Assembly: GCA_022616055.1 (NCBI GenBank) | Contig: JAKEFM010000240.1 | Span: 5,504-69,503 of the forward strand | From: Planctomycetota bacterium | GTDB taxonomy: Bacteria; Planctomycetota; UBA1135; JAKEFM01 | Reading direction: 5' to 3' | Length of the DNA: 64,000 nucleotides | Shown: positions 1-64,000 of the stretch, in pieces | Layout: every line of letters starts with the position of its first letter | Numbering within the stretch: the stretch's first letter is position 1 | Notes under the pieces: generated by a model | The model's input: the letters and a program-made list of their open reading frames with translations, nothing else | Database searches by the model: none | Told to the model about the DNA's origin: nothing | Made by a program: the position numbers and the translations under genes

Positions 1-534
1 ACCTACTGCACGACGCGCATCCGCGGCGCGATCCTCGACGAGCTGCGCTCCCAGGACTGGGTCCCGCGCCTCGTCCGGGTCAAGGCGAGCCGGCTCGACC
101 GCGCCTGGCAGGAGCTGCAGAGCCGCTTCGGGCGCGAGCCCACCACGGTCGAGCTCGCCCGGCGCCTCGGCCTCGACCTCCAGCAGATCCAGAGCGAGCT
201 GCGCGAGGCGAGCCCGCGCGCGATCTTCTCCCTCTCCGACGCGTGGGACGACGAGGAGGACCACCCGATGGAGAAGCTCGACGTGCTCGAGGACCGCCGG
301 AGTCCCGACACGCTCGCGCTCCTCCAGCGCCGCGACGTGATGGACCACCTCCTGCGCTCCCTCACGGAGAAGGAGCAGTACATCCTGCGGCTCTACTACG
401 AGCAGAACCTGACGATGCGCGAGATCGGGGAGCTCCTCTCCCTGACCGAGTCGCGCGTCTGCCAGATCCACAGCAACGTCATGGAGCGGCTGCGGCGCCG
501 CTTCCAGGCGGTCAAGGCCTCCCTCTTCGCTTGA
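1..534 (+). CDS. fliA: RNA polymerase sigma factor, FliA/WhiG (sigma-28-like) family; 3' part only, 5' end lies upstream of the window
   Basis: Frame 1 is open from nt 1 (TYCTTRIRGAILDELRSQDWVPRLVRVKASRLDRAWQEL...) and is continuous with track ORF 268..534. Region-4 HTH is LTMREIGELLSLTESRVCQIHSNV. Stop TGA at 532-534. Confidence 0.8.
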   Translation, partial: TYCTTRIRGAILDELRSQDWVPRLVRVKASRLDRAWQELQSRFGREPTTVELARRLGLDLQQIQSELREASPRAIFSLSDAWDDEEDHPMEKLDVLEDRRSPDTLALLQRRDVMDHLLRSLTEKEQYILRLYYEQNLTMREIGELLSLTESRVCQIHSNVMERLRRRFQAVKASLFA

Positions 535-581
535 ACCAGGGGCAAATCACCAAGGAACCTTCCGCCGAGTCCGCCCGCGCC

Positions 582-1370
582 ATGGCCGAGACGTTGCGCG
601 GGCGGTTGAAGACCGACCGCGTCGGCCGCGTCCTCCAGGTCCTTCCCTCGGTCGAATCGACCAACGACCTCGCCCGCGCGGCGGTCGCCTCCGCCCCCGA
701 CCCCTCCGCGGTCGACGGGCACGCCTTCCTCGCCCTCCACCAGACCCAGGGGCGCGGCCGGCAGGGACGGACCTGGTCCGCGCCGCCGAACACCTCCTTC
801 CTCGGATCGGTCATCCTCTTCCCCGGTGCCCGGCCGGTCGCGACGATCACCGCCGCCGCCGCCCTCGCGGTCATCGACGTGGTCGGCCCCCTCGTCCCGA
901 CGCCGGTCACGATCAAGTGGCCGAACGACGTCCTCGCCGAGGGGAAGAAGGTGGCCGGCATCCTGATCGAGGCGCTGACCGCGGCCGGGGGCGCCCCCGT
1001 CTTCGTCGTCGGGATCGGCGTGAACGTGAACCAGACGCTCCTCGACTTCCCGCGGGAGCTCCGGGCGAGCGCCACCTCGATCCACTGCGCGCGCGGCTAT
1101 CCCGTCGACCTCGCCGAGTTCTCCGCGACCCTCCTCGAGGCGCTCGAGCGCCGCTACATCAACCTCCGGGCGCGGGAGGACCAGGCGCTCGCGGAGGCCT
1201 TCCTCGACCGCCTCGGCCTGCGCAACCAGCCGGTGAAGATGGAGGCCGGCGGGAAGCTCCTGCGCGGCTCCCTCGACGGCCTCACCTTCGAGGGGGGGAT
1301 CCGCTTGACGGGTCCTAAGGGGACGCAGACCGTCCCCTGCGAGATCATCACGGCGATCACGCCGACCTGA
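582..1370 (+). CDS. birA: biotin--[acetyl-CoA-carboxylase] ligase (group I, no N-terminal HTH)
   Basis: Last 263 aa of track ORF 243..1370, starting at ATG 582. Biotin-ligase motifs GRGRQGRTW and KWPNDV are present. The upstream part of that ORF overlaps fliA in another frame and is Arg/Pro-rich junk. Confidence 0.85.
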   Translation: MAETLRGRLKTDRVGRVLQVLPSVESTNDLARAAVASAPDPSAVDGHAFLALHQTQGRGRQGRTWSAPPNTSFLGSVILFPGARPVATITAAAALAVIDVVGPLVPTPVTIKWPNDVLAEGKKVAGILIEALTAAGGAPVFVVGIGVNVNQTLLDFPRELRASATSIHCARGYPVDLAEFSATLLEALERRYINLRAREDQALAEAFLDRLGLRNQPVKMEAGGKLLRGSLDGLTFEGGIRLTGPKGTQTVPCEIITAITPT

Positions 1371-1395
1371 TCCCGCTCCCCCACCGAGGTCCCCC

Positions 1396-1878
1396 ATGCG
1401 CCTCCTCCTCCTCGCGTCGGCCCTACCCCTGCTCGCGGCCGCTTCTCCACGCGCCGTCCCTCCCTCGCCCGCGGGATTCCGCATCGAGGACCTCGCCTGG
1501 ATGGCCGGGGACTGGAAGGTGGCGAGGGTGGATGGCTCGGGAGAGGAACACTGGATCGCTCCCGCCGGCGGGTTGATGCTCGGGTTGCATCGCGAGATCG
1601 ACCGGGGGAAGGCGCACTTCTTCGAGTTCCTGAGAATCGAGCAGCGAGGGGAGGATGTCTTCTACGTGGCGCAGCCGGAGGGGAGGCCGGGGACCGACTT
1701 CAAACAGATCGAGGGGAGGGAGAACGAGGCTCTCTTCGAGAACCCGGCACACGACTTCCCGCGCCGGATCCTCTACCGGAGGGAGCTGAGAGCAACCCTC
1801 TACGCGCGTGCCGAGGGGGAGGAGGGAGGAAAGCCCCGCGTCGTCGAGTACCGATGGACGAAGGTCTCGGGCCGGTAG
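1396..1878 (+). CDS. secreted DUF6265-like (lipocalin-like) protein
   Basis: Signal peptide MRLLLLASALPLLAAAS. Pattern DLAWMAGDW...FEFLRIE...FENPAHDFPRRILY recalls the DUF6265 family. Composition is balanced. Confidence 0.7.
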   Translation: MRLLLLASALPLLAAASPRAVPPSPAGFRIEDLAWMAGDWKVARVDGSGEEHWIAPAGGLMLGLHREIDRGKAHFFEFLRIEQRGEDVFYVAQPEGRPGTDFKQIEGRENEALFENPAHDFPRRILYRRELRATLYARAEGEEGGKPRVVEYRWTKVSGR

Positions 1879-1937
1879 GGCGCCCGGCGATGCGTCAAAC
1901 CGCCGGGGGCTCGCCGCGTCTGTAGGATCCGTCGGTC

Positions 1938-4343
1938 GTGGGATCCCTCGCGCTCCCCCTCCTCGTCCTCCTCCTCCAGTCCCCGGCGCCCGCCTCCGCC
2001 AAGCGGCCGGAGCCCGCCGCGCCGCCGAGGCTCGCCCGCGTCCTCGGCCTCCTCGCCGAGGGGAAGAGCGAGCCCGCGCTCAAGGAGGCGACGCTCGCCC
2101 TCGAGTACGCACCGGAAGACCTCGAGCTCCTCGACGCGGCCTCGCGGGCGGCGCTCGCGCTCGGCCGGACCGACGAGGCGCTCTTCCACGCCGCGATCGC
2201 GGTCGACCTCGCGCAGGAGACCCCGGAGCGGAAGGCGATCCTCGAGGCGATGACGAAGCGGATGGCGGAGGTCGATCCGCTGGCGGGGAAGGGGGCCTCC
2301 CTCCTCCAGGACTTCGCGGGTCGCCTGATGCGCTTGGGGGACGCCTGCGCGGGACGGGGGCTCCACGCGAACGCGGTCGACCTCTACGGCCGCTGCGCGG
2401 GGACCTCGAGGGCCGCGAGCGCGCAGGCCGCCCTCGACCGCCTCTACGCGCAGCGCAAGGTCGTCGAGTCGCTCCTCGAGACCGGCCTCGACGTGCCGGT
2501 GCGGACGGCAGAGAGGCGCTCGCGCGCGCGCGCCGCGCGGGAGGACGCGGCCCACTCGGTCTGGGAGAACGCGTGGGAGGTCAAGAGCCCCAACTACACG
2601 GTGAGGACGGACCTCCCGCGCGCCCTCGCCGAGCAGGCCTCGACGGCGATGGAGCAGATGAACCGGTTCTACCGGACCGTCTTCCGCCACCGGGAGCGGG
2701 GAGGTGGGACGGCGCGCTGCGGGATCCGGATCTACCGCAGCCGCGCGCAGTTCGACGCCCTCGAGGAGAGCCCGCCGGCGAGCGTCGGGGGCTTCTACGT
2801 CGTGGGGGAGAACCGGGTCGCCACCTACGACCCCCGCTCGGAGGGTCGACCCCTCTCCGAACTGTGGGAGACGCTCTTCCACGAGGCGTCTCACCAGTTC
2901 ACCCACATGATCTCGGCGGACCTGGTCCCCGGCTGGCTGAACGAGGGAACCGCTTCCTACTTCGAAGGGGCGCGGCTCCTCCCGAACGGCGCCGTCGAGG
3001 CGAACCTGATCCCGGACTCCCGCCTCCACGAGGTCCGCATGGCGCTCGAGGAGGGGAAGCCGACGTTGAAGGAAGTCCTCTCCTACTTCGAGGAGGGCTC
3101 CTATCCGGGCGAGTTCTACGGCGTCGGCTGGGCGATCGTCTACTTCCTGCACAACTACGAGGACGACGCGTGCGAGCGCGTCTACCGCCCGCTCTACGGG
3201 GAGTTCGTCGACGCCTACCGGACCGGGGGGAAGCACGACCCCTTCGAGCGGTTCGTCGCGACCTTCCTCAAGAAGGCGAAGCGCCCCGGCGTCTCGACCT
3301 TCGAGGACTTCGAGCGCCTCTTCCGGGCTTGGATCCTGGAGCTCCACGACCTCCATTTCGGGCCGCCCGAGAAAGCCGACTCCCTCCTCGCGCGGGCCCG
3401 CAGGCAGCGCGAGAAGGGGAAGCGCGAGGCGGCCGTCGAGTCGTACCGGTGGGCGCTGCGCAAGCGCCCCGACGACCCCACCGCCCTCGCCGGCCTCGCC
3501 GAGGTCGAGTCCGAGCTCAAACGCCGCGACGCGGCCTTCCTCCACTTCCGCGAGGCGATCGCCGCGGCGCGCGCCCTCCCGGAACCTCCCCCGGAGCGCG
3601 CCGCCCTGGCCGAGAGTTGCTTGCGGCGCATCGAGTCGATGGACAAGACCCTCTCCGAAGGGCTCGCCGCGGCGCAGGCGGGCCTGGTCGAGGGGGCCGC
3701 CGCGGCGGCCTCGCAGTACGTCGAGGCGGGCTTCCCCCGCCAGGGCCTGCGGATCCTCGACGGGGCGATGGGCGTCCTCGGAGGGGACGGGGCCCTCCGG
3801 GCACAGAGGGCGAGGATCGTCCAGGAGACCCGCGTCGACTCCCGCCGGTGGCGGCGGGTCGGTCTCGCCCCGGACCTCTCGGAGTGGGAGGGAGACGAGG
3901 AGTGGCGGCTCGAGGGGGAGACGCTCCGCGCGCGGACCGAGGGCCTCTCCTTCCTCTTTCTCCGGGAGGAGCCTCCGGACTCCTTCCGGTTCGAGGCGAC
4001 GATCGAGCCCCTCGAGATCACGGAGGAGAGCTACCTCGCCCTCGCCTTCGGCGTGAACGCGCAGACCCGGATCACCGTCTACGGCGCCGGGCAGGACGGT
4101 GCCATCGACGTCGCCCGGTTCGGGCGGGAGTGGGAGGTCCTGAAGGTCTTCCAGCCCGCGAGCCTGAAGAAGGGAGGGACGATCCGTCTCGGCGTCGACC
4201 TCTCGCCGGAGGGGGCGGAGTTCTTCCGCGACGGCAAGCTCCTCGGCCGCCTCCCGCTCCCGGCTGCCGAGCGGCGCGGACAGATCGGCCTGTTCGTCCA
4301 GGACGCCGCCGCGGCGATCCGGGACGTGCGCCTGAAGTCCTAG
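1938..4343 (+). CDS. secreted DUF1570-like putative metallopeptidase with TPR-like repeats and a C-terminal jelly-roll-like domain
   Basis: GTG start with signal peptide (LALPLLVLLLQSPAPASA). HExxH motif FHEASHQF. Long helical-repeat region follows. The C-terminal ~170 aa are beta-rich (WRLEGETLRART...GLFVQDAAAAIRDVRL). Confidence 0.75.
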   Translation: MGSLALPLLVLLLQSPAPASAKRPEPAAPPRLARVLGLLAEGKSEPALKEATLALEYAPEDLELLDAASRAALALGRTDEALFHAAIAVDLAQETPERKAILEAMTKRMAEVDPLAGKGASLLQDFAGRLMRLGDACAGRGLHANAVDLYGRCAGTSRAASAQAALDRLYAQRKVVESLLETGLDVPVRTAERRSRARAAREDAAHSVWENAWEVKSPNYTVRTDLPRALAEQASTAMEQMNRFYRTVFRHRERGGGTARCGIRIYRSRAQFDALEESPPASVGGFYVVGENRVATYDPRSEGRPLSELWETLFHEASHQFTHMISADLVPGWLNEGTASYFEGARLLPNGAVEANLIPDSRLHEVRMALEEGKPTLKEVLSYFEEGSYPGEFYGVGWAIVYFLHNYEDDACERVYRPLYGEFVDAYRTGGKHDPFERFVATFLKKAKRPGVSTFEDFERLFRAWILELHDLHFGPPEKADSLLARARRQREKGKREAAVESYRWALRKRPDDPTALAGLAEVESELKRRDAAFLHFREAIAAARALPEPPPERAALAESCLRRIESMDKTLSEGLAAAQAGLVEGAAAAASQYVEAGFPRQGLRILDGAMGVLGGDGALRAQRARIVQETRVDSRRWRRVGLAPDLSEWEGDEEWRLEGETLRARTEGLSFLFLREEPPDSFRFEATIEPLEITEESYLALAFGVNAQTRITVYGAGQDGAIDVARFGREWEVLKVFQPASLKKGGTIRLGVDLSPEGAEFFRDGKLLGRLPLPAAERRGQIGLFVQDAAAAIRDVRLKS

Positions 4344-4381
4344 CCCGAGGCGTGCCGCGCCCGGAGCGTCAGGCCCGAGCG

Positions 4382-6895
4382 TCAGGGAAGTGGGGCGAGA
4401 TCGTGGAAGGCGAGGAGCGCCATCGCCGTCCCGCACGAACGGCCGAGGGTGGGGAATTCCTGGAATCCCCCGTCGGCGCACCGGCCCCGCAGGAGGAGCT
4501 CGAGGAGGAGCCGGCGCGGGCGCCGTCGCTCCGGCTCCGGAAGGCTCCGGATCGCCGCGGCGGCCATCGCGTAGTCGAACGAGACGTAGTGGGTGCCCTG
4601 GGCGTCGGGCCCCGCGTGCATGAGCGACTTCCCCCGCTCCTTCGCGAGGCCCTCCCGGTGCCCCAGGAACGCCTCGACCCCATCCCGGACGAGGTCGAGG
4701 CCGGCCCTTCCGCCGCGGTGGAGGGCGAGGGCGCAGAGAGGTGCTCGCCCGGCCGCGCCAGGCAGCGAGGTCGCGCGCGCGGGAGTGGGCCGGATCCAGT
4801 AGTCGAACGCCGCCCCTCCCGCGAGGGCCCGCTCGAGCGCGTCGAGGGCCGGCTTCGTCGCCTCCGAGGGCACGGGGAGGCCGACCTCGCGCGCGCGCAG
4901 GAGGGAGAGGACGACCGCCGCGGTGAGGAAGCTGATCGAGTCGGCGCGACCCTCCCCTCCCTCGCCGAGGTTCCCCGTGACGTAGTAGCTCCACCCCCCC
5001 GTCGTCTTGCGCTTCTCCTCGAGCTCCCGGACAAGTTCGCGCGGGAAGGGGTCGTCCCGCTCCACGAGCCTCGCCTCGACGCCGTCGGCGAGCAGCCAGA
5101 GTCGATAGGCCCGGCTCCACGGGGAGTAGTCCATGAAGTGGACCCGGTCCCCCGCCGCCTTCTCCCGCTCACGGTCCTTCCGGAGGAAGGCGAGCGCCCT
5201 CCCGACCGCCTCCGCCGCCCCGGGTCGCTCGCGGTGTGCGAGAAGCGCCCGGGCGCAGATCGCCGTGATCGCGCGCGTGAAGTCTCCCGCCCCGACCTCG
5301 GCGGACCGCCCGGACTCGGCCGGGCAGACGAACCCGCCGTCTTGATGCTGAGACGCGAGGAGGAACGCGACGGCTTCCGCCTCGGCTCGACGCGCCTCGG
5401 CGACGTCGAGCGGCCCTCGATCGTGGGTCCGCACGGCGTCGAGGACCTCCGCCGTCGGCCAGAGGAGGGAGGGACGGAGGCCGAGCGAGATGCCCGTGCT
5501 CTGCAGGGCGGCCGCCGCCCTCCAGGCCCAGGGACTCTCTGCGTGCGACTCGAAGAGGGTCTTCCAGACCTCCCTCGCCGCGTCCGCGCCCGCGCGCTGC
5601 AGCGCGAGAGCCCCCGACCAGTAGAGCGCCTCCGGCGTCCGGGAGGCGCCCGGGTTCTCGCCGAGGAAGCGCTGGATAGCGGCCGAGGCTCCCTCGAATC
5701 GCCCGAGCCGGAGGAGGATCACTCCCTCGTCGAGGCGGAGGTCCGGCGCCGGCCCCGCCGCGCGCGCCGCCTCGATCGCCGAGAGCGCCTCCTCCCCGCG
5801 TCGGAGGCGGCGGAGGAGGTCCGCGCGGAGCCGGTGCCCGTCCGCGCCCGGGACCGCGGCGATGACCTCGGGGGCGGCCGCGTACTCTCCCCGGCGGAGG
5901 AGGCGTTCCGCGCGCCGCAGGGTGTCCTTCCCCGCCTCCTCCCGAGGTGGCGAGCGCGGCGCGAAGGCGAGGCCCTCGACGAGGAGGTCGTGGACCGCCT
6001 CGGCGGTCAGGAGGCATCCCTCGCGCACGACCTCGCCCGCCGGCGTGACGAGCAGGATCGCCACGCCGAAGGTCGACGCACTCATCCCGTAGGCCTTCGG
6101 GGAGCGGAACGGGGCCTCCATCTCGGGGCGGAGGCGCAGCGGGACGTAGCGCTCCTCCATCAGCCCCCGGACGTCCTCGTCCATGAACGCCCCGGCGAGG
6201 ACGTCGTCCGAGATCGCGAACCCCGGCTGGAAGCGGGTGTAGACGAGGACGAGCCTCCCCTCCGACTTCGCGCGGGCGGAGGCGGCTTCCCAGTCCTCCG
6301 CCCACTCGATTCCGCTCCCACACCGCGAAGCGAGGGCGGCGAGGCGCGCCTCCTCCCGCACGGCCCCGGAAGCCGGGAGGAGACGGAAGGACCTCCGGAA
6401 TCGCTCCAGGTCGCGCTCGTGCCTCCCGAATCCGTCGCGGGCTCCCCTGACCTCGATCGTGTAGGCGAACCCCTGCTCGACGAGAAACCTCTGCTCGACC
6501 CGGGTCAGGGTCCCCTCGACGAGGACCTCGGCCCGCAGCCCCGGCGCTTCGCGGCCCGCCAACCGCGAGGACTCGCGCCGCAAGGAGGACCGCTGCGCCC
6601 TCTCTTCGAGGTCGGCGAGGGCCCGGTCGCGCAGCGTCTCCGCGCGAGTCTCCTCTGCGAGGGGGGCCGCTCGGACCGACGCGCGCATGTCCGGGCGTCC
6701 CTCGTGGACGAAGCGGACGACGAGCACTCCCGAGGAAGGCTTCGGCGTTGCGTCGAGCCGCCAATCGCGACCCGGACGCTCGACGCGGAACCCGTGCGAG
6801 GGGCTCTCGAAGGCGTCGTCCGCCTTCTCCCCTTGCGCGAGGAGCGCCGCGCCCGCGGCCAGGTTCTGGAGGAGGATCCCTCGGAGTCCGCTCAA
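4382..6895 (-). CDS. secreted multidomain protein: N-terminal alpha/beta domain, thioredoxin-like region, TPR, prenyltransferase/terpene-cyclase-like alpha-toroid repeats
   Basis: TTG start with signal-like N-terminus (ILLQNLAAGAALLAQG). Repeated QxxDGGF / GGWSYY / CADGGFQEF motifs are typical of prenyltransferase-like repeats. It lies antisense to the rejected 2004-aa shadow ORF. Confidence 0.75.
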   Translation of the reverse strand: MSGLRGILLQNLAAGAALLAQGEKADDAFESPSHGFRVERPGRDWRLDATPKPSSGVLVVRFVHEGRPDMRASVRAAPLAEETRAETLRDRALADLEERAQRSSLRRESSRLAGREAPGLRAEVLVEGTLTRVEQRFLVEQGFAYTIEVRGARDGFGRHERDLERFRRSFRLLPASGAVREEARLAALASRCGSGIEWAEDWEAASARAKSEGRLVLVYTRFQPGFAISDDVLAGAFMDEDVRGLMEERYVPLRLRPEMEAPFRSPKAYGMSASTFGVAILLVTPAGEVVREGCLLTAEAVHDLLVEGLAFAPRSPPREEAGKDTLRRAERLLRRGEYAAAPEVIAAVPGADGHRLRADLLRRLRRGEEALSAIEAARAAGPAPDLRLDEGVILLRLGRFEGASAAIQRFLGENPGASRTPEALYWSGALALQRAGADAAREVWKTLFESHAESPWAWRAAAALQSTGISLGLRPSLLWPTAEVLDAVRTHDRGPLDVAEARRAEAEAVAFLLASQHQDGGFVCPAESGRSAEVGAGDFTRAITAICARALLAHRERPGAAEAVGRALAFLRKDREREKAAGDRVHFMDYSPWSRAYRLWLLADGVEARLVERDDPFPRELVRELEEKRKTTGGWSYYVTGNLGEGGEGRADSISFLTAAVVLSLLRAREVGLPVPSEATKPALDALERALAGGAAFDYWIRPTPARATSLPGAAGRAPLCALALHRGGRAGLDLVRDGVEAFLGHREGLAKERGKSLMHAGPDAQGTHYVSFDYAMAAAAIRSLPEPERRRPRRLLLELLLRGRCADGGFQEFPTLGRSCGTAMALLAFHDLAPLP

Positions 6896-6982
6896 GCCGA
6901 TCGGGAGGCCCGCCCATCGCGGGGGACCGCATCGTATCCCCCCGCCGCCGAGCGCGGTCCGCGGTCGTCGCGGTCGACCGGA

Positions 6983-7684
6983 TCAGGGTCCGTTCGGCCG
7001 CTCGAGCAGGTCCCCGATCGCGACGAGCCGCTCGCTCCAGTACGTCCGCAAGCGCGCGGACTCGGCGCGCGAGGTGAGCTTGCGGTGCTGGAGGTCGAGC
7101 ACGCTCTTCGTCGGGCCCTTCTCCTGGAAGTAGGCCTCGACCGGCGTGCCGTCGGACCACTTCATGCGCATCGTCTTGTGCTTCGCGGCGCTGCTCATGC
7201 GCAGCGTCTCGCCCTCCAGCCACTCCCTGCAGCGGAGGAAGACCTTCCAGAGCTCGGCGACGGGCACCGGGTAGGTCCTGCTCTTGCTCACCTCGAAGGT
7301 GCCGTCCCGGCGCTGGCCCTTCTCGCGCAGGCCCCGGATGCGCTCGTAGCCGACGGTCACCATCTGCGTCCACCAGCCGTCGAGCCGGTAGCGCTCGTGA
7401 ACGAGCGTGGCGATCTCGCCGTGCGCCAGCGCGGCTGCGCCCGCGCGGTCGAGCTCGCCCGCCCATTCCTTCCAGGCCCGCCCGGTCCTCTTCGCCACGG
7501 TCGCGTCGCTCATCCCGGCGAGGGCGGCCAGGTCGCCCTGCGCCGGAGCGCCGGGTGCCCTGGCTCCGGCCGTGGGCTTCTCCCGCTTCTTCTCGAGCAA
7601 GCGCGCCCGGGCCGCGGTGTAGGACTCGCCCGTCTTGCGCATGCGCGCTCGGACCAGGCGCTTCAGGTCTTTCCGAACCGGCAT
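6983..7684 (-). CDS. hypothetical protein (DUF4287-like middle region, SRPBCC-like C-terminal region; function unknown)
   Basis: In-frame ATG at 7684 within track ORF 6983..7849, preceded by AAGGAG 7 nt upstream. Product begins MPVRKDLKRLVRARMRKTGESYT and has plausible composition. Confidence 0.7.
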   Translation of the reverse strand: MPVRKDLKRLVRARMRKTGESYTAARARLLEKKREKPTAGARAPGAPAQGDLAALAGMSDATVAKRTGRAWKEWAGELDRAGAAALAHGEIATLVHERYRLDGWWTQMVTVGYERIRGLREKGQRRDGTFEVSKSRTYPVPVAELWKVFLRCREWLEGETLRMSSAAKHKTMRMKWSDGTPVEAYFQEKGPTKSVLDLQHRKLTSRAESARLRTYWSERLVAIGDLLERPNGP

Positions 7685-7907
7685 CTGAGTTTCTCCTTCG
7701 CACGGGCCGAGGTGCGCGCCCCCCGACAGCCCGCCCCGCGGCGACGAAAGAGTGGTCGATGCCGGTCCGGGAGTATGCCCCCCTTTGCCTCGCAGGGACC
7801 TCCGTCGGGGGGAGGTCGATGAGGTTGGGCGCGGACGGTCGCCAGGCACGAGGTTGCCACGCTCGTCAGCGCTGTCAAGTCCTCCGCCCGGGGCAAACGG
7901 GAAGGCG

Positions 7908-8282
7908 TCAGTTCCCGCGCCCGATCCGCTGGAACCCGCGCTGGGCGAGCCACGCGGCCAGGCGCTCCCTCTGGTCCCCCTGCAGAACCAGCGCGCCGCC
8001 CTCGACGCGGGCCCCGACTCCCAGGGCGCGCGCCGCCTCGCGCGCGATGGGCTCGAGCTTGCGCCCCGTGAACCCCGGCCCTTCGGCGATGGTCACGGTC
8101 CTGCCTCCGCGGCCGGCGCGCTCCTGGCGGACGGTGACGCGCTGCAGCACGGGCTTCGGCCCCCGCGGGTCGGCGGGAGGCGGCTCCGGCCCGGGAGGGA
8201 GGGCGCCCAGCTTCTCCCGCAGGGCCTGGAACGGATTCGCCCGGCCCTCGGTGCCGGGCGCGGGAGGCTTCTTCTCTTCCAT
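7908..8282 (-). CDS. yciH: SUI1/eIF1-family translation initiation factor homologue (YciH-like)
   Basis: 124 aa. Core RVTVRQERAGRGGRTVTIAEG...LVLQGDQRERLAAWL matches the SUI1 fold pattern. Confidence 0.8.
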   Translation of the reverse strand: MEEKKPPAPGTEGRANPFQALREKLGALPPGPEPPPADPRGPKPVLQRVTVRQERAGRGGRTVTIAEGPGFTGRKLEPIAREAARALGVGARVEGGALVLQGDQRERLAAWLAQRGFQRIGRGN

Positions 8283-8341
8283 GACCGCGCTGGCCCCACC
8301 CTACCCGGCCCCGGGTTCCCGGCATCGCCGCCGACCCCGGC

Positions 8342-9259
8342 TCAGCGCGGGGCGAGCCGCGCCCGGAGGGCGGCGTTCGACGGAAAGAGGGCGAGCCCCT
8401 TCTGCCAGACCGCCGTCGCCCGTTCGTTCGCGCCCGCCTGGAGGTGGAGGTTGCCGAGGAGGAGGTAGGTCTGGGCGTAGTCGGGCTGGAGCGGGCCCGA
8501 CTCCTGCTGCTCGAGGAGGATCTCGAACTGCCGGATCGCCTCGGGCTGCTTGCCGAAGATCGGCGGCCAGAAGGAGAGGCCGACCGCCTTCGAGAATCGC
8601 GCGTCCCAGTTGCGGGGCTCGATCTCGAGCGCCCGGTCCCAGGACTTGTCGGCCTTGATCGCCCAGGTCCCGGCCTCGGGGGTGTTCCCCGCCTCGAAGA
8701 TCTTCTGCACGTAGGCCTGGCCGAGCTCGACCTGCTTGTCCGCGTTGTTCGGGTCCTGCTTCGCCCGCTCCTCGAACCACGCGACCATCTCGTCGAGGAG
8801 CCCCTGCGCGCGCAGCTTGTTCCAGATCTCCTGCATCTTGTCCTCGTCGATCTCCGGATCGAGGAGCATCCGCGAGGCCTCCTCGATCGTGAGGGGAGCT
8901 CCCTTGGCCGTCGAGGCCTCCGCGGCGCGGCCCGCGGCGCCGGTCGGGGTCCCGTTCCCGGGGGCGGCCACGGCCTGCGGAGCGTTCTTCTCGAGCCAGC
9001 GCGCGACGGTCGCCTCGATCTCCTCGTGGGAGACGCGCGGGGCCGGGGCGGCGGAGGCGCCCGAGGCCGAGCGCAGCGACTCGAGCTCGCCCGCGGCCCG
9101 GTCGGCCCGGGTCCGGAGCTCCGTCAGCTCCGAGCCGATCCGGGCGAGCTCCTCGCGCAGCCCCGGCTCGGCCGGGGCGCCCCGGCGGAGCGCCCCGCTC
9201 ACGAGGGCCGCGACGAAGCCGGAGAGGAGGGCGGACAGGAAGTAGGGATTGGCTTTCAT
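8342..9259 (-). CDS. membrane-anchored TPR repeat protein
   Basis: N-terminal TM helix (YFLSALLSGFVAALVSGAL), then a coiled coil, then C-terminal TPR-like repeats. It starts 7 nt after the anti-sigma stop. Confidence 0.75.
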   Translation of the reverse strand: MKANPYFLSALLSGFVAALVSGALRRGAPAEPGLREELARIGSELTELRTRADRAAGELESLRSASGASAAPAPRVSHEEIEATVARWLEKNAPQAVAAPGNGTPTGAAGRAAEASTAKGAPLTIEEASRMLLDPEIDEDKMQEIWNKLRAQGLLDEMVAWFEERAKQDPNNADKQVELGQAYVQKIFEAGNTPEAGTWAIKADKSWDRALEIEPRNWDARFSKAVGLSFWPPIFGKQPEAIRQFEILLEQQESGPLQPDYAQTYLLLGNLHLQAGANERATAVWQKGLALFPSNAALRARLAPR

Positions 9260-9266
9260 GGTCGAC

Positions 9267-11354
9267 TCAGGGCCTGGAGAGGGTGATCGCGACTTCGGCC
9301 TGGCCCCCCGCTTCGAGGAGGGCGAACGCGGCGTCCGAGCGGCGGCCGGCCGCCTCGGCGCGGAACTCCCAGCGCCCCGGGCGAAGTCCCTTCGCCTCGA
9401 AGGCGCCCTTGGAATCGGTCGTGGGATCGAGGCTCACGATCGCCTCGCGCCCGGTGGGGTCGGTGATCCGGACCTCGGCGCCGGCGACCGGCTGGCCGCC
9501 CTCGTCCTCCACCCGCACGCGCGCGCTGGCGCCGGGCCCGAGGCGCAGGTCGGCGCCCGCGAGCGCCTCGCCGGCTCCCAGGCGGATCGGCTCGAGCCGC
9601 TCGAATCCGCGGGCGCCGGAGAAGTCGATGGCGGTGACCCCGTAGATCCCCGCGGCGAGGAAGGGAAACCGATACCGCCCCTCGAGGTCGGTCATCACCT
9701 TCCCGGCGAACTTCCCTTCCACGCCCGGCGCTTCGGTGCGCTCCAGGAGGAGGACCGCGCCCGCGACGGGCCTTCCCGTCGCGGCGTCGAGCACCGCTCC
9801 GGAGATCGCGCCCTCCGCCAGAACGAGGTCGCGCCGGGTCTCCCCCTCGGCGGCCACGTCCACCTCCTCGACGACGACGAAGTTGGGACCCGAGTCCCCC
9901 CCGGCGCAGATCCCGTAGCGACCCGGCCGGAGACCGGCGAATCGGTAGGTCCCGTCCGGGTCGACCGGAGCCGTGCGCCAGCCTGTCGGGCTCTTGTCCC
10001 CGGAGAGCTGGATCGAGATCGCGAGTCCGGGGACGGTCCCTCCCCGCGCGTCGAGCACGCGCCCCGCGAGGACGCCCCCCTCCGGCTCCTTGCCGCCGAA
10101 GTCGACGGTCTCGAACGCGCCGCGCCGGACGACGACCGGGAGGACCCCCTTCGCCGTCCGCTGGTACGCCCGGTCGACCGGGCCGATCCACAGGACGACC
10201 TGGAAGCCGGGGAGGAGGTTCCCCACCTCGTAGCGCCCCTCCGCGTCGGTGACCGCCAGCCCGTAGGTCATGCGCCTGCGCGGATCGAAGTCGGAGACGG
10301 AGACGATGATCAGGTGGTTCGCGAGGGGCTCGCCGCGCTCCCCTCGCACCCGGCCGCGGACGCCGCCCCCCGCCTCGAGCCGCAGCTCGACTCCCTCCCG
10401 CGCTCCACCGGCCTCGAGCTCGAGGGGCCGGGTGAACGCGGGGGCCTTTCCCGCATGGAGCGCGCGCAGGACGTGGCTTCCGGGCGAGAGGTGCGGAATC
10501 TCGAAGGTTCCGTCCTCCCCCGTCACGGCCACGCGGCGGTCCGCCCCGGGGAGATGCTTCGGCGAGGTGGGGAGGACCTTCGCCGGCGCGTCGGTGTCGC
10601 TCAGCACCCGCACACCGGGGAGCGGCGCCCCGCTCGCGGCGTCGAGGACGACGCCGCGGATCGTCGCGCCGCGCACCAGAGCGATCTCGACGGGGCCCGT
10701 GCCGACCTCGACCTCGCGGCTTGCGATCGCGTATCCCGAGGCGTCGAGGTAGAGCCGGAAGCGCTTCCCCTCGAGGTCGCCGACCGAGAAGCGTCCCCCG
10801 GGGTCCTCGACCGCCCTCTCGATCGGCTCGCTCACCTCGAAGAGCCCTTCCTCGCGGATGAGGACGACGCGGAACGATCCGACCGGCTCGCCGGTCTCCG
10901 CGTCGCGCACCCCTCCGAGGACGGTTCCCTCGAGGCCGGGCACCGCACCGGGCGCCTCCGGCGCCGCGGCCACGGCTTCCCCGACCCGCCGGCGCGTCGC
11001 GCCCGGAGCGATCTCCGGTCCCTCCTTCTCCCCCGGCGTCACCCCGGGAGGCGCCCCAGGACCCGGACCCGCGATTTCGCGGTCCGGGGATCCGGGAACC
11101 GTCACTCCCTTCCCGCCGCGGAGGGCGAAGGTGACCGTCGCTCCGAGGAGGAGCCCGGCCGCCGCGATCGATAGGCCCCGCACGAGCCGCGGCGTCCACA
11201 CCGTTCGCCGCACCGGCTTCGCCGGAACCTCCTCCCCGAGCCGATCCTCGAGCGCCGACAGGAGCCGGCGCCGGAACGCCTCCTCCGCCCGGACGGGGCG
11301 GTAGGCCCGGCGCAGGAGCGCGGCGATGTTGCGTTCGAGGACCGACCCGCTCAC
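9267..11354 (-). CDS. putative anti-sigma factor: single-pass membrane protein with about six periplasmic CarboxypepD_reg-like repeats
   Basis: GTG at 11354 overlaps the ECF sigma stop (GTGA). A cytoplasmic ~70 aa region is followed by TM helix GLSIAAAGLLLGATVTFAL. Repeated G.V.D...G.P..GA.V...TD..G.Y.F..L.PG.Y beta-sandwich motifs follow. The rest of track ORF 9267..12122 is a shadow of the sigma gene. Confidence 0.75.
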   Translation of the reverse strand: MSGSVLERNIAALLRRAYRPVRAEEAFRRRLLSALEDRLGEEVPAKPVRRTVWTPRLVRGLSIAAAGLLLGATVTFALRGGKGVTVPGSPDREIAGPGPGAPPGVTPGEKEGPEIAPGATRRRVGEAVAAAPEAPGAVPGLEGTVLGGVRDAETGEPVGSFRVVLIREEGLFEVSEPIERAVEDPGGRFSVGDLEGKRFRLYLDASGYAIASREVEVGTGPVEIALVRGATIRGVVLDAASGAPLPGVRVLSDTDAPAKVLPTSPKHLPGADRRVAVTGEDGTFEIPHLSPGSHVLRALHAGKAPAFTRPLELEAGGAREGVELRLEAGGGVRGRVRGERGEPLANHLIIVSVSDFDPRRRMTYGLAVTDAEGRYEVGNLLPGFQVVLWIGPVDRAYQRTAKGVLPVVVRRGAFETVDFGGKEPEGGVLAGRVLDARGGTVPGLAISIQLSGDKSPTGWRTAPVDPDGTYRFAGLRPGRYGICAGGDSGPNFVVVEEVDVAAEGETRRDLVLAEGAISGAVLDAATGRPVAGAVLLLERTEAPGVEGKFAGKVMTDLEGRYRFPFLAAGIYGVTAIDFSGARGFERLEPIRLGAGEALAGADLRLGPGASARVRVEDEGGQPVAGAEVRITDPTGREAIVSLDPTTDSKGAFEAKGLRPGRWEFRAEAAGRRSDAAFALLEAGGQAEVAITLSRP

Positions 11355-11965
11355 GCGAGCCCTCCCCTCCGCCCGGCCAGGAGCGCAAGGACGCGCGCGA
11401 ACGCCGTCCGCGCCCGCGTCAGGAGCGACTCGACCGCCTTCTCCCCCTTCCCGGTCCGTTTCGCGATCTCCGCGACGGGGAGGTCCTCGAGGTACTTCGC
11501 GAGGAGGGCCCGGCGGTACTCGGGCGGAAGCGAGGAGAGGACCGCGCCGACGAGTTCGCTCGTCTCCTTCGACTCGAGGACCGCCTCGGGGAGCGGCTCG
11601 CGCTCGACGTTCGCGAGGATCCGTTCGATCTCCGGGTCGACCTCCTCGAGCAGGTCGTCGAGCGGGATCCCCCGCCTCACCCTCCGGCGCTCGCGGATCT
11701 TGTTCTTGGCGATCCCGCAGATCCACGTGTGCAGGCTCGATCGCCCGTCGAAGTCCCCGATCCTCTGGAGGACGACGAGGAACGTGTCCTGGACGAGGTC
11801 CTCCGTAGCATCCCGGTCCCGACCGATCCGGTAGTGGACGAACTCGTAGAGGGCGTCGAGGTGGCGTTCGAGGAGCGTTCCCGCCGCGGCGCGGTCGCCG
11901 GCGAGGAGGCGCTCCCGGAGGAGCCGATCCTCCGCGTCGTCGGGGTAGGGGGGGAGTCGGCGCAA
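11351..11965 (-). CDS. ECF-family RNA polymerase sigma-70 factor
   Basis: Region 2 is DLVQDTFLVVLQRIGDFDGRSSLHTWICGIAKNKIRERRR. Region 4 is YRRALLAKYLEDLPVAEIAKRTGKGEKAVESLLTRAR. TTG start. Confidence 0.9.
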   Translation of the reverse strand: MRRLPPYPDDAEDRLLRERLLAGDRAAAGTLLERHLDALYEFVHYRIGRDRDATEDLVQDTFLVVLQRIGDFDGRSSLHTWICGIAKNKIRERRRVRRGIPLDDLLEEVDPEIERILANVEREPLPEAVLESKETSELVGAVLSSLPPEYRRALLAKYLEDLPVAEIAKRTGKGEKAVESLLTRARTAFARVLALLAGRRGGLA

Positions 11966-12162
11966 GTCCTGAGATTAGTGGCGGGTCCGCCGGGAATCCT
12001 TCGCCGGGGACCTTCGGGGCGGCTGCCCCCGGTTCGGGGCGTGTGGAGGAGGCCGCCGCACGATGCCCCTCGAAACGGGGGGGCACGGCGAGGGGCCTCG
12101 AGGTGGCGGCCGCCTGTCCCAACCGTACGCCGTCGGATTCGAATCCAGGCCCTACTCGGCCC

Positions 12163-12864
12163 TCACCCCTCGCTCTTCCTGCACCCTGGACAATTCGAGT
12201 GGTCGTTCACCAGGACTTCGCGACCGAGCCAGACGAAGTCGGGGGAGAGCTGCCTCGTTTCCGCTCCGCCTCCCGCGTGGCCCCTCTCGATCCTTCCGTT
12301 CGGACCGTTCCAGATCATGAGTGGGCCGAGGAGGGCGGCCCGGCCCTCCGGCGCGTCCAGGTAGCCGAGGAGACCGAAGAGCTGGAATCCGCGGAAGTCG
12401 GGCCCGATCCCGACGTAGGTCAAGGGGAAGAGGCCGACCAGGTCGGGTGGTCGCCCCCGCAGCATGTCCGTTCCCGGGAGGAGGGAGAGCCACGGCATGA
12501 GAAACCAGAATCCGGGCATCAGCCGGACGGTCCTGTCTTCGGGATGCCGACCCAGGAGGACCTCCCGGGTCGACCCATCCGATGCCACGCGGATGGGGAT
12601 CGGTCGAGCCGGATCCTCCGCACGCAGGGCCTGGAAGAACTCGCGGCGCGTCCGGACGGGTCTTCCGGCGACGGCGACGATCAAGTCCCCTCGCCTCAGT
12701 CCCTGGTGGGCCAGGGCACGCTCCTGGTCGGGCTCGACGTACCCCACCCGAACCCCCCCGGGCCCCTCCCGCGAAGCCTCCACATGGAAGGGAACGAGCC
12801 AGCATCGGTAGGTCGTGACGTGCCCGCCGAGGGCGCACGAGGGGAGGAGTGAGGCGAGGAACAT
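12163..12864 (-). CDS. PDZ domain-containing membrane protein
   Basis: ATG at 12864 within track ORF 12163..14385. N-terminus is hydrophobic (MFLASLLPSCALGG). PDZ-like segment GLRRGDLIVAVAGRPVRTRREFFQAL. Hydrophobic C-terminal half. Confidence 0.65.
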   Translation of the reverse strand: MFLASLLPSCALGGHVTTYRCWLVPFHVEASREGPGGVRVGYVEPDQERALAHQGLRRGDLIVAVAGRPVRTRREFFQALRAEDPARPIPIRVASDGSTREVLLGRHPEDRTVRLMPGFWFLMPWLSLLPGTDMLRGRPPDLVGLFPLTYVGIGPDFRGFQLFGLLGYLDAPEGRAALLGPLMIWNGPNGRIERGHAGGGAETRQLSPDFVWLGREVLVNDHSNCPGCRKSEG

Positions 12865-12977
12865 CACCCCGGCTCGGGCCGTGAGCAGGAGCCCGCTACC
12901 TCCGGGCAGGTTCGCTGCCTGACGCTCACACGAAGGAGAGGCTCCCATGCCGTCGACTCTCCTTGGATGGCACGCTT

Positions 12978-14708
12978 TCACATCTCCTCGGGCGCCGCGA
13001 CGCCGAGCAGCCCGAGGCCGACGCGCAGCGTCGCCCTCGCCCCCTCGACGAGGAGGAGCCGCGCCCGCATCAGGGCCTCGTCCTCCCCGATCACCCGGTG
13101 GTCGCGGTAGAAGCCGTTCGCCCGCTGGGCGAGGTCGAGGAGGTAGGTGGAAAGGATCGAGGGCTCGTAGCGGTCTCCCGCCTCGGCGACGGCGCGAGGG
13201 AACTCCGCCAGGACGGGGAGGAGGTCGCCCGCGTCGGCGAGGAGGCCGAAGTCGGTCTTCGCCGGGTCGGGCGCGACGGGGGCCTTGCGGAGGATCGAGC
13301 AGAGGCGCGCGTGCGTGTACTGGAGGTAGGGACCCGTCTCCCCGTCGAAGTTCAGGACCTCCTTCCAGTCGAAGACGACGTCCTTCACGCGGGCGTTCTT
13401 GAGATCGTGGAAGACGACCGCCCCGACGCCGACGGCGCGAGCCACCGCCTCGGTGTCGGCGAGGTCGGGGTTCTTCTCGCGGAGGATCCCACGCACGAGG
13501 TCGATCGAGCGGCGGAGCAGCTCCTCGAGGTGGACTGCCTTGCCGCGGCGGGTCGACATCTTCTCGACCCCCTCCTCCGCCCGGATCTGCATCAGGCCGA
13601 AGTCGACGTGGACGACGTCCTCCGCCCAGGGAAGCCCGAGGCGCTTGAGCACCTCCCGCAGCTGGCGGAAGTGGAGGCGCTGGTCCGCGCCGACGACGTA
13701 GAGCGCCTTCCAGAAGTCGAACTCCTTCTTGCGCTGGAGCGCCGCCGCGAGGTCGCGGGTGGCGTAGAGGGTCGTCCCCTCGGCCGTCTGGAGGATGCAG
13801 GGAGGCATCCCCGCGTCCTCGAGGTCGACGATGAGCGCGCCCTCGCTCCTCTTCGTCACGCCCGCCGCGACGAGCCGCTCGATCGTCGGGGCGAGATCCT
13901 TCTCGTAGTGGGACTCGCCGCGCACGAAGTCGAAGCGGACGCCGAGGAGGGAGTAGATCCGGTCGAACTCGCGGAGCGAGAGGTCGGTCAGCCGCCGCCA
14001 GAGCGCGCGCGCCTCGTTCTCCTCGCCCGACTCGAGCGCCTTGAACCAGGTGCGCGCCTGCGCGGAGAGCTTCCCCGAGGCGTCCTTCCCCTCCTCCTCG
14101 TGGAAGCGGACGTAGAGCTCGTGGAGGTGCGGGATCGGATCGCTCTCGAGACGCGCGGGGTCCCCCCAGAGCTTGAAGGCCGCGATCATCCGGCCGTACT
14201 GCGCCCCCCAGTCCCCGAGGTGGTTGATCCCGACGCACCGGAACCCGCGGTGCGCGAGGAGGCGGTAGACGGCGGCGCCGATCACGGTCGACCGGAGGTG
14301 GCCGACGGAGAGGGGCTTGGCGATGTTCGGGGAGGAGAAGTCGACGACGGCGCATCGGCCGCTCCCGTCCTGGCCGCCCCCCCACCGTTCGCCGGCCGAC
14401 CGGATCGCGGGGAGGAGCTCGCGGGCGAGGGTCGCCCGATCGACGGTGAAGTTGAGGTAGGGGCCCGTCGCCCGGAGGCCGATCGCGGGGCCGAGGTCCG
14501 AGAGGAGCGGCGCGAGGGAGGCGGCCACCTTCGGGGGTGGCTCCCGGCGCTCCTTCGCGAGGGCGAAGCAGGGGAAGGCGTGGTCCCCCATCGCCCGGTC
14601 GCGCGGCGTCTCGAGGACGATCGAGGCCGGCGGCCGTCCCGTCGCGCGGGAGAGGGCCTGGAGGATCTCGGTCCGGAAGTCGCGCACGGCTACGACCAGT
14701 TCTCCCAC
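12978..14708 (-). CDS. argS: arginine--tRNA ligase
   Basis: Class-I motifs SSPNIAKPLSVGHLRS (HIGH-like) and KMSTRRG (KMSK-like), plus an ArgRS-type C-terminal anticodon-binding domain. GTG 14708 overlaps the ABC-F gene by 19 nt. An alternative in-frame GTG at 14687 would remove the overlap. Confidence 0.95.
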   Translation of the reverse strand: MGELVVAVRDFRTEILQALSRATGRPPASIVLETPRDRAMGDHAFPCFALAKERREPPPKVAASLAPLLSDLGPAIGLRATGPYLNFTVDRATLARELLPAIRSAGERWGGGQDGSGRCAVVDFSSPNIAKPLSVGHLRSTVIGAAVYRLLAHRGFRCVGINHLGDWGAQYGRMIAAFKLWGDPARLESDPIPHLHELYVRFHEEEGKDASGKLSAQARTWFKALESGEENEARALWRRLTDLSLREFDRIYSLLGVRFDFVRGESHYEKDLAPTIERLVAAGVTKRSEGALIVDLEDAGMPPCILQTAEGTTLYATRDLAAALQRKKEFDFWKALYVVGADQRLHFRQLREVLKRLGLPWAEDVVHVDFGLMQIRAEEGVEKMSTRRGKAVHLEELLRRSIDLVRGILREKNPDLADTEAVARAVGVGAVVFHDLKNARVKDVVFDWKEVLNFDGETGPYLQYTHARLCSILRKAPVAPDPAKTDFGLLADAGDLLPVLAEFPRAVAEAGDRYEPSILSTYLLDLAQRANGFYRDHRVIGEDEALMRARLLLVEGARATLRVGLGLLGVAAPEEM

Positions 14709-16594
14709 TCCCGGTAGAGCCCCTCGAGCTCGGTGCGGAGCCCCTCGCGCTCGGAGGCGAGCGCCTTCATGCGCGCCCCGTCGAGGTAGACCTCCGGGAG
14801 AGCGGTCTCGGCCTCGATCGCACGGAGTCTCTCCTCGAGGGCGAGGATGCGCTCCTCGAGGCGCGCGAACTTATACGGGTTGCGGATCTTCCCCGCGACG
14901 GGGGCCGGGGCGGGGTCTTTGACGGACGCGGGCGGGGACGGTTTCTCCCGGACGCGCGAGGCTTCCTCGCTCGCCCGCTCCTCGGCGCGCCGGCGCTCGA
15001 AGGCGGCGTAGTTCCCCTCGTAGAGGCGGGCCCGGCCGTCCTCGAGGTGGAGGATCCGATCGGCGACCTGGTCGAGGAAGGCGCGGTCGTGGGAGACGAG
15101 GACCACCGCCCCCGGATAGCGCGAGAGCCCCTCCTCGAGTCCCTCGCGGGCGAAGACGTCGAGGTGGTTCGTCGGCTCGTCGAGGAGGAGGAGGGAGGTC
15201 GGCTCGAGGGTGAGGCGGGCGAGGGCGACGCGGGCGCGCTCGCCCCCGGAGAGGGTCGTCAGGGGCGCGAAGACGGCCTCGCCCCGGAAGAGGAACCGGG
15301 CAAGGTGGTCGCGCAGCTCCGGCTCGAGCGCCCCGGGCTTCCCCTGGGCGGTTTCCTGGATCACGGTCTTCGACAGGTCGAGGTCGGCGAGCTCCTGGTC
15401 GTACGTGCCCGCGGGCCCGTCCCCCCGGTAGCGGGCTTCGCCCTCGTCGGGGAGGCGCTCCCTCGAGGCGATCCGGAGGAGCGTCGTCTTCCCGCAGCCG
15501 TTGCGGCCGACGACGCCGAGGCGCTCGCCGCGGCGGACGGTGAGGTCGAGGCCCTCGAAGAGCGTCCGGCCGCCGAGCCGGGCCGCGACGCCGCGCAGCT
15601 CGAGGACGGACTCGCCCCCCCGCTTCGGCTCGGTCGGCGCGGAGCCGAAGGCGACGCGGGGGCCCGAGGCCTCCGGCCGCGGGGCGTTCGGGACCTCGAG
15701 GCGCTCGAGACGCCGGCGCCGGCCGACCGCCTCCCGCGAGCGCTGGCTCCCGATGTTCCGGCGGATGAACTCCTCCTCCTTCGCGACGAAACGGGCGACC
15801 CGCTCGGCCTCCCTGGCTTGGGTGATGAGCCGGAGCCGGCGCGCCTCCTCGAACCTCTCGAAGTTCCCCCGGTAGCGGTCGACCGTCGGGCTCTCGACGT
15901 GCAGGATCGACCGCGCGAGGGTGTCGAGGAGGCGGCGGTCGTGGGAGACGATGGCGACCGCGCCGGGGTAATCGCGCAGCCGCGCCTCGAGGTACTCGAT
16001 CCCGGCGACGTCGAGGTGGTTCGTCGGCTCGTCGAGGAGGAGGAGGTCGAAGCCCGCCGCGAGGAGCCCCGCGAGAGCCGCCCTCGCCTTCTCCCCGCCC
16101 GAGAGGGTCCCCGCGGGGCGGCCGAAGTCCTCCTTCCGGAACCCGAACGCGGAGAGCCCCTCCTCCACCCGCCGGGGAGCCTCCCAGCCGCCGAGCGCGG
16201 CGAACCGGGACTGGACCTCGTCGTGCCGCCGGACGAGGCGGGCGCGCCGCTCCTCGTCCCTTTCCGCCGCGATCTCCTCCTCCATGGCCCGCAGGTCCGC
16301 CTCGATCTCCCGGTTGCCCGCGAGGGGGAAGGTGGCGACGTCGAGGACGCTCGCCTCCGCGGGAACGTCGGGGATCTGGCCGAGGACGCCGATGCGGGAG
16401 CCCGAGCGCTGGGCGCGCTTCCCGCCGTCGGGCTCCTCCAGGCCCGCGAGGAGCCGGAGGAGGGTCGTCTTCCCGGCGCCGTTGCGACCGACGATCCCGA
16501 CGCGGTCCCCCTCGCCGATCCGGACGTCGACCCGGTCGAGGATGACGCGGTCCCCGAAGGCCCGGCGGACCTTCTCGAGCGCGACGAGGGTCAC
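14690..16594 (-). CDS. ABC-F family ATP-binding cassette protein (translation-associated type)
   Basis: Two Walker A motifs (GRNGAGKTT, GRNGCGKTT), two signature motifs (LSGGEKAR, LSGGERAR), an inter-domain linker and a C-terminal coiled coil. GTG 16594 overlaps the upstream stop (GTGA). Confidence 0.9.
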   Translation of the reverse strand: MTLVALEKVRRAFGDRVILDRVDVRIGEGDRVGIVGRNGAGKTTLLRLLAGLEEPDGGKRAQRSGSRIGVLGQIPDVPAEASVLDVATFPLAGNREIEADLRAMEEEIAAERDEERRARLVRRHDEVQSRFAALGGWEAPRRVEEGLSAFGFRKEDFGRPAGTLSGGEKARAALAGLLAAGFDLLLLDEPTNHLDVAGIEYLEARLRDYPGAVAIVSHDRRLLDTLARSILHVESPTVDRYRGNFERFEEARRLRLITQAREAERVARFVAKEEEFIRRNIGSQRSREAVGRRRRLERLEVPNAPRPEASGPRVAFGSAPTEPKRGGESVLELRGVAARLGGRTLFEGLDLTVRRGERLGVVGRNGCGKTTLLRIASRERLPDEGEARYRGDGPAGTYDQELADLDLSKTVIQETAQGKPGALEPELRDHLARFLFRGEAVFAPLTTLSGGERARVALARLTLEPTSLLLLDEPTNHLDVFAREGLEEGLSRYPGAVVLVSHDRAFLDQVADRILHLEDGRARLYEGNYAAFERRRAEERASEEASRVREKPSPPASVKDPAPAPVAGKIRNPYKFARLEERILALEERLRAIEAETALPEVYLDGARMKALASEREGLRTELEGLYREWENWS

Positions 16595-17181
16595 CGGCCC
16601 CTGAGACCTCCGAGGACGCGCTCGAGGCTCTCCCCCATCCGGCCCTCGAGGTCGTCGCGGAGGGCGAGGGCGAGCTCGTGGTTGCGCCGCACGAAGGGGG
16701 TGTCGCCGTAACGCCGGACGAGATCGTCCGTCCGCTCCTCGACCGTCACGATCCGGTCGTGGGCGACGACGGAGTCGGCGAGCGCGACGACCCGGTCCTC
16801 GAGGGTGAGTTCGGGGAACCCGAACGTCTCGAAGACGCTCTGGAGGAAGCGCGGCGACCACCGGCCGTCGCGGAGCATCTCCTCGAGGGTGCGCCCCTTG
16901 ATCCAGTGGGCGACGCACCCGCGCGCGTAGCGCTCGAGCCCCGCGCGGCGCAGGAGGACGTAGCCGACCCAGCCGTGGGCCGGGCCGTGGGTGCGGGAGC
17001 GGCCGAGGTCGTGGAAGAGGCCGAGGACGCCGAGGTGCTCGGGGTCCGCGCCCTCGCCACTGCGCGCGAGAGCCTCCCCGATCGCCCGGGACACGTCGGC
17101 GACCCGCAGGGAGTGCCTCTTCCAGAGCGCCTCGCCGGGGGCGAGGGCGTCGAAGACCTCGATCGCCTGGCGCCCGTTCAC
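16591..17181 (-). CDS. HD domain-containing phosphohydrolase
   Basis: GTG 17181 overlaps the NUDIX stop (GTGA). H...HD motif: HSLRVADV...LGLFHDLGRS. The upstream part of track ORF 16591..17622 is junk. Confidence 0.75.
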   Translation of the reverse strand: MNGRQAIEVFDALAPGEALWKRHSLRVADVSRAIGEALARSGEGADPEHLGVLGLFHDLGRSRTHGPAHGWVGYVLLRRAGLERYARGCVAHWIKGRTLEEMLRDGRWSPRFLQSVFETFGFPELTLEDRVVALADSVVAHDRIVTVEERTDDLVRRYGDTPFVRRNHELALALRDDLEGRMGESLERVLGGLRGR

Positions 17182-17636
17182 CCGGCCTCCGCGCCCCGGA
17201 GGTGCGCGAGCGCCTTCCTCGCCACCTCCCGCAGGTTCCCGTGCTCGAGTCGCTCGAGGGTCTCCCGCGCGGAAAACCATCCCGAGCGGTCGTGCTCGGA
17301 GGAGAGGCGGTGGCTCTCGCCGGGGCTCCGGCCGAGGAAGTAGACGACCCGCTTCTCGAGGCCCGCGTCCGCCGACTCGTGGGCGGAGCCCCGCCGGACC
17401 CGGTAGCGGATCTCGATCCTGAACTCGCGATCGAGATCGAACGACTCGATCCCCGTCTCCTCGCGCGCCTCCCGGAGCGCTCCCGTGACGTCGTCCTCCC
17501 CCTCCTCGAGGTGGCCCTTCGGGAAGCCCCACTCCCGGTGGACGGGGTTGTGGAGGAGGAGGAATCGCTCCTCCCCGGCCGGACCGGTGTAGAGGATCAC
17601 GCCGGCGGCGCGCAGGGGACACCTTCTCGAGCTCAA
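17178..17636 (-). CDS. NUDIX hydrolase
   Basis: NUDIX box GFPKGHLEEGEDDVTGALREAREETGI (GX5EX7REUXEEXGU). Only an in-frame TTG (17636) is available just upstream of the conserved AAGVILY strand, so the start is uncertain. Confidence 0.8.
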   Translation of the reverse strand: MSSRRCPLRAAGVILYTGPAGEERFLLLHNPVHREWGFPKGHLEEGEDDVTGALREAREETGIESFDLDREFRIEIRYRVRRGSAHESADAGLEKRVVYFLGRSPGESHRLSSEHDRSGWFSARETLERLEHGNLREVARKALAHLRGAEAG

Positions 17637-17692
17637 GGGAATCCGGCGAGTGTAGGTCGGCGGGGAGCGTTCCGGGAGGGCGCGGCCCCCGC

Positions 17693-17698
17693 TATCCT
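17693..17698 (+). promoter_or_regulatory. candidate -10 hexamer TATCCT; pyrK mRNA possibly leaderless
   Basis: An isolated TAnnnT hexamer in a GC-rich divergent intergenic region. The A of the pyrK ATG (17707) lies 9 nt after the hexamer and no SD is visible. Confidence 0.25.
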
Positions 17699-17706
17699 CC
17701 CGCCCG

Positions 17707-18525
17707 ATGCCCGCGACCGTCCCGCGCCGGGAGACGCGCGCCGTCGTCTCCTTCGAGTCGATCGCGGCCGACTGCTTCCGGATCGGCGTCGAGTACCCGC
17801 ACCCCTCCGAGTCGGTCGAGCCCGCCCAGTTCTTCATGCTCCGCCGGACCGACGGCGAGGGGCCTCTCCTGCCGCGCCCCTTCAGCCTCGAGCGGCTGAG
17901 GGACGGCGTCCTCTCCTTCCTCGTCAAGGTCTTCGGCCGCGGCTCGCGCGCCCTCGCGGCGGTCCGCCGCGGGGAGTCCCTCGACCTCGTCGGGCCGCTC
18001 GGCCACGGCTTCGCCCCCGTCCGCCGCGAGGAAGGGGTCGCCATGGTCGCGGGCGGGATCGGGATCGCGCCGTTCGCGCACCTGATCGAGCGCGCCCTCG
18101 GGGCGGGGGTCCCCGCCGCGTCGATGACCCTCGTCTTCGGCTCGGCGAACGCCGCCTCCCTCTACGCGCTCCCCCTCTACGAGTCGTACGGGACCCGCCT
18201 CGTCCTCGCCACGGACGACGGCTCGCGCGGATTCCGCGGGAACGCGGTCGCCTGCTACGGCGCCGAGCTCCAGGCGGGGCGCCTCGACCCCCGCACGCCG
18301 GTGCTCGCCTGCGGCCCCGATCGGATGCTCCACGCCTTCGCTCGGTTCGCGCGCGAGCGCGGGCTCGCGGCCTCCCTCTCGGTCGAGACGTTCATGGCCT
18401 GCGGGATCGGGATCTGCAACGGCTGCTCGGTCCCCGTCGAGCCGGCCCGCTTCGGAGGCTGGCCCTACGCGAAGGCCTGCCGCGAGGGGCCCGTGCTCGC
18501 GGCGGCCGACCTCCGGGGGCCGTAG
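17707..18525 (+). CDS. pyrK: dihydroorotate dehydrogenase electron-transfer subunit
   Basis: FAD/NAD-binding ferredoxin-reductase fold (RPFSL, GGIGIAP) with a C-terminal 2Fe-2S Cys cluster MACGIGICNGCSV...C. Confidence 0.85.
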   Translation: MPATVPRRETRAVVSFESIAADCFRIGVEYPHPSESVEPAQFFMLRRTDGEGPLLPRPFSLERLRDGVLSFLVKVFGRGSRALAAVRRGESLDLVGPLGHGFAPVRREEGVAMVAGGIGIAPFAHLIERALGAGVPAASMTLVFGSANAASLYALPLYESYGTRLVLATDDGSRGFRGNAVACYGAELQAGRLDPRTPVLACGPDRMLHAFARFARERGLAASLSVETFMACGIGICNGCSVPVEPARFGGWPYAKACREGPVLAAADLRGP

Positions 18526-18529
18526 GGCG

Positions 18530-18727
18530 TTGGATCGCGACCGGCGGCGACCCGGCCTCTACCTCCTCCTCGTCCTCCTCGCCGCGGCCCTCGTCTGGTG
18601 GCTCTCCCCCGAGGAGCCGTCGCGGTCCATCGAGAGGGTCCCGCGGCCCGCCTCCCGTCCATCCCCTCCCGCGGACGCCCGTCTCGTCGCGCCGGAGACC
18701 CGCCCCTCGGAGCCGGGGCCCCGCTAG
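18530..18727 (+). CDS. possible small single-pass membrane protein
   Basis: TTG start 4 nt after the pyrK stop. Positive-inside N-terminus (DRDRRRPG) followed by TM LYLLLVLLAAALVWWL. Third codon positions are GC-rich, like real genes here. No homology recognised. Confidence 0.35.
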   Translation: MDRDRRRPGLYLLLVLLAAALVWWLSPEEPSRSIERVPRPASRPSPPADARLVAPETRPSEPGPR

Positions 18728-20659
18728 CTACCCCCCGCGGCGGATGTAGTCGAGCGCGTCGCGCACGAGGGGCGCGTCGGGGTGGTTCGGATCGATCGCA
18801 AGTGCCCGCTCGTAGTACCGGGCCGAGCCCGGCCGGTCGTTGAGGTGGTAGAGGACCTGGCCGAGGCGGAGCGCCGCGGCGAAGTGGTTCGGGTTGATCT
18901 CGAGCGCCCGGTGGAACGCCTCCGCCGCCTTCCGGAAGGCCCCGCGCTCCTGGTAGACGACGCCGAGGTTGAAGCGCGCGCGCTCGTCCCCCGGGTTGAG
19001 GCGGATCGCCGCGCCGAACTCGTCCTCCGCCGATCCGAAGTCCCGCCGGGCGAGGGCGCAGGCGCCGAGCCCGGAGTGGACCTCGGCCGCCTCGATCCCC
19101 CGCTGCCGCTGCCACTCGAGGGTCTTGCGGAAGATCGGCTCGGCGACGTCGAGGGCTCCCTCGGCGAGGTAGGTCCAGGCTTGCCCGAGGTTCGCCTGCG
19201 TCCAGTCCTCGAGGGAGACGTGCCAGCGCGAGGGGTCGACGTCGAGGGCCGCCTCGAACTCGGCGCGCGCCGCGCCCCAGAGGGCCGCCGCGCGGTCCGG
19301 ATCCCGCTCCCTCCCCGCCTGGTCCGCGTAGACGCGGCCGAGGCTCCAGCGCACGGTCGCCGACTCGGGCGAGGCCGCCCGCGCCGCCTCGAAGAACGCG
19401 CGCTCGTCCCGGAAGTCCCGGTTCCGGAGGATGGTCCGCGAGCCGAGGAAGGCCGAGGCGGCGAGGAGCGCGCCGGCGCCGATCGCCCGCCGGAGGCCCG
19501 GGGAGGGGAGGAAGGAGAGGAGCCTCGCCGCGAGGGCCGCGACCGCGAGGCAGAACCCGAGTGAGGGGACGTAGGCGAAGCGCTCCGAGAGGAGGAACTG
19601 GCCGATCGACTCCGGGCGCACGACCACGGGAAGGGTCGCGACCGCGAACCAGAGGGCCCCCCCGAGGACGCCCGGCCCGGCCCGCCGCGCGCGGGTCAGG
19701 GCGAAGGCGTAGGCGAGGAGGACGGCGATCGGGACGAGGACGGCGGCGTCGGTCGGCCGGCGGTCGAGGCGCAGGACGATGAAGGCGTTCGGTTCGAGCG
19801 GGACCGCGAGCCTCGAGAGGTAGCCCGCGAAGAGCTCGAACGGCAGCGTCCAGGTCCTCCAGGGAGCCTGCGCCTCGAGGAAGAGGTGGGTCGGCTGCCG
19901 GTCGAACCCTCCCCGCCAGTCGCCGTACGCGTGGATGCGCAGCCCGAGGTAGGCGGCGTACCCGAGCACGAAGGGGAGGTAGCGCGAGAGGGGGCGGAAC
20001 CGGGAGAACCGCCCCTCCGCCGCGGACGGGACCGGGAAGGCCGCGTCGAGGGCGAGGGCGAGCGGGAGGAGGGAGAGCGCCATCTCCTTGCCCGCGAGGG
20101 CGAGGAGGGAGAGGGGAGCGACGGACCAGGGGATCCCCCTCGCCCCCCGGTCTCGCCAGCGCAGGTAGGCGAGGAGGGAGGCGAAGAGGAAGACGGCGCA
20201 CGAGACGTCGGAGATCCCCGAGATCCAGGTGACGCTCTCGGCGTGGATCGGATGGGTCGCGAACAGGAGCGCGGCGGCGAAGGCGACCGCGTCGCTGCGC
20301 GCGAGGCGCCGCGCGAGGAGGAAGCCGAGGGCGCACGCGGAGGCGTGGAGGACGACGGCGACGAGGTGGTAGCCCCAGGGCTCGGGCCCCGAGATCTGCC
20401 ACCCCGCCGTCAGGAGCACGGTGACGAGCGGCCGGTAGAACCCGATCTGCTTCGACCAGTTCGGATTCGCGACGTCCCAGAACCCCCGCGTCAGCGCGTG
20501 GGGGAGATTCGCGGGGTCGCGTATCTCGGCGTTGCGCTCGACGAGGAGGAGGTCGTCGTAGACGAATCCCGCCCCCCGGACGGCCGGGCCGTACGAGGTC
20601 GCGACCGCGGCGAGGATCGCGGCGAGCGCGAGCGGGGCGCGCAGGCGGACGGGGATCAC
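18728..20659 (-). CDS. GT-C fold membrane glycosyltransferase (PMT_2/DUF1736, TMTC-like) with C-terminal TPR repeats
   Basis: About 11 predicted TM segments. Loop motif FATHPIHAESVTWISGISD. The C-terminal ~220 aa are canonical TPRs (AWTYLAEG..., LGVVYQERGAFRKAAEAFHRALEINP). Confidence 0.8.
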   Translation of the reverse strand: MIPVRLRAPLALAAILAAVATSYGPAVRGAGFVYDDLLLVERNAEIRDPANLPHALTRGFWDVANPNWSKQIGFYRPLVTVLLTAGWQISGPEPWGYHLVAVVLHASACALGFLLARRLARSDAVAFAAALLFATHPIHAESVTWISGISDVSCAVFLFASLLAYLRWRDRGARGIPWSVAPLSLLALAGKEMALSLLPLALALDAAFPVPSAAEGRFSRFRPLSRYLPFVLGYAAYLGLRIHAYGDWRGGFDRQPTHLFLEAQAPWRTWTLPFELFAGYLSRLAVPLEPNAFIVLRLDRRPTDAAVLVPIAVLLAYAFALTRARRAGPGVLGGALWFAVATLPVVVRPESIGQFLLSERFAYVPSLGFCLAVAALAARLLSFLPSPGLRRAIGAGALLAASAFLGSRTILRNRDFRDERAFFEAARAASPESATVRWSLGRVYADQAGRERDPDRAAALWGAARAEFEAALDVDPSRWHVSLEDWTQANLGQAWTYLAEGALDVAEPIFRKTLEWQRQRGIEAAEVHSGLGACALARRDFGSAEDEFGAAIRLNPGDERARFNLGVVYQERGAFRKAAEAFHRALEINPNHFAAALRLGQVLYHLNDRPGSARYYERALAIDPNHPDAPLVRDALDYIRRGG

Positions 20660-20702
20660 GCCCCGGCCGCTGGCCGCGCGGAGCGGATCGAGCCCGGCGC
20701 GG

Positions 20703-22433
20703 CTACTGGACGGTCACCGACCGAACCGGCGTCGTCGGGAAGGGGACCGTCGCGAAGTCGAAGGCGACCCCCTGGAAGTAGACCGTCGCGCCGGGCGGCG
20801 CGGGGGGGATCGTCGCGGAGAACTCGCTCACCCCCGCCGCGTTCGGCGGCGGCGTGGGGAAGGAGTGGATATCGGAGAAGTTGTTGCCGATCCCGAGGGA
20901 GATGATGCCCGGGAGCACCGAGGGGAGGTTCGAGCTGCTCCACGCGATCACGTGGGCGAAGCCGAGCGGGGTCGCCATCCGGCAGGTGAAGGTCTGCCCC
21001 ACGAGCTGGATCGGCGGGCCCGTGTCGAGCTCGGGGGCCGTCACGGCGACGACGGAGAAGGTCGAGGGGCAGGAGGGTCCCCCGGCCGTCGAGATCGTGA
21101 CCGCCTTCGACCCGAGGGTCGAGAAGAGGGGGAGCGGGAAGTGGACCTGGATGTCGTTGTCGACGACGAAGTCGCCCGTGTCGAGCGTCACCCCCCCGAC
21201 GTCGATCGACGTCAGGGTGGAGTACTGCGCGGGGGAGACGCAGGCCGGTCCCCCCGGGACGCATCCCATCGTCGCGGCGCCGGCCGGCGCGACGACCGTC
21301 ACCTCCGTCATCGGGACGGAGAGGACGGGGACGGAGTTCGGGGCGATCGTGCCGATGCACTGGGCGCAGGGGGCGCCGTTCCCCCCGCTCGTGAAGTGGA
21401 CCGGGAACCCGTTCGAGAGGGTGCTCCCGCCCGTGGAGGTGCCGACCTTCACGAAGAGGTCCCCGTCGACGACGTTGCAGGGGGGGACGACGGTGATCTG
21501 GGTGCCCCCCGCCGCGGAGGCGAGGTTCGTCACCTTGACGATCGCCGCGCCCACGGCGTTCGTCCCCGGCGCCTGCGCCCCTCCCGGGTTGAACCAGACC
21601 TCGTTCCCCGTCGCGGCGAAGTTCAACCCGTTGACGACCATCGGGAGCTGGGCGGAGATCGCCCCCACCGGCTGGAGGCCGAGGATCTTCGGCTTGACCG
21701 GGGACCGGAAGCCGTAGACGAGCTGCAGCCCGGTCTTGTCGTCCGCCTGGATCGAGCGCCGGTCGACCGTCGGGGGTCCCGACTGGATCGTCCCGTACAT
21801 CGTCTGGATCGGGTTCGTCGGCGGCGTGGGAGGGACGACGAGCCCCAGCCCGAGGGCGAGGCCGAGCTGGATCGTCGCCATCCCCTGGATGTCGAACCGG
21901 GGGTCGAACGGAGGCAGGGTCCCGACCCCGTCGAACCACAGGAACTCCGGGCTGAAGCGGATCCGCCAGCCGGTGCCGTCGGGCCCCGGGCCCGGACCCT
22001 CGATGATCGCGGGCACGCCCGCCGTCGGCAGGGGGACGAGCGAGTAGGAGATGATCCGGTCGGCGAGGGCCCCCTCCCCCGTCGCCGTTCCGGCCCAGAC
22101 GAAGTCGAAGTTCGCCTCGCCCGACCCGAGGGAGTCGGGGAAGGGGGGCTGCGTCGGGTCGCCGAGCCCGGCGCCGTTGTGGGGCCAGGAGGCCCACTCC
22201 GTCGCCGCCTTCCAGCAGGCGAGGACGGGGCCCACCGCCCCGGGGAAGTTGACGAGGTCCTGCGTGAAGTTCGTGTTCGCGTCCGGCGGCCAAGTGTTCC
22301 GGACTCGGAAGTCGCGGACGGTCGTGTTGAGGGAGAACCCGGCGAGCGTGTACCCCGTGGAGGTCGTCGGGAGCGAGAGGAGCCACGCGCCCGCGAGGGC
22401 CGCGGTCGTGAGGAGGAGGCGGGAGGTTCGCAT
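20703..22433 (-). CDS. secreted protein: degenerate (catalytically dead) matrixin-like domain plus IPT/TIG domains
   Basis: Signal peptide MRTSRLLLTTAALAGAWLL. ATIQLGLALGLGL...QTMYG...ADDKTGLQLVYG aligns with the metzincin HEXXHXXGXXH / Met-turn region, but with the His and Glu residues replaced. Two IPT-like modules (PKILGLQPVGAISAQLPMVVNGLNF...). Confidence 0.8.
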   Translation of the reverse strand: MRTSRLLLTTAALAGAWLLSLPTTSTGYTLAGFSLNTTVRDFRVRNTWPPDANTNFTQDLVNFPGAVGPVLACWKAATEWASWPHNGAGLGDPTQPPFPDSLGSGEANFDFVWAGTATGEGALADRIISYSLVPLPTAGVPAIIEGPGPGPDGTGWRIRFSPEFLWFDGVGTLPPFDPRFDIQGMATIQLGLALGLGLVVPPTPPTNPIQTMYGTIQSGPPTVDRRSIQADDKTGLQLVYGFRSPVKPKILGLQPVGAISAQLPMVVNGLNFAATGNEVWFNPGGAQAPGTNAVGAAIVKVTNLASAAGGTQITVVPPCNVVDGDLFVKVGTSTGGSTLSNGFPVHFTSGGNGAPCAQCIGTIAPNSVPVLSVPMTEVTVVAPAGAATMGCVPGGPACVSPAQYSTLTSIDVGGVTLDTGDFVVDNDIQVHFPLPLFSTLGSKAVTISTAGGPSCPSTFSVVAVTAPELDTGPPIQLVGQTFTCRMATPLGFAHVIAWSSSNLPSVLPGIISLGIGNNFSDIHSFPTPPPNAAGVSEFSATIPPAPPGATVYFQGVAFDFATVPFPTTPVRSVTVQ

Positions 22434-22442
22434 GACGGACTC

Positions 22443-22991
22443 CTAGGGACGCTGCTCGGCCCCGGCGGCGCGGATGGCGGAGATGCGCTCCCGCAGGTCG
22501 GCGACTCGGACGTTCTTCTCGACCGCGAACCCCTCCCCGCGACCGAGGACGACGTCTCCCCTCGGCCCCCCCTCCACGCGGAAGAGGCCCCCGAACCCGG
22601 CGTAGAGGCTGTTGTAGTCCATCCCCTCGGCCGTCCGGCACGACTTCGAGAAGACGAGGGCTCGGGTGCCCACCCGGGTCTCCCGCGAGCTCGGGGATTC
22701 CGCGCACCAGGACTCCTTGTCCCGCGTGCGCCCCCCGAGGAAGGTGACGACGATCTCCTCCTCCCGTCCCGTGTAGAGGTTCTCCCCCCGCACCGTCACG
22801 CGCGTGACGATCTCGGAGACCCCGTTCATCGTCACCTCGGCCCCCGTCACGTCGACGATCGTCCCGGCGACGGCGGCGTTGGTCTTCCCGACCATCTTCG
22901 GGAGGTCGAGCCACTCGACCACGCGCGCGGAGGCGGCGGGGGCGAGGACGAGGAGAGGGAGGAGGGGGACGAACCGACGAAGCGGGAGCAT
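22443..22991 (-). CDS. secreted hypothetical protein
   Basis: ATG 22991 is preceded by GGAG. Signal peptide MLPLRRFVPLLPLLVLAPAASA. 9-nt gap to the downstream gene. No family recognised. Confidence 0.6.
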   Translation of the reverse strand: MLPLRRFVPLLPLLVLAPAASARVVEWLDLPKMVGKTNAAVAGTIVDVTGAEVTMNGVSEIVTRVTVRGENLYTGREEEIVVTFLGGRTRDKESWCAESPSSRETRVGTRALVFSKSCRTAEGMDYNSLYAGFGGLFRVEGGPRGDVVLGRGEGFAVEKNVRVADLRERISAIRAAGAEQRP

Positions 22992-23184
22992 CCGGTAGAT
23001 CTCCGCGCGGGGGGAAGCGGCGGGCATGGGCAAGTCGCGTTGCGAAGGAAGGATAGCCGTCATCGAAAGAGCCTGTCCAGCCGAAGGGCCACTCGAAGGA
23101 ATCGGGGCTCACGAGGTTAGCCTCGTCCGGGGGGGCGGTAACCGGGCCATCCGTCCCCGCCGTTATGCTCGGGGCCTTCGAGGG

Positions 23185-24213
23185 ATGCGTCCTCTCCCCG
23201 CCGCCGCCATCCTGCTCGCCGCCTGTCACGCCGCCTCCCCTGGGGGCGGACTCCCCGCGGAGGCAGCGGGGAGACCGGGCCCACTGGACGTCTCCCCCAT
23301 GCCCCCCTGGACCCGTCACCTCGAGGGGGTGAGGGTCGCGATCGACCCGGGCCACGGCGGCGACGCCGACCGCCCCGGGTACAAGCGGGGCCCGACGGGC
23401 GTCCGGGAGGCCGAGGCAAACCTGCGCGTGGCCCTCGCGCTCGCGGAGATGCTCGAGGCGGCCGGCGCGATCCCCGTGCTGACCCGCCGCGAGGACCGCG
23501 ACGTCCCTCTCGCCGAGCGGGCCCGGATCGCGGAGCGGGAGGCGTGCGACCTCTTCCTCTCGATCCACCACAACGCGATCTCGGACCCCTCGAGGAACTT
23601 CGGCACCGTCTGGGTGCACGCGGATCCCGACCACTCCCCCGCCTCCCTCGACCTCGCCTGGTCGATCCACCGGGAGGTCAACCGCATCCTCGACCTTCCG
23701 CAGTCGGTCCCCTGTCCGATCCTCTCCGATCGGCTCATGGTCGAGCGGGGCTTCGCCGTCCTCCGGGAGGCGAGCATGCCGGCGGTCCTCTCGGAGGCCT
23801 CGTTCCACACGAATCCGGAGGAGGAGCGCCGCCTCTCCGACCCCGAGTACAACCGCCGCGAGGCCTACGGCCACTTCCTCGGCCTCGCCCGCCACGCGGA
23901 GGGAGGCTTCCCGCGGGCGGCGCTCCTCGCGTCCCGCGTCGGACGCGCCGACCCCATATTGCGGATCGCCCTCGACGACGGGCTCCAGGCCCGCAAGGGA
24001 TGGGGGAGCGAGCGCCCCCGGATCCTCGCGGGGTCGATCTCGGTCCGGATCGACGGTCTTCCCGTCCGGCACCTCTACGACGGGGCCTCCGGCCGCGTCG
24101 CCGTCGACGCCTCGGGGCTCGGCGCCGGGGTCCACTCCCTCGACCTCCGGTTCGAGAACGTCTTCAAGCACTCGAACCACCCGACGCGGTTCGAGTTCGA
24201 GGTCGCCCCGTAG
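23185..24213 (+). CDS. N-acetylmuramoyl-L-alanine amidase (Amidase_3 family) lipoprotein
   Basis: ATG 23185. Lipobox LLAAC. Motifs VAIDPGHGG, E..NL..AL, FLSIHHNA, SEASFHTNPEE. Extra C-terminal ~100 aa of unknown function. Confidence 0.85.
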   Translation: MRPLPAAAILLAACHAASPGGGLPAEAAGRPGPLDVSPMPPWTRHLEGVRVAIDPGHGGDADRPGYKRGPTGVREAEANLRVALALAEMLEAAGAIPVLTRREDRDVPLAERARIAEREACDLFLSIHHNAISDPSRNFGTVWVHADPDHSPASLDLAWSIHREVNRILDLPQSVPCPILSDRLMVERGFAVLREASMPAVLSEASFHTNPEEERRLSDPEYNRREAYGHFLGLARHAEGGFPRAALLASRVGRADPILRIALDDGLQARKGWGSERPRILAGSISVRIDGLPVRHLYDGASGRVAVDASGLGAGVHSLDLRFENVFKHSNHPTRFEFEVAP

Positions 24214-24229
24214 AGGGCGCTCGCGCGGG

Positions 24230-25849
24230 TCAGGGGCCGGTGCGGCGCTCGACCTTCCCGGGCGGATCGGCGTGCTCGAGGTCGTTGCGCTTGAAGGTGA
24301 AGAGCCAGACCTCGGTCTCCCCCTCCCGCGCGAGCACGCTCATCGGGACGTAGCCTTCGCGGAACTCCGCGGAGGCGAGGACGAGGGCCCCGACCGCCGA
24401 GCCGGGCTTGCACGTCTCCCGGTCCGCGCTCGGGACGAAGACGTAGGAGGGGCGCTCCTTGAACAGGTGGCGGAGCAGCCGCTCCTCCCAGTCGGGGCCC
24501 GCCTCGCGCGGTGTGCGCGCGACGAAGTGGTCCGTGAGGCCGTTCCAGTCGATCGCCCGTCGTCCGCTCCAGTAGGGGAGGGCGCCGGCCCCGGGGCCGA
24601 GGACCCACGCGTCGGCCGCGGCGTTCTCCGCCAGCCACTTCCCCATCCGGACGCTCGCGCACTCCTCGAAGTCCATCCGGCGGAGCGATTCCGGGCGGAT
24701 ACGGCGAAGCGAGGTCCTCCACCCGCAGGCCGCGCAGGCGAGGAGGATCCCGCCGAGGAGGGTCGTGAGGAGGACGAACTCCCTCCGGACGGTCAGGCGG
24801 GCGGAGAGGGCCGCGCGGGTGTGGTCGAGGGCGCGCACGAAGAGGAGGAAGACGAAGGGGAGGGCCGGGACGAGGAGGCGGTGGTGCCCCTCCCCCTCCC
24901 CTCCCGAGGCGAGCTGGAGGAGGAGGCGGCCGGCGATCGCGAAGAGGGCGTACCCCTTCCACGGCTCCGCTCCGGCGCCGACGAGGGCGACCGCCGCCAT
25001 TCCGGCGAGGAGGAAGCCGCCGTGCTCGTCGAGGAGGGCGAGCGCGCGGTAGGCGCCCCGGGCCGCGAGCGCGAGGGCCTCGGCCGAGGGGCGCGCGTAG
25101 AACGCGTTCGGGAGGGGTTGCCCGGTGTAGGCGAACCGGGCGGCCCAGGCTCCGCCGGCGAGGATCAGGAAGACGCCGACCGGGGCGAGGAGCGCGCGGA
25201 CCAGGGGGAGCTGGGGCTCGAGGATGCGGTTCCGGGCCAGCCCGCGCCAGGCGAGGAAGAACGGGAAGGCGAGCGCCCCGTCGGGGCGCGCGAGGGCGAG
25301 CAGCGCCGCGAGCCCCCCCCAGACGACGTCGCCGCGCCCCGTCTTCGTCGCGCGCACCGCCATGTGCGTCGTGGCGAGGAGGAGGAAGACGAACATCGGC
25401 GTCTCCGCGCCCGCCGCCGTCTCGTAGGCGAAGGCGGAGCTGGAGGCGAGGAGGAGGGGAGCGGCGAGGGCGAGCCAGCGCCCGGCGAAGGGGATCTCCC
25501 GGACGAGGACGAGGAGGGAGGCCTGCGACCCGACGTGGAAGGCGATCCCCATCGCCTTCGAGAAGGCGAGCGTCCCGATCCCGAGCTTGGCGGCGAACGC
25601 GAGGAAAGTGACCCAGAGGAAGCTCGTGTAGCCGTCGGCCCGTTCGCCCGGGTTGAAGACGAGGCCGTTCCCCTGCGCGATGTTCTCCGCGTACCGGCAG
25701 TAGGTGTAGGCGTCCGCGGAGACGACCCTCCCGTAGAGGAGGGAGTGGAAGACCCCGAGGGCGATCACCGCGGCGGCCGCGATCCACCAGGATCGCGACG
25801 CCCCGGGAGGCGCCGGGGTGCTCTCCAGGGGGGACTCGGGCTCGGACAT
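24230..25849 (-). CDS. GT-C fold integral membrane glycosyltransferase (ArnT/PMT-like)
   Basis: ATG 25849. Multiple TM helices. First periplasmic loop DAYTYCRYAENIAQGNGLVFNPGERADGYTSFLW resembles the acidic-loop region of GT-C enzymes. Soluble C-terminal ~150 aa. Confidence 0.75.
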   Translation of the reverse strand: MSEPESPLESTPAPPGASRSWWIAAAAVIALGVFHSLLYGRVVSADAYTYCRYAENIAQGNGLVFNPGERADGYTSFLWVTFLAFAAKLGIGTLAFSKAMGIAFHVGSQASLLVLVREIPFAGRWLALAAPLLLASSSAFAYETAAGAETPMFVFLLLATTHMAVRATKTGRGDVVWGGLAALLALARPDGALAFPFFLAWRGLARNRILEPQLPLVRALLAPVGVFLILAGGAWAARFAYTGQPLPNAFYARPSAEALALAARGAYRALALLDEHGGFLLAGMAAVALVGAGAEPWKGYALFAIAGRLLLQLASGGEGEGHHRLLVPALPFVFLLFVRALDHTRAALSARLTVRREFVLLTTLLGGILLACAACGWRTSLRRIRPESLRRMDFEECASVRMGKWLAENAAADAWVLGPGAGALPYWSGRRAIDWNGLTDHFVARTPREAGPDWEERLLRHLFKERPSYVFVPSADRETCKPGSAVGALVLASAEFREGYVPMSVLAREGETEVWLFTFKRNDLEHADPPGKVERRTGP

Positions 25850-25915
25850 CGTCCCCGGATATCGGCAGATCCCCTCGCCGAACCTGGGCTCTCCCTTCCC
25901 GTCGCGGGAGGGGGG

Positions 25916-25921
25916 TATACT
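25916..25921 (+). promoter_or_regulatory. candidate -10 hexamer TATACT followed by CCGCC
   Basis: GGGGGTATACTCCGCC lies 47 nt upstream of the FG-GAP gene ATG (25968). It belongs to the recurrent TAnnnT-CCGCC pattern described in the findings. Confidence 0.25.
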
Positions 25922-25967
25922 CCGCCAGGGCGGAAAAGACCGGTTCCGAGAGCACCCCGTCGGATCC

Positions 25968-27902
25968 ATGCGCCATCGGGCCTTCGGACTTCAGGCTCGG
26001 CGAGTAGCCGTCGCTTCCTCGTTCCTCGCCTCCGCCGGTCTCGCGCAGAGTCCCGCGATCCTCCGCGCCGGCTCCCCCGGACCCGGGCTCACTCTCGCCT
26101 CGGGCTCTCACGTCGAGGACCACATGGGGGTGGCGGTGTCCGGCGGCGGGGACTTCAACGGAGACGGATACCCCGACCTGCTGATCGGCGGAGGGGCCGC
26201 GCAGATCGCGAGCGGGCTGCAGCCCGGCGCCGCGGCGATCGTCTACGGGGGTCCGTCGATGCCGCCGGTCACCTACCTCGGAGACACCTCCCCGGGGTCG
26301 GTGTACCTCCTCGGGCAGGCCGACGCGGACTTCGCGGGCTGGGCCCTCTCCTTCGCGGGAGACGTGAACGCCGACGGCTACGACGACGTCGTCGTCGGGG
26401 CCTACGCGGCGGACTCGGCGGGATCCCTCGACACGGGGGCCGCGTACGTGGTCTTCGGAGGGCCCGTCGCGACCGGCACCTATTCGCTCCCCAACCCGCC
26501 GATGGGGGGGATGGTGCTCCTCGGCGCGGAGCCGAACGAGCGCGTCGGATTCGCGGTCGCCGGCGCGGGGGACGTGAACGGGGACGGGTTCGACGACGTC
26601 CTCGTCGGGGCTCCCCTGGCCGACACCGCCGGCCTGATGGACGGGGGGAAGGTCTTTCTCCTCTACGGCTCGCCGAACCCGCCTCCCTTCCTCACCGAAG
26701 CGACGCTCGGCGCGAACGGGGTCGTGATGATCCCCGAGGCGGCGTTCGGGTCCGCGGGCTTCGCGGTCGCCGGGGCGGGGGACGTCAACGGGGACGGCCT
26801 CGACGACATGCTCGTCGGCTCGCCGACGTTCTTCACCGGAGGGGTCTTCGCCGGACGGGCCTACCTCGTGGCGGGAGGGCCGAGCCTCCCTCCGACCCTC
26901 CTCCTCGGCTCCGCGCTCGCGCTCATCTTCGGACCCCCCGAGAACGGTCTCTGCGGGCACGCCCTGGCCGGGGTCGGCGACCTCGATGCGGACGGGTACG
27001 ACGACATCCTCGTGGGGGCTCCGTACTACGACCCGCTCTCGCGGGCAGACGCCGGCTCGGCCTACCTCTTTCTCGGCGGGGCCTCCCTGTCGGGCTCGGT
27101 CCTCCTGCCGGGGGGCGTCGCGACCACCTTCGTCGGGGCGAACGACCTCGATCGGGCGGGCCAGGCGCTCTCCGGGGCGGGGGACGTCGACGGGGACGGG
27201 GTCCTCGACTTCCTCATCGGGGCTCCCTACTGGGACGACCCCGCCGGCGCGAGCGAGGGGAGGACCTACCTGATCCTCGGCGAGGTCCCGATGCCGGCCT
27301 ACGTCGACCTCGCGCTCCCGGGACGCTCGACCGTCGTCCTCCAGGGGACCGAGCCCGCGGGGATCCTCGGCTTCGCGCTCTCCGGATGCGGGGACGTCGA
27401 CGGGGACGGGTACGACGACGTCGTCGCCTGCGCGCCCTACGCGGATCCCCTCGGGCTCTTCAACGGCGGGACGAGCGCCCTCTTCTACGGGGGGAGGACC
27501 CCCGACGTCGTCGGGGCGGGCTGCTCGGGCTCGGCGGGCGCGGAGCCCCAGGCCTGGTTCTCGGGGGACTTCCCCCGCGTCGGCGCGTCCACCTTCGCCC
27601 TGACCCTCGGGGGAGCCACGCCGGGGAGCGTCGCCGCCCTCGCGGTCGGCGTGCCGCTCCCCCCGACCTGGCCAGGCATCCCCCTCGCCCAGTACGGGCT
27701 TCCCGGCTGCATGTTCCGGGTCCTCCCCTCGCTCCTCCTCAACACGGTCGTCGATCCGGACGGCGCGGCCGACTTCCCCACGCCGATCCCCAACTCCGCC
27801 TCCCTCCTCGGCTTCTCCGCCGACGTCCAGTGGGTGGTCGTCGGCCTCCCCGGTCCGTTCGTCTCCGCCTCGGACCCGATCCGGATCCTGGTCGGCCCCT
27901 GA
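25968..27902 (+). CDS. secreted FG-GAP (integrin-alpha-like) repeat protein
   Basis: ATG 25968 with a signal peptide. At least 7 repeats of the form G.(A/S).(A/G)GDVNGDG(Y/F)DD(V/L)(L/V)(V/I)GAP. Distinct C-terminal Cys-pair domain. Confidence 0.85.
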   Translation: MRHRAFGLQARRVAVASSFLASAGLAQSPAILRAGSPGPGLTLASGSHVEDHMGVAVSGGGDFNGDGYPDLLIGGGAAQIASGLQPGAAAIVYGGPSMPPVTYLGDTSPGSVYLLGQADADFAGWALSFAGDVNADGYDDVVVGAYAADSAGSLDTGAAYVVFGGPVATGTYSLPNPPMGGMVLLGAEPNERVGFAVAGAGDVNGDGFDDVLVGAPLADTAGLMDGGKVFLLYGSPNPPPFLTEATLGANGVVMIPEAAFGSAGFAVAGAGDVNGDGLDDMLVGSPTFFTGGVFAGRAYLVAGGPSLPPTLLLGSALALIFGPPENGLCGHALAGVGDLDADGYDDILVGAPYYDPLSRADAGSAYLFLGGASLSGSVLLPGGVATTFVGANDLDRAGQALSGAGDVDGDGVLDFLIGAPYWDDPAGASEGRTYLILGEVPMPAYVDLALPGRSTVVLQGTEPAGILGFALSGCGDVDGDGYDDVVACAPYADPLGLFNGGTSALFYGGRTPDVVGAGCSGSAGAEPQAWFSGDFPRVGASTFALTLGGATPGSVAALAVGVPLPPTWPGIPLAQYGLPGCMFRVLPSLLLNTVVDPDGAADFPTPIPNSASLLGFSADVQWVVVGLPGPFVSASDPIRILVGP

Positions 27903-27986
27903 CGGGCGGGGCGCTCCCTCGATAGCATGCCGCCGATCCCGCCGAGGCCGGCGGGTCCCGGAAACCGCATCCGCATGGAGGCCGCC

Positions 27987-28658
27987 ATGTCCGAACCCGC
28001 CACCCTGACCCCCGCACCGACCCTCCCGCGTCTGAACGAACCCGCCCCCGACTTCGAGGCGACGACCTCGCAGGGGTCCTTTCGCCTCTCGGAGAAGCGC
28101 GGGAAGTGGGTCGTCCTCTTCTCCCACCCCGCCGACTTCACGCCGGTCTGCACGACCGAGTTCGTCGAGTTCGCGAAGCGCTACGAGGAGTTCCGCAAGC
28201 GCAACGTCGAGCTCGTCGGCCTGTCCGTCGACTCCGGCTTCTCCCACATCGGCTGGATCCGGAACATCGAGTCGACCTTCAAGATCCAGATCCCCTTCCC
28301 CGTGATCGCCGACCGCGACATGCGGATCGCCCAGCTCTACGGGATGATCCACAAGGCGGCGAGCGACACGGCGACCGTCCGCTGCGTCTTCTTCATCGAC
28401 GACAAGGGGACGATCCGGGCGATGATCTACTACCCGATGACGAACGGGCGGAACATGGACGAGATCCTCCGCCTCGTCGACGCGATCCAGACGAGCGACA
28501 AGCACGCCTGCGCGACCCCGGCGAACTGGCGGCCCGGCGAGAAGGTCATCGTCCCCCCGCCGAAGACGACCGCGGACGCGACGAAGCGGACGACCGAGGG
28601 GTACGAGTGCAAGGACTGGTACCTCTGCTTCAAGGAGGTCCCCGCGACGAGCCGCTAG
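27987..28658 (+). CDS. 1-Cys peroxiredoxin (Prx6-like)
   Basis: Peroxidatic motif FSHPADFTPVCTTEF and a conserved C-terminal extension. ATG 27987 was chosen; alternatives are ATG 27975 and the annotated ORF start 27927. Confidence 0.9.
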   Translation: MSEPATLTPAPTLPRLNEPAPDFEATTSQGSFRLSEKRGKWVVLFSHPADFTPVCTTEFVEFAKRYEEFRKRNVELVGLSVDSGFSHIGWIRNIESTFKIQIPFPVIADRDMRIAQLYGMIHKAASDTATVRCVFFIDDKGTIRAMIYYPMTNGRNMDEILRLVDAIQTSDKHACATPANWRPGEKVIVPPPKTTADATKRTTEGYECKDWYLCFKEVPATSR

Positions 28659-28681
28659 CCCCGTCGCGCGCCGATTTCGCC

Positions 28682-28708
28682 GCCGCCGCCCCCCCCCGGG
28701 GCGGCGGC
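28682..28708 (+). terminator. GC hairpin immediately downstream of the peroxiredoxin gene (candidate terminator)
   Basis: An 11-bp perfect stem GCCGCCGCCCC / GGGGCGGCGGC with a CCCCC loop, followed only by TT (weak U tract). Confidence 0.4.
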
Positions 28709-28753
28709 TTCCGCATGCACGGCGCCGGTCCCGGGCCGACTTGACATCGTCCA

Positions 28754-28759
28754 TATCCT
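28754..28759 (+). promoter_or_regulatory. candidate -10 hexamer TATCCT for the riboswitch transcript
   Basis: An AT-rich island (CCATATCCTTTTTCC) 16 nt upstream of the riboswitch P1 helix. It is the same hexamer as upstream of pyrK. Confidence 0.25.
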
Positions 28760-28774
28760 TTTTCCTGGAGAGAA

Positions 28775-28869
28775 CGCCTTCATCCAGGGCAAACCGTCCG
28801 AAAGGGCGGGACGCAAAGCCAAGGGCCCACCCCCTCCTCTCGAGGGCGGGCAGCCGGTTGCTGAGGGCG
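28775..28869 (+). promoter_or_regulatory. cyclic-di-GMP-I (GEMM-I) riboswitch aptamer
   Basis: Core CAGGGCAAACCGUCCGAAAGGGCGGGACGCAAAGCC at 28785-28820. GAAA-capped hairpin at 28794-28809. Second hairpin at 28823-28855. 3' junction GGCAGCCGGUUGC. 8-bp closing helix CGCCUUCA/UGAGGGCG. It sits on the same strand as the next gene and 169 nt upstream of it. Confidence 0.8.
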
Positions 28870-29037
28870 CCATGGGGACTCATGGTGCAGGCAGCCGGAT
28901 TCCATCGGACGGAGCGGGGCGCGCGGCCCCTCCCTCCTCCCCTCCGGACCCCCTGCGCCGGGCCCCGCATCGCGCCCGCGGTCCCCTCCGAGGACCGCGG
29001 GATGGGCGCCGGAACGGTGCGCACAAGGGGGTTGGCC

Positions 29038-30177
29038 ATGAATCAAGGGTCTCGCCGGGGTTCCGTCCTCTTCATCCTCCTCTTCTCGGTCGTGCTCGTC
29101 GGGGGGGCGATCGCCTCCCTCGTCTCGGTCGAGCAGGCCCGCTCGAGCGCCTCCCGCACCGACTGCGAGCGCCAGCGCGCCTTCGCCCTCGCGGAGTCGG
29201 CGACGGACACCGTCGCCGTCCTCCTCAACGCGAACGCCTGGCCCGCGGGGACCACCCTCGACTGGTCGGCCGACGGGATCGACAACGACGGGGACGGGCT
29301 CGCCGACGAGGGGGACGAGTCGCTCCGGGCGACGGCGGACCTCTGGGGCTCGGACGCCGCCGACAACGACGGCGACGGGTCGGTCGACGAGTCCGACGAG
29401 CGGATCGCGCGGGTCTCCGCGACGGTGGACCTCGGCACCTCGCAGAGCCGGATGACGAGCTGGCTGCGCCTCGTCGAGGCCTCCCTGCCGGAGACGGTCC
29501 CCGCACCCCTCACCCTCCTCGACCCGAACGCCGACGTCGACTTCGACGGGAACGCGTTCCGCGTCAACGGCGCGGACACGAACCTCGACGGCACGCTGGC
29601 GGGCGCCTCGACCTACGGGATCGCGATCGACGGATCCCCCACGCAGGTGAAGACCCAGCTCACCACGAAGGAGAAGCTCCTCGTCTCCGGGCTGGGCGGG
29701 GCTCCGAGCGTCGGGTCCTGGTCGCCGGGCACGACCAACTACGTCCAGTCGATGGTCGACGCCTTCCGCCCCTACGCCGACATCACCTTCAACAACTTCG
29801 GCAAGTCCTACACGGGAACCCTCGGGGACTGGAAGACCTCGAACTACCTCGTCACCTACTCCCACGGGTCGCTCCAGATCTCCGGCGGCTCGACCGGCGC
29901 CGGCGTCCTCCTCGTCGAGGGGGACCTCGAGATCTCGGGGGGGTGGGACTACGTCGGGTACGTCTTCGTCACCGGCAGGGTTCGCTTCGTCGGCGGCGGG
30001 GAGGGGGTCCGCCTGCAAGGGGTGATGTTCGTCGGCGGGGACGTCCTCCAGCCTACCGGGACGCTCCTCGACGCGCTCCTCTCCGGGACCGTCGACCTCG
30101 TCTACTCCTCGGAGGCCCTCCGGCGGGTCCGTGCCGGGGTCGGCAACTACCAGGTCACCGCGATCACCGAACCCTAG
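29038..30177 (+). CDS. PilX-N-like membrane-anchored protein with two DxDxDG calcium-binding-type motifs and a beta-helix-like C-terminus
   Basis: ATG 29038 is preceded by AAGGGGG. N-terminus MNQGSRRGSVLFILLFSVVLVGGAIASL resembles the PilX N-terminal domain. IDNDGDGLADEGDE and ADNDGDGSVDESDE motifs. C-terminal G-rich repeats (GSLQISGG...GDLEISGG...GRVRFVGGGEG). Confidence 0.75.
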   Translation: MNQGSRRGSVLFILLFSVVLVGGAIASLVSVEQARSSASRTDCERQRAFALAESATDTVAVLLNANAWPAGTTLDWSADGIDNDGDGLADEGDESLRATADLWGSDAADNDGDGSVDESDERIARVSATVDLGTSQSRMTSWLRLVEASLPETVPAPLTLLDPNADVDFDGNAFRVNGADTNLDGTLAGASTYGIAIDGSPTQVKTQLTTKEKLLVSGLGGAPSVGSWSPGTTNYVQSMVDAFRPYADITFNNFGKSYTGTLGDWKTSNYLVTYSHGSLQISGGSTGAGVLLVEGDLEISGGWDYVGYVFVTGRVRFVGGGEGVRLQGVMFVGGDVLQPTGTLLDALLSGTVDLVYSSEALRRVRAGVGNYQVTAITEP

Positions 30178-30289
30178 GACGGCCACGGTCGTCCGCGTTC
30201 TCTCCTCGCGGCCGCGGAAACCCCGCGGCCGCCCTGTTTCCCCCCCTTCCCCGCCTCCGGGGCCCCCGCTAGCGTCCCCGGCACCCCCG

Positions 30290-31045
30290 ATGCCGCGCAC
30301 GCTTCACCGCCCTGCTCGAGCCCGCGGCGCGAGGAAGCCCGCGAGGCGGAAGGGGAGGAAGTTCGACCTCGAGGCCGCGCGCCCCCGCGCCCTCGCGATC
30401 GCGCGCCTCCTTCACGAGGCCCACCCGGGGGCGACCTGCGCGCTCCGGCACGAGGGCCCCCTCCAGCTCCTCGTCGCGACGATCCTCTCCGCGCAGTGCA
30501 CGGACGCGCGGGTGAACCTCGTCACCCCCGACCTCTTCGCCCGCTTCCGGACGGCCGCCGACTTCGCGGGCGCCCCGCGAGGCGCCCTCGAGCGCGCCAT
30601 CCGCTCCTGCGGCTTCTACAACGCGAAGGCGAAGTCGATCCGCGGCGCCTGCCGGCGCCTCGTCGAGGCGTACGGGGGGGAGGTCCCCCGGAGGATGGAG
30701 GACCTCCTCACTCTCCCCGGCGTCGCCCGCAAGACCGCGAACGTCGTCCTCGGCACCGCCTTCGGCATCCCGTCGGGGTTCGTCGTCGACACCCACGTCC
30801 ACCGCCTGGCGCAGCGGCTCGCGCTGACGGGCCAGGACACGCCGGAGAAGATCGAGACGGACCTGACGGTCCTCTTCCCCCGGGGGGAGTGGATCTTCGC
30901 CGGGCACGCCCTCATCTGGCACGGCCGGCTCGTCTGCCAGGCGCGGAAGCCCGCCTGCCACCGCTGCACCCTCCGCGACCTCTGCCCCTTTGAGCCGAAG
31001 ACTCCGGCGCCCGAAGGGGAGTTATTCGCCGACCCTTCCGCCTGA
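30290..31045 (+). CDS. nth: endonuclease III
   Basis: HhH-GPD motif LPGVARKTANVVL, catalytic-region residues, and the 4Fe-4S cluster C-X6-C-X2-C-X5-C (CQARKPACHRCTLRDLC). ATG 30290. Confidence 0.9.
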   Translation: MPRTLHRPARARGARKPARRKGRKFDLEAARPRALAIARLLHEAHPGATCALRHEGPLQLLVATILSAQCTDARVNLVTPDLFARFRTAADFAGAPRGALERAIRSCGFYNAKAKSIRGACRRLVEAYGGEVPRRMEDLLTLPGVARKTANVVLGTAFGIPSGFVVDTHVHRLAQRLALTGQDTPEKIETDLTVLFPRGEWIFAGHALIWHGRLVCQARKPACHRCTLRDLCPFEPKTPAPEGELFADPSA

Positions 31046-32908
31046 GGGGACCCGACCGGTCCCGGCCGCTCCCGGGACCTTGGAGGCGTGCTCCCGCAGG
31101 ATGCGTAGGACCTCGGCGATGGCCTTCGGGTTCTCGTGGATGTCGTGGCCCCCCTCCACCACGAGCTCGGAGGCGGCGCCCTCGAGGTGGGCGCTCTCGT
31201 AGGGGACCACGCCGTCCGTGCCCTCCGGCCCCATCTTCCGGGTCCGATCCCCGAGGATGCTGTGGTAGGTCACCCACGGAGCGATCGGGATCTGCGCCAG
31301 CGCCCGCAGGACCACGTGCGAGGGAGAGAGCACGTCCACGCTGCTCGGCGCGGCGAGCGTCTCCGGCCGCATCGCGCCGGGGTTCCGCGTCTCCACCTCC
31401 TTGGCGAAGTCCGACACCCTCCTGGGGTGGGAGAGGAGGAGATCGCCGAGCCTCCCGATGAAGGAGTCGGCCTCGGCGCTACCGCGGTGGGGAGCCGCGA
31501 GGAAGATCGCCCGTCGGACGAACGGGAGTGGCTCGAAGAAAAAGGTCCTCTCCGCGTACTGGCGGCCCTCCTCGGAGAGGTCGAGGGTCGAGAGGGGCTT
31601 CGCGAACCGCGCATCCCAGAGGCGCTCGCCGCTGTGCTGGAGGACCGTCTTGACGAGGACCCCGCCCAGGCTGTGACCGACGAGGACGAGGTCCGCGGTC
31701 GCGGGGTCGTCCCCTTCCGGGTCGAGGTCCTTCCGGACCCGGACCAGGGCCTCGCGCAGGTCGCGGGCGTTGTTCAGGACGGGGGCGCCCGTCGGATAGG
31801 TGTAGTGCCAGACCTGATAGCGGGCGCGGAGGGCCTCCTCGCCCCAGATCTCGTTCGTGAGGTCCCGCCACTTGAGGGGGCTCGACCACAGGCCGTGGAC
31901 GAGGACGACGGGGATCTTTCCCGCGTCGTAGGCCTCGACGAGGAAGATGCCCTGACGCACGCGCTTCGCGTCCGGGTCGAAGAACGCCGTGTTCTTGAGG
32001 GAGGGGAGCCGGGAGCGGGCGAGGAGGTAGGCATAGGGCGCGGTGAGGTCGGCGGCGATCGGGACCGTCCGTCCTCCGATGTCCCGCGTCGACGTGCGCC
32101 AAGGATTCGAGAGGACGATCGCGAGGGTCCCTTCCCTCGATCCGGGCAGGAGGAGGAGGGTCGCCGGGTAGGCGCGACCCTCGGGGGGGTAGTAGGGCTC
32201 CTGCCTCGAGGGGACTCCCTCGCGAAGTCCGATCAGGGGGACCCCGAGGCCGGGCCTCGCGTGACGGGACCGGAAGCCGCGGATCGCGAACCGCACGGAG
32301 GGGAGGAGATCGTCGAAGAACTCCGGACCCCACTCCCCCTCCGCCGGCTCCGGGCGCTCGATGTCGTAGCGGCCCGAGAGACTCTCGAGCGCGGTCCATC
32401 CGGCGGGAGGACCCGAGGTCCGACACTTCCGGACGAAGAACTCCGACCCGGCGTAGTTGTAGAGGTCCTGGAGGATGGCGAAGCGAGGGTCGAACGCCGG
32501 GTCGACCGGCCAGGGTCGCAGGAGGGCGCGGAGGGAGACGAGGGCCGCCTCGAGGAAGGCAGGGGCGGCTTCGCGGTCCAGCCTGTGCTGCGCCCGGAGG
32601 CAGAGGAGCTCGGCCAGGAGGAGGGATATCCCGGGCTCCGGGGCGGGGAGAGGAGTGAGGGCCGCGAGCGCCTCCTCCGGCTTGGCCTCGAGGAGGCGCT
32701 CCTCCCCGAGCGCGCGGAGGAGGTTCTCCGAGGGGAGGCTCAGCCGGTCTCCTCCGGCCGCGCTCCTCCCCCGGTCGGCGAACCCCTCCCTCGCCCCGAT
32801 CTCCCGGACGGAGACGGGGTTCGTCGAGCAGGCGCACGCGAGCGCCGCGAGGAGGAGGAGGGGGAGCGACCCGCTCCTCCGGGGGCCGCGCGTTCCGGCC
32901 TCCTTCAT
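31022..32908 (-). CDS. alpha/beta-hydrolase (lipase/esterase-like) lipoprotein
   Basis: ATG 32908. Lipoprotein-like signal LLLLAALACACS. Nucleophile elbow VGHSLGG. Only the 3' 628 codons of track ORF 31022..35002 are credible. Confidence 0.8.
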   Translation of the reverse strand: MKEAGTRGPRRSGSLPLLLLAALACACSTNPVSVREIGAREGFADRGRSAAGGDRLSLPSENLLRALGEERLLEAKPEEALAALTPLPAPEPGISLLLAELLCLRAQHRLDREAAPAFLEAALVSLRALLRPWPVDPAFDPRFAILQDLYNYAGSEFFVRKCRTSGPPAGWTALESLSGRYDIERPEPAEGEWGPEFFDDLLPSVRFAIRGFRSRHARPGLGVPLIGLREGVPSRQEPYYPPEGRAYPATLLLLPGSREGTLAIVLSNPWRTSTRDIGGRTVPIAADLTAPYAYLLARSRLPSLKNTAFFDPDAKRVRQGIFLVEAYDAGKIPVVLVHGLWSSPLKWRDLTNEIWGEEALRARYQVWHYTYPTGAPVLNNARDLREALVRVRKDLDPEGDDPATADLVLVGHSLGGVLVKTVLQHSGERLWDARFAKPLSTLDLSEEGRQYAERTFFFEPLPFVRRAIFLAAPHRGSAEADSFIGRLGDLLLSHPRRVSDFAKEVETRNPGAMRPETLAAPSSVDVLSPSHVVLRALAQIPIAPWVTYHSILGDRTRKMGPEGTDGVVPYESAHLEGAASELVVEGGHDIHENPKAIAEVLRILREHASKVPGAAGTGRVPSGGRVGE

Positions 32909-32940
32909 CGCGCCTCGAGCATGGTCCGGTCCCGGCCGGA

Positions 32941-34881
32941 TCAGAACGCGCCGCAGTCGCAGGCGAGCGCGGGTCCCGGCTCCCGGCCGGAGTCCCGTTC
33001 TCCGAGGACGCGGCGCTCGGCGCGACCATGGAGCGGCCCTCCGGCCGCGCCCGGGGACGCGCCCCGGCGGGCGCCGCCGGCGGCCGCGACGGGCGACCAG
33101 CCCGGACTCACGGGGAGCGGCCCCGGACCGAGGGGCGCGAACTCCGCGGCGGCGTGGACGATCCTCCCCGCGAGGAGGGTGAGGACCGACTCGATCCCCC
33201 GGATCTCCCGTTCGGGAACCGAGAAGTAGTCGGCGGACAGGACTGCGAGATCGGCGAGCTGCCCGGGCGCGATCGCGCCCTTCTTCCCCTCCTCGCTCGA
33301 GAACCAGGGGGCCGCGCTCGTGTAGAGCCGGAGCGCTTCCATCCGGTCGAGCCGGTTCGACTCGGGATAGAGCGCCAGGCCGCCGACCGTCCTCCCGCTG
33401 ACGAGCCACTGGAGCGCCACCCACGGGTTGTAGCTCGCCACGCGCGTCCCGTCGGTCCCGGCGGCGACGGGGAGGCCGGCCCGGAGCATCCCCGCGATCG
33501 GGGGCGCGGCGGCGGCCGCCTCCGCGCCGTACCGCGCGACGAAGTGCTCCCCCTGGTAGGCCATCCGGTGCTGGATCGCGATGCCGCCGCCGAGCGCGCG
33601 CACGCGGTCGATGTTCCGGGGCGAGATCGTCTCGGCGTGGTCGAAGAACCAGTGGAGCCCGTCGAAGGGGACCTCCCGGTCCACCTTCTCGAAGACCCCG
33701 AGGAACCGGGAAATCGACTCGTCGTAGGTCGCGTGGAGGCGGAAGGGCCACCGGTGCCGGGCGAGGTGGCGGACGACAGCCTCGAGCTCCCCTTCGAGGG
33801 AGGCGGAGAGGTCGGGACGGGGCTCGAGGAAGTGCTCGAAGTCGGCGGCCGAGTAGACGAGCATCTCCCCTGCGCCGTTGACGCGATAGAGGTCGTCGCC
33901 GCGGCCCGGCGCCGTCCGGCCCGTCCACCTCGAGAAGTCGTCGAGCTCCCCGCCCGGCCGCTGGGTGAAGAGGTTGATCGCGATCCGGAGCGTCAGCTCC
34001 CCCCGGCGGTGGAGCTCCTCCACGACCGCGTAGTCCTCGGGGTAGTTCTGGAATCCGCCCCCCGCGTCGATGGCGCTCGTCAGTCCGAGGCGGTTCAGCT
34101 CGCGCTGGAACTGGCGGGCGGAGTTGATCCGGTCCTCCCCCGCGAGGGTCGGCGCCGCCGAGAGGGTCTTGTAGAGGAGGAAGGCGTTCGGCTTGGCGAG
34201 GAGGAGCCCGCTCGGCTCCCCCTTCCCGTCGCGCTCGATCACGCCCCCCGGCGGCGCGGGCGTGTCCTTCGTCCAGCCGAGCGCCCTCAGCGCCGCGCGG
34301 TTGAGGAGCGCCCGATCGTAGAGGTGGAGGACGAAGACCGGGACGTCGGGGGAGGCGGCCTCGATCTCCTCGAGCGTCGGCATCCGCCGCTCCGCGAACT
34401 GGAACTCGCTCCAGCCGCCGACCACCCGCACCCACTGGGGGGCGGGGGTGCGCGCCGCCTGCTCCTCGAGCCGGCGCAGCGCGTCGGCGAGGGAGGGGAT
34501 CCCGTCCCAGCGCAGCTCGAGGTTGTAGTGGAGCCCTCCCCGGACGACGTGCAGGTGGGAGTCGTTCAGCCCCGGGACGACGGTCTTCCCCCGGGCGTCG
34601 AGGAGCCGCGTTCCCGGTCCCCGGTGGGCGAGGACCGCCTCCTCCTCGCCGACGGCGAGGAACCGCCCCTCGCGCACCGCCAGCGCGCGGACGAAGGGGC
34701 GTCGCGGGTCGAGCGTGGCGATCCGCCCGTTCGCGAGGATGAGATCCGCGGAGTCCTTCCGGTTCCGATCGAGCATGCCGCATCCTCCGATCGCGGAGGC
34801 GATCCCCAGGGCGAGACCGCCTCCGAGGAACTCGCGTCGCGTGGGCTCCGCCGCCCCGAGCCCCCCGTGATCGGCTCCCAC
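32941..34881 (-). CDS. Tat-exported amidohydrolase-family metallohydrolase (Amidohydro_3/YtcJ-like)
   Basis: Twin-arginine signal TRREFLGGGLALGIASAIGGC. Metal motif LNDSHLHV. Later HATYDE and GTDG motifs. GTG start. Confidence 0.85.
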   Translation of the reverse strand: MGADHGGLGAAEPTRREFLGGGLALGIASAIGGCGMLDRNRKDSADLILANGRIATLDPRRPFVRALAVREGRFLAVGEEEAVLAHRGPGTRLLDARGKTVVPGLNDSHLHVVRGGLHYNLELRWDGIPSLADALRRLEEQAARTPAPQWVRVVGGWSEFQFAERRMPTLEEIEAASPDVPVFVLHLYDRALLNRAALRALGWTKDTPAPPGGVIERDGKGEPSGLLLAKPNAFLLYKTLSAAPTLAGEDRINSARQFQRELNRLGLTSAIDAGGGFQNYPEDYAVVEELHRRGELTLRIAINLFTQRPGGELDDFSRWTGRTAPGRGDDLYRVNGAGEMLVYSAADFEHFLEPRPDLSASLEGELEAVVRHLARHRWPFRLHATYDESISRFLGVFEKVDREVPFDGLHWFFDHAETISPRNIDRVRALGGGIAIQHRMAYQGEHFVARYGAEAAAAAPPIAGMLRAGLPVAAGTDGTRVASYNPWVALQWLVSGRTVGGLALYPESNRLDRMEALRLYTSAAPWFSSEEGKKGAIAPGQLADLAVLSADYFSVPEREIRGIESVLTLLAGRIVHAAAEFAPLGPGPLPVSPGWSPVAAAGGARRGASPGAAGGPLHGRAERRVLGERDSGREPGPALACDCGAF

Positions 34882-34895
34882 CGCCGGGTCCGGGG

Positions 34896-34967
34896 CTACT
34901 TCTTGGCCTTGGCGTCGAGCAGGACGGCCGCGTCGTCTTTCGAGAGCCGCTTGTAGGAATCGCCCAT
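34896..34967 (-). CDS. candidate 23-aa small ORF (MGDSYKRLSKDDAAVLLDAKAKK)
   Basis: Below the track cutoff. ATG is preceded by AGGAGA at 5-nt spacing. 21 of 23 codons end in G or C, like real genes here. Its stop is 14 nt before the amidohydrolase start. No homology recognised. Confidence 0.3.
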   Translation of the reverse strand: MGDSYKRLSKDDAAVLLDAKAKK

Positions 34968-35118
34968 GTCGGTCTCCTGTCGCGCCGGGGCCCGCGCGGC
35001 AATCGGGGTCCTATCCGGGGCGTGGGGAGGGATCAAGGAGGGGAGGACGGCCCCTCAACCCGGGGGGGAGGAGGGGCCGATAGGCGTTCCGCCGCCACTC
35101 GAACCGGGGGGTTGCACC

Positions 35119-36369
35119 ATGCGCCGGATCCTCGCGCCGCTGATGCTCTCGGGTATCGCCTCGACCGCGGTCGCGCAGTCCTTCACGCCGGGGAATCTCT
35201 TCGTCGCCGATTCCTCGGGGATCGTGCTCGAGTTCGCGCCGGACCGCTCCCTCGTCCGGACGTTCACGTCGACCCCCGACTTCGGGTCCTCCCCCGCCCG
35301 GGGGATCGCCTTCCGCCCCGACGGGCTCCTCGAGGTCGCGGCGGCCGCGACGAACAAGCTCGTCACCTTCGACTCGACCGGCGCGAAGGTCGACGAGACA
35401 TCGGGCGGCGGACTCGGCTCCCCCCAGGGGCTGGCAATCGGCCCGAACGGGGAGCGGTGGGTCGCGAGCGAGACGACGAGCGCCGTGATCGTCTTCGACG
35501 GGAGCGGGGGAGTCCGTCGCTCCGTCTCCGGCGCCGGCCTCGGCCTGCCCCGCGCCCTCGCCTTCGGCCCGAACGGCCACCTCTTCGTCTCCGACGAGAG
35601 CGACGACCTCGTCTACGAGTTCGACCCGGGCGGGGAGAACGTCGGCGCCCACGACTCCGGCGTCGGGACGGGGCCCTTCGGGGCCGCCTTCGGACCGGAC
35701 GGGACGATCTACACGACGATCTCCTCCCCGCCCGCCGTCCGCATCCTGAGCGCGACGGGGATCGTCCAGACGTTGACCGATCCGGACCTCACGACGCCGC
35801 GCGGGATCGCCTTCGGTTTCGACGACCGGATCTACGTCGCGAACGAGAGCCCGCCGCGGGTCCTCCGGATCCGTGTCACGGGCGGGGGGAACCTCGTCGT
35901 GCAGACGATCGACGACCCGGCGATGACGGGTCCCCTCTTCCTCGCCTTCGCGCCGGCCCGTTTCGCGGCGAAGGCGAGCGGGAAGCGGTACTCCGGCGCG
36001 GGACCCGTCAAGTTCGCGGACGGCTACGACGCCGCGACGACGAGCGGCCCTGTCCTCTCGGTGTCGCCGGAGGGGGCGATGCTCTGGCTCGGCGACGACC
36101 CGCTGGATCCGAACGACCTCGCCACGCTCCTCGGCGTCGAGGCCGTCTCTTGGCGGGGCACCTCGGCCAACGGCGCGGGGCTCCTCACCCTCACGGGGGG
36201 CCAGGCCTCCGTCTACGGCGATTTGATCGGCAGCGGCGTGCTCTCGGGGAAGGTCTCCTTCGACGGGGCCTCGGGGCTCCTCCTCGCCCCTTCGACGAAG
36301 GGGACCTTCGTGTTCCAGGCGGGCGGCTCCCTCCTCGTCGGCAAGATCAAGGGGAAGCGCCTGCCGTAG
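35119..36369 (+). CDS. secreted NHL-repeat beta-propeller protein
   Basis: ATG 35119. Signal peptide MRRILAPLMLSGIASTAVAQS. Repeated P.G.A(F/I)(G/R)P(D/N)G.(L/I)(F/Y)V(S/A) blades. C-terminal ~130 aa unknown. Confidence 0.8.
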   Translation: MRRILAPLMLSGIASTAVAQSFTPGNLFVADSSGIVLEFAPDRSLVRTFTSTPDFGSSPARGIAFRPDGLLEVAAAATNKLVTFDSTGAKVDETSGGGLGSPQGLAIGPNGERWVASETTSAVIVFDGSGGVRRSVSGAGLGLPRALAFGPNGHLFVSDESDDLVYEFDPGGENVGAHDSGVGTGPFGAAFGPDGTIYTTISSPPAVRILSATGIVQTLTDPDLTTPRGIAFGFDDRIYVANESPPRVLRIRVTGGGNLVVQTIDDPAMTGPLFLAFAPARFAAKASGKRYSGAGPVKFADGYDAATTSGPVLSVSPEGAMLWLGDDPLDPNDLATLLGVEAVSWRGTSANGAGLLTLTGGQASVYGDLIGSGVLSGKVSFDGASGLLLAPSTKGTFVFQAGGSLLVGKIKGKRLP

Positions 36370-36376
36370 GGGTCCA

Positions 36377-36412
36377 CCGGGACGGGGGGAGTTCGACCTC
36401 CCCCCGTCCCGG
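36377..36412. terminator. perfect 15-bp GC hairpin between convergent genes (candidate bidirectional terminator)
   Basis: CCGGGACGGGGGGAG-ttcgac-CTCCCCCCGTCCCGG, lying between the stops at 36369 (+) and 36425 (-). No U tract on either side. Confidence 0.55.
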
Positions 36413-36424
36413 GGACCGCGCGAC

Positions 36425-36805
36425 TCAGGAGGGGACCTGCGCGTCGGAGTTCGGGACCCCTCCGAACCTCCGGGGGAGCAGGTCTCCCAGCCTCCAGACC
36501 CAGGTCTCGGCCTCGGGCCCGCCCGACGCCGGGATCCGGATCGTCGGGGGCCGGACGCCGATCTCCTCGCATCCGAGGCGCTCGATCTCCGTGCGGATCT
36601 GGCGCAGCGCGGTGCGGTGGTCGGCGGCCTCGGCCGTCAGGAGCCGGGCCTCGGCGCCGCGCCCGCGCCCCCGCTTCTCCATCCGGCGCAGGTCGCCGGC
36701 GATCCGGCGCAGGAGTTCGTCGCGCTCCCGCACCTCGCGGGCGATCGACTCGAGGAGGGGGAGGAGCGCCAGGGCCTCGTTCCACTCGTAGGCTCTCGGT
36801 CTCAT
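36425..36805 (-). CDS. DUF2203-like protein
   Basis: ATG 36805 overlaps the ECF sigma stop (ATGA). N-terminus MRPRAYEWNEALALLPLLESIAREV and C-terminal LGCEEIGVRPPTIRIPA...TWVWRLGD fit the DUF2203 pattern as I remember it. No TM segment. Confidence 0.6.
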   Translation of the reverse strand: MRPRAYEWNEALALLPLLESIAREVRERDELLRRIAGDLRRMEKRGRGRGAEARLLTAEAADHRTALRQIRTEIERLGCEEIGVRPPTIRIPASGGPEAETWVWRLGDLLPRRFGGVPNSDAQVPS

Positions 36806-37401
36806 CGGAGTCCTCCCGCCCCGCAGGTGGGACCGAGCTTCCGGCTCAGCGCCTCGTGCGCGCGGAAGAGCCGCGACTTCACCGTCCCCATCGAGGTCCC
36901 GAGGATCTCGGCGATCTCCTCGTAGGAGTGCTCCTCGAAGTACCGGAGGGCGACGACCGTCCGGAGCCTCGGCGTCAGGCGCGCGACCGCCTCGTGGACG
37001 ACGCGCTCCAGGTCCTCCTTCGCGAGCGCCGCGTCCGGGGTCTGCGCGGCGGGGTCCTGCGCCGAGTCGAGCCCCCCGCCCGAGAGGAGGGTGGGGGTCT
37101 GCTCGGCCCGGACCCGGGCCCTCGCCCGCAGGACGTCGTAGCTGCAGTTGACGGCGATCCGATGCAGCCAGCTCGAGAACCTCGACTGGAAGCGGAACCC
37201 GTCGATCGTCCGGAACACGACGCAGAAGGTCGCCTGCGCCGCGTCGAGGGCGTCGGTCCCGTTTCCCGTGATGCGGCTGCAGAGGGAGTAGACGCGGTCC
37301 TTGTGACGGTCGTAGAGGGTCCGGAAGAGCATCTCGCGCCCCTCGCGGTCGGCCCTCCGGACGTCCAGGACCAGGTCTCGGTCGGAATCGGGGAGTCTCA
37401 T
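36802..37401 (-). CDS. ECF-family RNA polymerase sigma-70 factor
   Basis: ATG 37401. Region 2 is DALDAAQATFCVVFRTIDGFRFQSRFSSWLHRIAVNCSYDVLR. Region 4 is LRTVVALRYFEEHSYEEIAEILGTSMGTVKSRLFRAHEAL. Confidence 0.9.
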   Translation of the reverse strand: MRLPDSDRDLVLDVRRADREGREMLFRTLYDRHKDRVYSLCSRITGNGTDALDAAQATFCVVFRTIDGFRFQSRFSSWLHRIAVNCSYDVLRARARVRAEQTPTLLSGGGLDSAQDPAAQTPDAALAKEDLERVVHEAVARLTPRLRTVVALRYFEEHSYEEIAEILGTSMGTVKSRLFRAHEALSRKLGPTCGAGGLR

Positions 37402-37503
37402 GTCTGACCTCCACCGCTCCCTCCGCCGGGGAGGCCCCGATCCCCTCACGCTTTCCGGGAACCCGGGAGGTCCCGGACGAGGCGGGAAACCCCCGCCCCC
37501 GAC

Positions 37504-39645
37504 TCAGCGCGGTCGCGTTTCCCCGGCCCCCGGCCGCTCCATCCGCGCCTCCAGGTCCCTCACCCGGCCGCGCAGCCAGTGATCCGCGGGGAGGTCCTCC
37601 TCGGGGGTCGAGGAGACCTTCGAGAGGAGGTGCGCGACGCGCCGTTCGAGCGGCGGGCTCGCGGCCGCGTGAAGCTCGGCGAAGCGCCAGAAGAAGAGGA
37701 GGCGCTCCGCGTCCGAGGGTGCGAACACCTCCTCGGCGAGCCTCTCGATCGTCTCGGAGATCTCCTCCGCCTCCTCGGTCCGCCCCTGTCGGAGGAGGCC
37801 CGCCGTGGTCTCGATCAGGACCCGGCCCACGCAGACGGCCATCTCCCAGCGGCGAGGCAACCGGGAGAACTCCTCGGAGACCGCCCGGAGCAGGGCCGTG
37901 ACCTCCGCTCCCGGCGGAGCTCTCCCCTCCCGCACGGCGGCGAGGGCGGCGAGGTCTAGCCCGAGGTCCCCGTCCCTCTCGTTCGCCAGGGTGACGGCGA
38001 GATCCACGCTCCTGCGCACCAGGCCGTCGTCGGGAGCGGTGCCGGACTGGCGCGCGGCGCGGATCAGGGCGTCCAGCGTGAGGAGGGAGTCGACGTCGTT
38101 CCGGCCGAGCTTCTTCGTGAGGAGCCAGTCGGCGCGCTCGAGGTGCCGCCGCGCCTCCTTCGTCTGATCCAGGTCGAGCCACGCGACGCCGACCGCGAAC
38201 CGCACCGCGGCCTCCTGGCCCGGGTCGGAGCCGAAGAGGAGGGCGATCGCGGGATCGGACCCCGCGAGGAGTTCGGAGATGGGAAGGTCGCCGCGGGCGA
38301 AGACCCGGTGGCGCACGAACCGCCGATGGGCGAGTCCCTCGTCGAGACGTCGCTCCGCCGCCATCCTCCGATTGAACTCCCCGTCCCAGGCTCGCTGCGC
38401 GCCGCGGAACGCGGCGGCGAGGCCCGCGAGAAGGGCGCCGCAGGCGAGGATGCTCAGGGCAACCGCGACCCGATGCCGGCGCACGAACCTCGCCAGCCTG
38501 TAGGACGCCGTCGACGGACGCGCCGAGACCGGCTCGCGGCGCAGGTGGCGGCGCAGGTCGGCGGCGAGCTCCGCTGGCGAGTCGTAGCGACGAGCGACGT
38601 CGCGCTCGAGCGCCTTCAGCGCGATCGCGTCGAGGTCCCCCGAGAGTCGCCGCGCGAGCGCGGCCGGGGTCGTGCGCCTCGCCTCCGCCACGTTTTTCGC
38701 CTCCGGAGGAGAAAGGGCGAGGACCCGCCCGCTCGGCGGACGGGGAACCTGGCTCTTCAGGGCGGCGGCGATGGCCGAGACCTCCTCCGCCTGGAAAGGG
38801 GGCACCCCCGCGAGGAGCTCGTACAGGATCGCCCCGAGCGCCCAGACGTCCGCCCGCGTGTCGACGTCTCCGTTCGGATCGGCCTGCTCGGGGCTCATGT
38901 AGAGCCACGTGCCGACCGCCTTCCCGACGGAGGGGAGGGGGAGGCCGGCGCGGGAGCGTCCGGCCAGCGCGACCGCCACGCCGAAATCGATCACCTTGGG
39001 CACGGGCCTGCCGTCCGCCTGGACGACGAGGACGTTGCCCGGCTTGAGGTCGCCGTGGAGGACCCCTCTCCGATGGGCGTGCTCGATCGCCTCGCAGACG
39101 GGGAGGAGGAGCCCGATCCGCCCCTCGACCGGGAGCCTCGCGCGATCGCAGTAGGCGCCGAGCGGGGGCCCCGGGCAGTGCTCCATCGCGAACCAGGGGA
39201 GACCCGACTCGGTCGCGCCGGCGTCGTGGATCTTCGCGATGTTCGGGTGGTTCAGCGTCGCGAGGGCCTGGCGCTCGCCGGCGAACCGCGCGAGGACCTC
39301 CTCGCTCGCCATCCCGAGCCGGATCGTCTTCAGGGCCACGCGGCGGCTCACCGGCTCGGTCTGCTCGGCGAGGTGGACGGTCCCCATCCCCCCTTCGCCG
39401 AGGACCTCGAGAAGGCGGTAGGGACCGATCCGTCGCTCCCCGGCCGGCGCCTCCCGGAGGGGACTCCGCCCGAGGACCCCCGACGTCCCCTTCGACTCCT
39501 CGGCGAGGAGCTCCGCGGCCCGGACCCGGAGCTCGCCGTCCCCGCCGCACTCCGCGGCGAGGAAGGCCTCGCGTTTCCCCGGGGCGAGGTCGAGGGCCCG
39601 GCGGAAGATCTCCGCGAGGCGCCGCTCCCGTTCGGCGTCGAGCAC
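37504..39645 (-). CDS. serine/threonine protein kinase, membrane-spanning, with C-terminal helical-repeat domain
   Basis: Hanks motifs GEGGMGTV, VALK, HGDLKPGNVLV (Gly in place of the Arg of HRD), DFGVA and SPEQ. TM helix VAVALSILACGALLAGLAAAF. GTG start 7 nt after the upstream sigma stop. Confidence 0.9.
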   Translation of the reverse strand: MLDAERERRLAEIFRRALDLAPGKREAFLAAECGGDGELRVRAAELLAEESKGTSGVLGRSPLREAPAGERRIGPYRLLEVLGEGGMGTVHLAEQTEPVSRRVALKTIRLGMASEEVLARFAGERQALATLNHPNIAKIHDAGATESGLPWFAMEHCPGPPLGAYCDRARLPVEGRIGLLLPVCEAIEHAHRRGVLHGDLKPGNVLVVQADGRPVPKVIDFGVAVALAGRSRAGLPLPSVGKAVGTWLYMSPEQADPNGDVDTRADVWALGAILYELLAGVPPFQAEEVSAIAAALKSQVPRPPSGRVLALSPPEAKNVAEARRTTPAALARRLSGDLDAIALKALERDVARRYDSPAELAADLRRHLRREPVSARPSTASYRLARFVRRHRVAVALSILACGALLAGLAAAFRGAQRAWDGEFNRRMAAERRLDEGLAHRRFVRHRVFARGDLPISELLAGSDPAIALLFGSDPGQEAAVRFAVGVAWLDLDQTKEARRHLERADWLLTKKLGRNDVDSLLTLDALIRAARQSGTAPDDGLVRRSVDLAVTLANERDGDLGLDLAALAAVREGRAPPGAEVTALLRAVSEEFSRLPRRWEMAVCVGRVLIETTAGLLRQGRTEEAEEISETIERLAEEVFAPSDAERLLFFWRFAELHAAASPPLERRVAHLLSKVSSTPEEDLPADHWLRGRVRDLEARMERPGAGETRPR

Positions 39646-39651
39646 GCCCCG

Positions 39652-40242
39652 CTAGCGCCCGCCTTCCCCCATCTCCCGCTGCAGCCAGGAGCGCGCGAAC
39701 TTCCAGTCCCTCTCGGCGGTCGCGAGGGAGACCCCGGCGACCTCGGCCACCTCCGGCATCGAGAGGCCGGCGAAGAAGTGGAGGGAGACCACCTTCGCCG
39801 GGCGCTCGTGGGCGCTCTCGAGCTTCCCGAGCGCCTCGTGGAGGGAGAGGACGTCCTCGACGGGGGCGCCCGGGAGGACCTCGGGGAGGTCCCCCGAGAG
39901 CTTCGCCTTCCTCGAGACGTCCCGCTTGCGGCTCCCCTTGCGCCGCGCCTGCTCGACGAGGATGTTGCGCATGGCGTTCGCCGCGGCCCCGAAGAAGTGC
40001 GCCCGGTTCTCGAAGCCGGGAGGGGCATTGGCGAACAGGCGGATCCAGGCCTCGTGGACGAGGTCGGTCGCCTGGACCGTCTGCGCGCGTCCGACCCGCG
40101 CCACGCGACCGCGCGCGATCGCGCGCAGCTCCTCGTAGACGAGCCCGAGGAGCTCCTTCCCGGCCCGGCGGTCTCCGGATCCGACGCGCCGCAGGCATTC
40201 GGTGATCGGCGGGCCTTCGTGCTTCCCGGCCGCGGGACTCAT
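39652..40242 (-). CDS. ECF sigma factor of the kinase-associated (ECF43 / TIGR02999-like) type
   Basis: Characteristic N-terminus ITECLRRVGSGDRRAGKELLGLVYEELRAIARGRV. Region 2 is LVHEAWIRL. Region 4 is VVSLHFFAGLSMPEVAEVAGVSLATAERDWKFARSWL. Confidence 0.85.
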   Translation of the reverse strand: MSPAAGKHEGPPITECLRRVGSGDRRAGKELLGLVYEELRAIARGRVARVGRAQTVQATDLVHEAWIRLFANAPPGFENRAHFFGAAANAMRNILVEQARRKGSRKRDVSRKAKLSGDLPEVLPGAPVEDVLSLHEALGKLESAHERPAKVVSLHFFAGLSMPEVAEVAGVSLATAERDWKFARSWLQREMGEGGR

Positions 40243-40258
40243 CGGCGCGAGGATACCG

Positions 40259-40705
40259 CTACTCGGTCGATCGGCCGAACGCGTAGCGGTCGTGGACGGC
40301 CGGATCGAAGGGCTCCGGCCGGGGCTCGGCCGCGAACCCGCGGTGCTTCGCGCGGCAGCGGTAGCAGACGACGACCTCGGGGAGCGCGAGGTAGAGGAGG
40401 GCGTCGAGCGCGGCGGCCCCGAGGAGCGGGACGTAGATCGCCCAGAAGGGGAGCCTCGACGCGACGGCGACGAAGACGAGGAGGGCGGCGGCCCCGACGA
40501 TCGCGAGCCCGACCTTCCTCGGGAAGTCCTTCTGGCGGTAGAGATCGGGACAGTTGCAGGCGAGGCAGGAGGCGACGCCGCCGGTCGCTCCCGGGGAGGC
40601 GCGGACCTCGACGCGCGTTCCGCAGGAGGGGCACGCCGCGGAAGGGGGCTGCGCGTGGATCGGCCGCCGGCACTTCGGACAGGGGACCTCGACGCGCGAG
40701 GTCAA
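40259..40705 (-). CDS. zinc-ribbon membrane protein
   Basis: TTG 40705 overlaps the upstream stop (TTGA). CPKC...CPSC zinc ribbon, two TM helices, and a distal CYRC pair. The remainder of track ORF 40259..41791 is junk. Confidence 0.6.
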   Translation of the reverse strand: MTSRVEVPCPKCRRPIHAQPPSAACPSCGTRVEVRASPGATGGVASCLACNCPDLYRQKDFPRKVGLAIVGAAALLVFVAVASRLPFWAIYVPLLGAAALDALLYLALPEVVVCYRCRAKHRGFAAEPRPEPFDPAVHDRYAFGRSTE

Positions 40706-41454
40706 AGGGGGATCCCGTAGGAGCCCCAGAGGGCGAGACCGACCGCCTCCCCGATCAGGACGAGGACGGTCGAGGCGTAGAGGATCCCCGTCGCCGATCG
40801 CGTGTTCCGGTGGCGCAGGCATCCCGCGACGAGGGCGGCGAACGCGAGCGGGACGAGGAGACCGACGAGCCCCCGCGTGCCGAGGTGGAAGAGGCCCATC
40901 GGGCGGAAGAGGGAGGTGCCCGCCAGCTGGGAGCCGGAGACCGCGAGGAGGGCGCCGGCGGCGGCGAGCTTCCCCCCGAGCGCTCCGACGGAGGCGAGAT
41001 TGGCGCGGCGCAGGATCGCGACGTCGAGGTTCGGGACGACGAGATACCAGTGTCCGAGGACCATCGCGACGGCGATCGTCCCGACGAGCAGGGCGGAGCC
41101 GACGGAGGAGGCGAGACCGAGCGCGCCGACGGAGGCGCCCGCCTCGAGGACGCTGGGCGCCAGAGCGGCGAGGGAGCCCAGGGTGGCGAGGCCGAGGACG
41201 ATCGACCTCCGCGCGGTGGTAAGCGGCCTCAGGAGGAAGAGGAACTCCGCCACGGCGAGAAGGGCGCCGGCGGTGACGAAGGTTCCTGCGGCTCCGGGGA
41301 GGAACGCGCCCACCGCCGTCGCCGCCGCCGCGAAGCCTCCGAGGAGCCGGAAGAAGAAGGGTCCGAGGGGAGCCGCGCGGACGAGGAGGAGGGAGGCGAA
41401 GAGGCCGAAGCCCAGCTCGAGGAGGAAGAGGGATCCGAGGCGCGCCCAGTCCAA
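40702..41454 (-). CDS. polytopic integral membrane protein (unknown function)
   Basis: TTG start. About 7 hydrophobic helices. Conserved-looking GHWYLVVPN motif. Coherent Ala/Leu/Gly-rich composition. Confidence 0.7.
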   Translation of the reverse strand: MDWARLGSLFLLELGFGLFASLLLVRAAPLGPFFFRLLGGFAAAATAVGAFLPGAAGTFVTAGALLAVAEFLFLLRPLTTARRSIVLGLATLGSLAALAPSVLEAGASVGALGLASSVGSALLVGTIAVAMVLGHWYLVVPNLDVAILRRANLASVGALGGKLAAAGALLAVSGSQLAGTSLFRPMGLFHLGTRGLVGLLVPLAFAALVAGCLRHRNTRSATGILYASTVLVLIGEAVGLALWGSYGIPL

Positions 41455-41531
41455 GGGAGGGAAGGGGTCGAGCCGCGATTATCGCGGGGCGCGAGGTCGT
41501 GCCGGAGGGGGTTCGCGCTACGATCCGCCGC

Positions 41532-42242
41532 GTGAAGGACGCCGTCGTCCTCGTGACCGGCGCCGGCCGCGGGATCGGCCGCGCGATCGCCCTCGCCTTC
41601 GCCGCCCGGGGCGCCCGGATCCTCCTCTGCGCACGGACCGCGGGCGAGATCCGGGACGCGGCCGCCCGCTGCTCCGAGGCGGGGGGCCCCGGCCTCGCCC
41701 TCCGCCTCGACGTCCGGGAGGAGGGCGAGATCGAGGCGCTGGCGAACCGGGTCGGGCGCGAGTTGGGCCGCCTCGACGTCCTCGTCAACAACGCCGGGAT
41801 CTACACGTCGGCGCCGGTCGCCGAGACGACGAGCGCGGCCTGGCGCGAGACGCTCGAGACGAACCTCACCGGCCCGTTCCTCCTCACCCGCACGTTCCTC
41901 CCGCTCCTGCGGCGCAGCGCGAAGGGGCACCTCTTCATGGTCGGGTCGATCGCCTCGCGACAGGCCTTCGCCGAGTGCGGGGCCTACTGCGCCTCGAAGT
42001 TCGGCCTCCTCGGGCTGACGGAGGTCCTGCGCGAGGAGCTCCGGGGCGACCGCATCCGCGTCACCTCCGTCCTCCCGGGCGCGACGGACACCGCCGCCTG
42101 GGACGGGAAGGGCTCCGACGCGGAGCGTCCGAGGATGGTCCGCGCGGAGGAGGTCGCGGAGGCGGTCGTCGCCGCCTACGCGCTCCCCCCCTCCTCCTCC
42201 GTCGACGAGATCACGCTCACCCCCGCCGCGGGCCCGATCTAG
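41532..42242 (+). CDS. SDR-family oxidoreductase
   Basis: TGAGRGIG Rossmann motif, NNAG, and catalytic S...YCASK. GTG 41532 was chosen because it puts the Rossmann motif at the usual distance. The track start GTG 41499 is an alternative. Confidence 0.85.
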   Translation: MKDAVVLVTGAGRGIGRAIALAFAARGARILLCARTAGEIRDAAARCSEAGGPGLALRLDVREEGEIEALANRVGRELGRLDVLVNNAGIYTSAPVAETTSAAWRETLETNLTGPFLLTRTFLPLLRRSAKGHLFMVGSIASRQAFAECGAYCASKFGLLGLTEVLREELRGDRIRVTSVLPGATDTAAWDGKGSDAERPRMVRAEEVAEAVVAAYALPPSSSVDEITLTPAAGPI

Positions 42243-42688
42243 TCCTCCCGTCCCCGCGGGTCCGGCCGTCCGGCCGGCCCGTAGTAGTCGACGAGGTTCT
42301 CGTCCGACTCGAGGAGGCGCACCCGGTAGAGTTGCGACCCTTCGAGCGCGGGCTCGACGAGGTCCCAGATCTTGATCGCGACGTTCTCGGCCGTCGGGAT
42401 GACGCCCGCCAGGCACTCGACGTCGCGGTTGAGGTCCCGGTGATCGAGGAGGGAGACGACGCGCTCCTCGAGGATCTCCTTGAGGACCTTGAGGTCGAGG
42501 ACCATCCCGGTGCGCGGCGGGACCGTTCCGCGGACGGTCACCTCGAGGACGTAGTTGTGGCCATGCGGGTTCGAGCAGACGCCGAAGGTCCGCCGGTTCT
42601 CCTCGGGGGAGAGGGAGGGGTTGTGGAGGGTGTGGGCGGCGCAGAACCTCACGCGCCGCGAGATGTAGAGGATCGGAGGGGACTCCAC
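42239..42688 (-). CDS. queD: 6-carboxy-5,6,7,8-tetrahydropterin synthase
   Basis: Motifs FCAAHTL and CSNPHGHNY...E (zinc and catalytic residues of the PTPS/QueD family). GTG start. Confidence 0.9.
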   Translation of the reverse strand: MESPPILYISRRVRFCAAHTLHNPSLSPEENRRTFGVCSNPHGHNYVLEVTVRGTVPPRTGMVLDLKVLKEILEERVVSLLDHRDLNRDVECLAGVIPTAENVAIKIWDLVEPALEGSQLYRVRLLESDENLVDYYGPAGRPDPRGRED

Positions 42689-42783
42689 GTGGCGGCCTCG
42701 CCGCGCGCGATCCCGGACGGCGCCCCGGCGAGGAAGGCTCTTATCCGACGCCCCTTCCCCCCGGTCAAGGCGGGGACCCTCCC

Positions 42784-44709
42784 GTGAGCCGCGCGGCGGG
42801 CCCGTTCCTCCGGGTCGCCCTCCCCCTCGCCGTCGCCCTCGCCGCGGTCCTCCCGTTCGCGTCCTCCCTCGGGAACGGATGGGTGAACTGGGACGACGAG
42901 AGGAACTTCCTCCAGAACCCCTCCTACCGCGGGCTCTCGCCCGACCACCTCCGATGGATGTTCACGACCTTCCACATGGGGCACTACCAGCCCCTCTCGT
43001 GGGCGACGCTCGGTCTCGACCATGTCCTCTGGGGGATGGACCCGGCCGGCTACCACGCGACGAACCTCCTCCTCCACGCGGCGAACGCGGCGCTCGCTTT
43101 CGCCCTCCTCCTCGCGCTCCAGCGCCGCGCGATCCCGGGGGACCGCCTTCCGCGCGAGGGGGCCCTGCGCCTTGCGGCGGCGGCCGGTTCCCTCCTCTTC
43201 GCGGTCCATCCCCTGCGCGTCGAGTCGGTCGCCTGGATCACCGAGCGGCGCGACCTCCTCTCGGCCTCCTTCGCGCTCCTCGCCCTCCTCGCCTACCTCC
43301 GGATGCAGGAGGAGTCCGCGGCCCGATGGCGCGTCCTCTCCCTCCTCGCCTACACCCTCTCCCTCCTCTCGAAGGCCTGGGGGGTGACCCTCCCGGCCTT
43401 CCTCCTCGTCCTCGACGTCTGGCCGCTGCGCCGCTTCGCGGGGAAGGAGCCGCCGCGGCGCGTCCTCCTGGAGAAGGCCCCCTATCTCCTCCTCGCCCTC
43501 GCCTGTGCCGCGCTCGCCCCCCTCGCACAGAAGGAGGCCGAGGCGATGCGCCCGCTTGCGAGCCACTCCCTCCTCGACCGGACGATGCAGGCCGCCTACG
43601 GCCTCGTCTTCTACGTCCGGAAGACCGTTCTTCCCCTCGGCCTTTCCCCCCTCTACGAGCTGCCCGATCCGCTCGACCCGAGGGAGCCCCGCTTCGTCGC
43701 GAGCGCCCTCGTCGTCGTCGCGGCCGCGGTCGCCCTGATCCGCTTCCGATGCCGCTTCCCTGTGCCCCTCGCCGCCGCGGCGTGCTACGCGATCGCGGTC
43801 TCCCCGGTCCTCGGCTTCCTGCAGAGCGGCCCGCAGCTCGTCGCCGACCGGTACTCCTACCTCTCCTGCCTTCCCTTCGCCGCCCTGGCCGCGGCGGGGC
43901 TGCTCCTCCTCGGTCGGCGCGCCCCCCTCGCGTCGGTCGCGGCCGGCAGCCTCTCCCTCCTCGTCCTCGGCTCCCTCGCGGCGCGCCAGACGCGGATCTG
44001 GAAGGACTCGGTCTCCCTCTGGGAGCACGCGACCTCCGTCGAGCCGACGAGCCCGATCGCGCAGGCGAACCTCGGCACCTCCTACGACGAGGCGGGCCGG
44101 ATCGCGGAGGCGATCGGCCGCTACCGGGCCGCCCTCGAGCTGCGCCCGGGCGACCTGAAGACGCGCCACAGCCTCGCCCTCGCCCACGCGAAGGGGGGGG
44201 AGTACGAGGAGGCGATCGGGGAATGGAAGCGCCTCCTCGATCTCCAGCCGCGCCACGCGGAGGCGCTCTACAGCCTCGGGCTCGCCTCCTTCCGGCTCGG
44301 CCGCTCCGAGGACGCGGTGGGGTTCTACCTGCGGGCGACGGAGGTCGATCCCGCCTACTCGACGGCGCGCAGCGCCCTCGCGGAGGCCTACTCGAGACAG
44401 TCCCGGACCGCGGAGGCGATCGCCGAGTGGGAGAAGGTCCTCGCGACCGATCCGGGCCACGCGGGGGCGCGCAACGGGCTCGGCCTCGCCCACCTCGCCG
44501 CGGGCCGGCTCCCGCAGGCCGAGGAGCAGTTCCGGGCGGCGCTCCGGGCGAAGCCCGACGACGCCGACTCCTGGAACAACCTCGGGGCCGTCCTCTCGCG
44601 CTCGAACCGGGAGGCGCAGGCGCTCGAGTGCTTCCGCCGCGCCCTCGCCACGGACCCCTCCCACCCCCTCGCCCGCGAGAACCTCCGCCGGCGGGGCGAG
44701 GCGCGGTGA
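42784..44709 (+). CDS. GT-C fold membrane glycosyltransferase (PMT_2/DUF1736, TMTC-like) with C-terminal TPR repeats (paralogue of 18728..20659)
   Basis: Multi-TM N-terminal half with loop motif FAVHPLRVESVAWITERRD. About 7 C-terminal TPRs. GTG start. Confidence 0.8.
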   Translation: MSRAAGPFLRVALPLAVALAAVLPFASSLGNGWVNWDDERNFLQNPSYRGLSPDHLRWMFTTFHMGHYQPLSWATLGLDHVLWGMDPAGYHATNLLLHAANAALAFALLLALQRRAIPGDRLPREGALRLAAAAGSLLFAVHPLRVESVAWITERRDLLSASFALLALLAYLRMQEESAARWRVLSLLAYTLSLLSKAWGVTLPAFLLVLDVWPLRRFAGKEPPRRVLLEKAPYLLLALACAALAPLAQKEAEAMRPLASHSLLDRTMQAAYGLVFYVRKTVLPLGLSPLYELPDPLDPREPRFVASALVVVAAAVALIRFRCRFPVPLAAAACYAIAVSPVLGFLQSGPQLVADRYSYLSCLPFAALAAAGLLLLGRRAPLASVAAGSLSLLVLGSLAARQTRIWKDSVSLWEHATSVEPTSPIAQANLGTSYDEAGRIAEAIGRYRAALELRPGDLKTRHSLALAHAKGGEYEEAIGEWKRLLDLQPRHAEALYSLGLASFRLGRSEDAVGFYLRATEVDPAYSTARSALAEAYSRQSRTAEAIAEWEKVLATDPGHAGARNGLGLAHLAAGRLPQAEEQFRAALRAKPDDADSWNNLGAVLSRSNREAQALECFRRALATDPSHPLARENLRRRGEAR

Positions 44710-44785
44710 CCCCGGGGCGTTTGCCCCTTCCCGCCGCGCGTGGGAAGATAGAAAGGCTCTTGAACGCCCGTTCGAAGAACTCCGC

Positions 44786-44995
44786 GTGAAGGTCGCCCGC
44801 CTCTGGATCGAGGAGGGGTGCATCTCCTGCAACCTCTGCGAGGACCTCGCGCCGGAGGTCTTCGCCGTGCCGGCCGGGGAGACGAGCCGCGTGAAGCCGG
44901 GCGCCGAGAAGTTCTTCGAGAACCTCTTCGCCCGGATCAAGGAGGCGGCCGACTCCTGTCCGGTCGAGGTGATCAAGACCGAGACCTCCTCCTGA
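44786..44995 (+). CDS. small ferredoxin (single Fe-S cluster type)
   Basis: 69 aa. CISCNLC...CP cysteine pattern (CxxCxxC + CP). GTG start. Confidence 0.75.
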   Translation: MKVARLWIEEGCISCNLCEDLAPEVFAVPAGETSRVKPGAEKFFENLFARIKEAADSCPVEVIKTETSS

Positions 44996-45056
44996 CGGCG
45001 CGCCTCGTTGCATCGCCGCGGGCGCGTCGATAGAACGCGGCGGCGATCCTCCCCGG

Positions 45057-46067
45057 ATGGAGCCCGGCCCGACCCTCTTGTCGTCCGCCGCCCCTCGCGC
45101 CCTCGCCCCGCTCCGCCGCGGCGAGCCGCTCAAGGTCGCCACGCGCGACGCCTACGGCAAGGCGCTCGCCCGCCTCGGCGAGTCGATGCCGCAGATCGTC
45201 GTCTTCGACGCCGACCTCTCCGGCTCCACGAAGACGTCGGTCTTCGCGAAGCGCTTCCCCGACCGGTTCTTCAACATGGGGGTGGCCGAGGCGAACATGA
45301 TCGGCCACGCGGCGGGGGCGGCGCTGATGGGGAAGGTCCCCTTCGCCTCCTCCTTCTCCATGTTCGCGACGGGGAAGGCGTGGGAGCAGGTGCGCCAGGC
45401 GGTCGCCGTCCCCTCCCTCAACGTCAAGATCGTCGCGAGCCACGCGGGCCTCACCGTCGGGGAGGACGGCGCCTCCCACCAGATGCTCGAGGACCTCGCC
45501 CTGATGCGCGTCCTGCCGGGGATGACCGTCGTCGTCCCCGCCGACGGCGTCGCGACCGAGAAGGCGATCGAGGCGGTTGCCCGGCGCGTCGGGCCCTGCT
45601 ACGTCCGGACCTCCCGCGCCTCGACCCCGGTCCTCTACGACGAGGCCCTCCCCTTCGAGATCGGGCGGGCCCTCACCCTCCGCGACGGGACCGACCTCAC
45701 GATCGCCGCCTGCGGCGTCGAGGTCGTCCACGCCCTCCGCGCGGCCGAGACGCTCTCCGCCGAGGGGATCGAGGCGCGCGTCCTCGACCTCCACACCCTC
45801 AAGCCGATCGACGAGGTGGCGATCGTCGCCGCCGCCGAGGAGACGGGCGCGATCCTCACGGTCGAGGAGCACCAGATCCTCGGTGGCTTCGGCAGCGCCA
45901 TCGCCGAGGTCGTCGTCCGCACGAAGCCGGTCCCGATGCGGCTCCTCGGGGTCGACGGGCGCTTCGGCCAGTCGGGGAAGGCGGAGGAGCTCCTCGAGGC
46001 CTACGGCCTCACCGCGTCCCACATCGCCTCGGCCGCCCGGGATCTCCTCCGACGGAAGCGCGCGTGA
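45057..46067 (+). CDS. transketolase, C-terminal (pyrimidine-binding plus C-terminal domain) subunit
   Basis: Motifs FNMGVAEANMIGHAAG, GEDGASHQ and the C-terminal domain TVEEH.ILGGFGS. Confidence 0.9.
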   Translation: MEPGPTLLSSAAPRALAPLRRGEPLKVATRDAYGKALARLGESMPQIVVFDADLSGSTKTSVFAKRFPDRFFNMGVAEANMIGHAAGAALMGKVPFASSFSMFATGKAWEQVRQAVAVPSLNVKIVASHAGLTVGEDGASHQMLEDLALMRVLPGMTVVVPADGVATEKAIEAVARRVGPCYVRTSRASTPVLYDEALPFEIGRALTLRDGTDLTIAACGVEVVHALRAAETLSAEGIEARVLDLHTLKPIDEVAIVAAAEETGAILTVEEHQILGGFGSAIAEVVVRTKPVPMRLLGVDGRFGQSGKAEELLEAYGLTASHIASAARDLLRRKRA

Positions 46068-46978
46068 TCGCCCCTTCCCTCACTCCCGAGCTGGAGCGCC
46101 TCCGGACCGAACTCCTCCGACCCGATCGCCGCCTCGCCCGGCCTCCCCTCGATCCCGAGCGCCTCCGTCGCGTCCGCCGCGCCGCGCACCAGATCCGCCT
46201 CGACGCGATCGAGATGACGCACGCGGCGACCTGCGGGCATCCGGGCGGCCCGCTCGGGATGGCCGAGATGATGGCCACCCTCTTCCTCGAGCACCTCGTC
46301 CTCGACCCGAAGAACCCCTCCTGGCCCGGCCGCGACCGCTTCGTCCTCTCGAACGGCCACACCTGCGCCGGCCTCTACTCGATCCTCTCCCAGCTCGGCT
46401 TCTTCCCCCGGACCCTCCTGCCGACCTTCCGGAAGCTCGGCTCTCCGCTCCAGGGGCACCCCCACCTCGGCGAGCTCCCCGGCGTCGAGATGGCGACGGG
46501 CTCCCTCGGCAACGGCGTCTCCGTCGCGGCGGGCATGGCGCTCCAGGCGAAGGCGAGCGGAATGCCCGTCCGCATCTACGCCTCGACGAGCGACGGGGAG
46601 AACCAGGAGGGGCAGCCCTGGGAGCAGGCGACCTCCTCCGTCCACTACGACCTCGACAACCTCTGCCTCCTCCTCGACTGGAACAACGTCCAGATCGACG
46701 GCCACGTCGAGGACGTGATGTCGGTCGGGGACCTCGCCGCGAAGTGGGCCTCCTTCGGCTGGTTCGTCCAGAAGGTCGACGGCCACGACGTCGCCGCCGT
46801 CCACGCCGCCCTCTCCCGGGCGAAGGAGGAGAAGGGGCGCCCCTCGATGATCGTCTGCAAGACGACGCTCGGCCGCGGGGTCTCCTACATGGAGAACAAC
46901 CCGAAGTTCCACGGCACCGCGCCGAGCGACGAGGAGTACGCGCAGGCGCTTCGCGAGCTCGGCCCGCTGCCGGCCTAG
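46064..46978 (+). CDS. transketolase, N-terminal (thiamine-diphosphate-binding) subunit
   Basis: GTG 46064 overlaps the upstream stop (GTGA). Motifs GHPGGPLG, SNGH, GSLGNG and SDGENQEGQPWE (GDG-type TPP motif). Confidence 0.9.
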   Translation: MIAPSLTPELERLRTELLRPDRRLARPPLDPERLRRVRRAAHQIRLDAIEMTHAATCGHPGGPLGMAEMMATLFLEHLVLDPKNPSWPGRDRFVLSNGHTCAGLYSILSQLGFFPRTLLPTFRKLGSPLQGHPHLGELPGVEMATGSLGNGVSVAAGMALQAKASGMPVRIYASTSDGENQEGQPWEQATSSVHYDLDNLCLLLDWNNVQIDGHVEDVMSVGDLAAKWASFGWFVQKVDGHDVAAVHAALSRAKEEKGRPSMIVCKTTLGRGVSYMENNPKFHGTAPSDEEYAQALRELGPLPA

Positions 46979-48750
46979 GGCACGACGAGGACGTCGAGCC
47001 TCTGCGTCATCGCGCCCGGCAGCGCGCCCGGTCCGGGGTCGGCGACGTACCACTGGAAGCGGGCGATCCCTCCGACGAGGCTCGCGTCGGGCGGGACCGG
47101 CGCGGGGAACACCCGGATTCCGGAACCGTTCGTCGGCGCCGCGAAGGCGACCTCCGGCAGCAGGAGGAGCGTGCATCCCGGCAGGCCGAGGGGACCCAAC
47201 CCGAGCGCGAGCGGCGAAGTCCCGATGAGGAGGAGCGTGTTCGCTCCGCCGAGCGCCCTCGACAGAGTCAGGCCGAACTCCGAGTTCCCCGGCGAGGGGC
47301 TCCCCCCCAACGTCTGGAGGAGAGGGACGGAGCCGCTCGTGCCCGGACACCCCGCCCCCGCGATACTCGATCCGCCGGGGATTCCGACCAGCGAGATCAC
47401 CGTCGCTCGCCCCGCGTCCACCAGCCCCGCGGGATCCGCCCCGGGGCTGCCCATGGCGAGGTCGGCGAAGCTGTCCGCGTTCACGTCCCCAGGGCCGGTC
47501 ACCGACAGACCGAGCCGATCTCCCGCACCGGTCCCGGAGAAGCTCGCGAGCACGCTCCCGCTCGAGCCCGAGAAGAGGCCCGCGCGGCCGGCGTCGATCG
47601 ATCCGGCCGGATCGGCGTCGGGAGCACCGGCGAGAAGATCCGGAACCGCGTCTCCGTCCGCGTCCCCCGTTCCCGCGACGGACCAGCCGAAGTGCTCTCC
47701 GAACGCGCCGCCGCCCACGACTAGGAGCTGGTTGCCCGTCGCGCCGGAGAACACGCGCGCCAACCCCGACCCGAGCCCGGCTCCCGGCCCGGCCGGATTC
47801 TCGTTGGGGGCCCCTATCAGGAGGTCGGGGACGCCGTCCCCGTCGATGTCCCCGCACCCGGCGACCGACGCGCCTCGCCACCCTCCATCCTGGATTCCAT
47901 TGAACGTGAAGAGGACCGCGCCGCTGGCACCGGAGAGCGCCACGGCCCGACCCGCGTCGCCGAGGGACGGGGGGTCAAAGAACGGATCGCCGATCAGGAC
48001 GTCGTCGGCGCCGTCCCCGTCGATGTCCCCGACCCCGGCCACGGAGTTGCTGTGCTGAACGGTTCCATCCAGTCCGAGGAAGCTGAAGAGAGTGGACCCG
48101 TTTGCGCCCGAGTGGACCCTCGCAAACCCGCAGCAGAAGAGCGGGGTATGGAACGAGGAGATCACATCCGCGAGCCCGTCGCCGTTTGCGTCGCCCGCTC
48201 CCGCCACCGCCTGCCCCAGGGGTTGCGTGGCCATCGCGGCGAACAGGAGGCCCCCGGTCAGTCCGGAGAAGACCTGCACCCTCGGCTGGGCGATCCCTCC
48301 GGCGCTACCAATCCCGGGTGAGCCGACGACGACGTCGGCGTGGCCGTCCGCGTCGACGTCCCCGGCGCCCGCTGAGGCGAAACCGAATCCGTCCGTCGGA
48401 GTCCCGCCGGAAAAGGTGAACAGCGTCGCGCCGGTCGCTCCCGAGTAGACGCGCACCTGGCCAGAGGCTGCGATAGTCGCGAAAGGGGCCGGATACGCCG
48501 AGACCACGAGGTCGGGGAGGCCGTCGGCGTCGACATCCCCACCTGCCGACACCACCTTCCCTTGTCCGGCGCCCGCTGCGGGCCCGTCGAAGGTGCAGAG
48601 GACGTACCCCTGGCCCTGGGCGAGCCCAGACGCCAGGAACATGACGAGAGGGACGGGACTAGCCGTCCACCACCGCAGGCGCGTGTGCTGCTCGATCCTC
48701 ACGAGCAAGGACCCGGAGCTTCCGAGTGCGACCCGGAGACGCAATGTCAT
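46975..48750 (-). CDS. secreted FG-GAP repeat protein (paralogue of 25968..27902)
   Basis: Repeats AGDVDADGHADVVVGSP, AGDANGDGLADVI, VGDIDGDGADDVLIGDP and others. Same C-terminal Cys-pair domain as the paralogue. ATG 48750 was chosen; the track start is 48789. Confidence 0.8.
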   Translation of the reverse strand: MTLRLRVALGSSGSLLVRIEQHTRLRWWTASPVPLVMFLASGLAQGQGYVLCTFDGPAAGAGQGKVVSAGGDVDADGLPDLVVSAYPAPFATIAASGQVRVYSGATGATLFTFSGGTPTDGFGFASAGAGDVDADGHADVVVGSPGIGSAGGIAQPRVQVFSGLTGGLLFAAMATQPLGQAVAGAGDANGDGLADVISSFHTPLFCCGFARVHSGANGSTLFSFLGLDGTVQHSNSVAGVGDIDGDGADDVLIGDPFFDPPSLGDAGRAVALSGASGAVLFTFNGIQDGGWRGASVAGCGDIDGDGVPDLLIGAPNENPAGPGAGLGSGLARVFSGATGNQLLVVGGGAFGEHFGWSVAGTGDADGDAVPDLLAGAPDADPAGSIDAGRAGLFSGSSGSVLASFSGTGAGDRLGLSVTGPGDVNADSFADLAMGSPGADPAGLVDAGRATVISLVGIPGGSSIAGAGCPGTSGSVPLLQTLGGSPSPGNSEFGLTLSRALGGANTLLLIGTSPLALGLGPLGLPGCTLLLLPEVAFAAPTNGSGIRVFPAPVPPDASLVGGIARFQWYVADPGPGALPGAMTQRLDVLVVP

Positions 48751-48901
48751 GCTAGTGGGGGGGGTACTGGGCGGTAACCGATGCATCAAGGCCTCTGGCG
48801 GCTCGAGGTCGCGCTCTTGGCGGAACCCCGGTCCGAAACTGCACTACACTGGGCCCTCACAAGCCCCGGGCCCACGTCCGGTCGGCCGGGAGGCTGGCTC
48901 G

Positions 48902-49573
48902 TTGAGGCCGAAGATCCTCCTCACCCTTCTGCTCGGCGGTTGCGCCGGGCTGACCGTGGTGGTGCTCTCGCTCCGGGCGTCCCGACTCGACACGACCATT
49001 CGAGGCGCCGTCTCCCCCGAACTCGGGGAGCCCAACCCCGACCTGACCGGCCGGGCCGTTCCGGCCCCTGCGGTCCCTCCTCTCCCCCCCTCGGCTCAAG
49101 TCCGCAAGCCGGCGACCTCCCTTACGGCCCGGGTCGCGCTCGGCGGATTCCTCCGCAAGGTCGTGTGGGAGCCCGACCGCGACGAGCCGATTCGCGAGGC
49201 GACGGTCCGAGTGGTGCTATCCACGTCGAACGGGACGGAGGAGGAGCTCGGGCGCTGCGTGACCGACGAGCGGGGCGCGTTCGCCCTCGAGGCCGACCTT
49301 CCTTATGGGCGTTTGCCGGCGGCGGTCCGGCTGAAGCCCGAGAAAGAGGGATGGGCCGAGGCCTGGCCCGTCTCGGGTCTGCCCCTGGCCATCGATGCCC
49401 TCCCCCACGCCAGGACCGACCTCGTCTGGCACATGACCCGGGCCGAGAACGTCGGTCCTCGAGAGGGCGCCTCGCCCGTCGAAGTGAGAACCGGCGACGG
49501 GAACAGGGCAAGGCCTCGTCATTCCTGCTCGACGGATGAGGGGTGTTTCTTCGGGCCGCCGAAGCCCCGCTGA
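48902..49573 (+). CDS. putative lipoprotein with CarboxypepD_reg-like domain
   Basis: In-frame TTG 48902 is preceded by GGGAGG at 8-nt spacing. Signal and lipobox MRPKILLTLLLGGC. ATVRVVLS...GRCVTDERGAFALEADLP beta-sandwich motif. The C-terminal tail looks odd, so both ends are uncertain. Confidence 0.5.
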   Translation: MRPKILLTLLLGGCAGLTVVVLSLRASRLDTTIRGAVSPELGEPNPDLTGRAVPAPAVPPLPPSAQVRKPATSLTARVALGGFLRKVVWEPDRDEPIREATVRVVLSTSNGTEEELGRCVTDERGAFALEADLPYGRLPAAVRLKPEKEGWAEAWPVSGLPLAIDALPHARTDLVWHMTRAENVGPREGASPVEVRTGDGNRARPRHSCSTDEGCFFGPPKPR

Positions 49574-49575
49574 AG

Positions 49576-49630
49576 AAGCGCAAGGAAGGCCTCCCCGGTC
49601 GACGGTGGGGCCAGAACTCCTGCGCTTTCG
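49576..49630 (+). terminator. candidate intrinsic terminator
   Basis: Starts 3 nt after the stop. Outer stem AAGCGCA(A)GGA / TCCTGCGCTT encloses an inner GGCC(T)CCCC / GGGGCC stem. It ends in TTTC. Confidence 0.35.
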
Positions 49631-49771
49631 GGGTCACCGGCGCGGCTTCGTTCGGATCGCCGCGAGTCTGGTCAGGAATCCGAATCCCTCCACCCGCCCG
49701 ACACTCTCTCGGGGCGCGAGCCCCATCCGACAGGAAGAGGCGGGCTAGGATGGAGCCGCGCGGCCCAGGCC

Positions 49772-51259
49772 ATGTCGAAGGCGGTCCTCGTCTCGGCACT
49801 CCTCGCGGGCGGGGCGCTCCTGCTCGCCGCGACTCTCCTCGGGCCCTCGCGCGCGCCGGAACCCGGCGCGCCCTCTTCGCCCTCCTCGCCGCTCGTCGCG
49901 GAGCCCCCGGAGGAGCCTCCCTCTCCCGCGGCTCCGACTCGTGACGCGCCTTCACCGGCCGACGTCGCGGAGGCGCCGCCTTCCCCTCGCGCGTCGGTCC
50001 GAGAGAGACCGCCCGTCCCCCACGGCACGGTGCGGCTTTCCGGGCATGTCCGAGTGGGAGCATCGGAGCGGAATCGAGGGGAGCCCGTGCCCGACGCCGT
50101 CGTGCGTCTCGTCCCCGACAGCACCCGGCCGTACGGCTTCCTCGCCGCCCTGATGGTGCTGGAGTCGGCGGGCGAGTCTCGCGGCCTGACCTCCTTGTCC
50201 CCGGGGAAGGATCTCGGCCGCGCGGTCACGGATGAGAACGGTCGGTTCGACCTGGAGACGCGGCTTCCGGTCCTTCCCCTTCCCATGTTCGCGAACCTGG
50301 TCGCGGAGAAGGCCGGATGGAGCGACGTCTCCTACCCCGGAGGGAACCTCGAGGTCCAGCCGCCGCTCGAGCGAAACGATCTCATCGGCTACCTCGTCCC
50401 TTCCCTCGTGCTGAAGGGAGCCGTGACGGACGCGGCGACGGGTTTCGCGATCGCCGGAGCCCGCATCGAGGCTTCCCCCTCGGGGCATCCGGGGCGAGAC
50501 CCGGGGCCGCTCCCCGAGGCCCGCGGAACGACGGCCGACTTGGCCGGGAGGTTCCGGCTCGAGCTGGGCGGCGCGAGGGAGGCGGACCTCCGCGTCTCCG
50601 CCGACGGATTCCTCGAGGGGCTCGTCCGCGTCGTCCGGGGGAGCGTCCCCGCCGACCTGCGCATCGCCCTGGCCCGGCAGGAGGATCTCCCCTCGATCGA
50701 AGGGAGCGTCACCTACGTCCGCGGACTCCCTTGTCCGGAGGCGCGATTCTCCCTCGACCTCCTCCGTCCTCTGGACGAATCGAGCCGAGACCCCCGAGCC
50801 AGCAGTTTCCCGGCGTCCCTCCAGTCCATCTGGGAGGTGGTGCGACGCGAGGATCACCGCGCAGGTCCGGACGGGGCGTTCCGCATCCTCCTTCCTTGCG
50901 GCGGCACCTGGATGGTCAAGGCTCGCTGCGGCGGCTTCGGCGGGAAGAAGGTCGTCGACGTTGCCGCAAGGGGGGCGACCTCCTGCCAGGTCGCGCTCGA
51001 CGAGGACTGCCGCATCCGCGTGCGCGTGGTCGACGGGGCGGGCATGCCCGTGGTCGCGAACGTCTACCTGGAACGAGGGGGCACGCTCTCCGGATCCACC
51101 ACGGTCGCCGGCGCCGTCGAGATCGGGGGCGTCCCGATCGGGGAGGAGATCCGGATCTACGCGGAACGGGAGGGGCGTCGGTCGAGGGAGGTGAGGGCCG
51201 CCCCGCGCCCGGGCGGGGAGGTGTTCGACGTCGGCACGCTGGAGATCCCGCCGCCGTAG
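49772..51259 (+). CDS. membrane-anchored protein with CarboxypepD_reg-like repeats
   Basis: ATG start. TM/signal helix VLVSALLAGGALLLAATLL. Pro-rich linker. Several ..G.V.D...G..(I/V).GA.(V/I)....(T/D).(E/D).G.F.L modules. Confidence 0.7.
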   Translation: MSKAVLVSALLAGGALLLAATLLGPSRAPEPGAPSSPSSPLVAEPPEEPPSPAAPTRDAPSPADVAEAPPSPRASVRERPPVPHGTVRLSGHVRVGASERNRGEPVPDAVVRLVPDSTRPYGFLAALMVLESAGESRGLTSLSPGKDLGRAVTDENGRFDLETRLPVLPLPMFANLVAEKAGWSDVSYPGGNLEVQPPLERNDLIGYLVPSLVLKGAVTDAATGFAIAGARIEASPSGHPGRDPGPLPEARGTTADLAGRFRLELGGAREADLRVSADGFLEGLVRVVRGSVPADLRIALARQEDLPSIEGSVTYVRGLPCPEARFSLDLLRPLDESSRDPRASSFPASLQSIWEVVRREDHRAGPDGAFRILLPCGGTWMVKARCGGFGGKKVVDVAARGATSCQVALDEDCRIRVRVVDGAGMPVVANVYLERGGTLSGSTTVAGAVEIGGVPIGEEIRIYAEREGRRSREVRAAPRPGGEVFDVGTLEIPPP

Positions 51260-51337
51260 CGGGCCGCGCTCGTCCGGCGGCCGAGGTAAGGCGGGCCCGC
51301 GGGCGCGTCGATACCATGTGCGGCCCGAGACGCCCGC

Positions 51338-52648
51338 ATGACTCTCCGAAGCCCCCTCGCGATGTTCGCCGGCTCGATGGTCCTCGCCGCGGGGACCGCC
51401 TTCGTCGTCGCCCGGGCGACCGCCCCCGCGACCGTCGACGACGAGCTGCAGCACGAGGCGGCCGTCTACGCCCGGATCCGCAACCTGATCCTCGAGGACT
51501 ACGTCGACGAGATCGAGCCCCGCCAGATCCTCTACAACGCCCTCCACGGGATGCTCGAGGGGCTCGACCCCTACTCGCGCTTCTACGAGCCGGAGGAGAC
51601 GCGCGGCCTGGAGGAGGAGACCAGCGGGCGCTTCGCGGGGATCGGGATCGTGATCGAGCCGGGCTCCCCGCCGATCACGGTCGCCTTCCCCCAGCCCGAC
51701 TCCCCCGCGGAGAAGGCGGGGCTCCAGGTCGGGGACCGGATCGTCGAGATCGACGGCCACCCCGTCGAGGAGGCCGACCCCGACCAGGTGCGCGACCGCA
51801 TCCGCGGCGAGGAGGGGACCGAGGTCCGGCTCGCCGTGCTCCCGGCGGCGGGCGGACCGCGCCGGGAGGTCTCCGTCCGGCGCGAGGTGATGCGGGACAC
51901 GAGCGTCTCCCTCGCGCACATGCTCGATGCCGAGCGCGGGCTCGGCTACCTCTGGATCTCCTCCTTCTCGGACGAGACCGTCGAGGAGTTCGACGCGGCG
52001 ATGGAGGCGCTGCGGCGCCGGGGGCTGAAGGGGCTCGTCCTCGACCTGCGGTTCAACCCCGGGGGCGTGCTGAAGGCGGCCGTCGCGATCGCGAACCGGT
52101 TCGTCCGGGAGGGGCTCATCGTCGAGACGCGCGGTCGCTCGGACGACGCCTGGGAGGTGAAGAAGGCCGACCCGGACGAGGTCCGCCACGAGGGCCTCCC
52201 GGTCGTCCTCCTCCAGAACGGGTCGACCGCCTCGGCTTCCGAGGTCCTCGCCGGCGCGCTCCAGGACCACCGCGCGGCGGTCCTCCTCGGCGAGCCCTCC
52301 TTCGGGAAGGGCTTCGTCCAGTCGATCCGCGCGATCGACGACGAGTTCGGCGCCGTCAAGCTGACGACGGCCCGGTACTTCACCCCCCTCGGCCGCACGT
52401 TCGAGCGGACCGAGGAACGGCGCACGGGGGGGATCGAGCCCGACGTCATCGTCGAGGTCGCCGAGCGGGCGGAGCGGGCGCTGCGCAACCACCTCGAGCG
52501 CTACGAGATCCCCGACCGGTACCGGGAGGAGGTCGAGGCTCGCCGCCGGCGCCGCGGCGTGGAGGAGAAGCCTCCGCCCGACCCGCAGCTCGACGCGGCC
52601 CTCGCGCTGCTGCGGGGGGAGTCCCCCCGCCCGCGCCGGATCCGCTGA
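51338..52648 (+). CDS. ctp: carboxyl-terminal processing protease (S41 family)
   Basis: PDZ segment (AGLQVGDRIVEIDG), S41 catalytic region NGSTASASEVLAGALQD and FGKG, plus an N-terminal TM anchor. Confidence 0.9.
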   Translation: MTLRSPLAMFAGSMVLAAGTAFVVARATAPATVDDELQHEAAVYARIRNLILEDYVDEIEPRQILYNALHGMLEGLDPYSRFYEPEETRGLEEETSGRFAGIGIVIEPGSPPITVAFPQPDSPAEKAGLQVGDRIVEIDGHPVEEADPDQVRDRIRGEEGTEVRLAVLPAAGGPRREVSVRREVMRDTSVSLAHMLDAERGLGYLWISSFSDETVEEFDAAMEALRRRGLKGLVLDLRFNPGGVLKAAVAIANRFVREGLIVETRGRSDDAWEVKKADPDEVRHEGLPVVLLQNGSTASASEVLAGALQDHRAAVLLGEPSFGKGFVQSIRAIDDEFGAVKLTTARYFTPLGRTFERTEERRTGGIEPDVIVEVAERAERALRNHLERYEIPDRYREEVEARRRRRGVEEKPPPDPQLDAALALLRGESPRPRRIR

Positions 52649-52656
52649 CCGGGGCC

Positions 52657-53688
52657 TTGGTCCGGATCCTCGGGATCGAGTCCTCCTGCGACGAGACCGC
52701 CGCCGCCGTCGTCGAGGACGGGACGCGGATCCTCTCCTCCGTCGTCGAGTCGCAGGTCGCCCTCCACGCCCCGTTCCACGGGGTGGTCCCGGAGGTGGCG
52801 AGCCGCTCCCACCTCGACGCGATCGTCCCGGTCCTCGACGAGGCGCTGCGGGGAGCGGGGATGAAGTCGGACGACGTCGACGCGATCGCGGTGACGACGA
52901 GGCCCGGGCTGATCGGGTCGCTCCTCGTCGGGCTCTCGGCGGGGAAGGCGCTCTCCTTCGTCCACGGCAAGCCGCTCCTCGCCGTCCACCACATCGAGGC
53001 GCACATCCACGCCTGCGCGATGGAGCATCCCGAGCTTGCCTACCCCTTCGCCTCCCTCGTCGTCTCCGGCGGCCACACCTCCCTCTACCGGTCGGTCTCG
53101 CCGACGGAGCACAGATTCCTCGGCGGGACGCAGGACGACGCCGCCGGGGAGGCGTTCGACAAGGTGGCGACGATCCTCGGCCTCTCCTACCCCGGAGGGC
53201 CCTCGATCGAGAAGGCCGCCCGAGGAGGCGATGCGAAGCGGGTGCCTCTCCCCCGCCCGCGCCTCCCCGACGCGCCCTACGAGTTCTCCTTCAGCGGTCT
53301 CAAGACCGCGGTGCTCTACAAGGTCCAGCCCCCCTCGCCCCGGGGAACGCCGGCCTCGGCCGGAGCCCGCGCCGGATCGCTCGACCCGCAGTTCGTCGCC
53401 GACCTCGCCGCCTCCTTCCAGGAGGCGGTGGTCGACGTCCTCGTCGAGAAGACCCTCGGCGCCGCCCGCGAGCTGGACGCGCTCGCGATCGCGGTCGGCG
53501 GCGGGGTGGCCTGCAACGGCCGGCTGCGCGAGCGGCTGATGGCGGCCGCCGCCGCGGAGGGACGCGCGGCCTTCTTCCCGTCGAAGGCGCTGTGCCTCGA
53601 CAACGCCGCGATGATCGCCGGCCTCGGCTACCACCTGCTGCGCGAGGGGAAGACGGCCCCCCTCGAGGTGGACGCGTTCCCGCGGTAG
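52657..53688 (+). CDS. tsaD: tRNA N6-adenosine threonylcarbamoyltransferase
   Basis: In-frame TTG 52657 within track ORF 50317..53688. Motifs ILGIESSCDETAAAV, HHIEAH (metal-binding His pair) and SGGHTSL. Confidence 0.9.
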   Translation: MVRILGIESSCDETAAAVVEDGTRILSSVVESQVALHAPFHGVVPEVASRSHLDAIVPVLDEALRGAGMKSDDVDAIAVTTRPGLIGSLLVGLSAGKALSFVHGKPLLAVHHIEAHIHACAMEHPELAYPFASLVVSGGHTSLYRSVSPTEHRFLGGTQDDAAGEAFDKVATILGLSYPGGPSIEKAARGGDAKRVPLPRPRLPDAPYEFSFSGLKTAVLYKVQPPSPRGTPASAGARAGSLDPQFVADLAASFQEAVVDVLVEKTLGAARELDALAIAVGGGVACNGRLRERLMAAAAAEGRAAFFPSKALCLDNAAMIAGLGYHLLREGKTAPLEVDAFPR

Positions 53689-53736
53689 CTCCATGTCGGG
53701 AGTTTCGCCGCCGCCGGAACTCCCCACCTCCAGGCG

Positions 53737-53742
53737 TAGAAT
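53737..53742 (+). promoter_or_regulatory. candidate -10 hexamer TAGAAT
   Basis: CGTAGAATCCGCG lies 33 nt upstream of ATG 53775. SD GGGAGG (53761-53766) sits between them. Confidence 0.3.
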
Positions 53743-53774
53743 CCGCGAGGGTTCCCTCCCGGGAGGGGCGATCC

Positions 53775-54881
53775 ATGGTCCGGCTCCGGAGAGTCCTGTC
53801 CGCGTTCACCCTCGCCGGGATCGTGCTCGCGGCGTTCCCGCGGGCGGAGGAGGGGATCCAGAAGGATCCGGCTCGCGGCAAGGCGAAGGGGGAGGCGGTC
53901 GTCTCCGGGAAGAGCGGGGAGGAACTCGATGCGGTGATCGGCGGCCTCGACGAGCCCGGCGGGTTCTCGGGCTGCGTCCTCGTCGCGAAGGGGGGGAAGG
54001 TGCTGCTCGAGAAGGGGTACGGCGTGCTCGACGCCTCGAAGGGGACGCCGATGCCGAAGGACGCCCTTTGGGACTGGGCGTCGGCCTGCAAGCAGTTCAC
54101 CGCGGCGGCGGTCCTGAAGCTCGAGATGCAGAAGAAGCTCTCCCTCGAGGATCCGCTCGGGAAGCACTTCCGGAGCGCGCCGGCGGACAAGAAGGGGATC
54201 ACGATCCGGCAGCTCCTGAACCACACCGCGGGGATCGGGTACCCGGACACGAAGTCGAAGGGATGGAATCCCTTCGACCGGGACGCCGCCGTCCAGTGCA
54301 TCCTCGAGGCGCCCCTCACCCACGCTCCGGGCAAGCGCTGGGCGTACAGCAACGCGGGATACTGGCTCGCCGCGGCCCTCGTCGAGAAGGCGTCCGGAAA
54401 GCCGTTCGAGAGCTACCTGCGCGAGCACCTCTTCGAGCCGGCCGGGATGAAGGGGGCCGGCTCCATCGGGGATGCCGAGATCGACCTCGCGCGCGTCCCC
54501 CTCGAGGACCGGGGCAAGTCGCCCCGGTTCGTCTACGGCCCGAGCCTGTCGTGGGGCTACCGCGGCTCGGGGGGGATGCTCGCCTCGACGCGCGAGATGC
54601 TCGCCTGGCACCAGGCCCTCCAGGGGGAGAAGGTCCTCTCGAAGGCCGCGAAGGAGAAGTACTACGACTCCGGCCTCCAGAACTACGCGCTCGGCTGGGT
54701 GGTGAAGGTGCCCGGCCGGCAGGTCCAGCACGGCGGCAACGTCGGCCACATCGCCACCTGGTACTTCCGGGACCTCGAGAACGACGTCGTCGTCGCGTTC
54801 GCCTGCAACCAGGAGCTCAAGACCGACCGCGAGACCCTCTGCCAGCGGCTCTGGACGATCGCGCGCAACGCCCGCGACTGA
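53775..54881 (+). CDS. serine hydrolase, beta-lactamase/transpeptidase-like family (class C-like fold)
   Basis: ATG 53775 with a signal peptide. SxxK (SACKQF), YxN (YSNAGY) and HGG (KTG-position) motifs. Confidence 0.85.
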   Translation: MVRLRRVLSAFTLAGIVLAAFPRAEEGIQKDPARGKAKGEAVVSGKSGEELDAVIGGLDEPGGFSGCVLVAKGGKVLLEKGYGVLDASKGTPMPKDALWDWASACKQFTAAAVLKLEMQKKLSLEDPLGKHFRSAPADKKGITIRQLLNHTAGIGYPDTKSKGWNPFDRDAAVQCILEAPLTHAPGKRWAYSNAGYWLAAALVEKASGKPFESYLREHLFEPAGMKGAGSIGDAEIDLARVPLEDRGKSPRFVYGPSLSWGYRGSGGMLASTREMLAWHQALQGEKVLSKAAKEKYYDSGLQNYALGWVVKVPGRQVQHGGNVGHIATWYFRDLENDVVVAFACNQELKTDRETLCQRLWTIARNARD

Positions 54882-54901
54882 CGCCCCCCGGGGCGATCCC
54901 C

Positions 54902-55753
54902 TCATCCCCGGATCGCGCAGGCCTCGAAGTTCACGCGGCGGATCCCCCGCCGATCGAGGGACTCGCGGATCCGCGGATCGAGGAGCGCGTCGAGCTCGCC
55001 GCTCCACCGGTATCCCCACGAGGCGAAGTCCTCGCGCGGAAGTCCCTCCCCGGCGGCGGGGTGGAGCCCGATCTCCGTCACCCCGTCCTCGAGTCCTTGG
55101 ATCCGGGCGAGGAGGCCGTCCCCGTCCACGCGGCCGGCGCCGAGGAATCCGACGAACCGATCGGGAAAGGAGAAGCCCGAGTCGAGGGCGAGCCGCGCCG
55201 CCCGCCTGGCGAAGGCGTTGAGGACTCCCCGCTGCGCTCGTCGCCCCCATCCCGCTTCGGGCCATCGCGCCGTCTCGAGGGGAATGCGCAGGCGGCGCAG
55301 CCCCGCCCGGCGCATCTCCTCGAGGACGATCCCGAAAAGCCCGGGCAGGACGTGGACATGCTGATGGGAGTCGAGGTGGGTGAGGGAGAGGCGGAGCTCG
55401 CGGGCCCTCCCGAGCTGGGCGCGCACCTCGCGGCGGACCTCCTCGGGACGGATCCGGCGCGAGAGCCAGCGCAGGGCGAAGGCGGCCGCGGAGGCGGGGA
55501 AACGGCCGTCCCGACCGACGAGCGTCGGGACGTCGGCGGCGCGGGAGACGGGTCTCTCCGCGACGAGGGTGAGGTGGAGGCCGACTCCGAGGGAGGGAAG
55601 GCTCCGGGCGCGCGCGGCCGCGTCCTCGGCGGCGGGGCCCGCGACCGAGAGGGAGGCGCTCGTCAGGCAGCCCTGCGCGTGGGCGAGGGCGATCCCCTCG
55701 TTGATCGCCGGGGCGAGGCCGAAGTCGTCCCCGCTGAGGATGACCGAGATCAC
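54902..55753 (-). CDS. ChbG/HpnK (YdjC-like) family carbohydrate deacetylase
   Basis: GTG 55753 overlaps the upstream stop (GTGA). N-terminal ILSGDDFGL and THLDSHQHVH motifs. Confidence 0.8.
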   Translation of the reverse strand: MISVILSGDDFGLAPAINEGIALAHAQGCLTSASLSVAGPAAEDAAARARSLPSLGVGLHLTLVAERPVSRAADVPTLVGRDGRFPASAAAFALRWLSRRIRPEEVRREVRAQLGRARELRLSLTHLDSHQHVHVLPGLFGIVLEEMRRAGLRRLRIPLETARWPEAGWGRRAQRGVLNAFARRAARLALDSGFSFPDRFVGFLGAGRVDGDGLLARIQGLEDGVTEIGLHPAAGEGLPREDFASWGYRWSGELDALLDPRIRESLDRRGIRRVNFEACAIRG

Positions 55754-56430
55754 GGGCGGGTCGCGGCGGCGGGGAGGGTCGCGACGAGGAGGAGGTGGGG
55801 GTGCGGGAAGCCGGCGTCGATGGGGTGGGAGGAGACCCGGAAGCCCAGGGCCCCGAGCTCCGCGGCGAGGGCGTCGGGATCGGGGGGGACGATCGTGCTC
55901 CCGATCGTCCAGCCGAACGCCCGGACGGAGAGGGTCTCCTGGAAGCGGTCGATCGCGGCCTTCCACCGGGGCCTTCGCGCCATCGTCTTGACGAGGAGGA
56001 TCCCTCCGGGGGCGAGCGCGTGCCGGCAGGTGCGGAGGAGGCGCTTCCACTCGGTTTCGGTGAGGAGGTAGAGGACGTCGACGAGGGAGATCGCCGCGAA
56101 GCGCGTCCCCGCGGCCGGCTCCTTCCCCACGGCGAAGGAGACGTTCCTGCGCTCGCCGACCGTCGCTCGCGCCGTCTCGATGCGGCGCGGATCGGGGTCG
56201 AGCCCCCTCACGGCCCGGCCGGGGGAGCGGAGGGCGAGCAGGTTCGCGAGGATCCCCCGCCCGCAGCCGAGGTCGAGCTGCTCGCCCGCCGGAGGAGCGA
56301 AGGCGGCGACCGCCTCGAACGGGCAGGAGCGCCACCGCAGCGAGACCTGGAGCCGGTCGGAGAGGGGCGATCCCGAGTAGAGGAGCGCGAGGTCCCGCGG
56401 GAGGCGGGACCTACGCCCGAGGACCGGCAC
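55750..56430 (-). CDS. class I SAM-dependent methyltransferase
   Basis: Motif I LDLGCGRGIL, later ISLVDVLYLL and PGGILLV. The track GTG start overlaps the GT2 gene by 20 nt, so the start is uncertain. Confidence 0.75.
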   Translation of the reverse strand: MPVLGRRSRLPRDLALLYSGSPLSDRLQVSLRWRSCPFEAVAAFAPPAGEQLDLGCGRGILANLLALRSPGRAVRGLDPDPRRIETARATVGERRNVSFAVGKEPAAGTRFAAISLVDVLYLLTETEWKRLLRTCRHALAPGGILLVKTMARRPRWKAAIDRFQETLSVRAFGWTIGSTIVPPDPDALAAELGALGFRVSSHPIDAGFPHPHLLLVATLPAAATRP

Positions 56431-57220
56431 CGTGGGCGCTCGCGCCCTCGGGAACGGTCGCCCCGTCGGGGCGAGCCTTCCCCGCCCGCCGCAGCTCGGG
56501 GGCGATCCGGAGCATCTCGCCGACCATCCGCCGGATCGTCCGGAAGCTCGAGAGCTTCGAGACGCCGCGGGTGCGCGGGAAGTAGTCGACCCCGATCTGC
56601 GCGATGCTCGCCCCGTGGCGCTGGCAGCGGATGACGAGCTCCGCGTCGATGAAGGAGCCCTCCGACTTCAGCGGGAACCGGTCGAGGAGGGAGCGCCGCA
56701 GCAGCTTGAAGGAGAAGTTCACGTCCCGGAGGCGCACGCCGAAGAGGATCCGGACGAGCCAGTTCCAGGCGAAGGAGTAGACGGAGCGGCGCAGACCCTC
56801 GGAGGTCCGGTCGTGGCGGTACGCGAAGACGGCGTCCGCCCCCGCGTACTCGACGGCCCGCAGCGCGCGGGCGACCTCCGCGAGGTCGAAGGGGAGGTCG
56901 ATGTCGGAGTAGAGGACGAACTCGTGGCGGGCGTTGGCGAAGCCGGTGCGGATCGTCCCGCCGAGGGTCCGGTTCGTCTCGTGGGAGAGGACCCGCACGC
57001 GGGGATCCTCCCGGGCGATCGACTCCGCAATCGCGCGGGTGCGGTCCCGGCTCGCGTCGTCGACGACGAGGACCTCGAGGTCGGAGACGAGCGGCGCGAT
57101 GTCGCGCAGGGCGAGACGCACGGCCCCCGCGACGTAGTCCTCCTCGTTGTAGGCGGGGAAGACGACGGAGAGGCTCGGGCGTCGGGGGATCTGGGGGCGG
57201 ATCCGGCGGCGGGGGCTCAC
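56411..57220 (-). CDS. family 2 glycosyltransferase (polyprenyl-phosphate sugar synthase-like)
   Basis: In-frame GTG 57220 (alternative GTG 57238). Motifs LSVVFPAYNEE, VVDDASRD and YSDIDLP (DxD). The upstream part of track ORF 56411..57505 is junk. Confidence 0.85.
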   Translation of the reverse strand: MSPRRRIRPQIPRRPSLSVVFPAYNEEDYVAGAVRLALRDIAPLVSDLEVLVVDDASRDRTRAIAESIAREDPRVRVLSHETNRTLGGTIRTGFANARHEFVLYSDIDLPFDLAEVARALRAVEYAGADAVFAYRHDRTSEGLRRSVYSFAWNWLVRILFGVRLRDVNFSFKLLRRSLLDRFPLKSEGSFIDAELVIRCQRHGASIAQIGVDYFPRTRGVSKLSSFRTIRRMVGEMLRIAPELRRAGKARPDGATVPEGASAHGAGPRA

Positions 57221-57322
57221 ACGGAGAGAGCGTAACACACGGACCGCGATCCCGCCCGCCGGCCCTCCTTTCCGCGCTCCCGGGCGGGGGAGCCGGGGCG
57301 ATGAGGCCCGGGGTCCGCGCCG

Positions 57323-57328
57323 TAGAAT
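57323..57328 (+). promoter_or_regulatory. candidate -10 hexamer TAGAAT followed by CCGCC
   Basis: CGTAGAATCCGCC ends 17 nt before the larB GTG (57345). This implies a very short leader with no visible SD. Confidence 0.3.
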
Positions 57329-57344
57329 CCGCCCGCCAGACCCC

Positions 57345-58127
57345 GTGACCCCCGACGCCCTCCGCACCCTCCTCGACCGCGTGAAGTCGGGGAAGTCCTC
57401 CGTGGCCGAGGCGATGAAGGAGCTGCGCGCCCTCCCCTTCCGCGACGTCGAGCACGCCCGCCTCGACACGCACCGCCACCTCCGGTGCGGTTTTCCGGAG
57501 GTCATCCTCGGCCAGGGGAAGACCCCGGAGGAGATCGCGGCGATCGCCGTCGAGCTCCTCGCCCAGGGGGACCGCCTCCTCGCGACCCGGGTCTCCCCCG
57601 AGGCCGCCCGCGCGGTGCGGGAGAAGGTCCCCTACGCCGTCTACCACGAGCGGGCGCGGGTGATCACGGCCCGCCGCGGCCCGGCGCCGGCCCCCCGCGG
57701 GCTCGTCGCCGTGGTCTGCGCGGGGACCTCCGACGTCCCCGTCGCCGAGGAGGCGCGGCTCACGGCGGAGATGATGGACGCCCGCGTCGAGTCGTTCCAC
57801 GACGTCGGGATCGCCGGCATCCACCGCCTCCTGGGCGAGGTGGCCCGTCTCCAGGAGGCGAACGCCCTCGTCGTCGTCGCGGGGATGGAGGGGGCCCTCG
57901 CCTCCGTCGTCGGCGGCCTCGTCTCCCGCCCCGTGATCGCCGTTCCCACCTCCGTCGGCTACGGCGCCTCCCTCGGGGGGATCGCCCCCCTCCTCACGAT
58001 GCTCAACTCCTGCGCGGCGGGCGTGTCGGTCGTGAACATCGACAACGGCTTCGGCGGCGGCTACCTCGCCGGCCTGATCAACTCCGTCGCGGTCGGCGCG
58101 GACGGCGCCCCCCGGAGGAAGTCGTGA
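57345..58127 (+). CDS. larB: nickel-pincer cofactor biosynthesis protein LarB (AIR-carboxylase-like)
   Basis: N-terminal DxxR region ([16 protein letters not shown]), PurE-like core [15 protein letters not shown] and [12 protein letters not shown]. Confidence 0.85.
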
Positions 58128-59254
58128 CCCGCCCGACCGCCCGGCTCGTCCTCGAGGACGGGACGGTCCTCAAGGGCCGCTCGGTCGGCGCGCGGGGGGA
58201 GCGGACCGGCGAGCTCGTCTTCAACACGGCGATGACGGGCTACCAGGAGATCCTGACCGACCCCTCCTATCGCGGCCAGACGGTCGTGATGACCTACCCG
58301 CACATCGGGAACTACGGCGTCAACCTGGAGGACGTCGAATCGGCGAAGGCCCACGTCGAGGGCTTCGTCCTGCGGGACCTCTCCCCGGTCGCCTCGAACT
58401 TCCGCTCCCGCGCGACCCTGTCGGAGTACCTCGAGGCGGAGGGGGTCCCGGCGATCGACGGGATCGACACCCGGGCGCTCACGCGGCGGATCCGGCAGGG
58501 GGGGGCGATCCGCGGGATCCTCTCGACCGAGGACGACGATCCCCAGAGCCTCCTCGAGAAGGTCCGGGGCGCGCCGGGGACGGAGGGGATCGACCTCGTT
58601 AAGGGGGTCACCTGCGCCGAGCCCTACGAGTGGGCGGAGGGGTTCGTCGAGGTCGGCCGCCCCGAGGTGCCCGTCGTCCACGGCCCGCGCCTGCGCGTCG
58701 TCGCGATCGACTGCGGGATCAAGCGCGACATCCTCCGCGGCCTCGTCGAGACGGGCTTCGACGTGACGGTCGTCCCCGCCTCCACGCCGGCGACGGAGGT
58801 CCTCGCCCGGTCCCCCGCCGGCGTCTTCTTCTCGAACGGGCCGGGGGATCCGGCCCCGGTCGCCTACGTCGCGCGCGCGATGCGGGAGATGCTCGGCAAG
58901 GTCCCGATCTTCGGGATCTGCCTCGGCCACCAGATCTTCGGCCTCGCCCTCGGCGCGAAGACCTACAAGATGAAGTTCGGTCACCACGGCGCGAACCACC
59001 CGGTGAAGGACCTCGCGACGGGGAAGGTCGAGATCACCTCGCAGAACCACTCCTTCGCCGTCGATCTGAAGGGGCTCGAGAAGGAGGTCGAGGTGACCCA
59101 CCTCAACCTCAACGACAAGACGATCGAGGGGATGCGCCACCGGGAGTTCCCCGCGTTCTCCGTCCAGTACCACCCCGAGGCCTCCCCGGGGCCCCGCGAC
59201 GCGCTCTACCTCTTCACCCGCTTCCGCGAGCTGATCGAGCGCACGCACCGCTGA
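58124..59254 (+). CDS. carA: carbamoyl-phosphate synthase small (glutaminase) subunit
   Basis: GTG 58124 overlaps the larB stop (GTGA). Motifs [24 protein letters not shown] (Cys nucleophile) and [10 protein letters not shown]. Confidence 0.95.
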
Positions 59255-59274
59255 GGCGGCCCGCTCCGGCCCGC

Positions 59275-60180
59275 GTGAAGGAGTTTGTCGTCCCTCCCGC
59301 GCTCGACGGCGCGCGCCTCGACTTCGTCCTCCACGAGTGCGATCCCGACCTCTCGCGGCGCGTGGCGCGGCTCCTCGTCGAGTCGGGGGGGGTGCGGCGC
59401 GCCGGCGTCCGCGCCGGCGCCCGGGACCGCGTCCTCGCGGGCGAGACCGTCGCCTATTCCCCCGAGTGCGCTGAGTCGACCCTTGCCCTTCGCCTCGGCG
59501 TCGTCCACGAGGACGGCGACCTCCTCGTCCTCCACAAGCCCCCCGGCCTCGCGGTCCACCGCGGCCCGCTCGTGAAGGACTCGGTCGCCCAGCGCCTCGC
59601 GAAGGCCTTCCCCGGCGCGGGCCTCGCCCATCGCCTCGACCGGGGTGCCTCGGGCCTCCTCCTCGTCGGCAAGAACTCCGAGACGCTCCGCGCCCTCGCC
59701 GCCGCGGTCGAGGGAGGACGCGTCGAGCGCGTCTACCACGTCGTCGTTCTCGGCGCCCTCGACGGGGAGCGAACGATCGACCTCCCCCTCCGGATCCTCG
59801 ACGAGCCGATGGGGAACGCGCCGAAGGTGGTCCCCGACCCTTCCGGCCTCCCCGCGCGGACGCTCGTCCGTGCCCTCGAGCGGCGCCGGGACTTTACCCT
59901 CGTCGAGGCGCGCCTCGGGACCGGCCGCACCCACCAGATCCGCGCCCACCTCGCCGCGATCGGCCATCCGATCCTAGGGGACCCGCGCTACGGCGATCCG
60001 GCGGCGAACGAGAAGGCGCGCCAGACCCACGGCGTCGCCCGCCCGCTCCTCCACTCGCACCGACTCGCCTTCGACCACCCGAGCACCCGGGAGCGTCTCT
60101 CCTCCGAGGCGGCTCGCGAGCCCGACTTCGAGCGGGTCCTCCTCCCGGGGCGCCCGACGGCCGGGGCGACCTCGCCGTAG
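59275..60180 (+). CDS. RluA-family pseudouridine synthase
   Basis: In-frame GTG 59275. S4-like N-terminus. Catalytic HRLDRGASGLLL. GRTHQIRAHL motif. Confidence 0.85.
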   Translation: MKEFVVPPALDGARLDFVLHECDPDLSRRVARLLVESGGVRRAGVRAGARDRVLAGETVAYSPECAESTLALRLGVVHEDGDLLVLHKPPGLAVHRGPLVKDSVAQRLAKAFPGAGLAHRLDRGASGLLLVGKNSETLRALAAAVEGGRVERVYHVVVLGALDGERTIDLPLRILDEPMGNAPKVVPDPSGLPARTLVRALERRRDFTLVEARLGTGRTHQIRAHLAAIGHPILGDPRYGDPAANEKARQTHGVARPLLHSHRLAFDHPSTRERLSSEAAREPDFERVLLPGRPTAGATSP

Positions 60181-60370
60181 ACCACCGGAGCCTCCGGATT
60201 CCTGTCCCTCCGTCGGCGCCGCGAGGAAGGGGGGAGCGCGCGATTACCCCGCGAGATCTCTCTCCCATAGTCGATCCAGGAAGGTCTTCCACGGGAGCAC
60301 TTCGATGCCGGCGACCTTGCGGGGTCCCCATGCGAACGGCAAGTGGCCCCATCCGAGGGGATCCCGAGGA

Positions 60371-60438
60371 GGCGGTTGAGAATCCGCCTGCCCTGGGCGG
60401 CATATCCGGATAATCCGCCCTGCCAGGGCAGTCTTTCC
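60371..60438 (+). promoter_or_regulatory. structured element: alternating GGCGG/CCGCC segments, 21-nt direct repeat, terminator-like hairpin ending in TCTTTCC
   Basis: GGCGG at 60371-75, CCGCC at 60384-88, GGCGG at 60396-400, CCGCC at 60415-19. The long helix CTGCCCTGGGCGG / CCGC(CCTG)CCAGGGCAG is followed by TCTTTCC. Function and strand are not established. Confidence 0.3.
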
Positions 60439-60677
60439 GGGTCTCGGGCTCGACCCTGTCAGCCCGGGCGACCGCGGGCGACGTTCCCCGGCTCAAGTTT
60501 CCCAACCCGCCCTCCCTTCGAACACCCACGCACGCGAGCCCGGGTCCGATCAGGCCCTCCTTCCGGGACGTCCAACTGTCGGGGCGGCCTTGCCGTAGAC
60601 GATCGCGGCCCCACCGTCATCCCCGTCGGCATCCGCCGAACGGGGTAGATTGGGGCCGATCCGAGCGGAGAACTGGC

Positions 60678-62588
60678 GTGCGCGTCCCGAGTTGGCCTTG
60701 GCGGTTTGTGCTTGTCGTCGCGGCGGCGGCTCCCGTCGTCGGCTACGCGCTCTTCGGCGTGGCGCGGCCGCTCGACGAGGCGATCAAGGGAATGCCCCGA
60801 ACGGGCCGCCCGGTCCGCCTCGTCGTCAACGGCGAGGAGATCCCCGCGGCCGCCTTCGACCGCGCGTTCGTCTATATCCACGGACGCCCCTACCTCGAGC
60901 GGAAGATCCGCGACTTCCTCGTGGCCGAGGAGATCGAGCTGCGCCGCAGGAGCGGCCAGGCCGTCGAGGACCTGCGGATCAGCGACGAGGAGGTGCGGAA
61001 GGAGGTTGCCTCGAGGAAGGAGGAATTCCAGCGGCAGATCCAGGGAGGCCTGGACCTCGATGCGTTCCTGCGGGCCCAGGGGATGGACGAAACCTCCTTC
61101 GCTGACGAGCAGGCCTCGCTCCTCCGCTTCGACAAGGCCTTCATTCCCGACGACACGACGAAGTGGTCCGGGACTACGCGCAAGGCCCTCGCGAGTGAGG
61201 GGGAGCAGGCGGTCGTCGACCTGGCGATCCCGGGCATTCGCGCGCGAGGAGACGAGGCGCTCGCGCCCCAGGGGGGCAAGGAGTCCGTCGATAGGCCTCT
61301 GCCGGGGCTGCGCCCGCCGGTCGTCGAGGCGACCGCGACCGGAAGTCTGAAGGATCCGGCGTTGCAGGAACTGGTCGACCGGACGATCCAGGCCATCCGC
61401 GAGCAAGGGGAGAGGAAGCCCGACGCGCCGATCCCCCGCCCGCCGGTTGTCGAGGCGCCCGGGACCGAAAGGCTGAAGGATCCGGCGTCGCAGGAATTGG
61501 TCGACCGGACGACCCAGGCCATCCGCGAGCAAGGGGAGAGGAAGCCCAACGCGCCGATCCCGCCCTTCTACCGGACGATCTTCCGGCAGTGGATCACGAA
61601 GGCGCTCAGGAAGTCCTCGAACATCAGGACGGCGAGCGACGGCCTCCCCCCCGACGTCGTCCTCACGGTCAACGGCCGCCCGCTCCTGACGGCAGAGGCG
61701 TATCCGGCCATCGCGCGGAGGGTGACGGCACTCGATCGGGAGAATGTCGTCCGGTGGATGGCGTGGGCGACCGCCACGCGCCAGGCGCTCGTCAAGGCGG
61801 GGGTCTTCCTCCCGGAAGAGGAGTTCGCGAGGGAGTGGCAGGCTCACGTGGGGCCGTACGAGGAGACCCCCTTCTCGATCGAGGTCGTCGCGATCGCCTT
61901 CAAGAAGTTCCCCAGCTACGACCTGTACCGGGAGTACTTCCGGCTGAAGAAGTCGTTCGAGAAGAGGATCGAGAAGGAGGTGACCGACGAGACGCTCCTC
62001 CAGCACCGCGCCCGGGTCCAGGGGTTCCTCGAGGACGGCAAGGTCGACGCGCAGGTGATCCTCCTCTCGGCCTTCGACTACACCAACCTCGACTGGAAGG
62101 GGCCCGACGCGTTCGACGAGGCGAAGGCCCGGGCAGAGGAGACGCTCGCGGCGCTGAAGGCGGGAACCTCCTTCGAGGAGGCGATCGACCGATTCTCGGA
62201 GTTCGTCGACCGTTCCGCCCCACCTCCCAACGCTCCGCCCGGCCGACGGTTACCGGAGGGACCGCGCACCAACCGCGGACGCTTCGGGGCCCAGTCGAAG
62301 AACCAGCTCAAGCAGCTCCTCGGGGAGAGCGAGTTCGAGGATCTGCTGCGTGGCACCTCGATGGGGGAGATCCTCTTCCACGACGCGGCGCCCCTGGAGG
62401 TCGTGGGCCCGATGCGGGGGCCAACCGGCTACTACATCGGTCGGGTCCTGGAGCGACTCCCTGGCGCCAAGCCGGTCGACTTCACCCAGGAGAACACGCG
62501 CGACCTGTTGCGCGAGGACTACCTCAGGCGGCGGTTCATCGACTGGTCGGCCGACGTCGTCGCCGAGTCCAGATTCAAGATCCGGTAG
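60678..62588 (+). CDS. SurA/PpiD-like periplasmic chaperone with C-terminal parvulin-type PPIase domain
   Basis: GTG start with an N-terminal TM/signal (FVLVVAAAAPVVGYALF). SurA-N-like helical region. Parvulin-like end GEILFHDAAPLEVVGPMRGPTGYYIGRVLER. Confidence 0.8.
   Translation: MRVPSWPWRFVLVVAAAAPVVGYALFGVARPLDEAIKGMPRTGRPVRLVVNGEEIPAAAFDRAFVYIHGRPYLERKIRDFLVAEEIELRRRSGQAVEDLRISDEEVRKEVASRKEEFQRQIQGGLDLDAFLRAQGMDETSFADEQASLLRFDKAFIPDDTTKWSGTTRKALASEGEQAVVDLAIPGIRARGDEALAPQGGKESVDRPLPGLRPPVVEATATGSLKDPALQELVDRTIQAIREQGERKPDAPIPRPPVVEAPGTERLKDPASQELVDRTTQAIREQGERKPNAPIPPFYRTIFRQWITKALRKSSNIRTASDGLPPDVVLTVNGRPLLTAEAYPAIARRVTALDRENVVRWMAWATATRQALVKAGVFLPEEEFAREWQAHVGPYEETPFSIEVVAIAFKKFPSYDLYREYFRLKKSFEKRIEKEVTDETLLQHRARVQGFLEDGKVDAQVILLSAFDYTNLDWKGPDAFDEAKARAEETLAALKAGTSFEEAIDRFSEFVDRSAPPPNAPPGRRLPEGPRTNRGRFGAQSKNQLKQLLGESEFEDLLRGTSMGEILFHDAAPLEVVGPMRGPTGYYIGRVLERLPGAKPVDFTQENTRDLLREDYLRRRFIDWSADVVAESRFKIR
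61311..61562 (+). repeat. 126-bp tandem direct repeat, two copies, in frame (42 aa each) inside the chaperone gene
   Basis: Copies are 61311-61436 and 61437-61562. I counted 10 mismatches in 126 nt. Peptides are RPPVVEATATGSLKDPALQELVDRTIQAIREQGERKPDAPIP and RPPVVEAPGTERLKDPASQELVDRTTQAIREQGERKPNAPIP. Confidence 0.9.
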
Positions 62589-62609
62589 ACCCTCCCGCCG
62601 AGGCGGCGA

Positions 62610-62664
62610 CCTGGAAAGGACCCTGTACAAATTCTGTCAGGATTTGTACATGCGACTTTCCTGG
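62610..62664. other. AT-rich extended palindrome/hairpin in a convergent intergenic region (bidirectional terminator or protein-binding site)
   Basis: Perfect inverted repeat TGTACAAAT (62624-32) and ATTTGTACA (62642-50) with a 9-nt spacer, flanked by GGAAAG (62613-18) and CTTTCC (62656-61). Confidence 0.4.
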
Positions 62665-62676
62665 CGAACATCGCGC

Positions 62677-63108
62677 TCAGCGCCCCGCCCGCTCGAGCAT
62701 CGCGAGGGCGAGGATCCCTCGGAGCGTCCAGAGGACCGTCCGCCGCCAGTTCCCCGCGACGAGGGAGCGATGCACGGCGGGGTCGAAGCCGCGCAGGAGC
62801 GCGCGGTGCCGAGGGATCTCCCGGAGTATCGTCGAGGCCCAGATCCCGAGGAGGAGGCCCAGGCCGAGCCAGGCCCACGATCGGGGAACCCCCGACGGGG
62901 GGCGCGCGACGAGGAGGAGGGCGCACGCCCCTTCGGTCGCCATCGGCAGGCCGGCGACCGCGGTCGTGCGCCGGAGGTTCGCGCGCTGGTAGTCCCGGAA
63001 CCGGTCGGGACCGATTCGGGCGAGCAGGGGGTAGTGGACGAGCTGGACGAACCAGACGAGCCCCGCCATCGCGAGCGTCGCGGCGGCGTGGACGAGGAGG
63101 AGGGTCAG
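62677..63108 (-). CDS. DUF1772-like small membrane protein
   Basis: Four hydrophobic helices. A full first helix requires the CTG at 63108, which overlaps the upstream stop (CTGA). The first ATG is at 63069, so the start is uncertain. The upstream part of track ORF 62677..63348 is junk. Confidence 0.65.
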   Translation of the reverse strand: MTLLLVHAAATLAMAGLVWFVQLVHYPLLARIGPDRFRDYQRANLRRTTAVAGLPMATEGACALLLVARPPSGVPRSWAWLGLGLLLGIWASTILREIPRHRALLRGFDPAVHRSLVAGNWRRTVLWTLRGILALAMLERAGR

Positions 63109-64000
63109 CGAGGCGACTCCTCGGACTCCTCCCCTCGGGCGAGCCGGACCTCGAAGTCCTGCGTCGGCCCGGAGCCGACGACGACCGAGCCCCGGTAGCT
63201 CCGGAATCCCTTCGCGCCCGACTTCACCGCGTAGGTCCCGGGGGCGAGGCGGACGTGGAGGAGCCCGCGGCCCTCCGGGGGGACGTCCTCCCCCGTCGGG
63301 ACCTGGGCCGACCACTCCCCCCCCTTCTCGTCGGTGAAGTTCGCCCACCCGTTCCTCTCCGCGACCCCGTCCGGCCGGAGCAGGCGCACGCGCAGGCGCG
63401 TCCCCTCGCGCATATCGACCTGGAAGGCCGTCTCCTCCCCCGGCACGACGCTCCTCGGCTCGCTTGCGAACGGCGCGTAACCGTCGAACCGGACCGCGAC
63501 GAAGTACTCCCCGCGCGGGATGCCCAGGAACCGCGCGGTGCCGTCCTGGCCGGTCTCCACGCTCGATCCCGAGCCGAACTGGCCGAACCGCATCCCCATG
63601 GACTCCCGGGCGGGCTTGACCTCGGATCGGAGGCGGACGGAGGCGTTCGCGAGGGGCCGGCCGTCCGGGTCCCGGACGGAGACCAGCACCTTCGCCCCGA
63701 CCGGGAGGGAGAAGTCGACGACGGTCGGTCCCGTCTCGCCGACGTCGACCGGGCCGCGCTCGTCGATGGAGAGGTTCGTGGCCTTCTCGTCGCGGGCGGA
63801 CGGGAAACCGGGACTCGCGCGGACCCGGTAGGCGCCCGGGGAGAGGTCGCGGATCCGGTAGCGGCCGTCCTCCCCGGCAGTCGCGTTGCTCCAGCCCGAT
63901 CCCCCCTCCGTCCTCTCCTTCTGGAGGCGCAACGCCGCGACCGCGGCCCGCGGGATCGGGGAGCCGTCGATCTCCGAGACGACGCGCCCCGCGATCTCCC
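63105..64000 (-). CDS. CarboxypepD_reg-like repeat protein, 3' part (5' end beyond the window)
   Basis: The frame stays open to nt 64000 (...EIAGRVVSEIDGSPIPRAAVAALRLQKE...), so the track start at 63932 is internal. Repeated DG.Y.I..L.PG.Y.V motifs. Confidence 0.75.
   Translation of the reverse strand, partial: EIAGRVVSEIDGSPIPRAAVAALRLQKERTEGGSGWSNATAGEDGRYRIRDLSPGAYRVRASPGFPSARDEKATNLSIDERGPVDVGETGPTVVDFSLPVGAKVLVSVRDPDGRPLANASVRLRSEVKPARESMGMRFGQFGSGSSVETGQDGTARFLGIPRGEYFVAVRFDGYAPFASEPRSVVPGEETAFQVDMREGTRLRVRLLRPDGVAERNGWANFTDEKGGEWSAQVPTGEDVPPEGRGLLHVRLAPGTYAVKSGAKGFRSYRGSVVVGSGPTQDFEVRLARGEESEESPR

Follow-up and report, generated by a model that had tools for sequence, protein, structure and literature searches.

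The window, by which we mean the whole 64,000-nucleotide stretch of DNA analysed here, carries a three-gene unit in which a small secreted protein of an unannotated family (gene A), a secreted pseudoprotease of the matrixin family that ends in three Ig-like domains (gene B) and a TMTC-like GT-C glycosyltransferase (gene C) follow one another. We consider it plausible, if somewhat short of an even chance, that C O-glycosylates B and/or A. The narrower proposal, in which C would be a bacterial TMTC-type protein O-glycosyltransferase dedicated to acceptors (B and/or A) from its own operon, is possible and more tentative. We infer the relationship between C and an acceptor from gene order; we likewise infer that C is active, that it modifies a protein, which of the two partners receives the sugar, and what that sugar is. 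An earlier note on this DNA had described a GT-C enzyme beside a secreted IPT protein, and had taken the second to be the acceptor of the first. Its observation is partly confirmed, and its interpretation, as a whole, is partly supported.

Organization of the operon

The window is 73% GC, and shadow ORFs are abundant in it. By ORF analysis, genes A, B and C are co-directional, in that order (Table 1). Their codon-position composition (GC3 0.93–0.98; GC2 0.51–0.55) is that of real genes, and we therefore take all three to be real. The start of A is the ATG used by its orthologues, which are likewise 182 aa long; the longest ORF extends to 23063. A and B are separated by 9 nt, with a Shine–Dalgarno sequence (AGGAG) that overlaps the stop codon of A, and B and C are separated by 43 nt. 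The tight minus-strand unit of the earlier note agrees with the ORFs, their composition and the short gaps; it had the first gap right, and put the second at 44 nt. The candidate promoter 5' of A is the sole sigma-70-like site in 18300..23400, where the expectation from 50 shuffles was 0.0. No terminator-like site was found between the genes on the operon's strand; the single such site detected lies within A, on the other strand. Both A and B begin with N-terminal hydrophobic, signal-like segments.

Table 1. Features of the operon and other putative glycosyltransferase genes in the window
Feature	Coordinates	Strand	Description or basis
Gene A	22443..22991	minus	182 aa; signal peptide and beta-rich domain of ~155 aa
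Gene B	20703..22433	minus	576 aa; secreted matrixin-family pseudoprotease with three C-terminal Ig-like domains
B residues ~28–245	21699..22352	minus	Matrixin-like domain; alignment A1, AF2 model
B I188–L198	21840..21872	minus	Degenerate zinc motif; IQLGLALGLGL in place of HExxHxxGxxH
B residues 247–350	21384..21695	minus	First Ig-like domain, IPT/TIG-type in relatives; alignment, AF2, Foldseek, relatives
B residues ~360–576	20706..21356	minus	Second and third beta-sandwich domains; AF2 model
Gene C	18728..20659	minus	643 aa; TMTC-type GT-C membrane domain, then TPRs
C residues 1–415	19415..20659	minus	TMTC-type GT-C membrane domain, ~11 TM segments; homology search
C D35–D36 codons	20552..20557	minus	FVYDD, GT-C catalytic DD motif (M1), first periplasmic loop; alignments A7 and A5
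C residues ~420–643	18728..19402	minus	TPR domain, ~5 TPRs, predicted periplasmic; Pfam TPR matches
Promoter candidate	23050..23079	minus	Sigma-70-like: TGGACA, 18-nt spacer, TATCCT; 5' of A; consensus match only
Paralogue of C	42784..44709		27% identity to C, E 4e-15; PMT_2 E 5.5e-4
Third GT-C candidate	24230..25969		Multi-TM; STT3 E 0.03, arabinofuranosyltransferase E 1e-4
GT2 gene	56411..57505	minus	Resembles ArnC, DPMS and GtrB; 34 kb from the operon

Gene C encodes a TMTC-like enzyme

C has about 11 hydrophobic segments followed by TPRs, the only domains above threshold in Pfam (TPR_2 8.8e-20, TPR_1 2.2e-18 and others, residues ~495–630). Of its earlier description as PMT_2/DUF1736 plus TPR, the TPR part stands; PMT_2 scores below threshold (E 0.0046, 17.6 bits vs a cut-off of 26.1), and DUF1736 (PF08409, TMTC_DUF1736) was not detected by the Pfam scan. 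The NCBIfam model PrMnsylTfPmt also matches weakly (E 3e-4, 19.7 bits vs a family cut-off of 800). A query confined to the membrane domain (residues 1–480) matches bee TMTC2 at E 1.3e-20 and a fish TMTC at 8.6e-19. The same query also matches bacterial proteins that carry PF08409 or PF13231, and P0086 matches PF08409 at 9e-28. In BLASTP, C and bee TMTC2 are 35% identical over 195 aa spanning TM1–TM6 (E 1e-21), with a second segment from around ERxxY to TM11. This homology is solid, and it indicates that C is TMTC-type by its membrane domain, independently of the TPRs. The TM-only profile found no solved relative among PDB sequences, and it is from sequence homology that C is assigned a GT-C fold; a PDB profile search with full-length C was set aside, its matches being dominated by TPR proteins.

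For comparison we used the TMTC motifs (M1 = DD, etc.) of PMC7801869. The Asp pair of M1 aligns with the FVYDD of bee TMTC2; it is invariant in alignment A7, and is kept in A5 except in two N-terminally incomplete sequences. M4, KE(T/Q)xxT, appears as K191-E192-M-A-L-S (K191 invariant, E192 at least 90% conserved), and M7, ERxxY, as E359-R360-F-A-Y363 (R360 and Y363 invariant, E359 at least 90% conserved). HPxHxE is kept, and of M2 (SHKSYRP, EL1) only the YRP (75–77), within KQIGFYRP; the His/Lys of M2 proposed to contact mannose/phosphate are not aligned. M3 (RxD, EL2) is not kept, GISD replacing GRAD in the window clade, and the R is kept in other bacterial relatives. Nor is M5 (DW, EL4, in the DUF1736 region), where SFDWS aligns to PLEPN-AF. 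The last TM segment is followed by a conserved RNxD(W/F)xDE junction, as in TMTC2, and the topology of the DD loop suggests that the TPR domain lies on the extracytoplasmic side. With this membrane-domain homology, and with DD, KE and ERxxY intact, the earlier claim of a TMTC-like GT-C/TPR enzyme holds.

Metazoan TMTC1–4 have the same layout, an N-terminal GT-C domain of about 11 TM segments and then extracytoplasmic TPRs, and the same DD, YRP, HPxHxE, KE and ERxxY motifs. They act on cadherin EC domains, and the candidate acceptor here is likewise a beta-sandwich protein. C differs from them in the loss of RxD (M3) and DW/DUF1736 (M5), in having only about five TPRs, and in having its candidate acceptor encoded in the same operon. 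As C is bacterial, its donor would be a bacterial polyprenyl-phosphate sugar, not Dol-P-Man. Both TMTCs and TMEM260 O-mannosylate beta-sandwich domains, with specificity for particular domains. Human TMEM260 (IPT domains of plexins, MET and RON) follows the same logic: its GT-C core is joined to TPRs that capture an extended IPT A-strand, and can by themselves bind the A-strand peptide, and a Thr of the B-strand is glycosylated. C is TMTC-like and, by the searches run, no homologue of TMEM260; it has no Rossmann-like palm domain. It is weakly similar to actinobacterial Pmt and fungal PMT, periplasm- or lumen-facing GT-C enzymes that use polyprenyl-P-mannose and O-glycosylate exported proteins, and has no MIR or WW-like domain. 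Prokaryotic proteins of full TMTC architecture are numerous, and are described as uncharacterised (PMC7801869); we found no functional study of a bacterial TMTC-like protein in the searchable literature.

The acceptor need not be a protein. Like ArnT and the arabinosyl/mannosyl GT-C enzymes, C might transfer its sugar to a lipid, lipopolysaccharide or cell-wall glycan, the TPRs serving for protein–protein contacts that have nothing to do with catalysis on B. We judge this quite unlikely. By HHpred, the known structure most similar to the membrane domains of TMTCs is that of ArnT (PMC7801869), and C has neither the TMTC-specific M3 and M5 nor a detectable DUF1736 region; but the closest characterised sequence relatives of C are protein O-mannosyltransferases, TPRs on GT-C cores mark protein acceptors in characterised relatives (TMTC, TMEM260), and the operon includes no glycan-biosynthesis genes.

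Gene B encodes a matrixin-family pseudoprotease

Pfam reports nothing for B even at E 10, PF00413 and TIG (PF01833) included, and NCBIfam likewise nothing. With no direct family match for A or B, their identity is drawn from relatives. PF00413 (Peptidase_M10) is matched by 29 of 34 aligned B relatives (best 2.4e-15), and B itself matches P0008 at E 1.8e-56, making it homologous to matrixins by transitivity. The relatives share the Peptidase_M10 domain, HExxHxxGxxH, the Met-turn and DDxxGxxxxYG with matrixins (MEROPS M10A; MMPs, karilysin). In the AF2 model of B (pLDDT 82.8), the matrixin-like domain comprises three helices and a beta-sheet. The three zinc-binding His and the catalytic Glu have all been lost with the change of HExxHxxGxxH to IQLGLALGLGL, and we therefore class B as a pseudoenzyme of the matrixin family, not a protease. 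The zinc motif is intact in nearly all B relatives; it has been lost only in the window clade (the window protein and P0001–P0005) and, independently, in P0013 and P0035, while P0023 has lost the catalytic Glu alone. B keeps Met-turn M212 and DDxxGxxxxYG, and M212, D231, D232, G235 and Y240 are invariant in alignments A1 and A6. Its dN/dS, ~0.41–0.44, is similar to that of C, indicating comparable purifying selection.

The rest of B is modelled as three beta-sandwiches of the Ig-like (E-set) fold class. Foldseek aligns the model over ~340–400 columns with tandem Ig/FN3/IPT arrays, including the plexin A1 IPT domains (E 1e-10 to 1e-6); these matches do not distinguish IPT from other Ig-like folds. 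PF01833 is matched by five of the 34 relatives (best 5.4e-8). The fold class and the TIG matches of relatives thus bear out the Ig-like/IPT part of what had been called an ‘IPT protein’; PF01833 itself was not found on the window protein, and the matrixin part had been missed.

The first Ig-like domain contains near-invariant motifs (NFxxTGNEVWF, GD(V/L)xVK and LSNxxP), and Ser or Thr occurs in at least 70% of 119 sequences at B positions 266, 275, 282, 306, 311, 334 and 340. The window protein departs at two of these, with Val at 266 and Asn at 282 in place of Thr; its T275, S306, T311, T334 and S340 would be the prime candidate sites. Position 266 is the equivalent of the TMEM260 acceptor Thr in the IPT B-strand, and is Thr in most B-family members (LTIxGxNF; 74% S/T). 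The proposed TMEM260 sequon, PxxxxxPxxxGPxxGGGxxT, is absent from window B.

C might instead act mainly as a membrane-anchored TPR platform on which A and B are docked or matured (for example by retention at the inner membrane, or by help with folding or release of the A–B complex), with glycosyl transfer secondary or lost. B being non-catalytic, the whole module may be structural; TPR domains are generic protein-binding modules, and the TPR length of C differs by clade (643 aa for C here vs 870–970 aa elsewhere). We hold this to be very unlikely: DD, KE and ERxxY are conserved in every aligned C that covers the region, which argues for retained enzymatic function.

Gene A belongs to a matrixin-associated family

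A has no Pfam, NCBIfam or PDB sequence match. Its family, 371 cluster representatives among 1.84e9 proteins, is without annotation. A occurs directly 5' of 60 of 85 B genes, and is fused N-terminally to the Peptidase_M10 proteins P0257 and P0291; for both reasons it looks like a prodomain-like partner. Of the neighbours of B, A is coupled to it most tightly, and its association with matrixins is something that the earlier note missed. The fusions put A in the position of matrixin prodomains, yet it is a separate gene, and it is without the cysteine switch. TIMPs have an OB-fold N-terminal domain, the N-terminal Cys of which chelates the catalytic zinc. An AF2 model of A from eight sequences (pLDDT 70.5) gave weak OB-fold matches (best E 0.015; TIMP-2 E 0.088, TM 0.33). 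We do not class A as a TIMP, given the weakness of these matches and a mature N-terminus, (A/R)(I/V)(E/V)RLDL, without Cys.

Conservation of gene order

Loci were collapsed at 80% identity into clusters, of which 48 were assessable; P0016 was not placed on a contig. A full-length TMTC-like gene lies co-directionally 3' of B in 27 of the 48, and within 700 nt in 21 of these. Linkage of the two genes in relatives was one check set by the earlier note, and the conserved order leaves its hypothesis unrefuted. The linkage spans many Planctomycetota lineages, at B identities of 32–43%; the loci are phylogenetically non-independent. C is present in 22/32 loci with A vs 1/10 without (Fisher p = 0.002, phylogeny uncorrected).

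Unrelated housekeeping genes are conserved in the neighbourhood as well: a PyrK-like gene, which is convergent, and an ABC-F gene share the synteny of the locus, and some of the linkage is thus synteny common to the whole lineage. This bears on a further reading: that C is a periplasmic protein O-glycosyltransferase of general scope or with other targets, Pmt-like, and that A–B is its neighbour by inherited synteny, a self-contained (pseudo)protease–partner pair. Pmt is a general enzyme, and is not encoded beside its substrates. C is not nearby in 21 of the 48 clusters, and the A–B cassettes without it include a second one (L008/L028) in the genome of L001, L013, which reads PyrK-A-B, and L040, L047, L064 and others. 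A 927-aa multi-TM/TPR protein 5' of the second cassette (L008) is dissimilar to C, and so was not counted as linkage. Outside the clade, A is associated with a matrixin at L033, where there is no TMTC-like neighbour. TMTC-like genes have diverse contexts elsewhere: in other phyla (L030–L032) their neighbours are unrelated, with no Ig/IPT pairing, and on these three lineages we reject the idea that such genes generally lie beside Ig/IPT proteins. Against inherited synteny, the short-gap, co-directional adjacency persists at 32–43% identity in B and ~40% in ABC-F, by which point most gene order has been lost. A–B–C is mostly contiguous, and insertions gather between C and PyrK (0 to 6.5 kb apart) and rarely between B and C (other DNA lies there in L006 and L029). 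C, moreover, co-occurs with the A-containing cassettes. A general enzyme seems to us a doubtful explanation, if a more serious one than a non-protein acceptor.

Other glycosyltransferase genes in the window

The paralogue of C that had been claimed elsewhere in the window is real, as its identity to C and its PMT_2 match attest. Its real neighbours (an SDR, a PTPS and a transketolase-like gene) are unrelated ones. An ORF that overlaps its start (40802..42787) was considered as a second adjacent substrate, and rejected as a shadow ORF (GC3 0.73, no Pfam match). The claimed GT2 gene is also real, with coordinates that reach 57505 rather than 57220. The ‘third GT-C’ is multi-TM as claimed, with coordinates that reach 25969 rather than 25849; its matches are all weak, and the PDB yields nothing. 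None of these three genes has a demonstrated link to the operon, and no donor-synthesis gene is linked to it.

Proposed function

Returning to glycosylation of B and/or A by C, we picture the locus as a three-gene envelope module in an uncultured Planctomycetota bacterium. A and B would be exported via Sec. B, with a matrixin fold and no zinc site, may have been retained as a non-catalytic binding or structural protein that displays three Ig-like domains. A would be the partner that B cannot do without, a small beta-barrel module found in other organisms fused at the protease prodomain position. C would be an inner-membrane TMTC-type GT-C glycosyltransferase, its donor a polyprenyl-phosphate sugar used on the periplasmic side; its TPR domain could hold an extended segment of a newly exported operon partner while Ser/Thr residues are O-glycosylated on B, with the highly conserved first IPT-like domain the likeliest place, and/or on A. 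In favour of this we count the TMTC homology, motifs and TPRs of C, the precedent of TMTCs and TMEM260, the beta-sandwiches of B and the conserved Ser/Thr of the first, the operon signals, the linkage, the usual contiguity of A–B–C, the tracking of A by C, and selection on B comparable to that on C. Against it we count the synteny of the PyrK-like and ABC-F genes, the non-independence of the loci, the C-less clusters, the separation of B from C in L006 and L029, the unrelated neighbours of the paralogue and of TMTC-like genes in other phyla, Val266/Asn282, the loss of M3 and M5, and the unlinked donor gene.

Biological significance

The conserved operon nominates specific secreted acceptors for bacterial TMTC-like enzymes, whose function thereby becomes testable. 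If the proposal is true, C and its partner would be the first enzyme–substrate pair for the large prokaryotic TMTC-like family, and a bacterial counterpart, possibly the ancestral state, of the domain-specific O-mannosylation of beta-sandwich domains in metazoans. Independently of glycosylation, A represents an unannotated family coupled to matrixin-family proteins both genetically and by fusion, and B a lineage in which a protease has turned into a conserved pseudoenzyme. Both bear on the control of secreted metalloproteases in bacteria.

Operon structure

The G+C content of the window is 70-75% throughout, so long ORFs are present in every frame; codon-position composition was used to tell real genes from shadow ORFs. 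In the three ORFs of the operon (A, a small secreted protein; B, a pseudo-matrixin; C, a candidate TMTC-type GT-C glycosyltransferase) GC3 is 0.93-0.98 and GC2 is 0.51-0.55. The stop codon of A, which an AGGAG overlaps, lies 9 nt from the ATG of B, and the gap between B and C is 43 nt. A single sigma-70-like site occurs in 18300..23400, on the minus strand directly upstream of A, and the same strand has no terminator-like site between the genes. A database entry identical to C exists: P0038, annotated ‘tetratricopeptide repeat protein’, which comes from a Planctomycetes MAG. Given the composition, the short gaps, the layout of these sites and the recorded protein, the tight three-gene unit claimed in the earlier note is real.

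Features of the window discussed in the text
Feature	Coordinates	Strand	Remarks
Gene A	22443..22991	minus	182 aa from orthologues' start codon; longest ORF extends to 23063
Gene B	20703..22433	minus	576 aa
Gene C	18728..20659	minus	643 aa
PyrK-like gene	17707..18525	plus	NAD_binding_1 + DHODB_Fe-S_bind; convergent with C
ABC-F ATPase	14690..16918	minus
Amidase_3	23026..24213	plus	N-acetylmuramoyl-L-alanine amidase; upstream of operon
Putative ‘third GT-C’	24230..25969	minus	multi-TM; faint GT-C matches
FG-GAP repeat protein	25818..27902	plus	upstream of operon
Peroxiredoxin	27927..28658	plus	upstream of operon
Rejected ORF	40802..42787	plus	661 aa; 4-nt overlap with start of paralogue
TMTC-like paralogue of C	42784..44709
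Second FG-GAP paralogue	46978..48843
Class I methyltransferase	55750..56430	minus	follows GT2; 20-nt overlap (span 55750..57505)
GT2	56411..57505	minus	resembles ArnC, archaeal DPMS, GtrB

The ORF that overlaps the paralogue was rejected as a shadow (GC1/2/3 = 0.81/0.66/0.73; Arg/Pro-rich; no Pfam match), and exemplifies how ORF lists mislead at 73% GC. At L001, a homologous locus, synteny with the window extends to the multi-TM, FG-GAP and peroxiredoxin genes, but thioredoxin-like genes take the amidase's place.

Protein C

Above threshold, Pfam finds only TPRs in C; PMT_2 is sub-threshold (E 0.0046), DUF1736 is absent, and the NCBIfam protein O-mannosyltransferase model matches faintly (3e-4). 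Of the PMT_2/DUF1736 and TPR architecture assigned at first, the TPRs stand and the two Pfam labels are not confirmed, while homology to TMTC proteins is clear. Residues 1-480, used alone as the query so as to leave out the TPRs, retrieved 190 proteins, including insect TMTC2 (E 1.3e-20), fish TMTC (8.6e-19) and many bacterial proteins with PF08409 or PF13231. Pairwise BLASTP aligns C with bee TMTC2 over TM1-TM6 (35% identity, E 1e-21) and again between ERxxY and the junction with the TPRs. Of the seven TMTC motifs defined in PMC7801869, our yardstick, the alignment shows M1 (D35-D36 in FVYDD), the YRP of M2, HPxHxE, M4 (K191-E192) and M7 (E359-R360-xx-Y363) to be retained; M3, where GISD replaces GRxD, and M5, the DW/DUF1736 region, are not. 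A search of PDB sequences found no solved structure close enough for detection by sequence. By membrane-domain homology and the retained motifs, C belongs with the TMTC-like GT-C enzymes; its catalytic core is intact and it has about five periplasmic TPRs. Within this family it is divergent, and not orthologous to the animal proteins. A mainly scaffolding role for C we consider very unlikely.

The likeness of GT2 to ArnC, archaeal DPMS and GtrB covers the full catalytic domain (E 1.7e-10 to 6.5e-6), and this enzyme could make a polyprenyl-phosphate sugar. Its identity as a GT2 is upheld; as the suggested source of a lipid-linked donor it is 34 kb away and unlinked to the operon. Since it overlaps the methyltransferase gene, the two may be co-transcribed. 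The supposed third GT-C enzyme is multi-TM, with no PDB relative and only faint matches to suggest GT-C identity; synteny of its gene with the operon is confined to close relatives.

Protein B

B has no match in Pfam, NCBIfam or PDB sequences. Its 37 detectable relatives all come from Planctomycetota MAGs or metagenomes, and the majority carry the annotation of matrixin-family metalloprotease; scanned one by one, 29/34 contain Peptidase_M10 and 5/34 contain TIG. The window protein escapes Pfam because its zinc motif is degenerate: in the alignment HExxHxxGxxH, intact in almost all relatives, has become IQLGLALGLGL, without any of the three His or the catalytic Glu, while the Met-turn (M212) and DDxxGxxxxYG are retained. 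The loss is limited to the window clade (the window protein and P0001-P0005), besides two homologues in which the motif degenerated independently (P0013 and P0035) and one in which the catalytic Glu alone is gone (P0023). The gene is not decaying, since orthologues at 55-90% identity are full length and B and C have similar dN/dS values (0.41-0.44 and 0.37).

The AF2 model of B (pLDDT 82.8) comprises an alpha/beta domain (about residues 28-245) and three beta-sandwiches (247-350, about 360-462 and about 465-576). In Foldseek, the C-terminal 340-400 columns align with tandem Ig/FN3/IPT arrays, including the IPT domains of plexin A1. From its relatives, lost zinc motif and model, B is a matrixin-family pseudoprotease with three Ig-like domains; the earlier label, a 576-aa ‘IPT/TIG protein’, had the size right, described the protein in part and missed the matrixin portion. 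The first Ig-like domain is the best-conserved part outside the protease fold (NFxxTGNEVWF, GDxxVK, LSNxxP), and seven of its positions are at least 70% Ser/Thr among 119 sequences (266, 275, 282, 306, 311, 334 and 340).

Matrixin-family B genes also occur in tandem arrays of 3-4 copies (L006:3395-11001, L047, L059, L062, L073), some copies with their own A gene beside them and others without. Such arrays indicate that secreted (pseudo)proteases have multiplied rapidly as paralogues in this group of Planctomycetota.

Protein A

A consists of a signal peptide and about 155 residues, and has no match in Pfam, NCBIfam or PDB sequences. Run against 1.84 billion representatives, its profile matched 371 clusters (50% identity), of which 65 reached E <= 1e-10; the family that A defines carries no annotation. 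Members occur in two ways, as separate genes immediately 5' of matrixin-family genes and as N-terminal fusions to Peptidase_M10. The fusions, few in number, include P0257 (signal peptide, A-domain, Peptidase_M10, LRR) and P0291 (A-domain, TIG, Peptidase_M10), in which hhalign confirms the A-domain at 97% and 96.7% probability; P0242 joins the A-domain to MAM and TIG. At L033 a stand-alone A gene (50-565) also precedes the fused one (579-3569). On account of these fusions and this gene order, A is a matrixin-associated module placed as a prodomain would be, and may act as a trans-acting prodomain, inhibitor or chaperone module. Its AF2 model (8 sequences, pLDDT 70.5) gave weak OB-fold matches, TIMP-2 among them; A was rejected as a TIMP on the features that define those proteins.

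Linkage of the three genes

Three sets of loci were scanned with profiles of A, B and C: those around individual homologues, 20 from GTDB species genomes and 79 from metagenomes. A lies 0-150 nt upstream of B in 60/85 assessable B genes, typically by about 10-30 nt. Collapsed at 80% identity, B forms 80 clusters, 48 with enough downstream DNA for judgement. A co-directional TMTC-like gene, spanning the membrane domain of the profile and not TPRs alone, follows the last B in 27 of these 48, within 700 nt in 21. At the linked loci the identity to the window protein is 32-43% for B and about 40-46% for ABC-F and PyrK, so these loci are deeply diverged. C is present in 22/32 loci with A versus 1/10 without (p = 0.002, not corrected for phylogeny). 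A lack of conserved linkage between the two genes, which by the earlier note would have refuted the proposal, is therefore not what the related genomes show.

Part of this signal is shared ancestry of a stable chromosomal region, because many loci retain the PyrK-like and ABC-F genes next to C as well, and L013 keeps PyrK-A-B with C absent. C might accordingly be a general or otherwise-targeted protein glycosyltransferase, kept nearby by synteny. The genome that carries L001 has another A-B cassette with no TMTC-like neighbour, tandem A-B arrays at L047 and L059 lack C, TMTC-like genes of three other lineages (one an Acidobacteriota MAG) have unrelated neighbours, and the paralogue lies among SDR, PTPS and transketolase-like genes. 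What speaks against pure synteny is that the distance from C to PyrK ranges from 0 to 6.5 kb whereas B-C is rarely interrupted (genome loci L006 and L029, and a few metagenome loci). We regard this alternative as unlikely, though the strongest of the rivals.

The PyrK-like and ABC-F neighbourhood recurs at L016, L017, L020-L022, L051, L065 and L109 with ABC-F only about 40% identical, an unusually durable synteny for apparently unrelated genes. Ahead of the second A-B cassette in the genome of L001/L002 lies a gene (L008:4515-7298, plus strand) for a protein of 927 aa, in which about 10-12 hydrophobic segments are combined with a soluble region in the middle and TPRs at the C-terminus; it has no similarity to C and no Pfam match outside the TPRs, and could be a membrane/TPR partner of another type. 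In another lineage, at L030:311-10150, two tandem TMTC-like GT-C/TPR genes come after a pair of N_methyl (type IV pilin-like) genes, an ABC transporter and a PAP2 phosphatase; the locus may be a pilin-glycosylation or lipid-carrier-recycling cluster.

Proposed function

Among characterised enzymes, those most closely related to C add sugars to specific beta-sandwich domains. A 2026 preprint shows for TMEM260 that its TPR domain by itself can bind an IPT domain through the extended A-strand, and that mannose is added to a Thr in the B-strand; in the window B, however, the structurally equivalent position, 266, is Val. The best-supported reading, which we hold tentatively from homology and gene order, is that C would O-glycosylate B, A or both on their arrival in the periplasm. 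That C acts instead on a non-protein acceptor seems distinctly improbable beside these protein-modifying relatives.

Prokaryotic TMTC homologues have been noted and left uncharacterised (PMC7801869), and we found no further work on them in the searchable literature.

Systems in which GT-C enzymes O-glycosylate proteins are already known. What is new here is a conserved, clade-specific operon that nominates acceptors, together with a pseudo-matrixin and the A family as a matrixin partner.

Follow-up and report, generated by a model that had tools for sequence, protein, structure and literature searches.

Nucleotides 28775–28869 on the + strand of the window, by which we mean the whole 64-kb stretch of DNA that was analyzed, are highly likely to form a class I cyclic-di-GMP riboswitch aptamer (GEMM-I, RF01051 type) in the leader of the gene at 29038–30177. 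When the whole 64 kb was searched against Rfam on either strand, a single match reached the gathering threshold, at 28779–28866 (+) with 61.4 bits and an E of 4.7e-12. The same element occupies the same position in three orthologous loci, with 62.2 bits in L004, 62.9 bits in L245 and 61.4 bits, under RF01051, in L246. Since the match is the only one in 64 kb and the element is conserved across four orthologous loci, it lies far beyond chance. An earlier note on this DNA had proposed a c-di-GMP-I (GEMM-I) element here, and the Rfam match together with the three further loci bears this identity out. In this DNA of 73% GC, the folding energy of the region by itself is not distinctive when compared with shuffled sequences (z-score −0.35 for 28770–28875 and −0.94 for 28775–28869). 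The evidence for the element is therefore its fit to a covariance model and its conservation, not its stability. The features discussed below are collected in Table 1.

Table 1. Features of the leader and the gene it precedes, in window coordinates.
Feature	Coordinates	Strand	Details and basis
GC-rich hairpin, arms GCCGCCGCCGCC / GGCGGCGGC, tail UUCCG, directly after peroxiredoxin gene stop	28679..28708	+	sequence, fold
TTGACA, candidate −35 hexamer	28741..28746	+	alignment
c-di-GMP-I (GEMM-I) aptamer, P1 5' strand to P1 3' strand	28775..28869	+	Rfam, orthologs
P1 5' strand CGCCUUCA	28775..28782	+	pairs with UGAGGGCG 28862-69, 8 bp, one G-U; invariant in four orthologs
G, equivalent to Vc2 G20	28788	+	register set by G21-C46 and C22-G45 pairs in Rfam alignments
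P1b hairpin CCGUCC-GAAA-GGGCGG, GAAA tetraloop 28800-03	28794..28809	+	Rfam alignment, fold
C, equivalent to Vc2 C44, predicted partner of G83 (28853)	28812	+	Rfam alignment; within GGGAC; invariant
A, equivalent to Vc2 A47	28815	+	Rfam alignment: RF03167 consensus GACGCGAA, window GACGCAAA, RF01051 consensus GACGCAAA
P2 helix; AA bulge 28821-22, AG bulge 28852-53 with G83 equivalent	28817..28859	+	Rfam alignment, fold
P2 variable distal hairpin CCCUC/GAGGG	28832-46	+	fold
Anti-aptamer stem-loop	28854..28898	+	alifold consensus, MFE, shuffles
C, equivalent to Vc2 C92	28861	+	Rfam alignment: ...UGC, then P1 3' strand; invariant
Proposed relay strand, GGUGCAGG (28884-91) and CCGGA (28895-99)	28884..28899	+	complementarity, constrained folds
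Hairpin H2, G-rich strand GGACGGAGCGGGGC and part of C/U tract	28907..28940	+	fold, ortholog alignment
Anti-SD ACCCCCU, perfect complement of AGGGGGU 29026-32	28948..28954	+	sequence; invariant in four orthologs
Hairpin H3, 10-bp stem, 7-nt loop, inside SD/anti-SD enclosure	28975..29001	+	fold, compensatory changes
Shine-Dalgarno AAGGGGG 29025-31, 6-nt spacer, conserved start ATG 29038-40	29025..29040	+	sequence, alignment
Regulated gene, 379-aa protein, long hydrophobic N-terminal helix and beta-solenoid	29038..30177	+	ORF, model

The three helices of the junction, namely P1, a GNRA-capped P1b closed by the G21-C46 and C22-G45 pairs, and P2 with its AG bulge, are drawn alike by the Rfam structure lines and by the minimum free energy (MFE) structure of 28775–28869, and they are kept in all four orthologs. 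The parts listed in the earlier note were recovered as described: CAGGGCAAACCGUCCGAAAGGGCGGGACGCAAAGCC at 28785–28820, the GAAA-capped hairpin CCGUCC/GGGCGG, the second hairpin at 28823–28855 with its inner stem CCCUC/GAGGG, the 8-bp closing helix and the G at 28788 equivalent to Vc2 G20, whose register comes from the Rfam alignments. The ligand-contact positions G20 (28788), A47 (28815) and C92 (28861) are in their c-di-GMP-specific states and are invariant in the four orthologs. In known aptamers, G20 touches one ligand guanine and an A at this position is the mark of cGAMP-type variants (PMC6140456, PMC4744006), A47 inserts between both ligand bases (PMC4744006, PMC6140456), and C92 pairs with the second ligand guanine in Watson-Crick fashion (PMC6140456). 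The nucleotides of the C44-G83 interhelical Watson-Crick pair (28812/28853), which is described as universally conserved in GEMM riboswitches (PMC4744006, PMC11705072), are likewise present and invariant. The P1b pair 28797/28806 differs among the orthologs (U-G, C-G, U-A and C-A), and it is in the distal loop of P2 that the aptamer's variable and indel columns are concentrated. In the window P2, CCCAC.../...GCG stands where the RF01051 consensus has its canonical 11-nt GAAA-tetraloop receptor (CUAAG...UAUG). This receptor region was very variable among 241 canonical aptamers collected with a crude regular expression. GEMM ‘type 2’ RNAs, according to Weinberg et al. 2007, reportedly lack tetraloop-receptor docking altogether, so docking is a variable and not a defining trait of the class. 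At a guess, the lone A at 28829 in the P2 internal loop could replace A62.

The top Rfam label of the window element is not RF01051 itself; it is RF03167, the ‘GGC’ variant. The orphan c-di-GMP-I-GGC variant reportedly originates in the variant screen of Weinberg et al. 2017, and from the model consensus we take ‘GGC’ to mean positions 20/47/92 (G20/G47/C92). The label brings up the alternative that the RNA is a specificity variant and not a c-di-GMP sensor, either of the orphan RF03167 type or of the 3'3'-cGAMP (GEMM-Ib) type. RF03167 does rank first in its clan for the window, L004 and L245 (61.4–62.9 bits against a cut-off of 59), and the P2 receptor region is unlike the RF01051 consensus, but the position after which the variant is named argues otherwise. 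The window element passes the RF03167 score at 61.4 versus 59 bits, yet its nucleotide 28815 is A and not the defining G47 of that consensus, as it is in all three orthologs. Nor does it belong with the cGAMP sensors, which are recognized by an A at position 20 (PMC6140456), as 28788 is G by alignment register; the c-di-GMP-type reading that the earlier note had based on this nucleotide was upheld. Ortholog L246, which equals the window at nearly all aptamer positions, is labeled RF01051, at 61.4 bits against a gathering score of 35, and its RF01051 alignment shows the canonical GACGCAAA.

How much the RF03167 label says was judged from control loci. Two scans with the pattern GGCAAACCNNNCGAAAGNNNGGGACGCAAAGCCNNGGG each returned at least 120 matches, which are canonical GEMM-I aptamers across many phyla; no orthologous leaders were among the matches listed, the pattern being too general. 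From these scans 20 control loci were chosen, each selected for a core with A47, and 13 of the 21 aptamer matches in them also received the RF03167 label. Since canonical A47 cores get it this often, the label does not discriminate, and it arises because related models compete for the same aptamer; the ligand-binding site here is of the canonical type. Beneath the RF03167 match in the window, one more member of the clan likewise reached its own gathering score in the Rfam scan. It is almost certainly RF01051, whose own score for the window is masked by the clan filter; searches with a trimmed P1 or with an E-value cut-off likewise display RF03167 only. A score below the Rfam gathering threshold, which the earlier note had listed as grounds for rejecting the element, was thus not what we found, either for RF03167 in the window or for RF01051 in L246. 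Taken together, a specificity variant is very improbable, and the element at 28775–28869 can be predicted from its sequence with great confidence to be a GEMM-I aptamer that senses c-di-GMP. More generally, the RF03167 model often beats RF01051 on canonical aptamers, so that clan-filtered annotation can wrongly assign ordinary c-di-GMP riboswitches to an orphan class if position 47 is not looked at.

The four loci compared, the window with L004, L245 and L246, are closely related sequences. The relatives are deposited as ‘Planctomycetota bacterium’ MAGs and belong to an uncultured, soil-derived lineage. In L004 the flanking gene order is kept as well, namely FG-GAP protein, peroxiredoxin, the regulated gene and endonuclease III. 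Across the four loci, 87 of the 95 aptamer columns are invariant, and the invariant columns make up 82% of the leader versus 67% of the coding sequence, the downstream proteins being 61–87% identical to that of the window. The check for covariation in orthologous leaders, which the earlier note had suggested, gave a divided answer: compensatory changes occur at four pairs of hairpin H3, and there are almost none elsewhere in the expression platform, as only four closely related sequences were available.

The longest ORF through this region, 28741..30177 with a TTG start, reads through the element and is present in the ORF list as the earlier note had said. It could be argued from this open frame that the element is the N-terminal coding part of a 478-aa protein starting at TTG 28741, or else an inactive aptamer relic. 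The NCBI CDS call in L246, whose GTG start lies within the leader, 17 nt past the aptamer, and the folding energy of the aptamer, no better than that of shuffles, would agree with such readings. The orthologs, however, speak against both. TTG 28741 and the ATG share a frame in the window only, where they are 297 nt apart; in the three orthologs the distance is 295 or 296 nt, the frame being lost through indels in the P2 loop. Variable sites are spread over the codon phases as 14/16/19 in the leader, without periodicity, versus a periodic 111/68/122 in the coding sequence, the changes in H3 are compensatory for RNA pairing, and the predicted extension has no protein-like conservation. Moreover, no ligand- or tertiary-contact nucleotide changes among the orthologs, although protein identity falls to 61%, which is not expected of a decaying relic. 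A relic or a coding origin is thus extremely improbable. The conserved start is the ATG at 29038 behind the Shine-Dalgarno (SD) sequence AAGGGGG, and the JGI gene calls in L245 and L004 begin at the homologous ATG; the view of the earlier note that the TTG extension is spurious therefore stands. The call in L246 illustrates that spurious extensions do occur in public annotation. With the gene model corrected to ATG 29038, the aptamer ends 168 nt before the start codon on the same strand within a leader of about 265 nt; longest-ORF or upstream-GTG calls bury this regulatory RNA.

Upstream, the leader is bounded by the terminator-like hairpin at 28679–28708. Its folding energy is −28.3 kcal/mol and its 3' arm and UUCCG tail are invariant in the orthologs; the terminator scan, which asks for a U tract, does not report it. 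The block 28740–28774 that follows is nearly invariant as well. It begins with a TTGACA, which we infer may be part of a promoter; the promoter scan found no acceptable −10 for it and no sigma-70-type site on the + strand. A sigma-54 promoter inside the leader was also considered, as the copies of GGCAGCCGG resemble the GGCA-N6-TTGC motif of the paralogs described below, and was rejected: one copy is misspaced and the other has TTCC/TTCG instead of TTGC.

The earlier note had been unable to define the switch. The element missing from that reading is a conserved stem-loop at 28854–28898 that is mutually exclusive with P2, C92 and P1. Its outer helix pairs CCGGUUGCU (28854–62) with GGCAGCCGG (28890–98) and its inner helix pairs GCGCCAUGG (28867–75) with UCAUGGUGC (28880–88). 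Since it is built from the P2 3' strand, C92 and the P1 3' strand, its formation excludes the ligand-binding fold. The 9-nt GGCAGCCGG is a repeat, present at 28849–57, in the 3' strand of the aptamer itself, and again at 28890–98. When the 130-nt transcript of each of the four orthologs is folded, the MFE structure contains the stem-loop, and with no ligand energy counted that structure is more favorable by about 11 kcal/mol than the fold in which the aptamer is enforced. On its own the stem-loop folds at −27.5 kcal/mol (z −4.15), a value matched by 0 of 200 shuffles. Its loop nucleotides 28877–79 vary while its stem does not, and G28894A in L246 converts a U-G pair of the stem to U-A. The stem-loop is followed by AUUCCAU (tail AUUCCAUCGG) and not by a U tract, and a terminator scan for a GC-rich hairpin with an immediate U tract found no intrinsic terminator on the + strand. 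The putative terminators that follow neighboring genes in this lineage have few U residues as well (tails UUCCG and CUUUC), so the stem-loop may still serve as a terminator.

Between the stem-loop and the start codon, the SD, the ATG at 29038 and the C/U tract at 28927–45 were all located where the earlier note had placed them. Its suggestion that the C/U tract pairs with the SD did not hold up. The tract is mostly paired locally in hairpin H2, and the invariant ACCCCCU at 28948–54 is the better partner; the tract was accordingly dropped as anti-SD. The wider duplex of 28945–60 with 29020–40 has an energy of −19.7 kcal/mol. With the anti-aptamer stem-loop enforced, the SD is paired in all four orthologs (unpaired probability 0.01–0.09). 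The register of H2 is ambiguous because of the C/U repeats; the hairpin shows one compensatory change (A28909-U28935 to G-C in L245), and its region, 28899–28962, is no more stable than shuffles (z +0.39). H3 is the better-marked hairpin, at −21 kcal/mol (z −4.22) with the compensatory changes noted above, and it has no U tail.

We propose that c-di-GMP binding would lock the aptamer, block the stem-loop at 28854–28898 and so turn the gene ON. Two outputs are conceivable and weigh about equally. In the first, transcriptional, the stem-loop would be a U-poor terminator that works when no ligand is bound. In the second, translational, the relay strand 28884–99, when released from the stem-loop, would pair with 28943–59, GGUGCAGG with CCUGCGCC (28952–59) and CCGGA with UCCGG (28943–47), thereby covering part of the anti-SD and holding it off the SD. 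The constrained folds lend the relay pairing little weight: with the aptamer enforced, the relay helices are the MFE structure in L004 only and are worse by 3.8 kcal/mol in the window, 6.6 in L245 and 11.8 in L246. As the SD accessibility calculated for free and aptamer-enforced folds is inconsistent across the orthologs, a translational switch is not claimed as proven.

The same aptamer could also have another output, as an OFF switch or through transcript stability or Rho-dependent termination at 28920–28979. That stretch holds 37 C versus 15 G, and such a C-rich, G-poor composition is typical of Rho loading sites. The thermodynamic models leave the SD on the anti-SD in both states in three of the four orthologs, and the + strand scan offers no canonical terminator. 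The c-di-GMP riboswitches of class I turn genes OFF in C. difficile, whereas V. cholerae has both ON and OFF versions, neither with a terminator; their polarity cannot be extrapolated between species (PMC6366702). Against this, the aptamer and the stem-loop at 28854–98 are the sole clear pair of mutually exclusive structures, and we found none that would silence the gene only when ligand is bound. The stem-loop either resembles the local U-poor terminator-like hairpins or frees the anti-SD, and either way the gene would be OFF without ligand. We therefore regard these other outputs as rather unlikely, and the proposed ON polarity as an evenly balanced prediction.

The riboswitch is likely a cis-regulator of the gene at 29038–30177, which is solitary. 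In the AlphaFold model of its product (pLDDT 82.7), a helix of residues 4–64 is followed by a beta-solenoid. The best Foldseek matches in the PDB are ComZ 6qvi (E 4e-5, probability 0.97–0.99, with low TM-scores of 0.21–0.25) and ice-binding-type solenoids. The protein has no Pfam match at E ≤0.01; at E ≤10 there is just a chance-level match (E 0.94), and PF14341 is absent. By eye, no canonical G/FxxxE prepilin cleavage motif is seen in it. The distant family members P0046 and P0047 carry PF14341 (PilX_N), and paralogs adjoin genes for prepilin N-methyl domains. As judged from the model and these relatives, the product resembles a ComZ/PilX-like minor-pilin-type protein. Riboswitches for c-di-GMP are known to be associated with adhesion and pilus genes (PMC6366702), and a pilin-like product agrees with this. 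Two diguanylate-cyclase domains used as probes revealed no GGDEF-domain gene by tblastn in the 64-kb window or among the best matches listed for the fetched loci; the same probes did recover GGDEF genes in other loci.

The paralogs of the gene are arranged differently. They form tandem arrays, every copy being equipped with a terminator hairpin and a sigma-54-type −24/−12 promoter motif (GGCA-N6-TTGC) of its own. No GEMM riboswitch precedes the paralogs in L001, L002 and L247 at the Rfam gathering threshold or at E ≤0.1, and a regular-expression search found none before those in L248–L251. It is tentatively possible that c-di-GMP chooses the tip or minor pilin variant, the dispersed paralog having swapped the sigma-54-type promoter for a TTGACA-type block and a riboswitch with an unusually long, nearly invariant, terminator-less GGCAGCCGG-repeat platform. 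If so, this would be a natural case of regulatory subfunctionalization of pilin paralogs, with RpoN control versus second-messenger RNA control, and a new GEMM-I expression-platform architecture in a high-GC, uncultured phylum-level group. The link between c-di-GMP signaling and one pilin- or adhesin-like protein provides a testable handle on what this protein does in an uncultured soil-derived lineage without genetics. The element adds a member to a well-known RNA family and is no new element type; nothing changes in the knowledge of the riboswitch class.

In comparison with Vc2 and RF01051, the window element has the same P1, GAAA-capped P1b and P2 with AG bulge, the same core GGCAAACC...GAAA...GGGACGCAAAGCC, and the same G20, A47, C92 and C44/G83 nucleotides. 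The CAG before G20 agrees with Vc2 as well, in the sequence quoted by the earlier note. As is usual for RF01051, the element is located on the sense strand in the 5' leader of a gene of envelope or adhesion type, with an alternative structure that overlaps the 3' side of the aptamer. It differs in that P2 has a GC-rich distal extension instead of a recognizable CUAAG/UAUG receptor, the platform of about 170 nt is nearly invariant and has no U-tract terminator, and the host lineage is uncultured. With RF03167 it shares the outline of P1, P1b and P2 and the pattern of single-nucleotide deletions in the P2 3' strand; it has A at position 47, however, and CAG before G20 where the variant consensus has AAA, and many canonical A47 aptamers of other phyla likewise score higher with RF03167 than with RF01051.

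Among characterized systems, the C. difficile Cdi-2-4 riboswitch (class II, upstream of pilA1) and the B. thuringiensis Bc2 riboswitch (class I, at a collagen-adhesin gene) are ON switches whose ligand-free fold holds a terminator (PMC6366702). Both resemble the arrangement here in that a c-di-GMP riboswitch directly precedes a pilus or adhesin gene and in the ON logic we propose. Cdi-2-4, however, belongs to another aptamer class, and both use canonical terminators in low-GC Firmicutes, whereas the window stem-loop lacks a U tract and the gene behind it is a single minor-pilin-like paralog. As to the protein, PF14341 is found in its distant relatives P0046 and P0047 and not in the window protein itself. 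The match to ComZ, the minor pilin of the Thermus thermophilus competence pilus (6qvi), is distant by TM-score and the solenoid also resembles DUF3494 ice-binding-type folds, yet in the predicted model the window protein shares with ComZ a long hydrophobic helix at the N terminus and a large beta-solenoid behind it.

Rfam 15 was searched at gathering thresholds with both strands of the entire window, and a single match was returned on either strand, at 28779-28866 (+) with 61.4 bits and an E-value of 4.7e-12 in clan CL00126. The sequence features on which the earlier note had based a GEMM-I riboswitch were all found to the nucleotide. The folding energy of the aptamer is unremarkable against shuffles in this 73% GC DNA (z -0.35 for 28770-28875 and -0.94 for 28775-28869). 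Since folding energy alone is not distinctive, the identification depends on the covariance-model score and on sequence conservation. The earlier finding is real and its interpretation essentially right, and we conclude that by its predicted family the element is a canonical c-di-GMP-I aptamer.

Features of the riboswitch leader and its upstream neighbours
Feature	Sequence	Position	Strand	Basis or remark
Secreted FG-GAP repeat protein		25818-27902		upstream neighbour in window
1-Cys peroxiredoxin		27927-28658		upstream neighbour in window
P1 helix	CGCCUUCA with UGAGGGCG	28775-82 with 28862-69	+	sequence
Aptamer core	CAGGGCAAACC	28785-95	+	sequence
P1b hairpin	CCGUCC-GAAA-GGGCGG	28794-28809	+	sequence
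P1b 3' side into P2	GGGACGCAAAGCC	28808-20	+	sequence
Second hairpin		end at 28859	+	sequence
Outer helix	CCGGUUGCU with GGCAGCCGG	28854-62 with 28890-98	+	anti-aptamer stem-loop
Enclosed hairpin	GCGCCAUGG/UCAUGGUGC	28867-88	+	inside outer helix
SD	AAGGGGG	29025-31	+	ATG at 29038

The regulated 379-aa protein has 48 homologs at E-values up to 0.001, and nearly all of those with a named source belong to MAGs whose deposited name is 'Planctomycetota bacterium'. The true orthologs number three, with protein identities to the window of 87% (L245), 84% (L246) and 61% (L004); L004 shares with the window the order FG-GAP protein, 1-Cys peroxiredoxin, gene, endonuclease III. The aptamer occupies the same place in all three. 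Among the four sequences, 87 of the 95 aptamer columns are invariant, variation being confined to the distal loop of P2 and to the pair 28797/28806 of P1b. Invariant columns make up 82% of the whole leader, as against 67% of the coding region. Leader substitutions by codon position (14/16/19) show no periodicity, whereas those of the CDS (111/68/122) do. The conserved block upstream extends over 24230-28658 in the window and 826-5253 in L004 and includes, besides the FG-GAP protein and the peroxiredoxin, a large minus-strand membrane protein without a Pfam match. The FG-GAP protein is possibly another surface or adhesion component adjoining the riboswitch-controlled gene.

The mechanically called ORF 28741..30177 with its TTG start, which had been noted as reading through the element, does occur in the ORF list. 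This TTG lies 297 nt from the ATG in the window but 295 or 296 nt from it in the three orthologs, and the two are in frame only in the window among the four sequences. This marks the extension as an artefact of GC-rich DNA with few stop codons. The conserved start is ATG 29038, and the JGI gene calls in L245 and L004 begin at the corresponding ATG. In L246 (188-1265; NCBI GCA_050730375.1, JBOHNB010000616.1), the deposited CDS starts at a GTG within the leader, 17 nt past the aptamer; the conserved ATG follows 156 nt later, so that this CDS gains a spurious 52-residue N-terminus. Owing to the 73% GC content, ORFs of great length overlap in several frames on both strands at 20656-36791 of the window, such as 24075..29039 (-) of 1654 aa and 28780..30300 (-) of 506 aa, the latter lying antisense to the true gene. 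Coding regions in the window therefore cannot be told from the length of an ORF.

The label reported for the match was RF03167 (c-di-GMP-I-GGC, cut-off 59), beneath which one lower-scoring clan member, also above its own cut-off, was hidden. From the RF03167 consensus, we take 'GGC' to denote positions 20/47/92. In the alignment, the consensus GACGC-G-AA stands against GACGC-A-AA in the window. With the Vc2 register fixed by the G21-C46 and C22-G45 pairs of the Rfam structure line, the window has the canonical c-di-GMP triplet of G20 (28788), A47 (28815) and C92 (28861). These three nucleotides contact the ligand in Vc2 (PMC4744006; PMC6140456), and cGAMP sensors are marked by A at position 20 (PMC6140456). 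The tertiary pair C44/G83 of the aptamer (PMC4744006; PMC11705072) has its equivalents in C28812 and G28853. As a control for the label, Rfam was run on 20 loci, 18 from pattern scans plus orthologs L245 and L246, each picked by a core containing A47. RF03167 was assigned to 13 of the 21 aptamer matches and RF01051 (cut-off 35) to 8, so the competition between the two models is uninformative on position 47. The L246 aptamer, which departs from that of the window in only a few positions, was labelled RF01051 at 61.4 bits. Given A at 28815, the A47 controls sharing the label and the L246 assignment, we regard identity with the RF03167 variant as very unlikely. The window deviates from the RF01051 consensus only in P2, where it has a GC-rich internal loop and distal hairpin instead of the 11-nt GAAA-tetraloop receptor (CUAAG...UAUG); this region is highly variable across the c-di-GMP-I family. 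Clan-filtered Rfam output can mislabel ordinary c-di-GMP-I riboswitches as the orphan GGC variant, because RF03167 outscores RF01051 on so many matches in these A47-core loci (L021-L183 set).

The predicted c-di-GMP-I aptamer has an alternative structure. The 9-nt direct repeat GGCAGCCGG occurs at 28849-57, within the aptamer, and at 28890-98; the second copy pairs with sequence overlapping the first, namely CCGGUUGCU, made up of the 3' strand of P2, C92 and the first nucleotide of P1. The resulting anti-aptamer stem-loop has an energy of -27.5 kcal/mol (z -4.15, 0/200 shuffles) and appears in the alifold consensus. It is included in the MFE of the 130-nt transcript in the window and all three orthologs, an MFE about 11 kcal/mol below the aptamer-enforced fold. 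Its loop varies among the four sequences and its stem does not, the sole stem substitution, G28894A in L246, converting U-G to U-A. We regard this modelled alternative as robust. Further downstream, the anti-SD ACCCCCU (28948-54) is a perfect complement of AGGGGGU (29026-32), invariant in the four sequences; the wider duplex amounts to -19.7 kcal/mol, and a covarying hairpin, H3 (28975-29001, z -4.22), sits between anti-SD and SD. Another ACCCCCU, at 28829-28835 in the distal P2 hairpin, is paired with the SD in the global MFE of the window, and is probably incidental since all three orthologs carry one C fewer (ACCCCU).

Two routes of control may be envisaged. In the first, the stem-loop at 28854-28898 would act as a U-poor terminator. 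Its tail, AUUCCAU, is similar to UUCCG, the tail of the hairpin that follows the peroxiredoxin gene; the stem-loop falls short of the canonical criterion of the terminator scan. In the second, locking of the aptamer would free 28884-99 to pair with 28943-59, so that some of the anti-SD would already be occupied when the SD is transcribed. If the stem-loop is enforced in the fold, the SD is paired in the window and all three orthologs (unpaired probability 0.01-0.09). If the aptamer is enforced, L004 is the sole sequence in which these relay helices (28884-99 with 28943-59) form the optimum; they are worse by 3.8 (window), 6.6 (L245) and 11.8 kcal/mol (L246). Both routes predict an ON switch, to which we would give about an even chance. 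The polarity of class I c-di-GMP riboswitches is not transferable from other species (PMC6366702).

Paralogs of the regulated gene form tandem arrays that adjoin prepilin N-methyl-domain genes. No GEMM element was detected in these arrays, up to E 0.1 in L001, L002 and L247 or by regular expression in L248-L251, so the riboswitch is a feature of the dispersed paralog alone, the copy flanked by the peroxiredoxin and endonuclease III genes. Directly after the stop codon, every spacer between paralogs in the arrays (L001 3179-10000 and L002 6129-11408) has a GC hairpin that ends in a short tail of the CUUUC type. Of nine spacers examined, eight contain exactly one GGCA-N6-TTGC motif, at 55-111 nt from the start codon that follows; the ninth has GGCAGGGCGCTTGCG, seen by eye and excluded by the last base of the search pattern. 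The motif is spaced like a sigma-54 -24/-12 promoter and precedes a conserved block rich in purines; it was absent outside the spacers in these two loci bar one reverse-strand palindrome match. The arrays therefore appear to be under RpoN control, in contrast to the window's riboswitch-controlled paralog. The second GGCAGCCGG copy with ATTCC resembles the paralogs' motif but was rejected as sigma-54-type because TTCC/TTCG replaces TTGC. The only GGCA-N6-TTGC in the 64-kb window is GGCAGTCGCGTTGCT at 63876-63890 (+), near its end. In L002, from a related MAG, a group II intron (7646-9500) lies between two pilin-like paralogs, as judged by Rfam D1-D4 and Intron_gpII matches and an RT/maturase ORF (8010-9428).

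The riboswitch belongs to a very well-known class and occurs in a new lineage, ahead of a plausible target. Useful but minor extras are the RF03167 label, which misleads, the stem-loop that competes with the aptamer, and the difference from the paralogs with sigma-54-type motifs. The window protein had no family match in a Pfam search; PilX_N (PF14341) occurs in its most distant homologs. An AlphaFold model (pLDDT 82.7), for which 35 homologs were used, has a helix at residues 4-64 and then a beta-solenoid. The PDB entries that match it best are ComZ (E 4e-5, probability 0.97-0.99, low TM), which is the minor pilin of the competence pilus in Thermus, and solenoids of the ice-binding type. Pilus or adhesin genes are known targets of c-di-GMP riboswitches (PMC6366702), and by analogy such a target here would fit known c-di-GMP riboswitch regulons.
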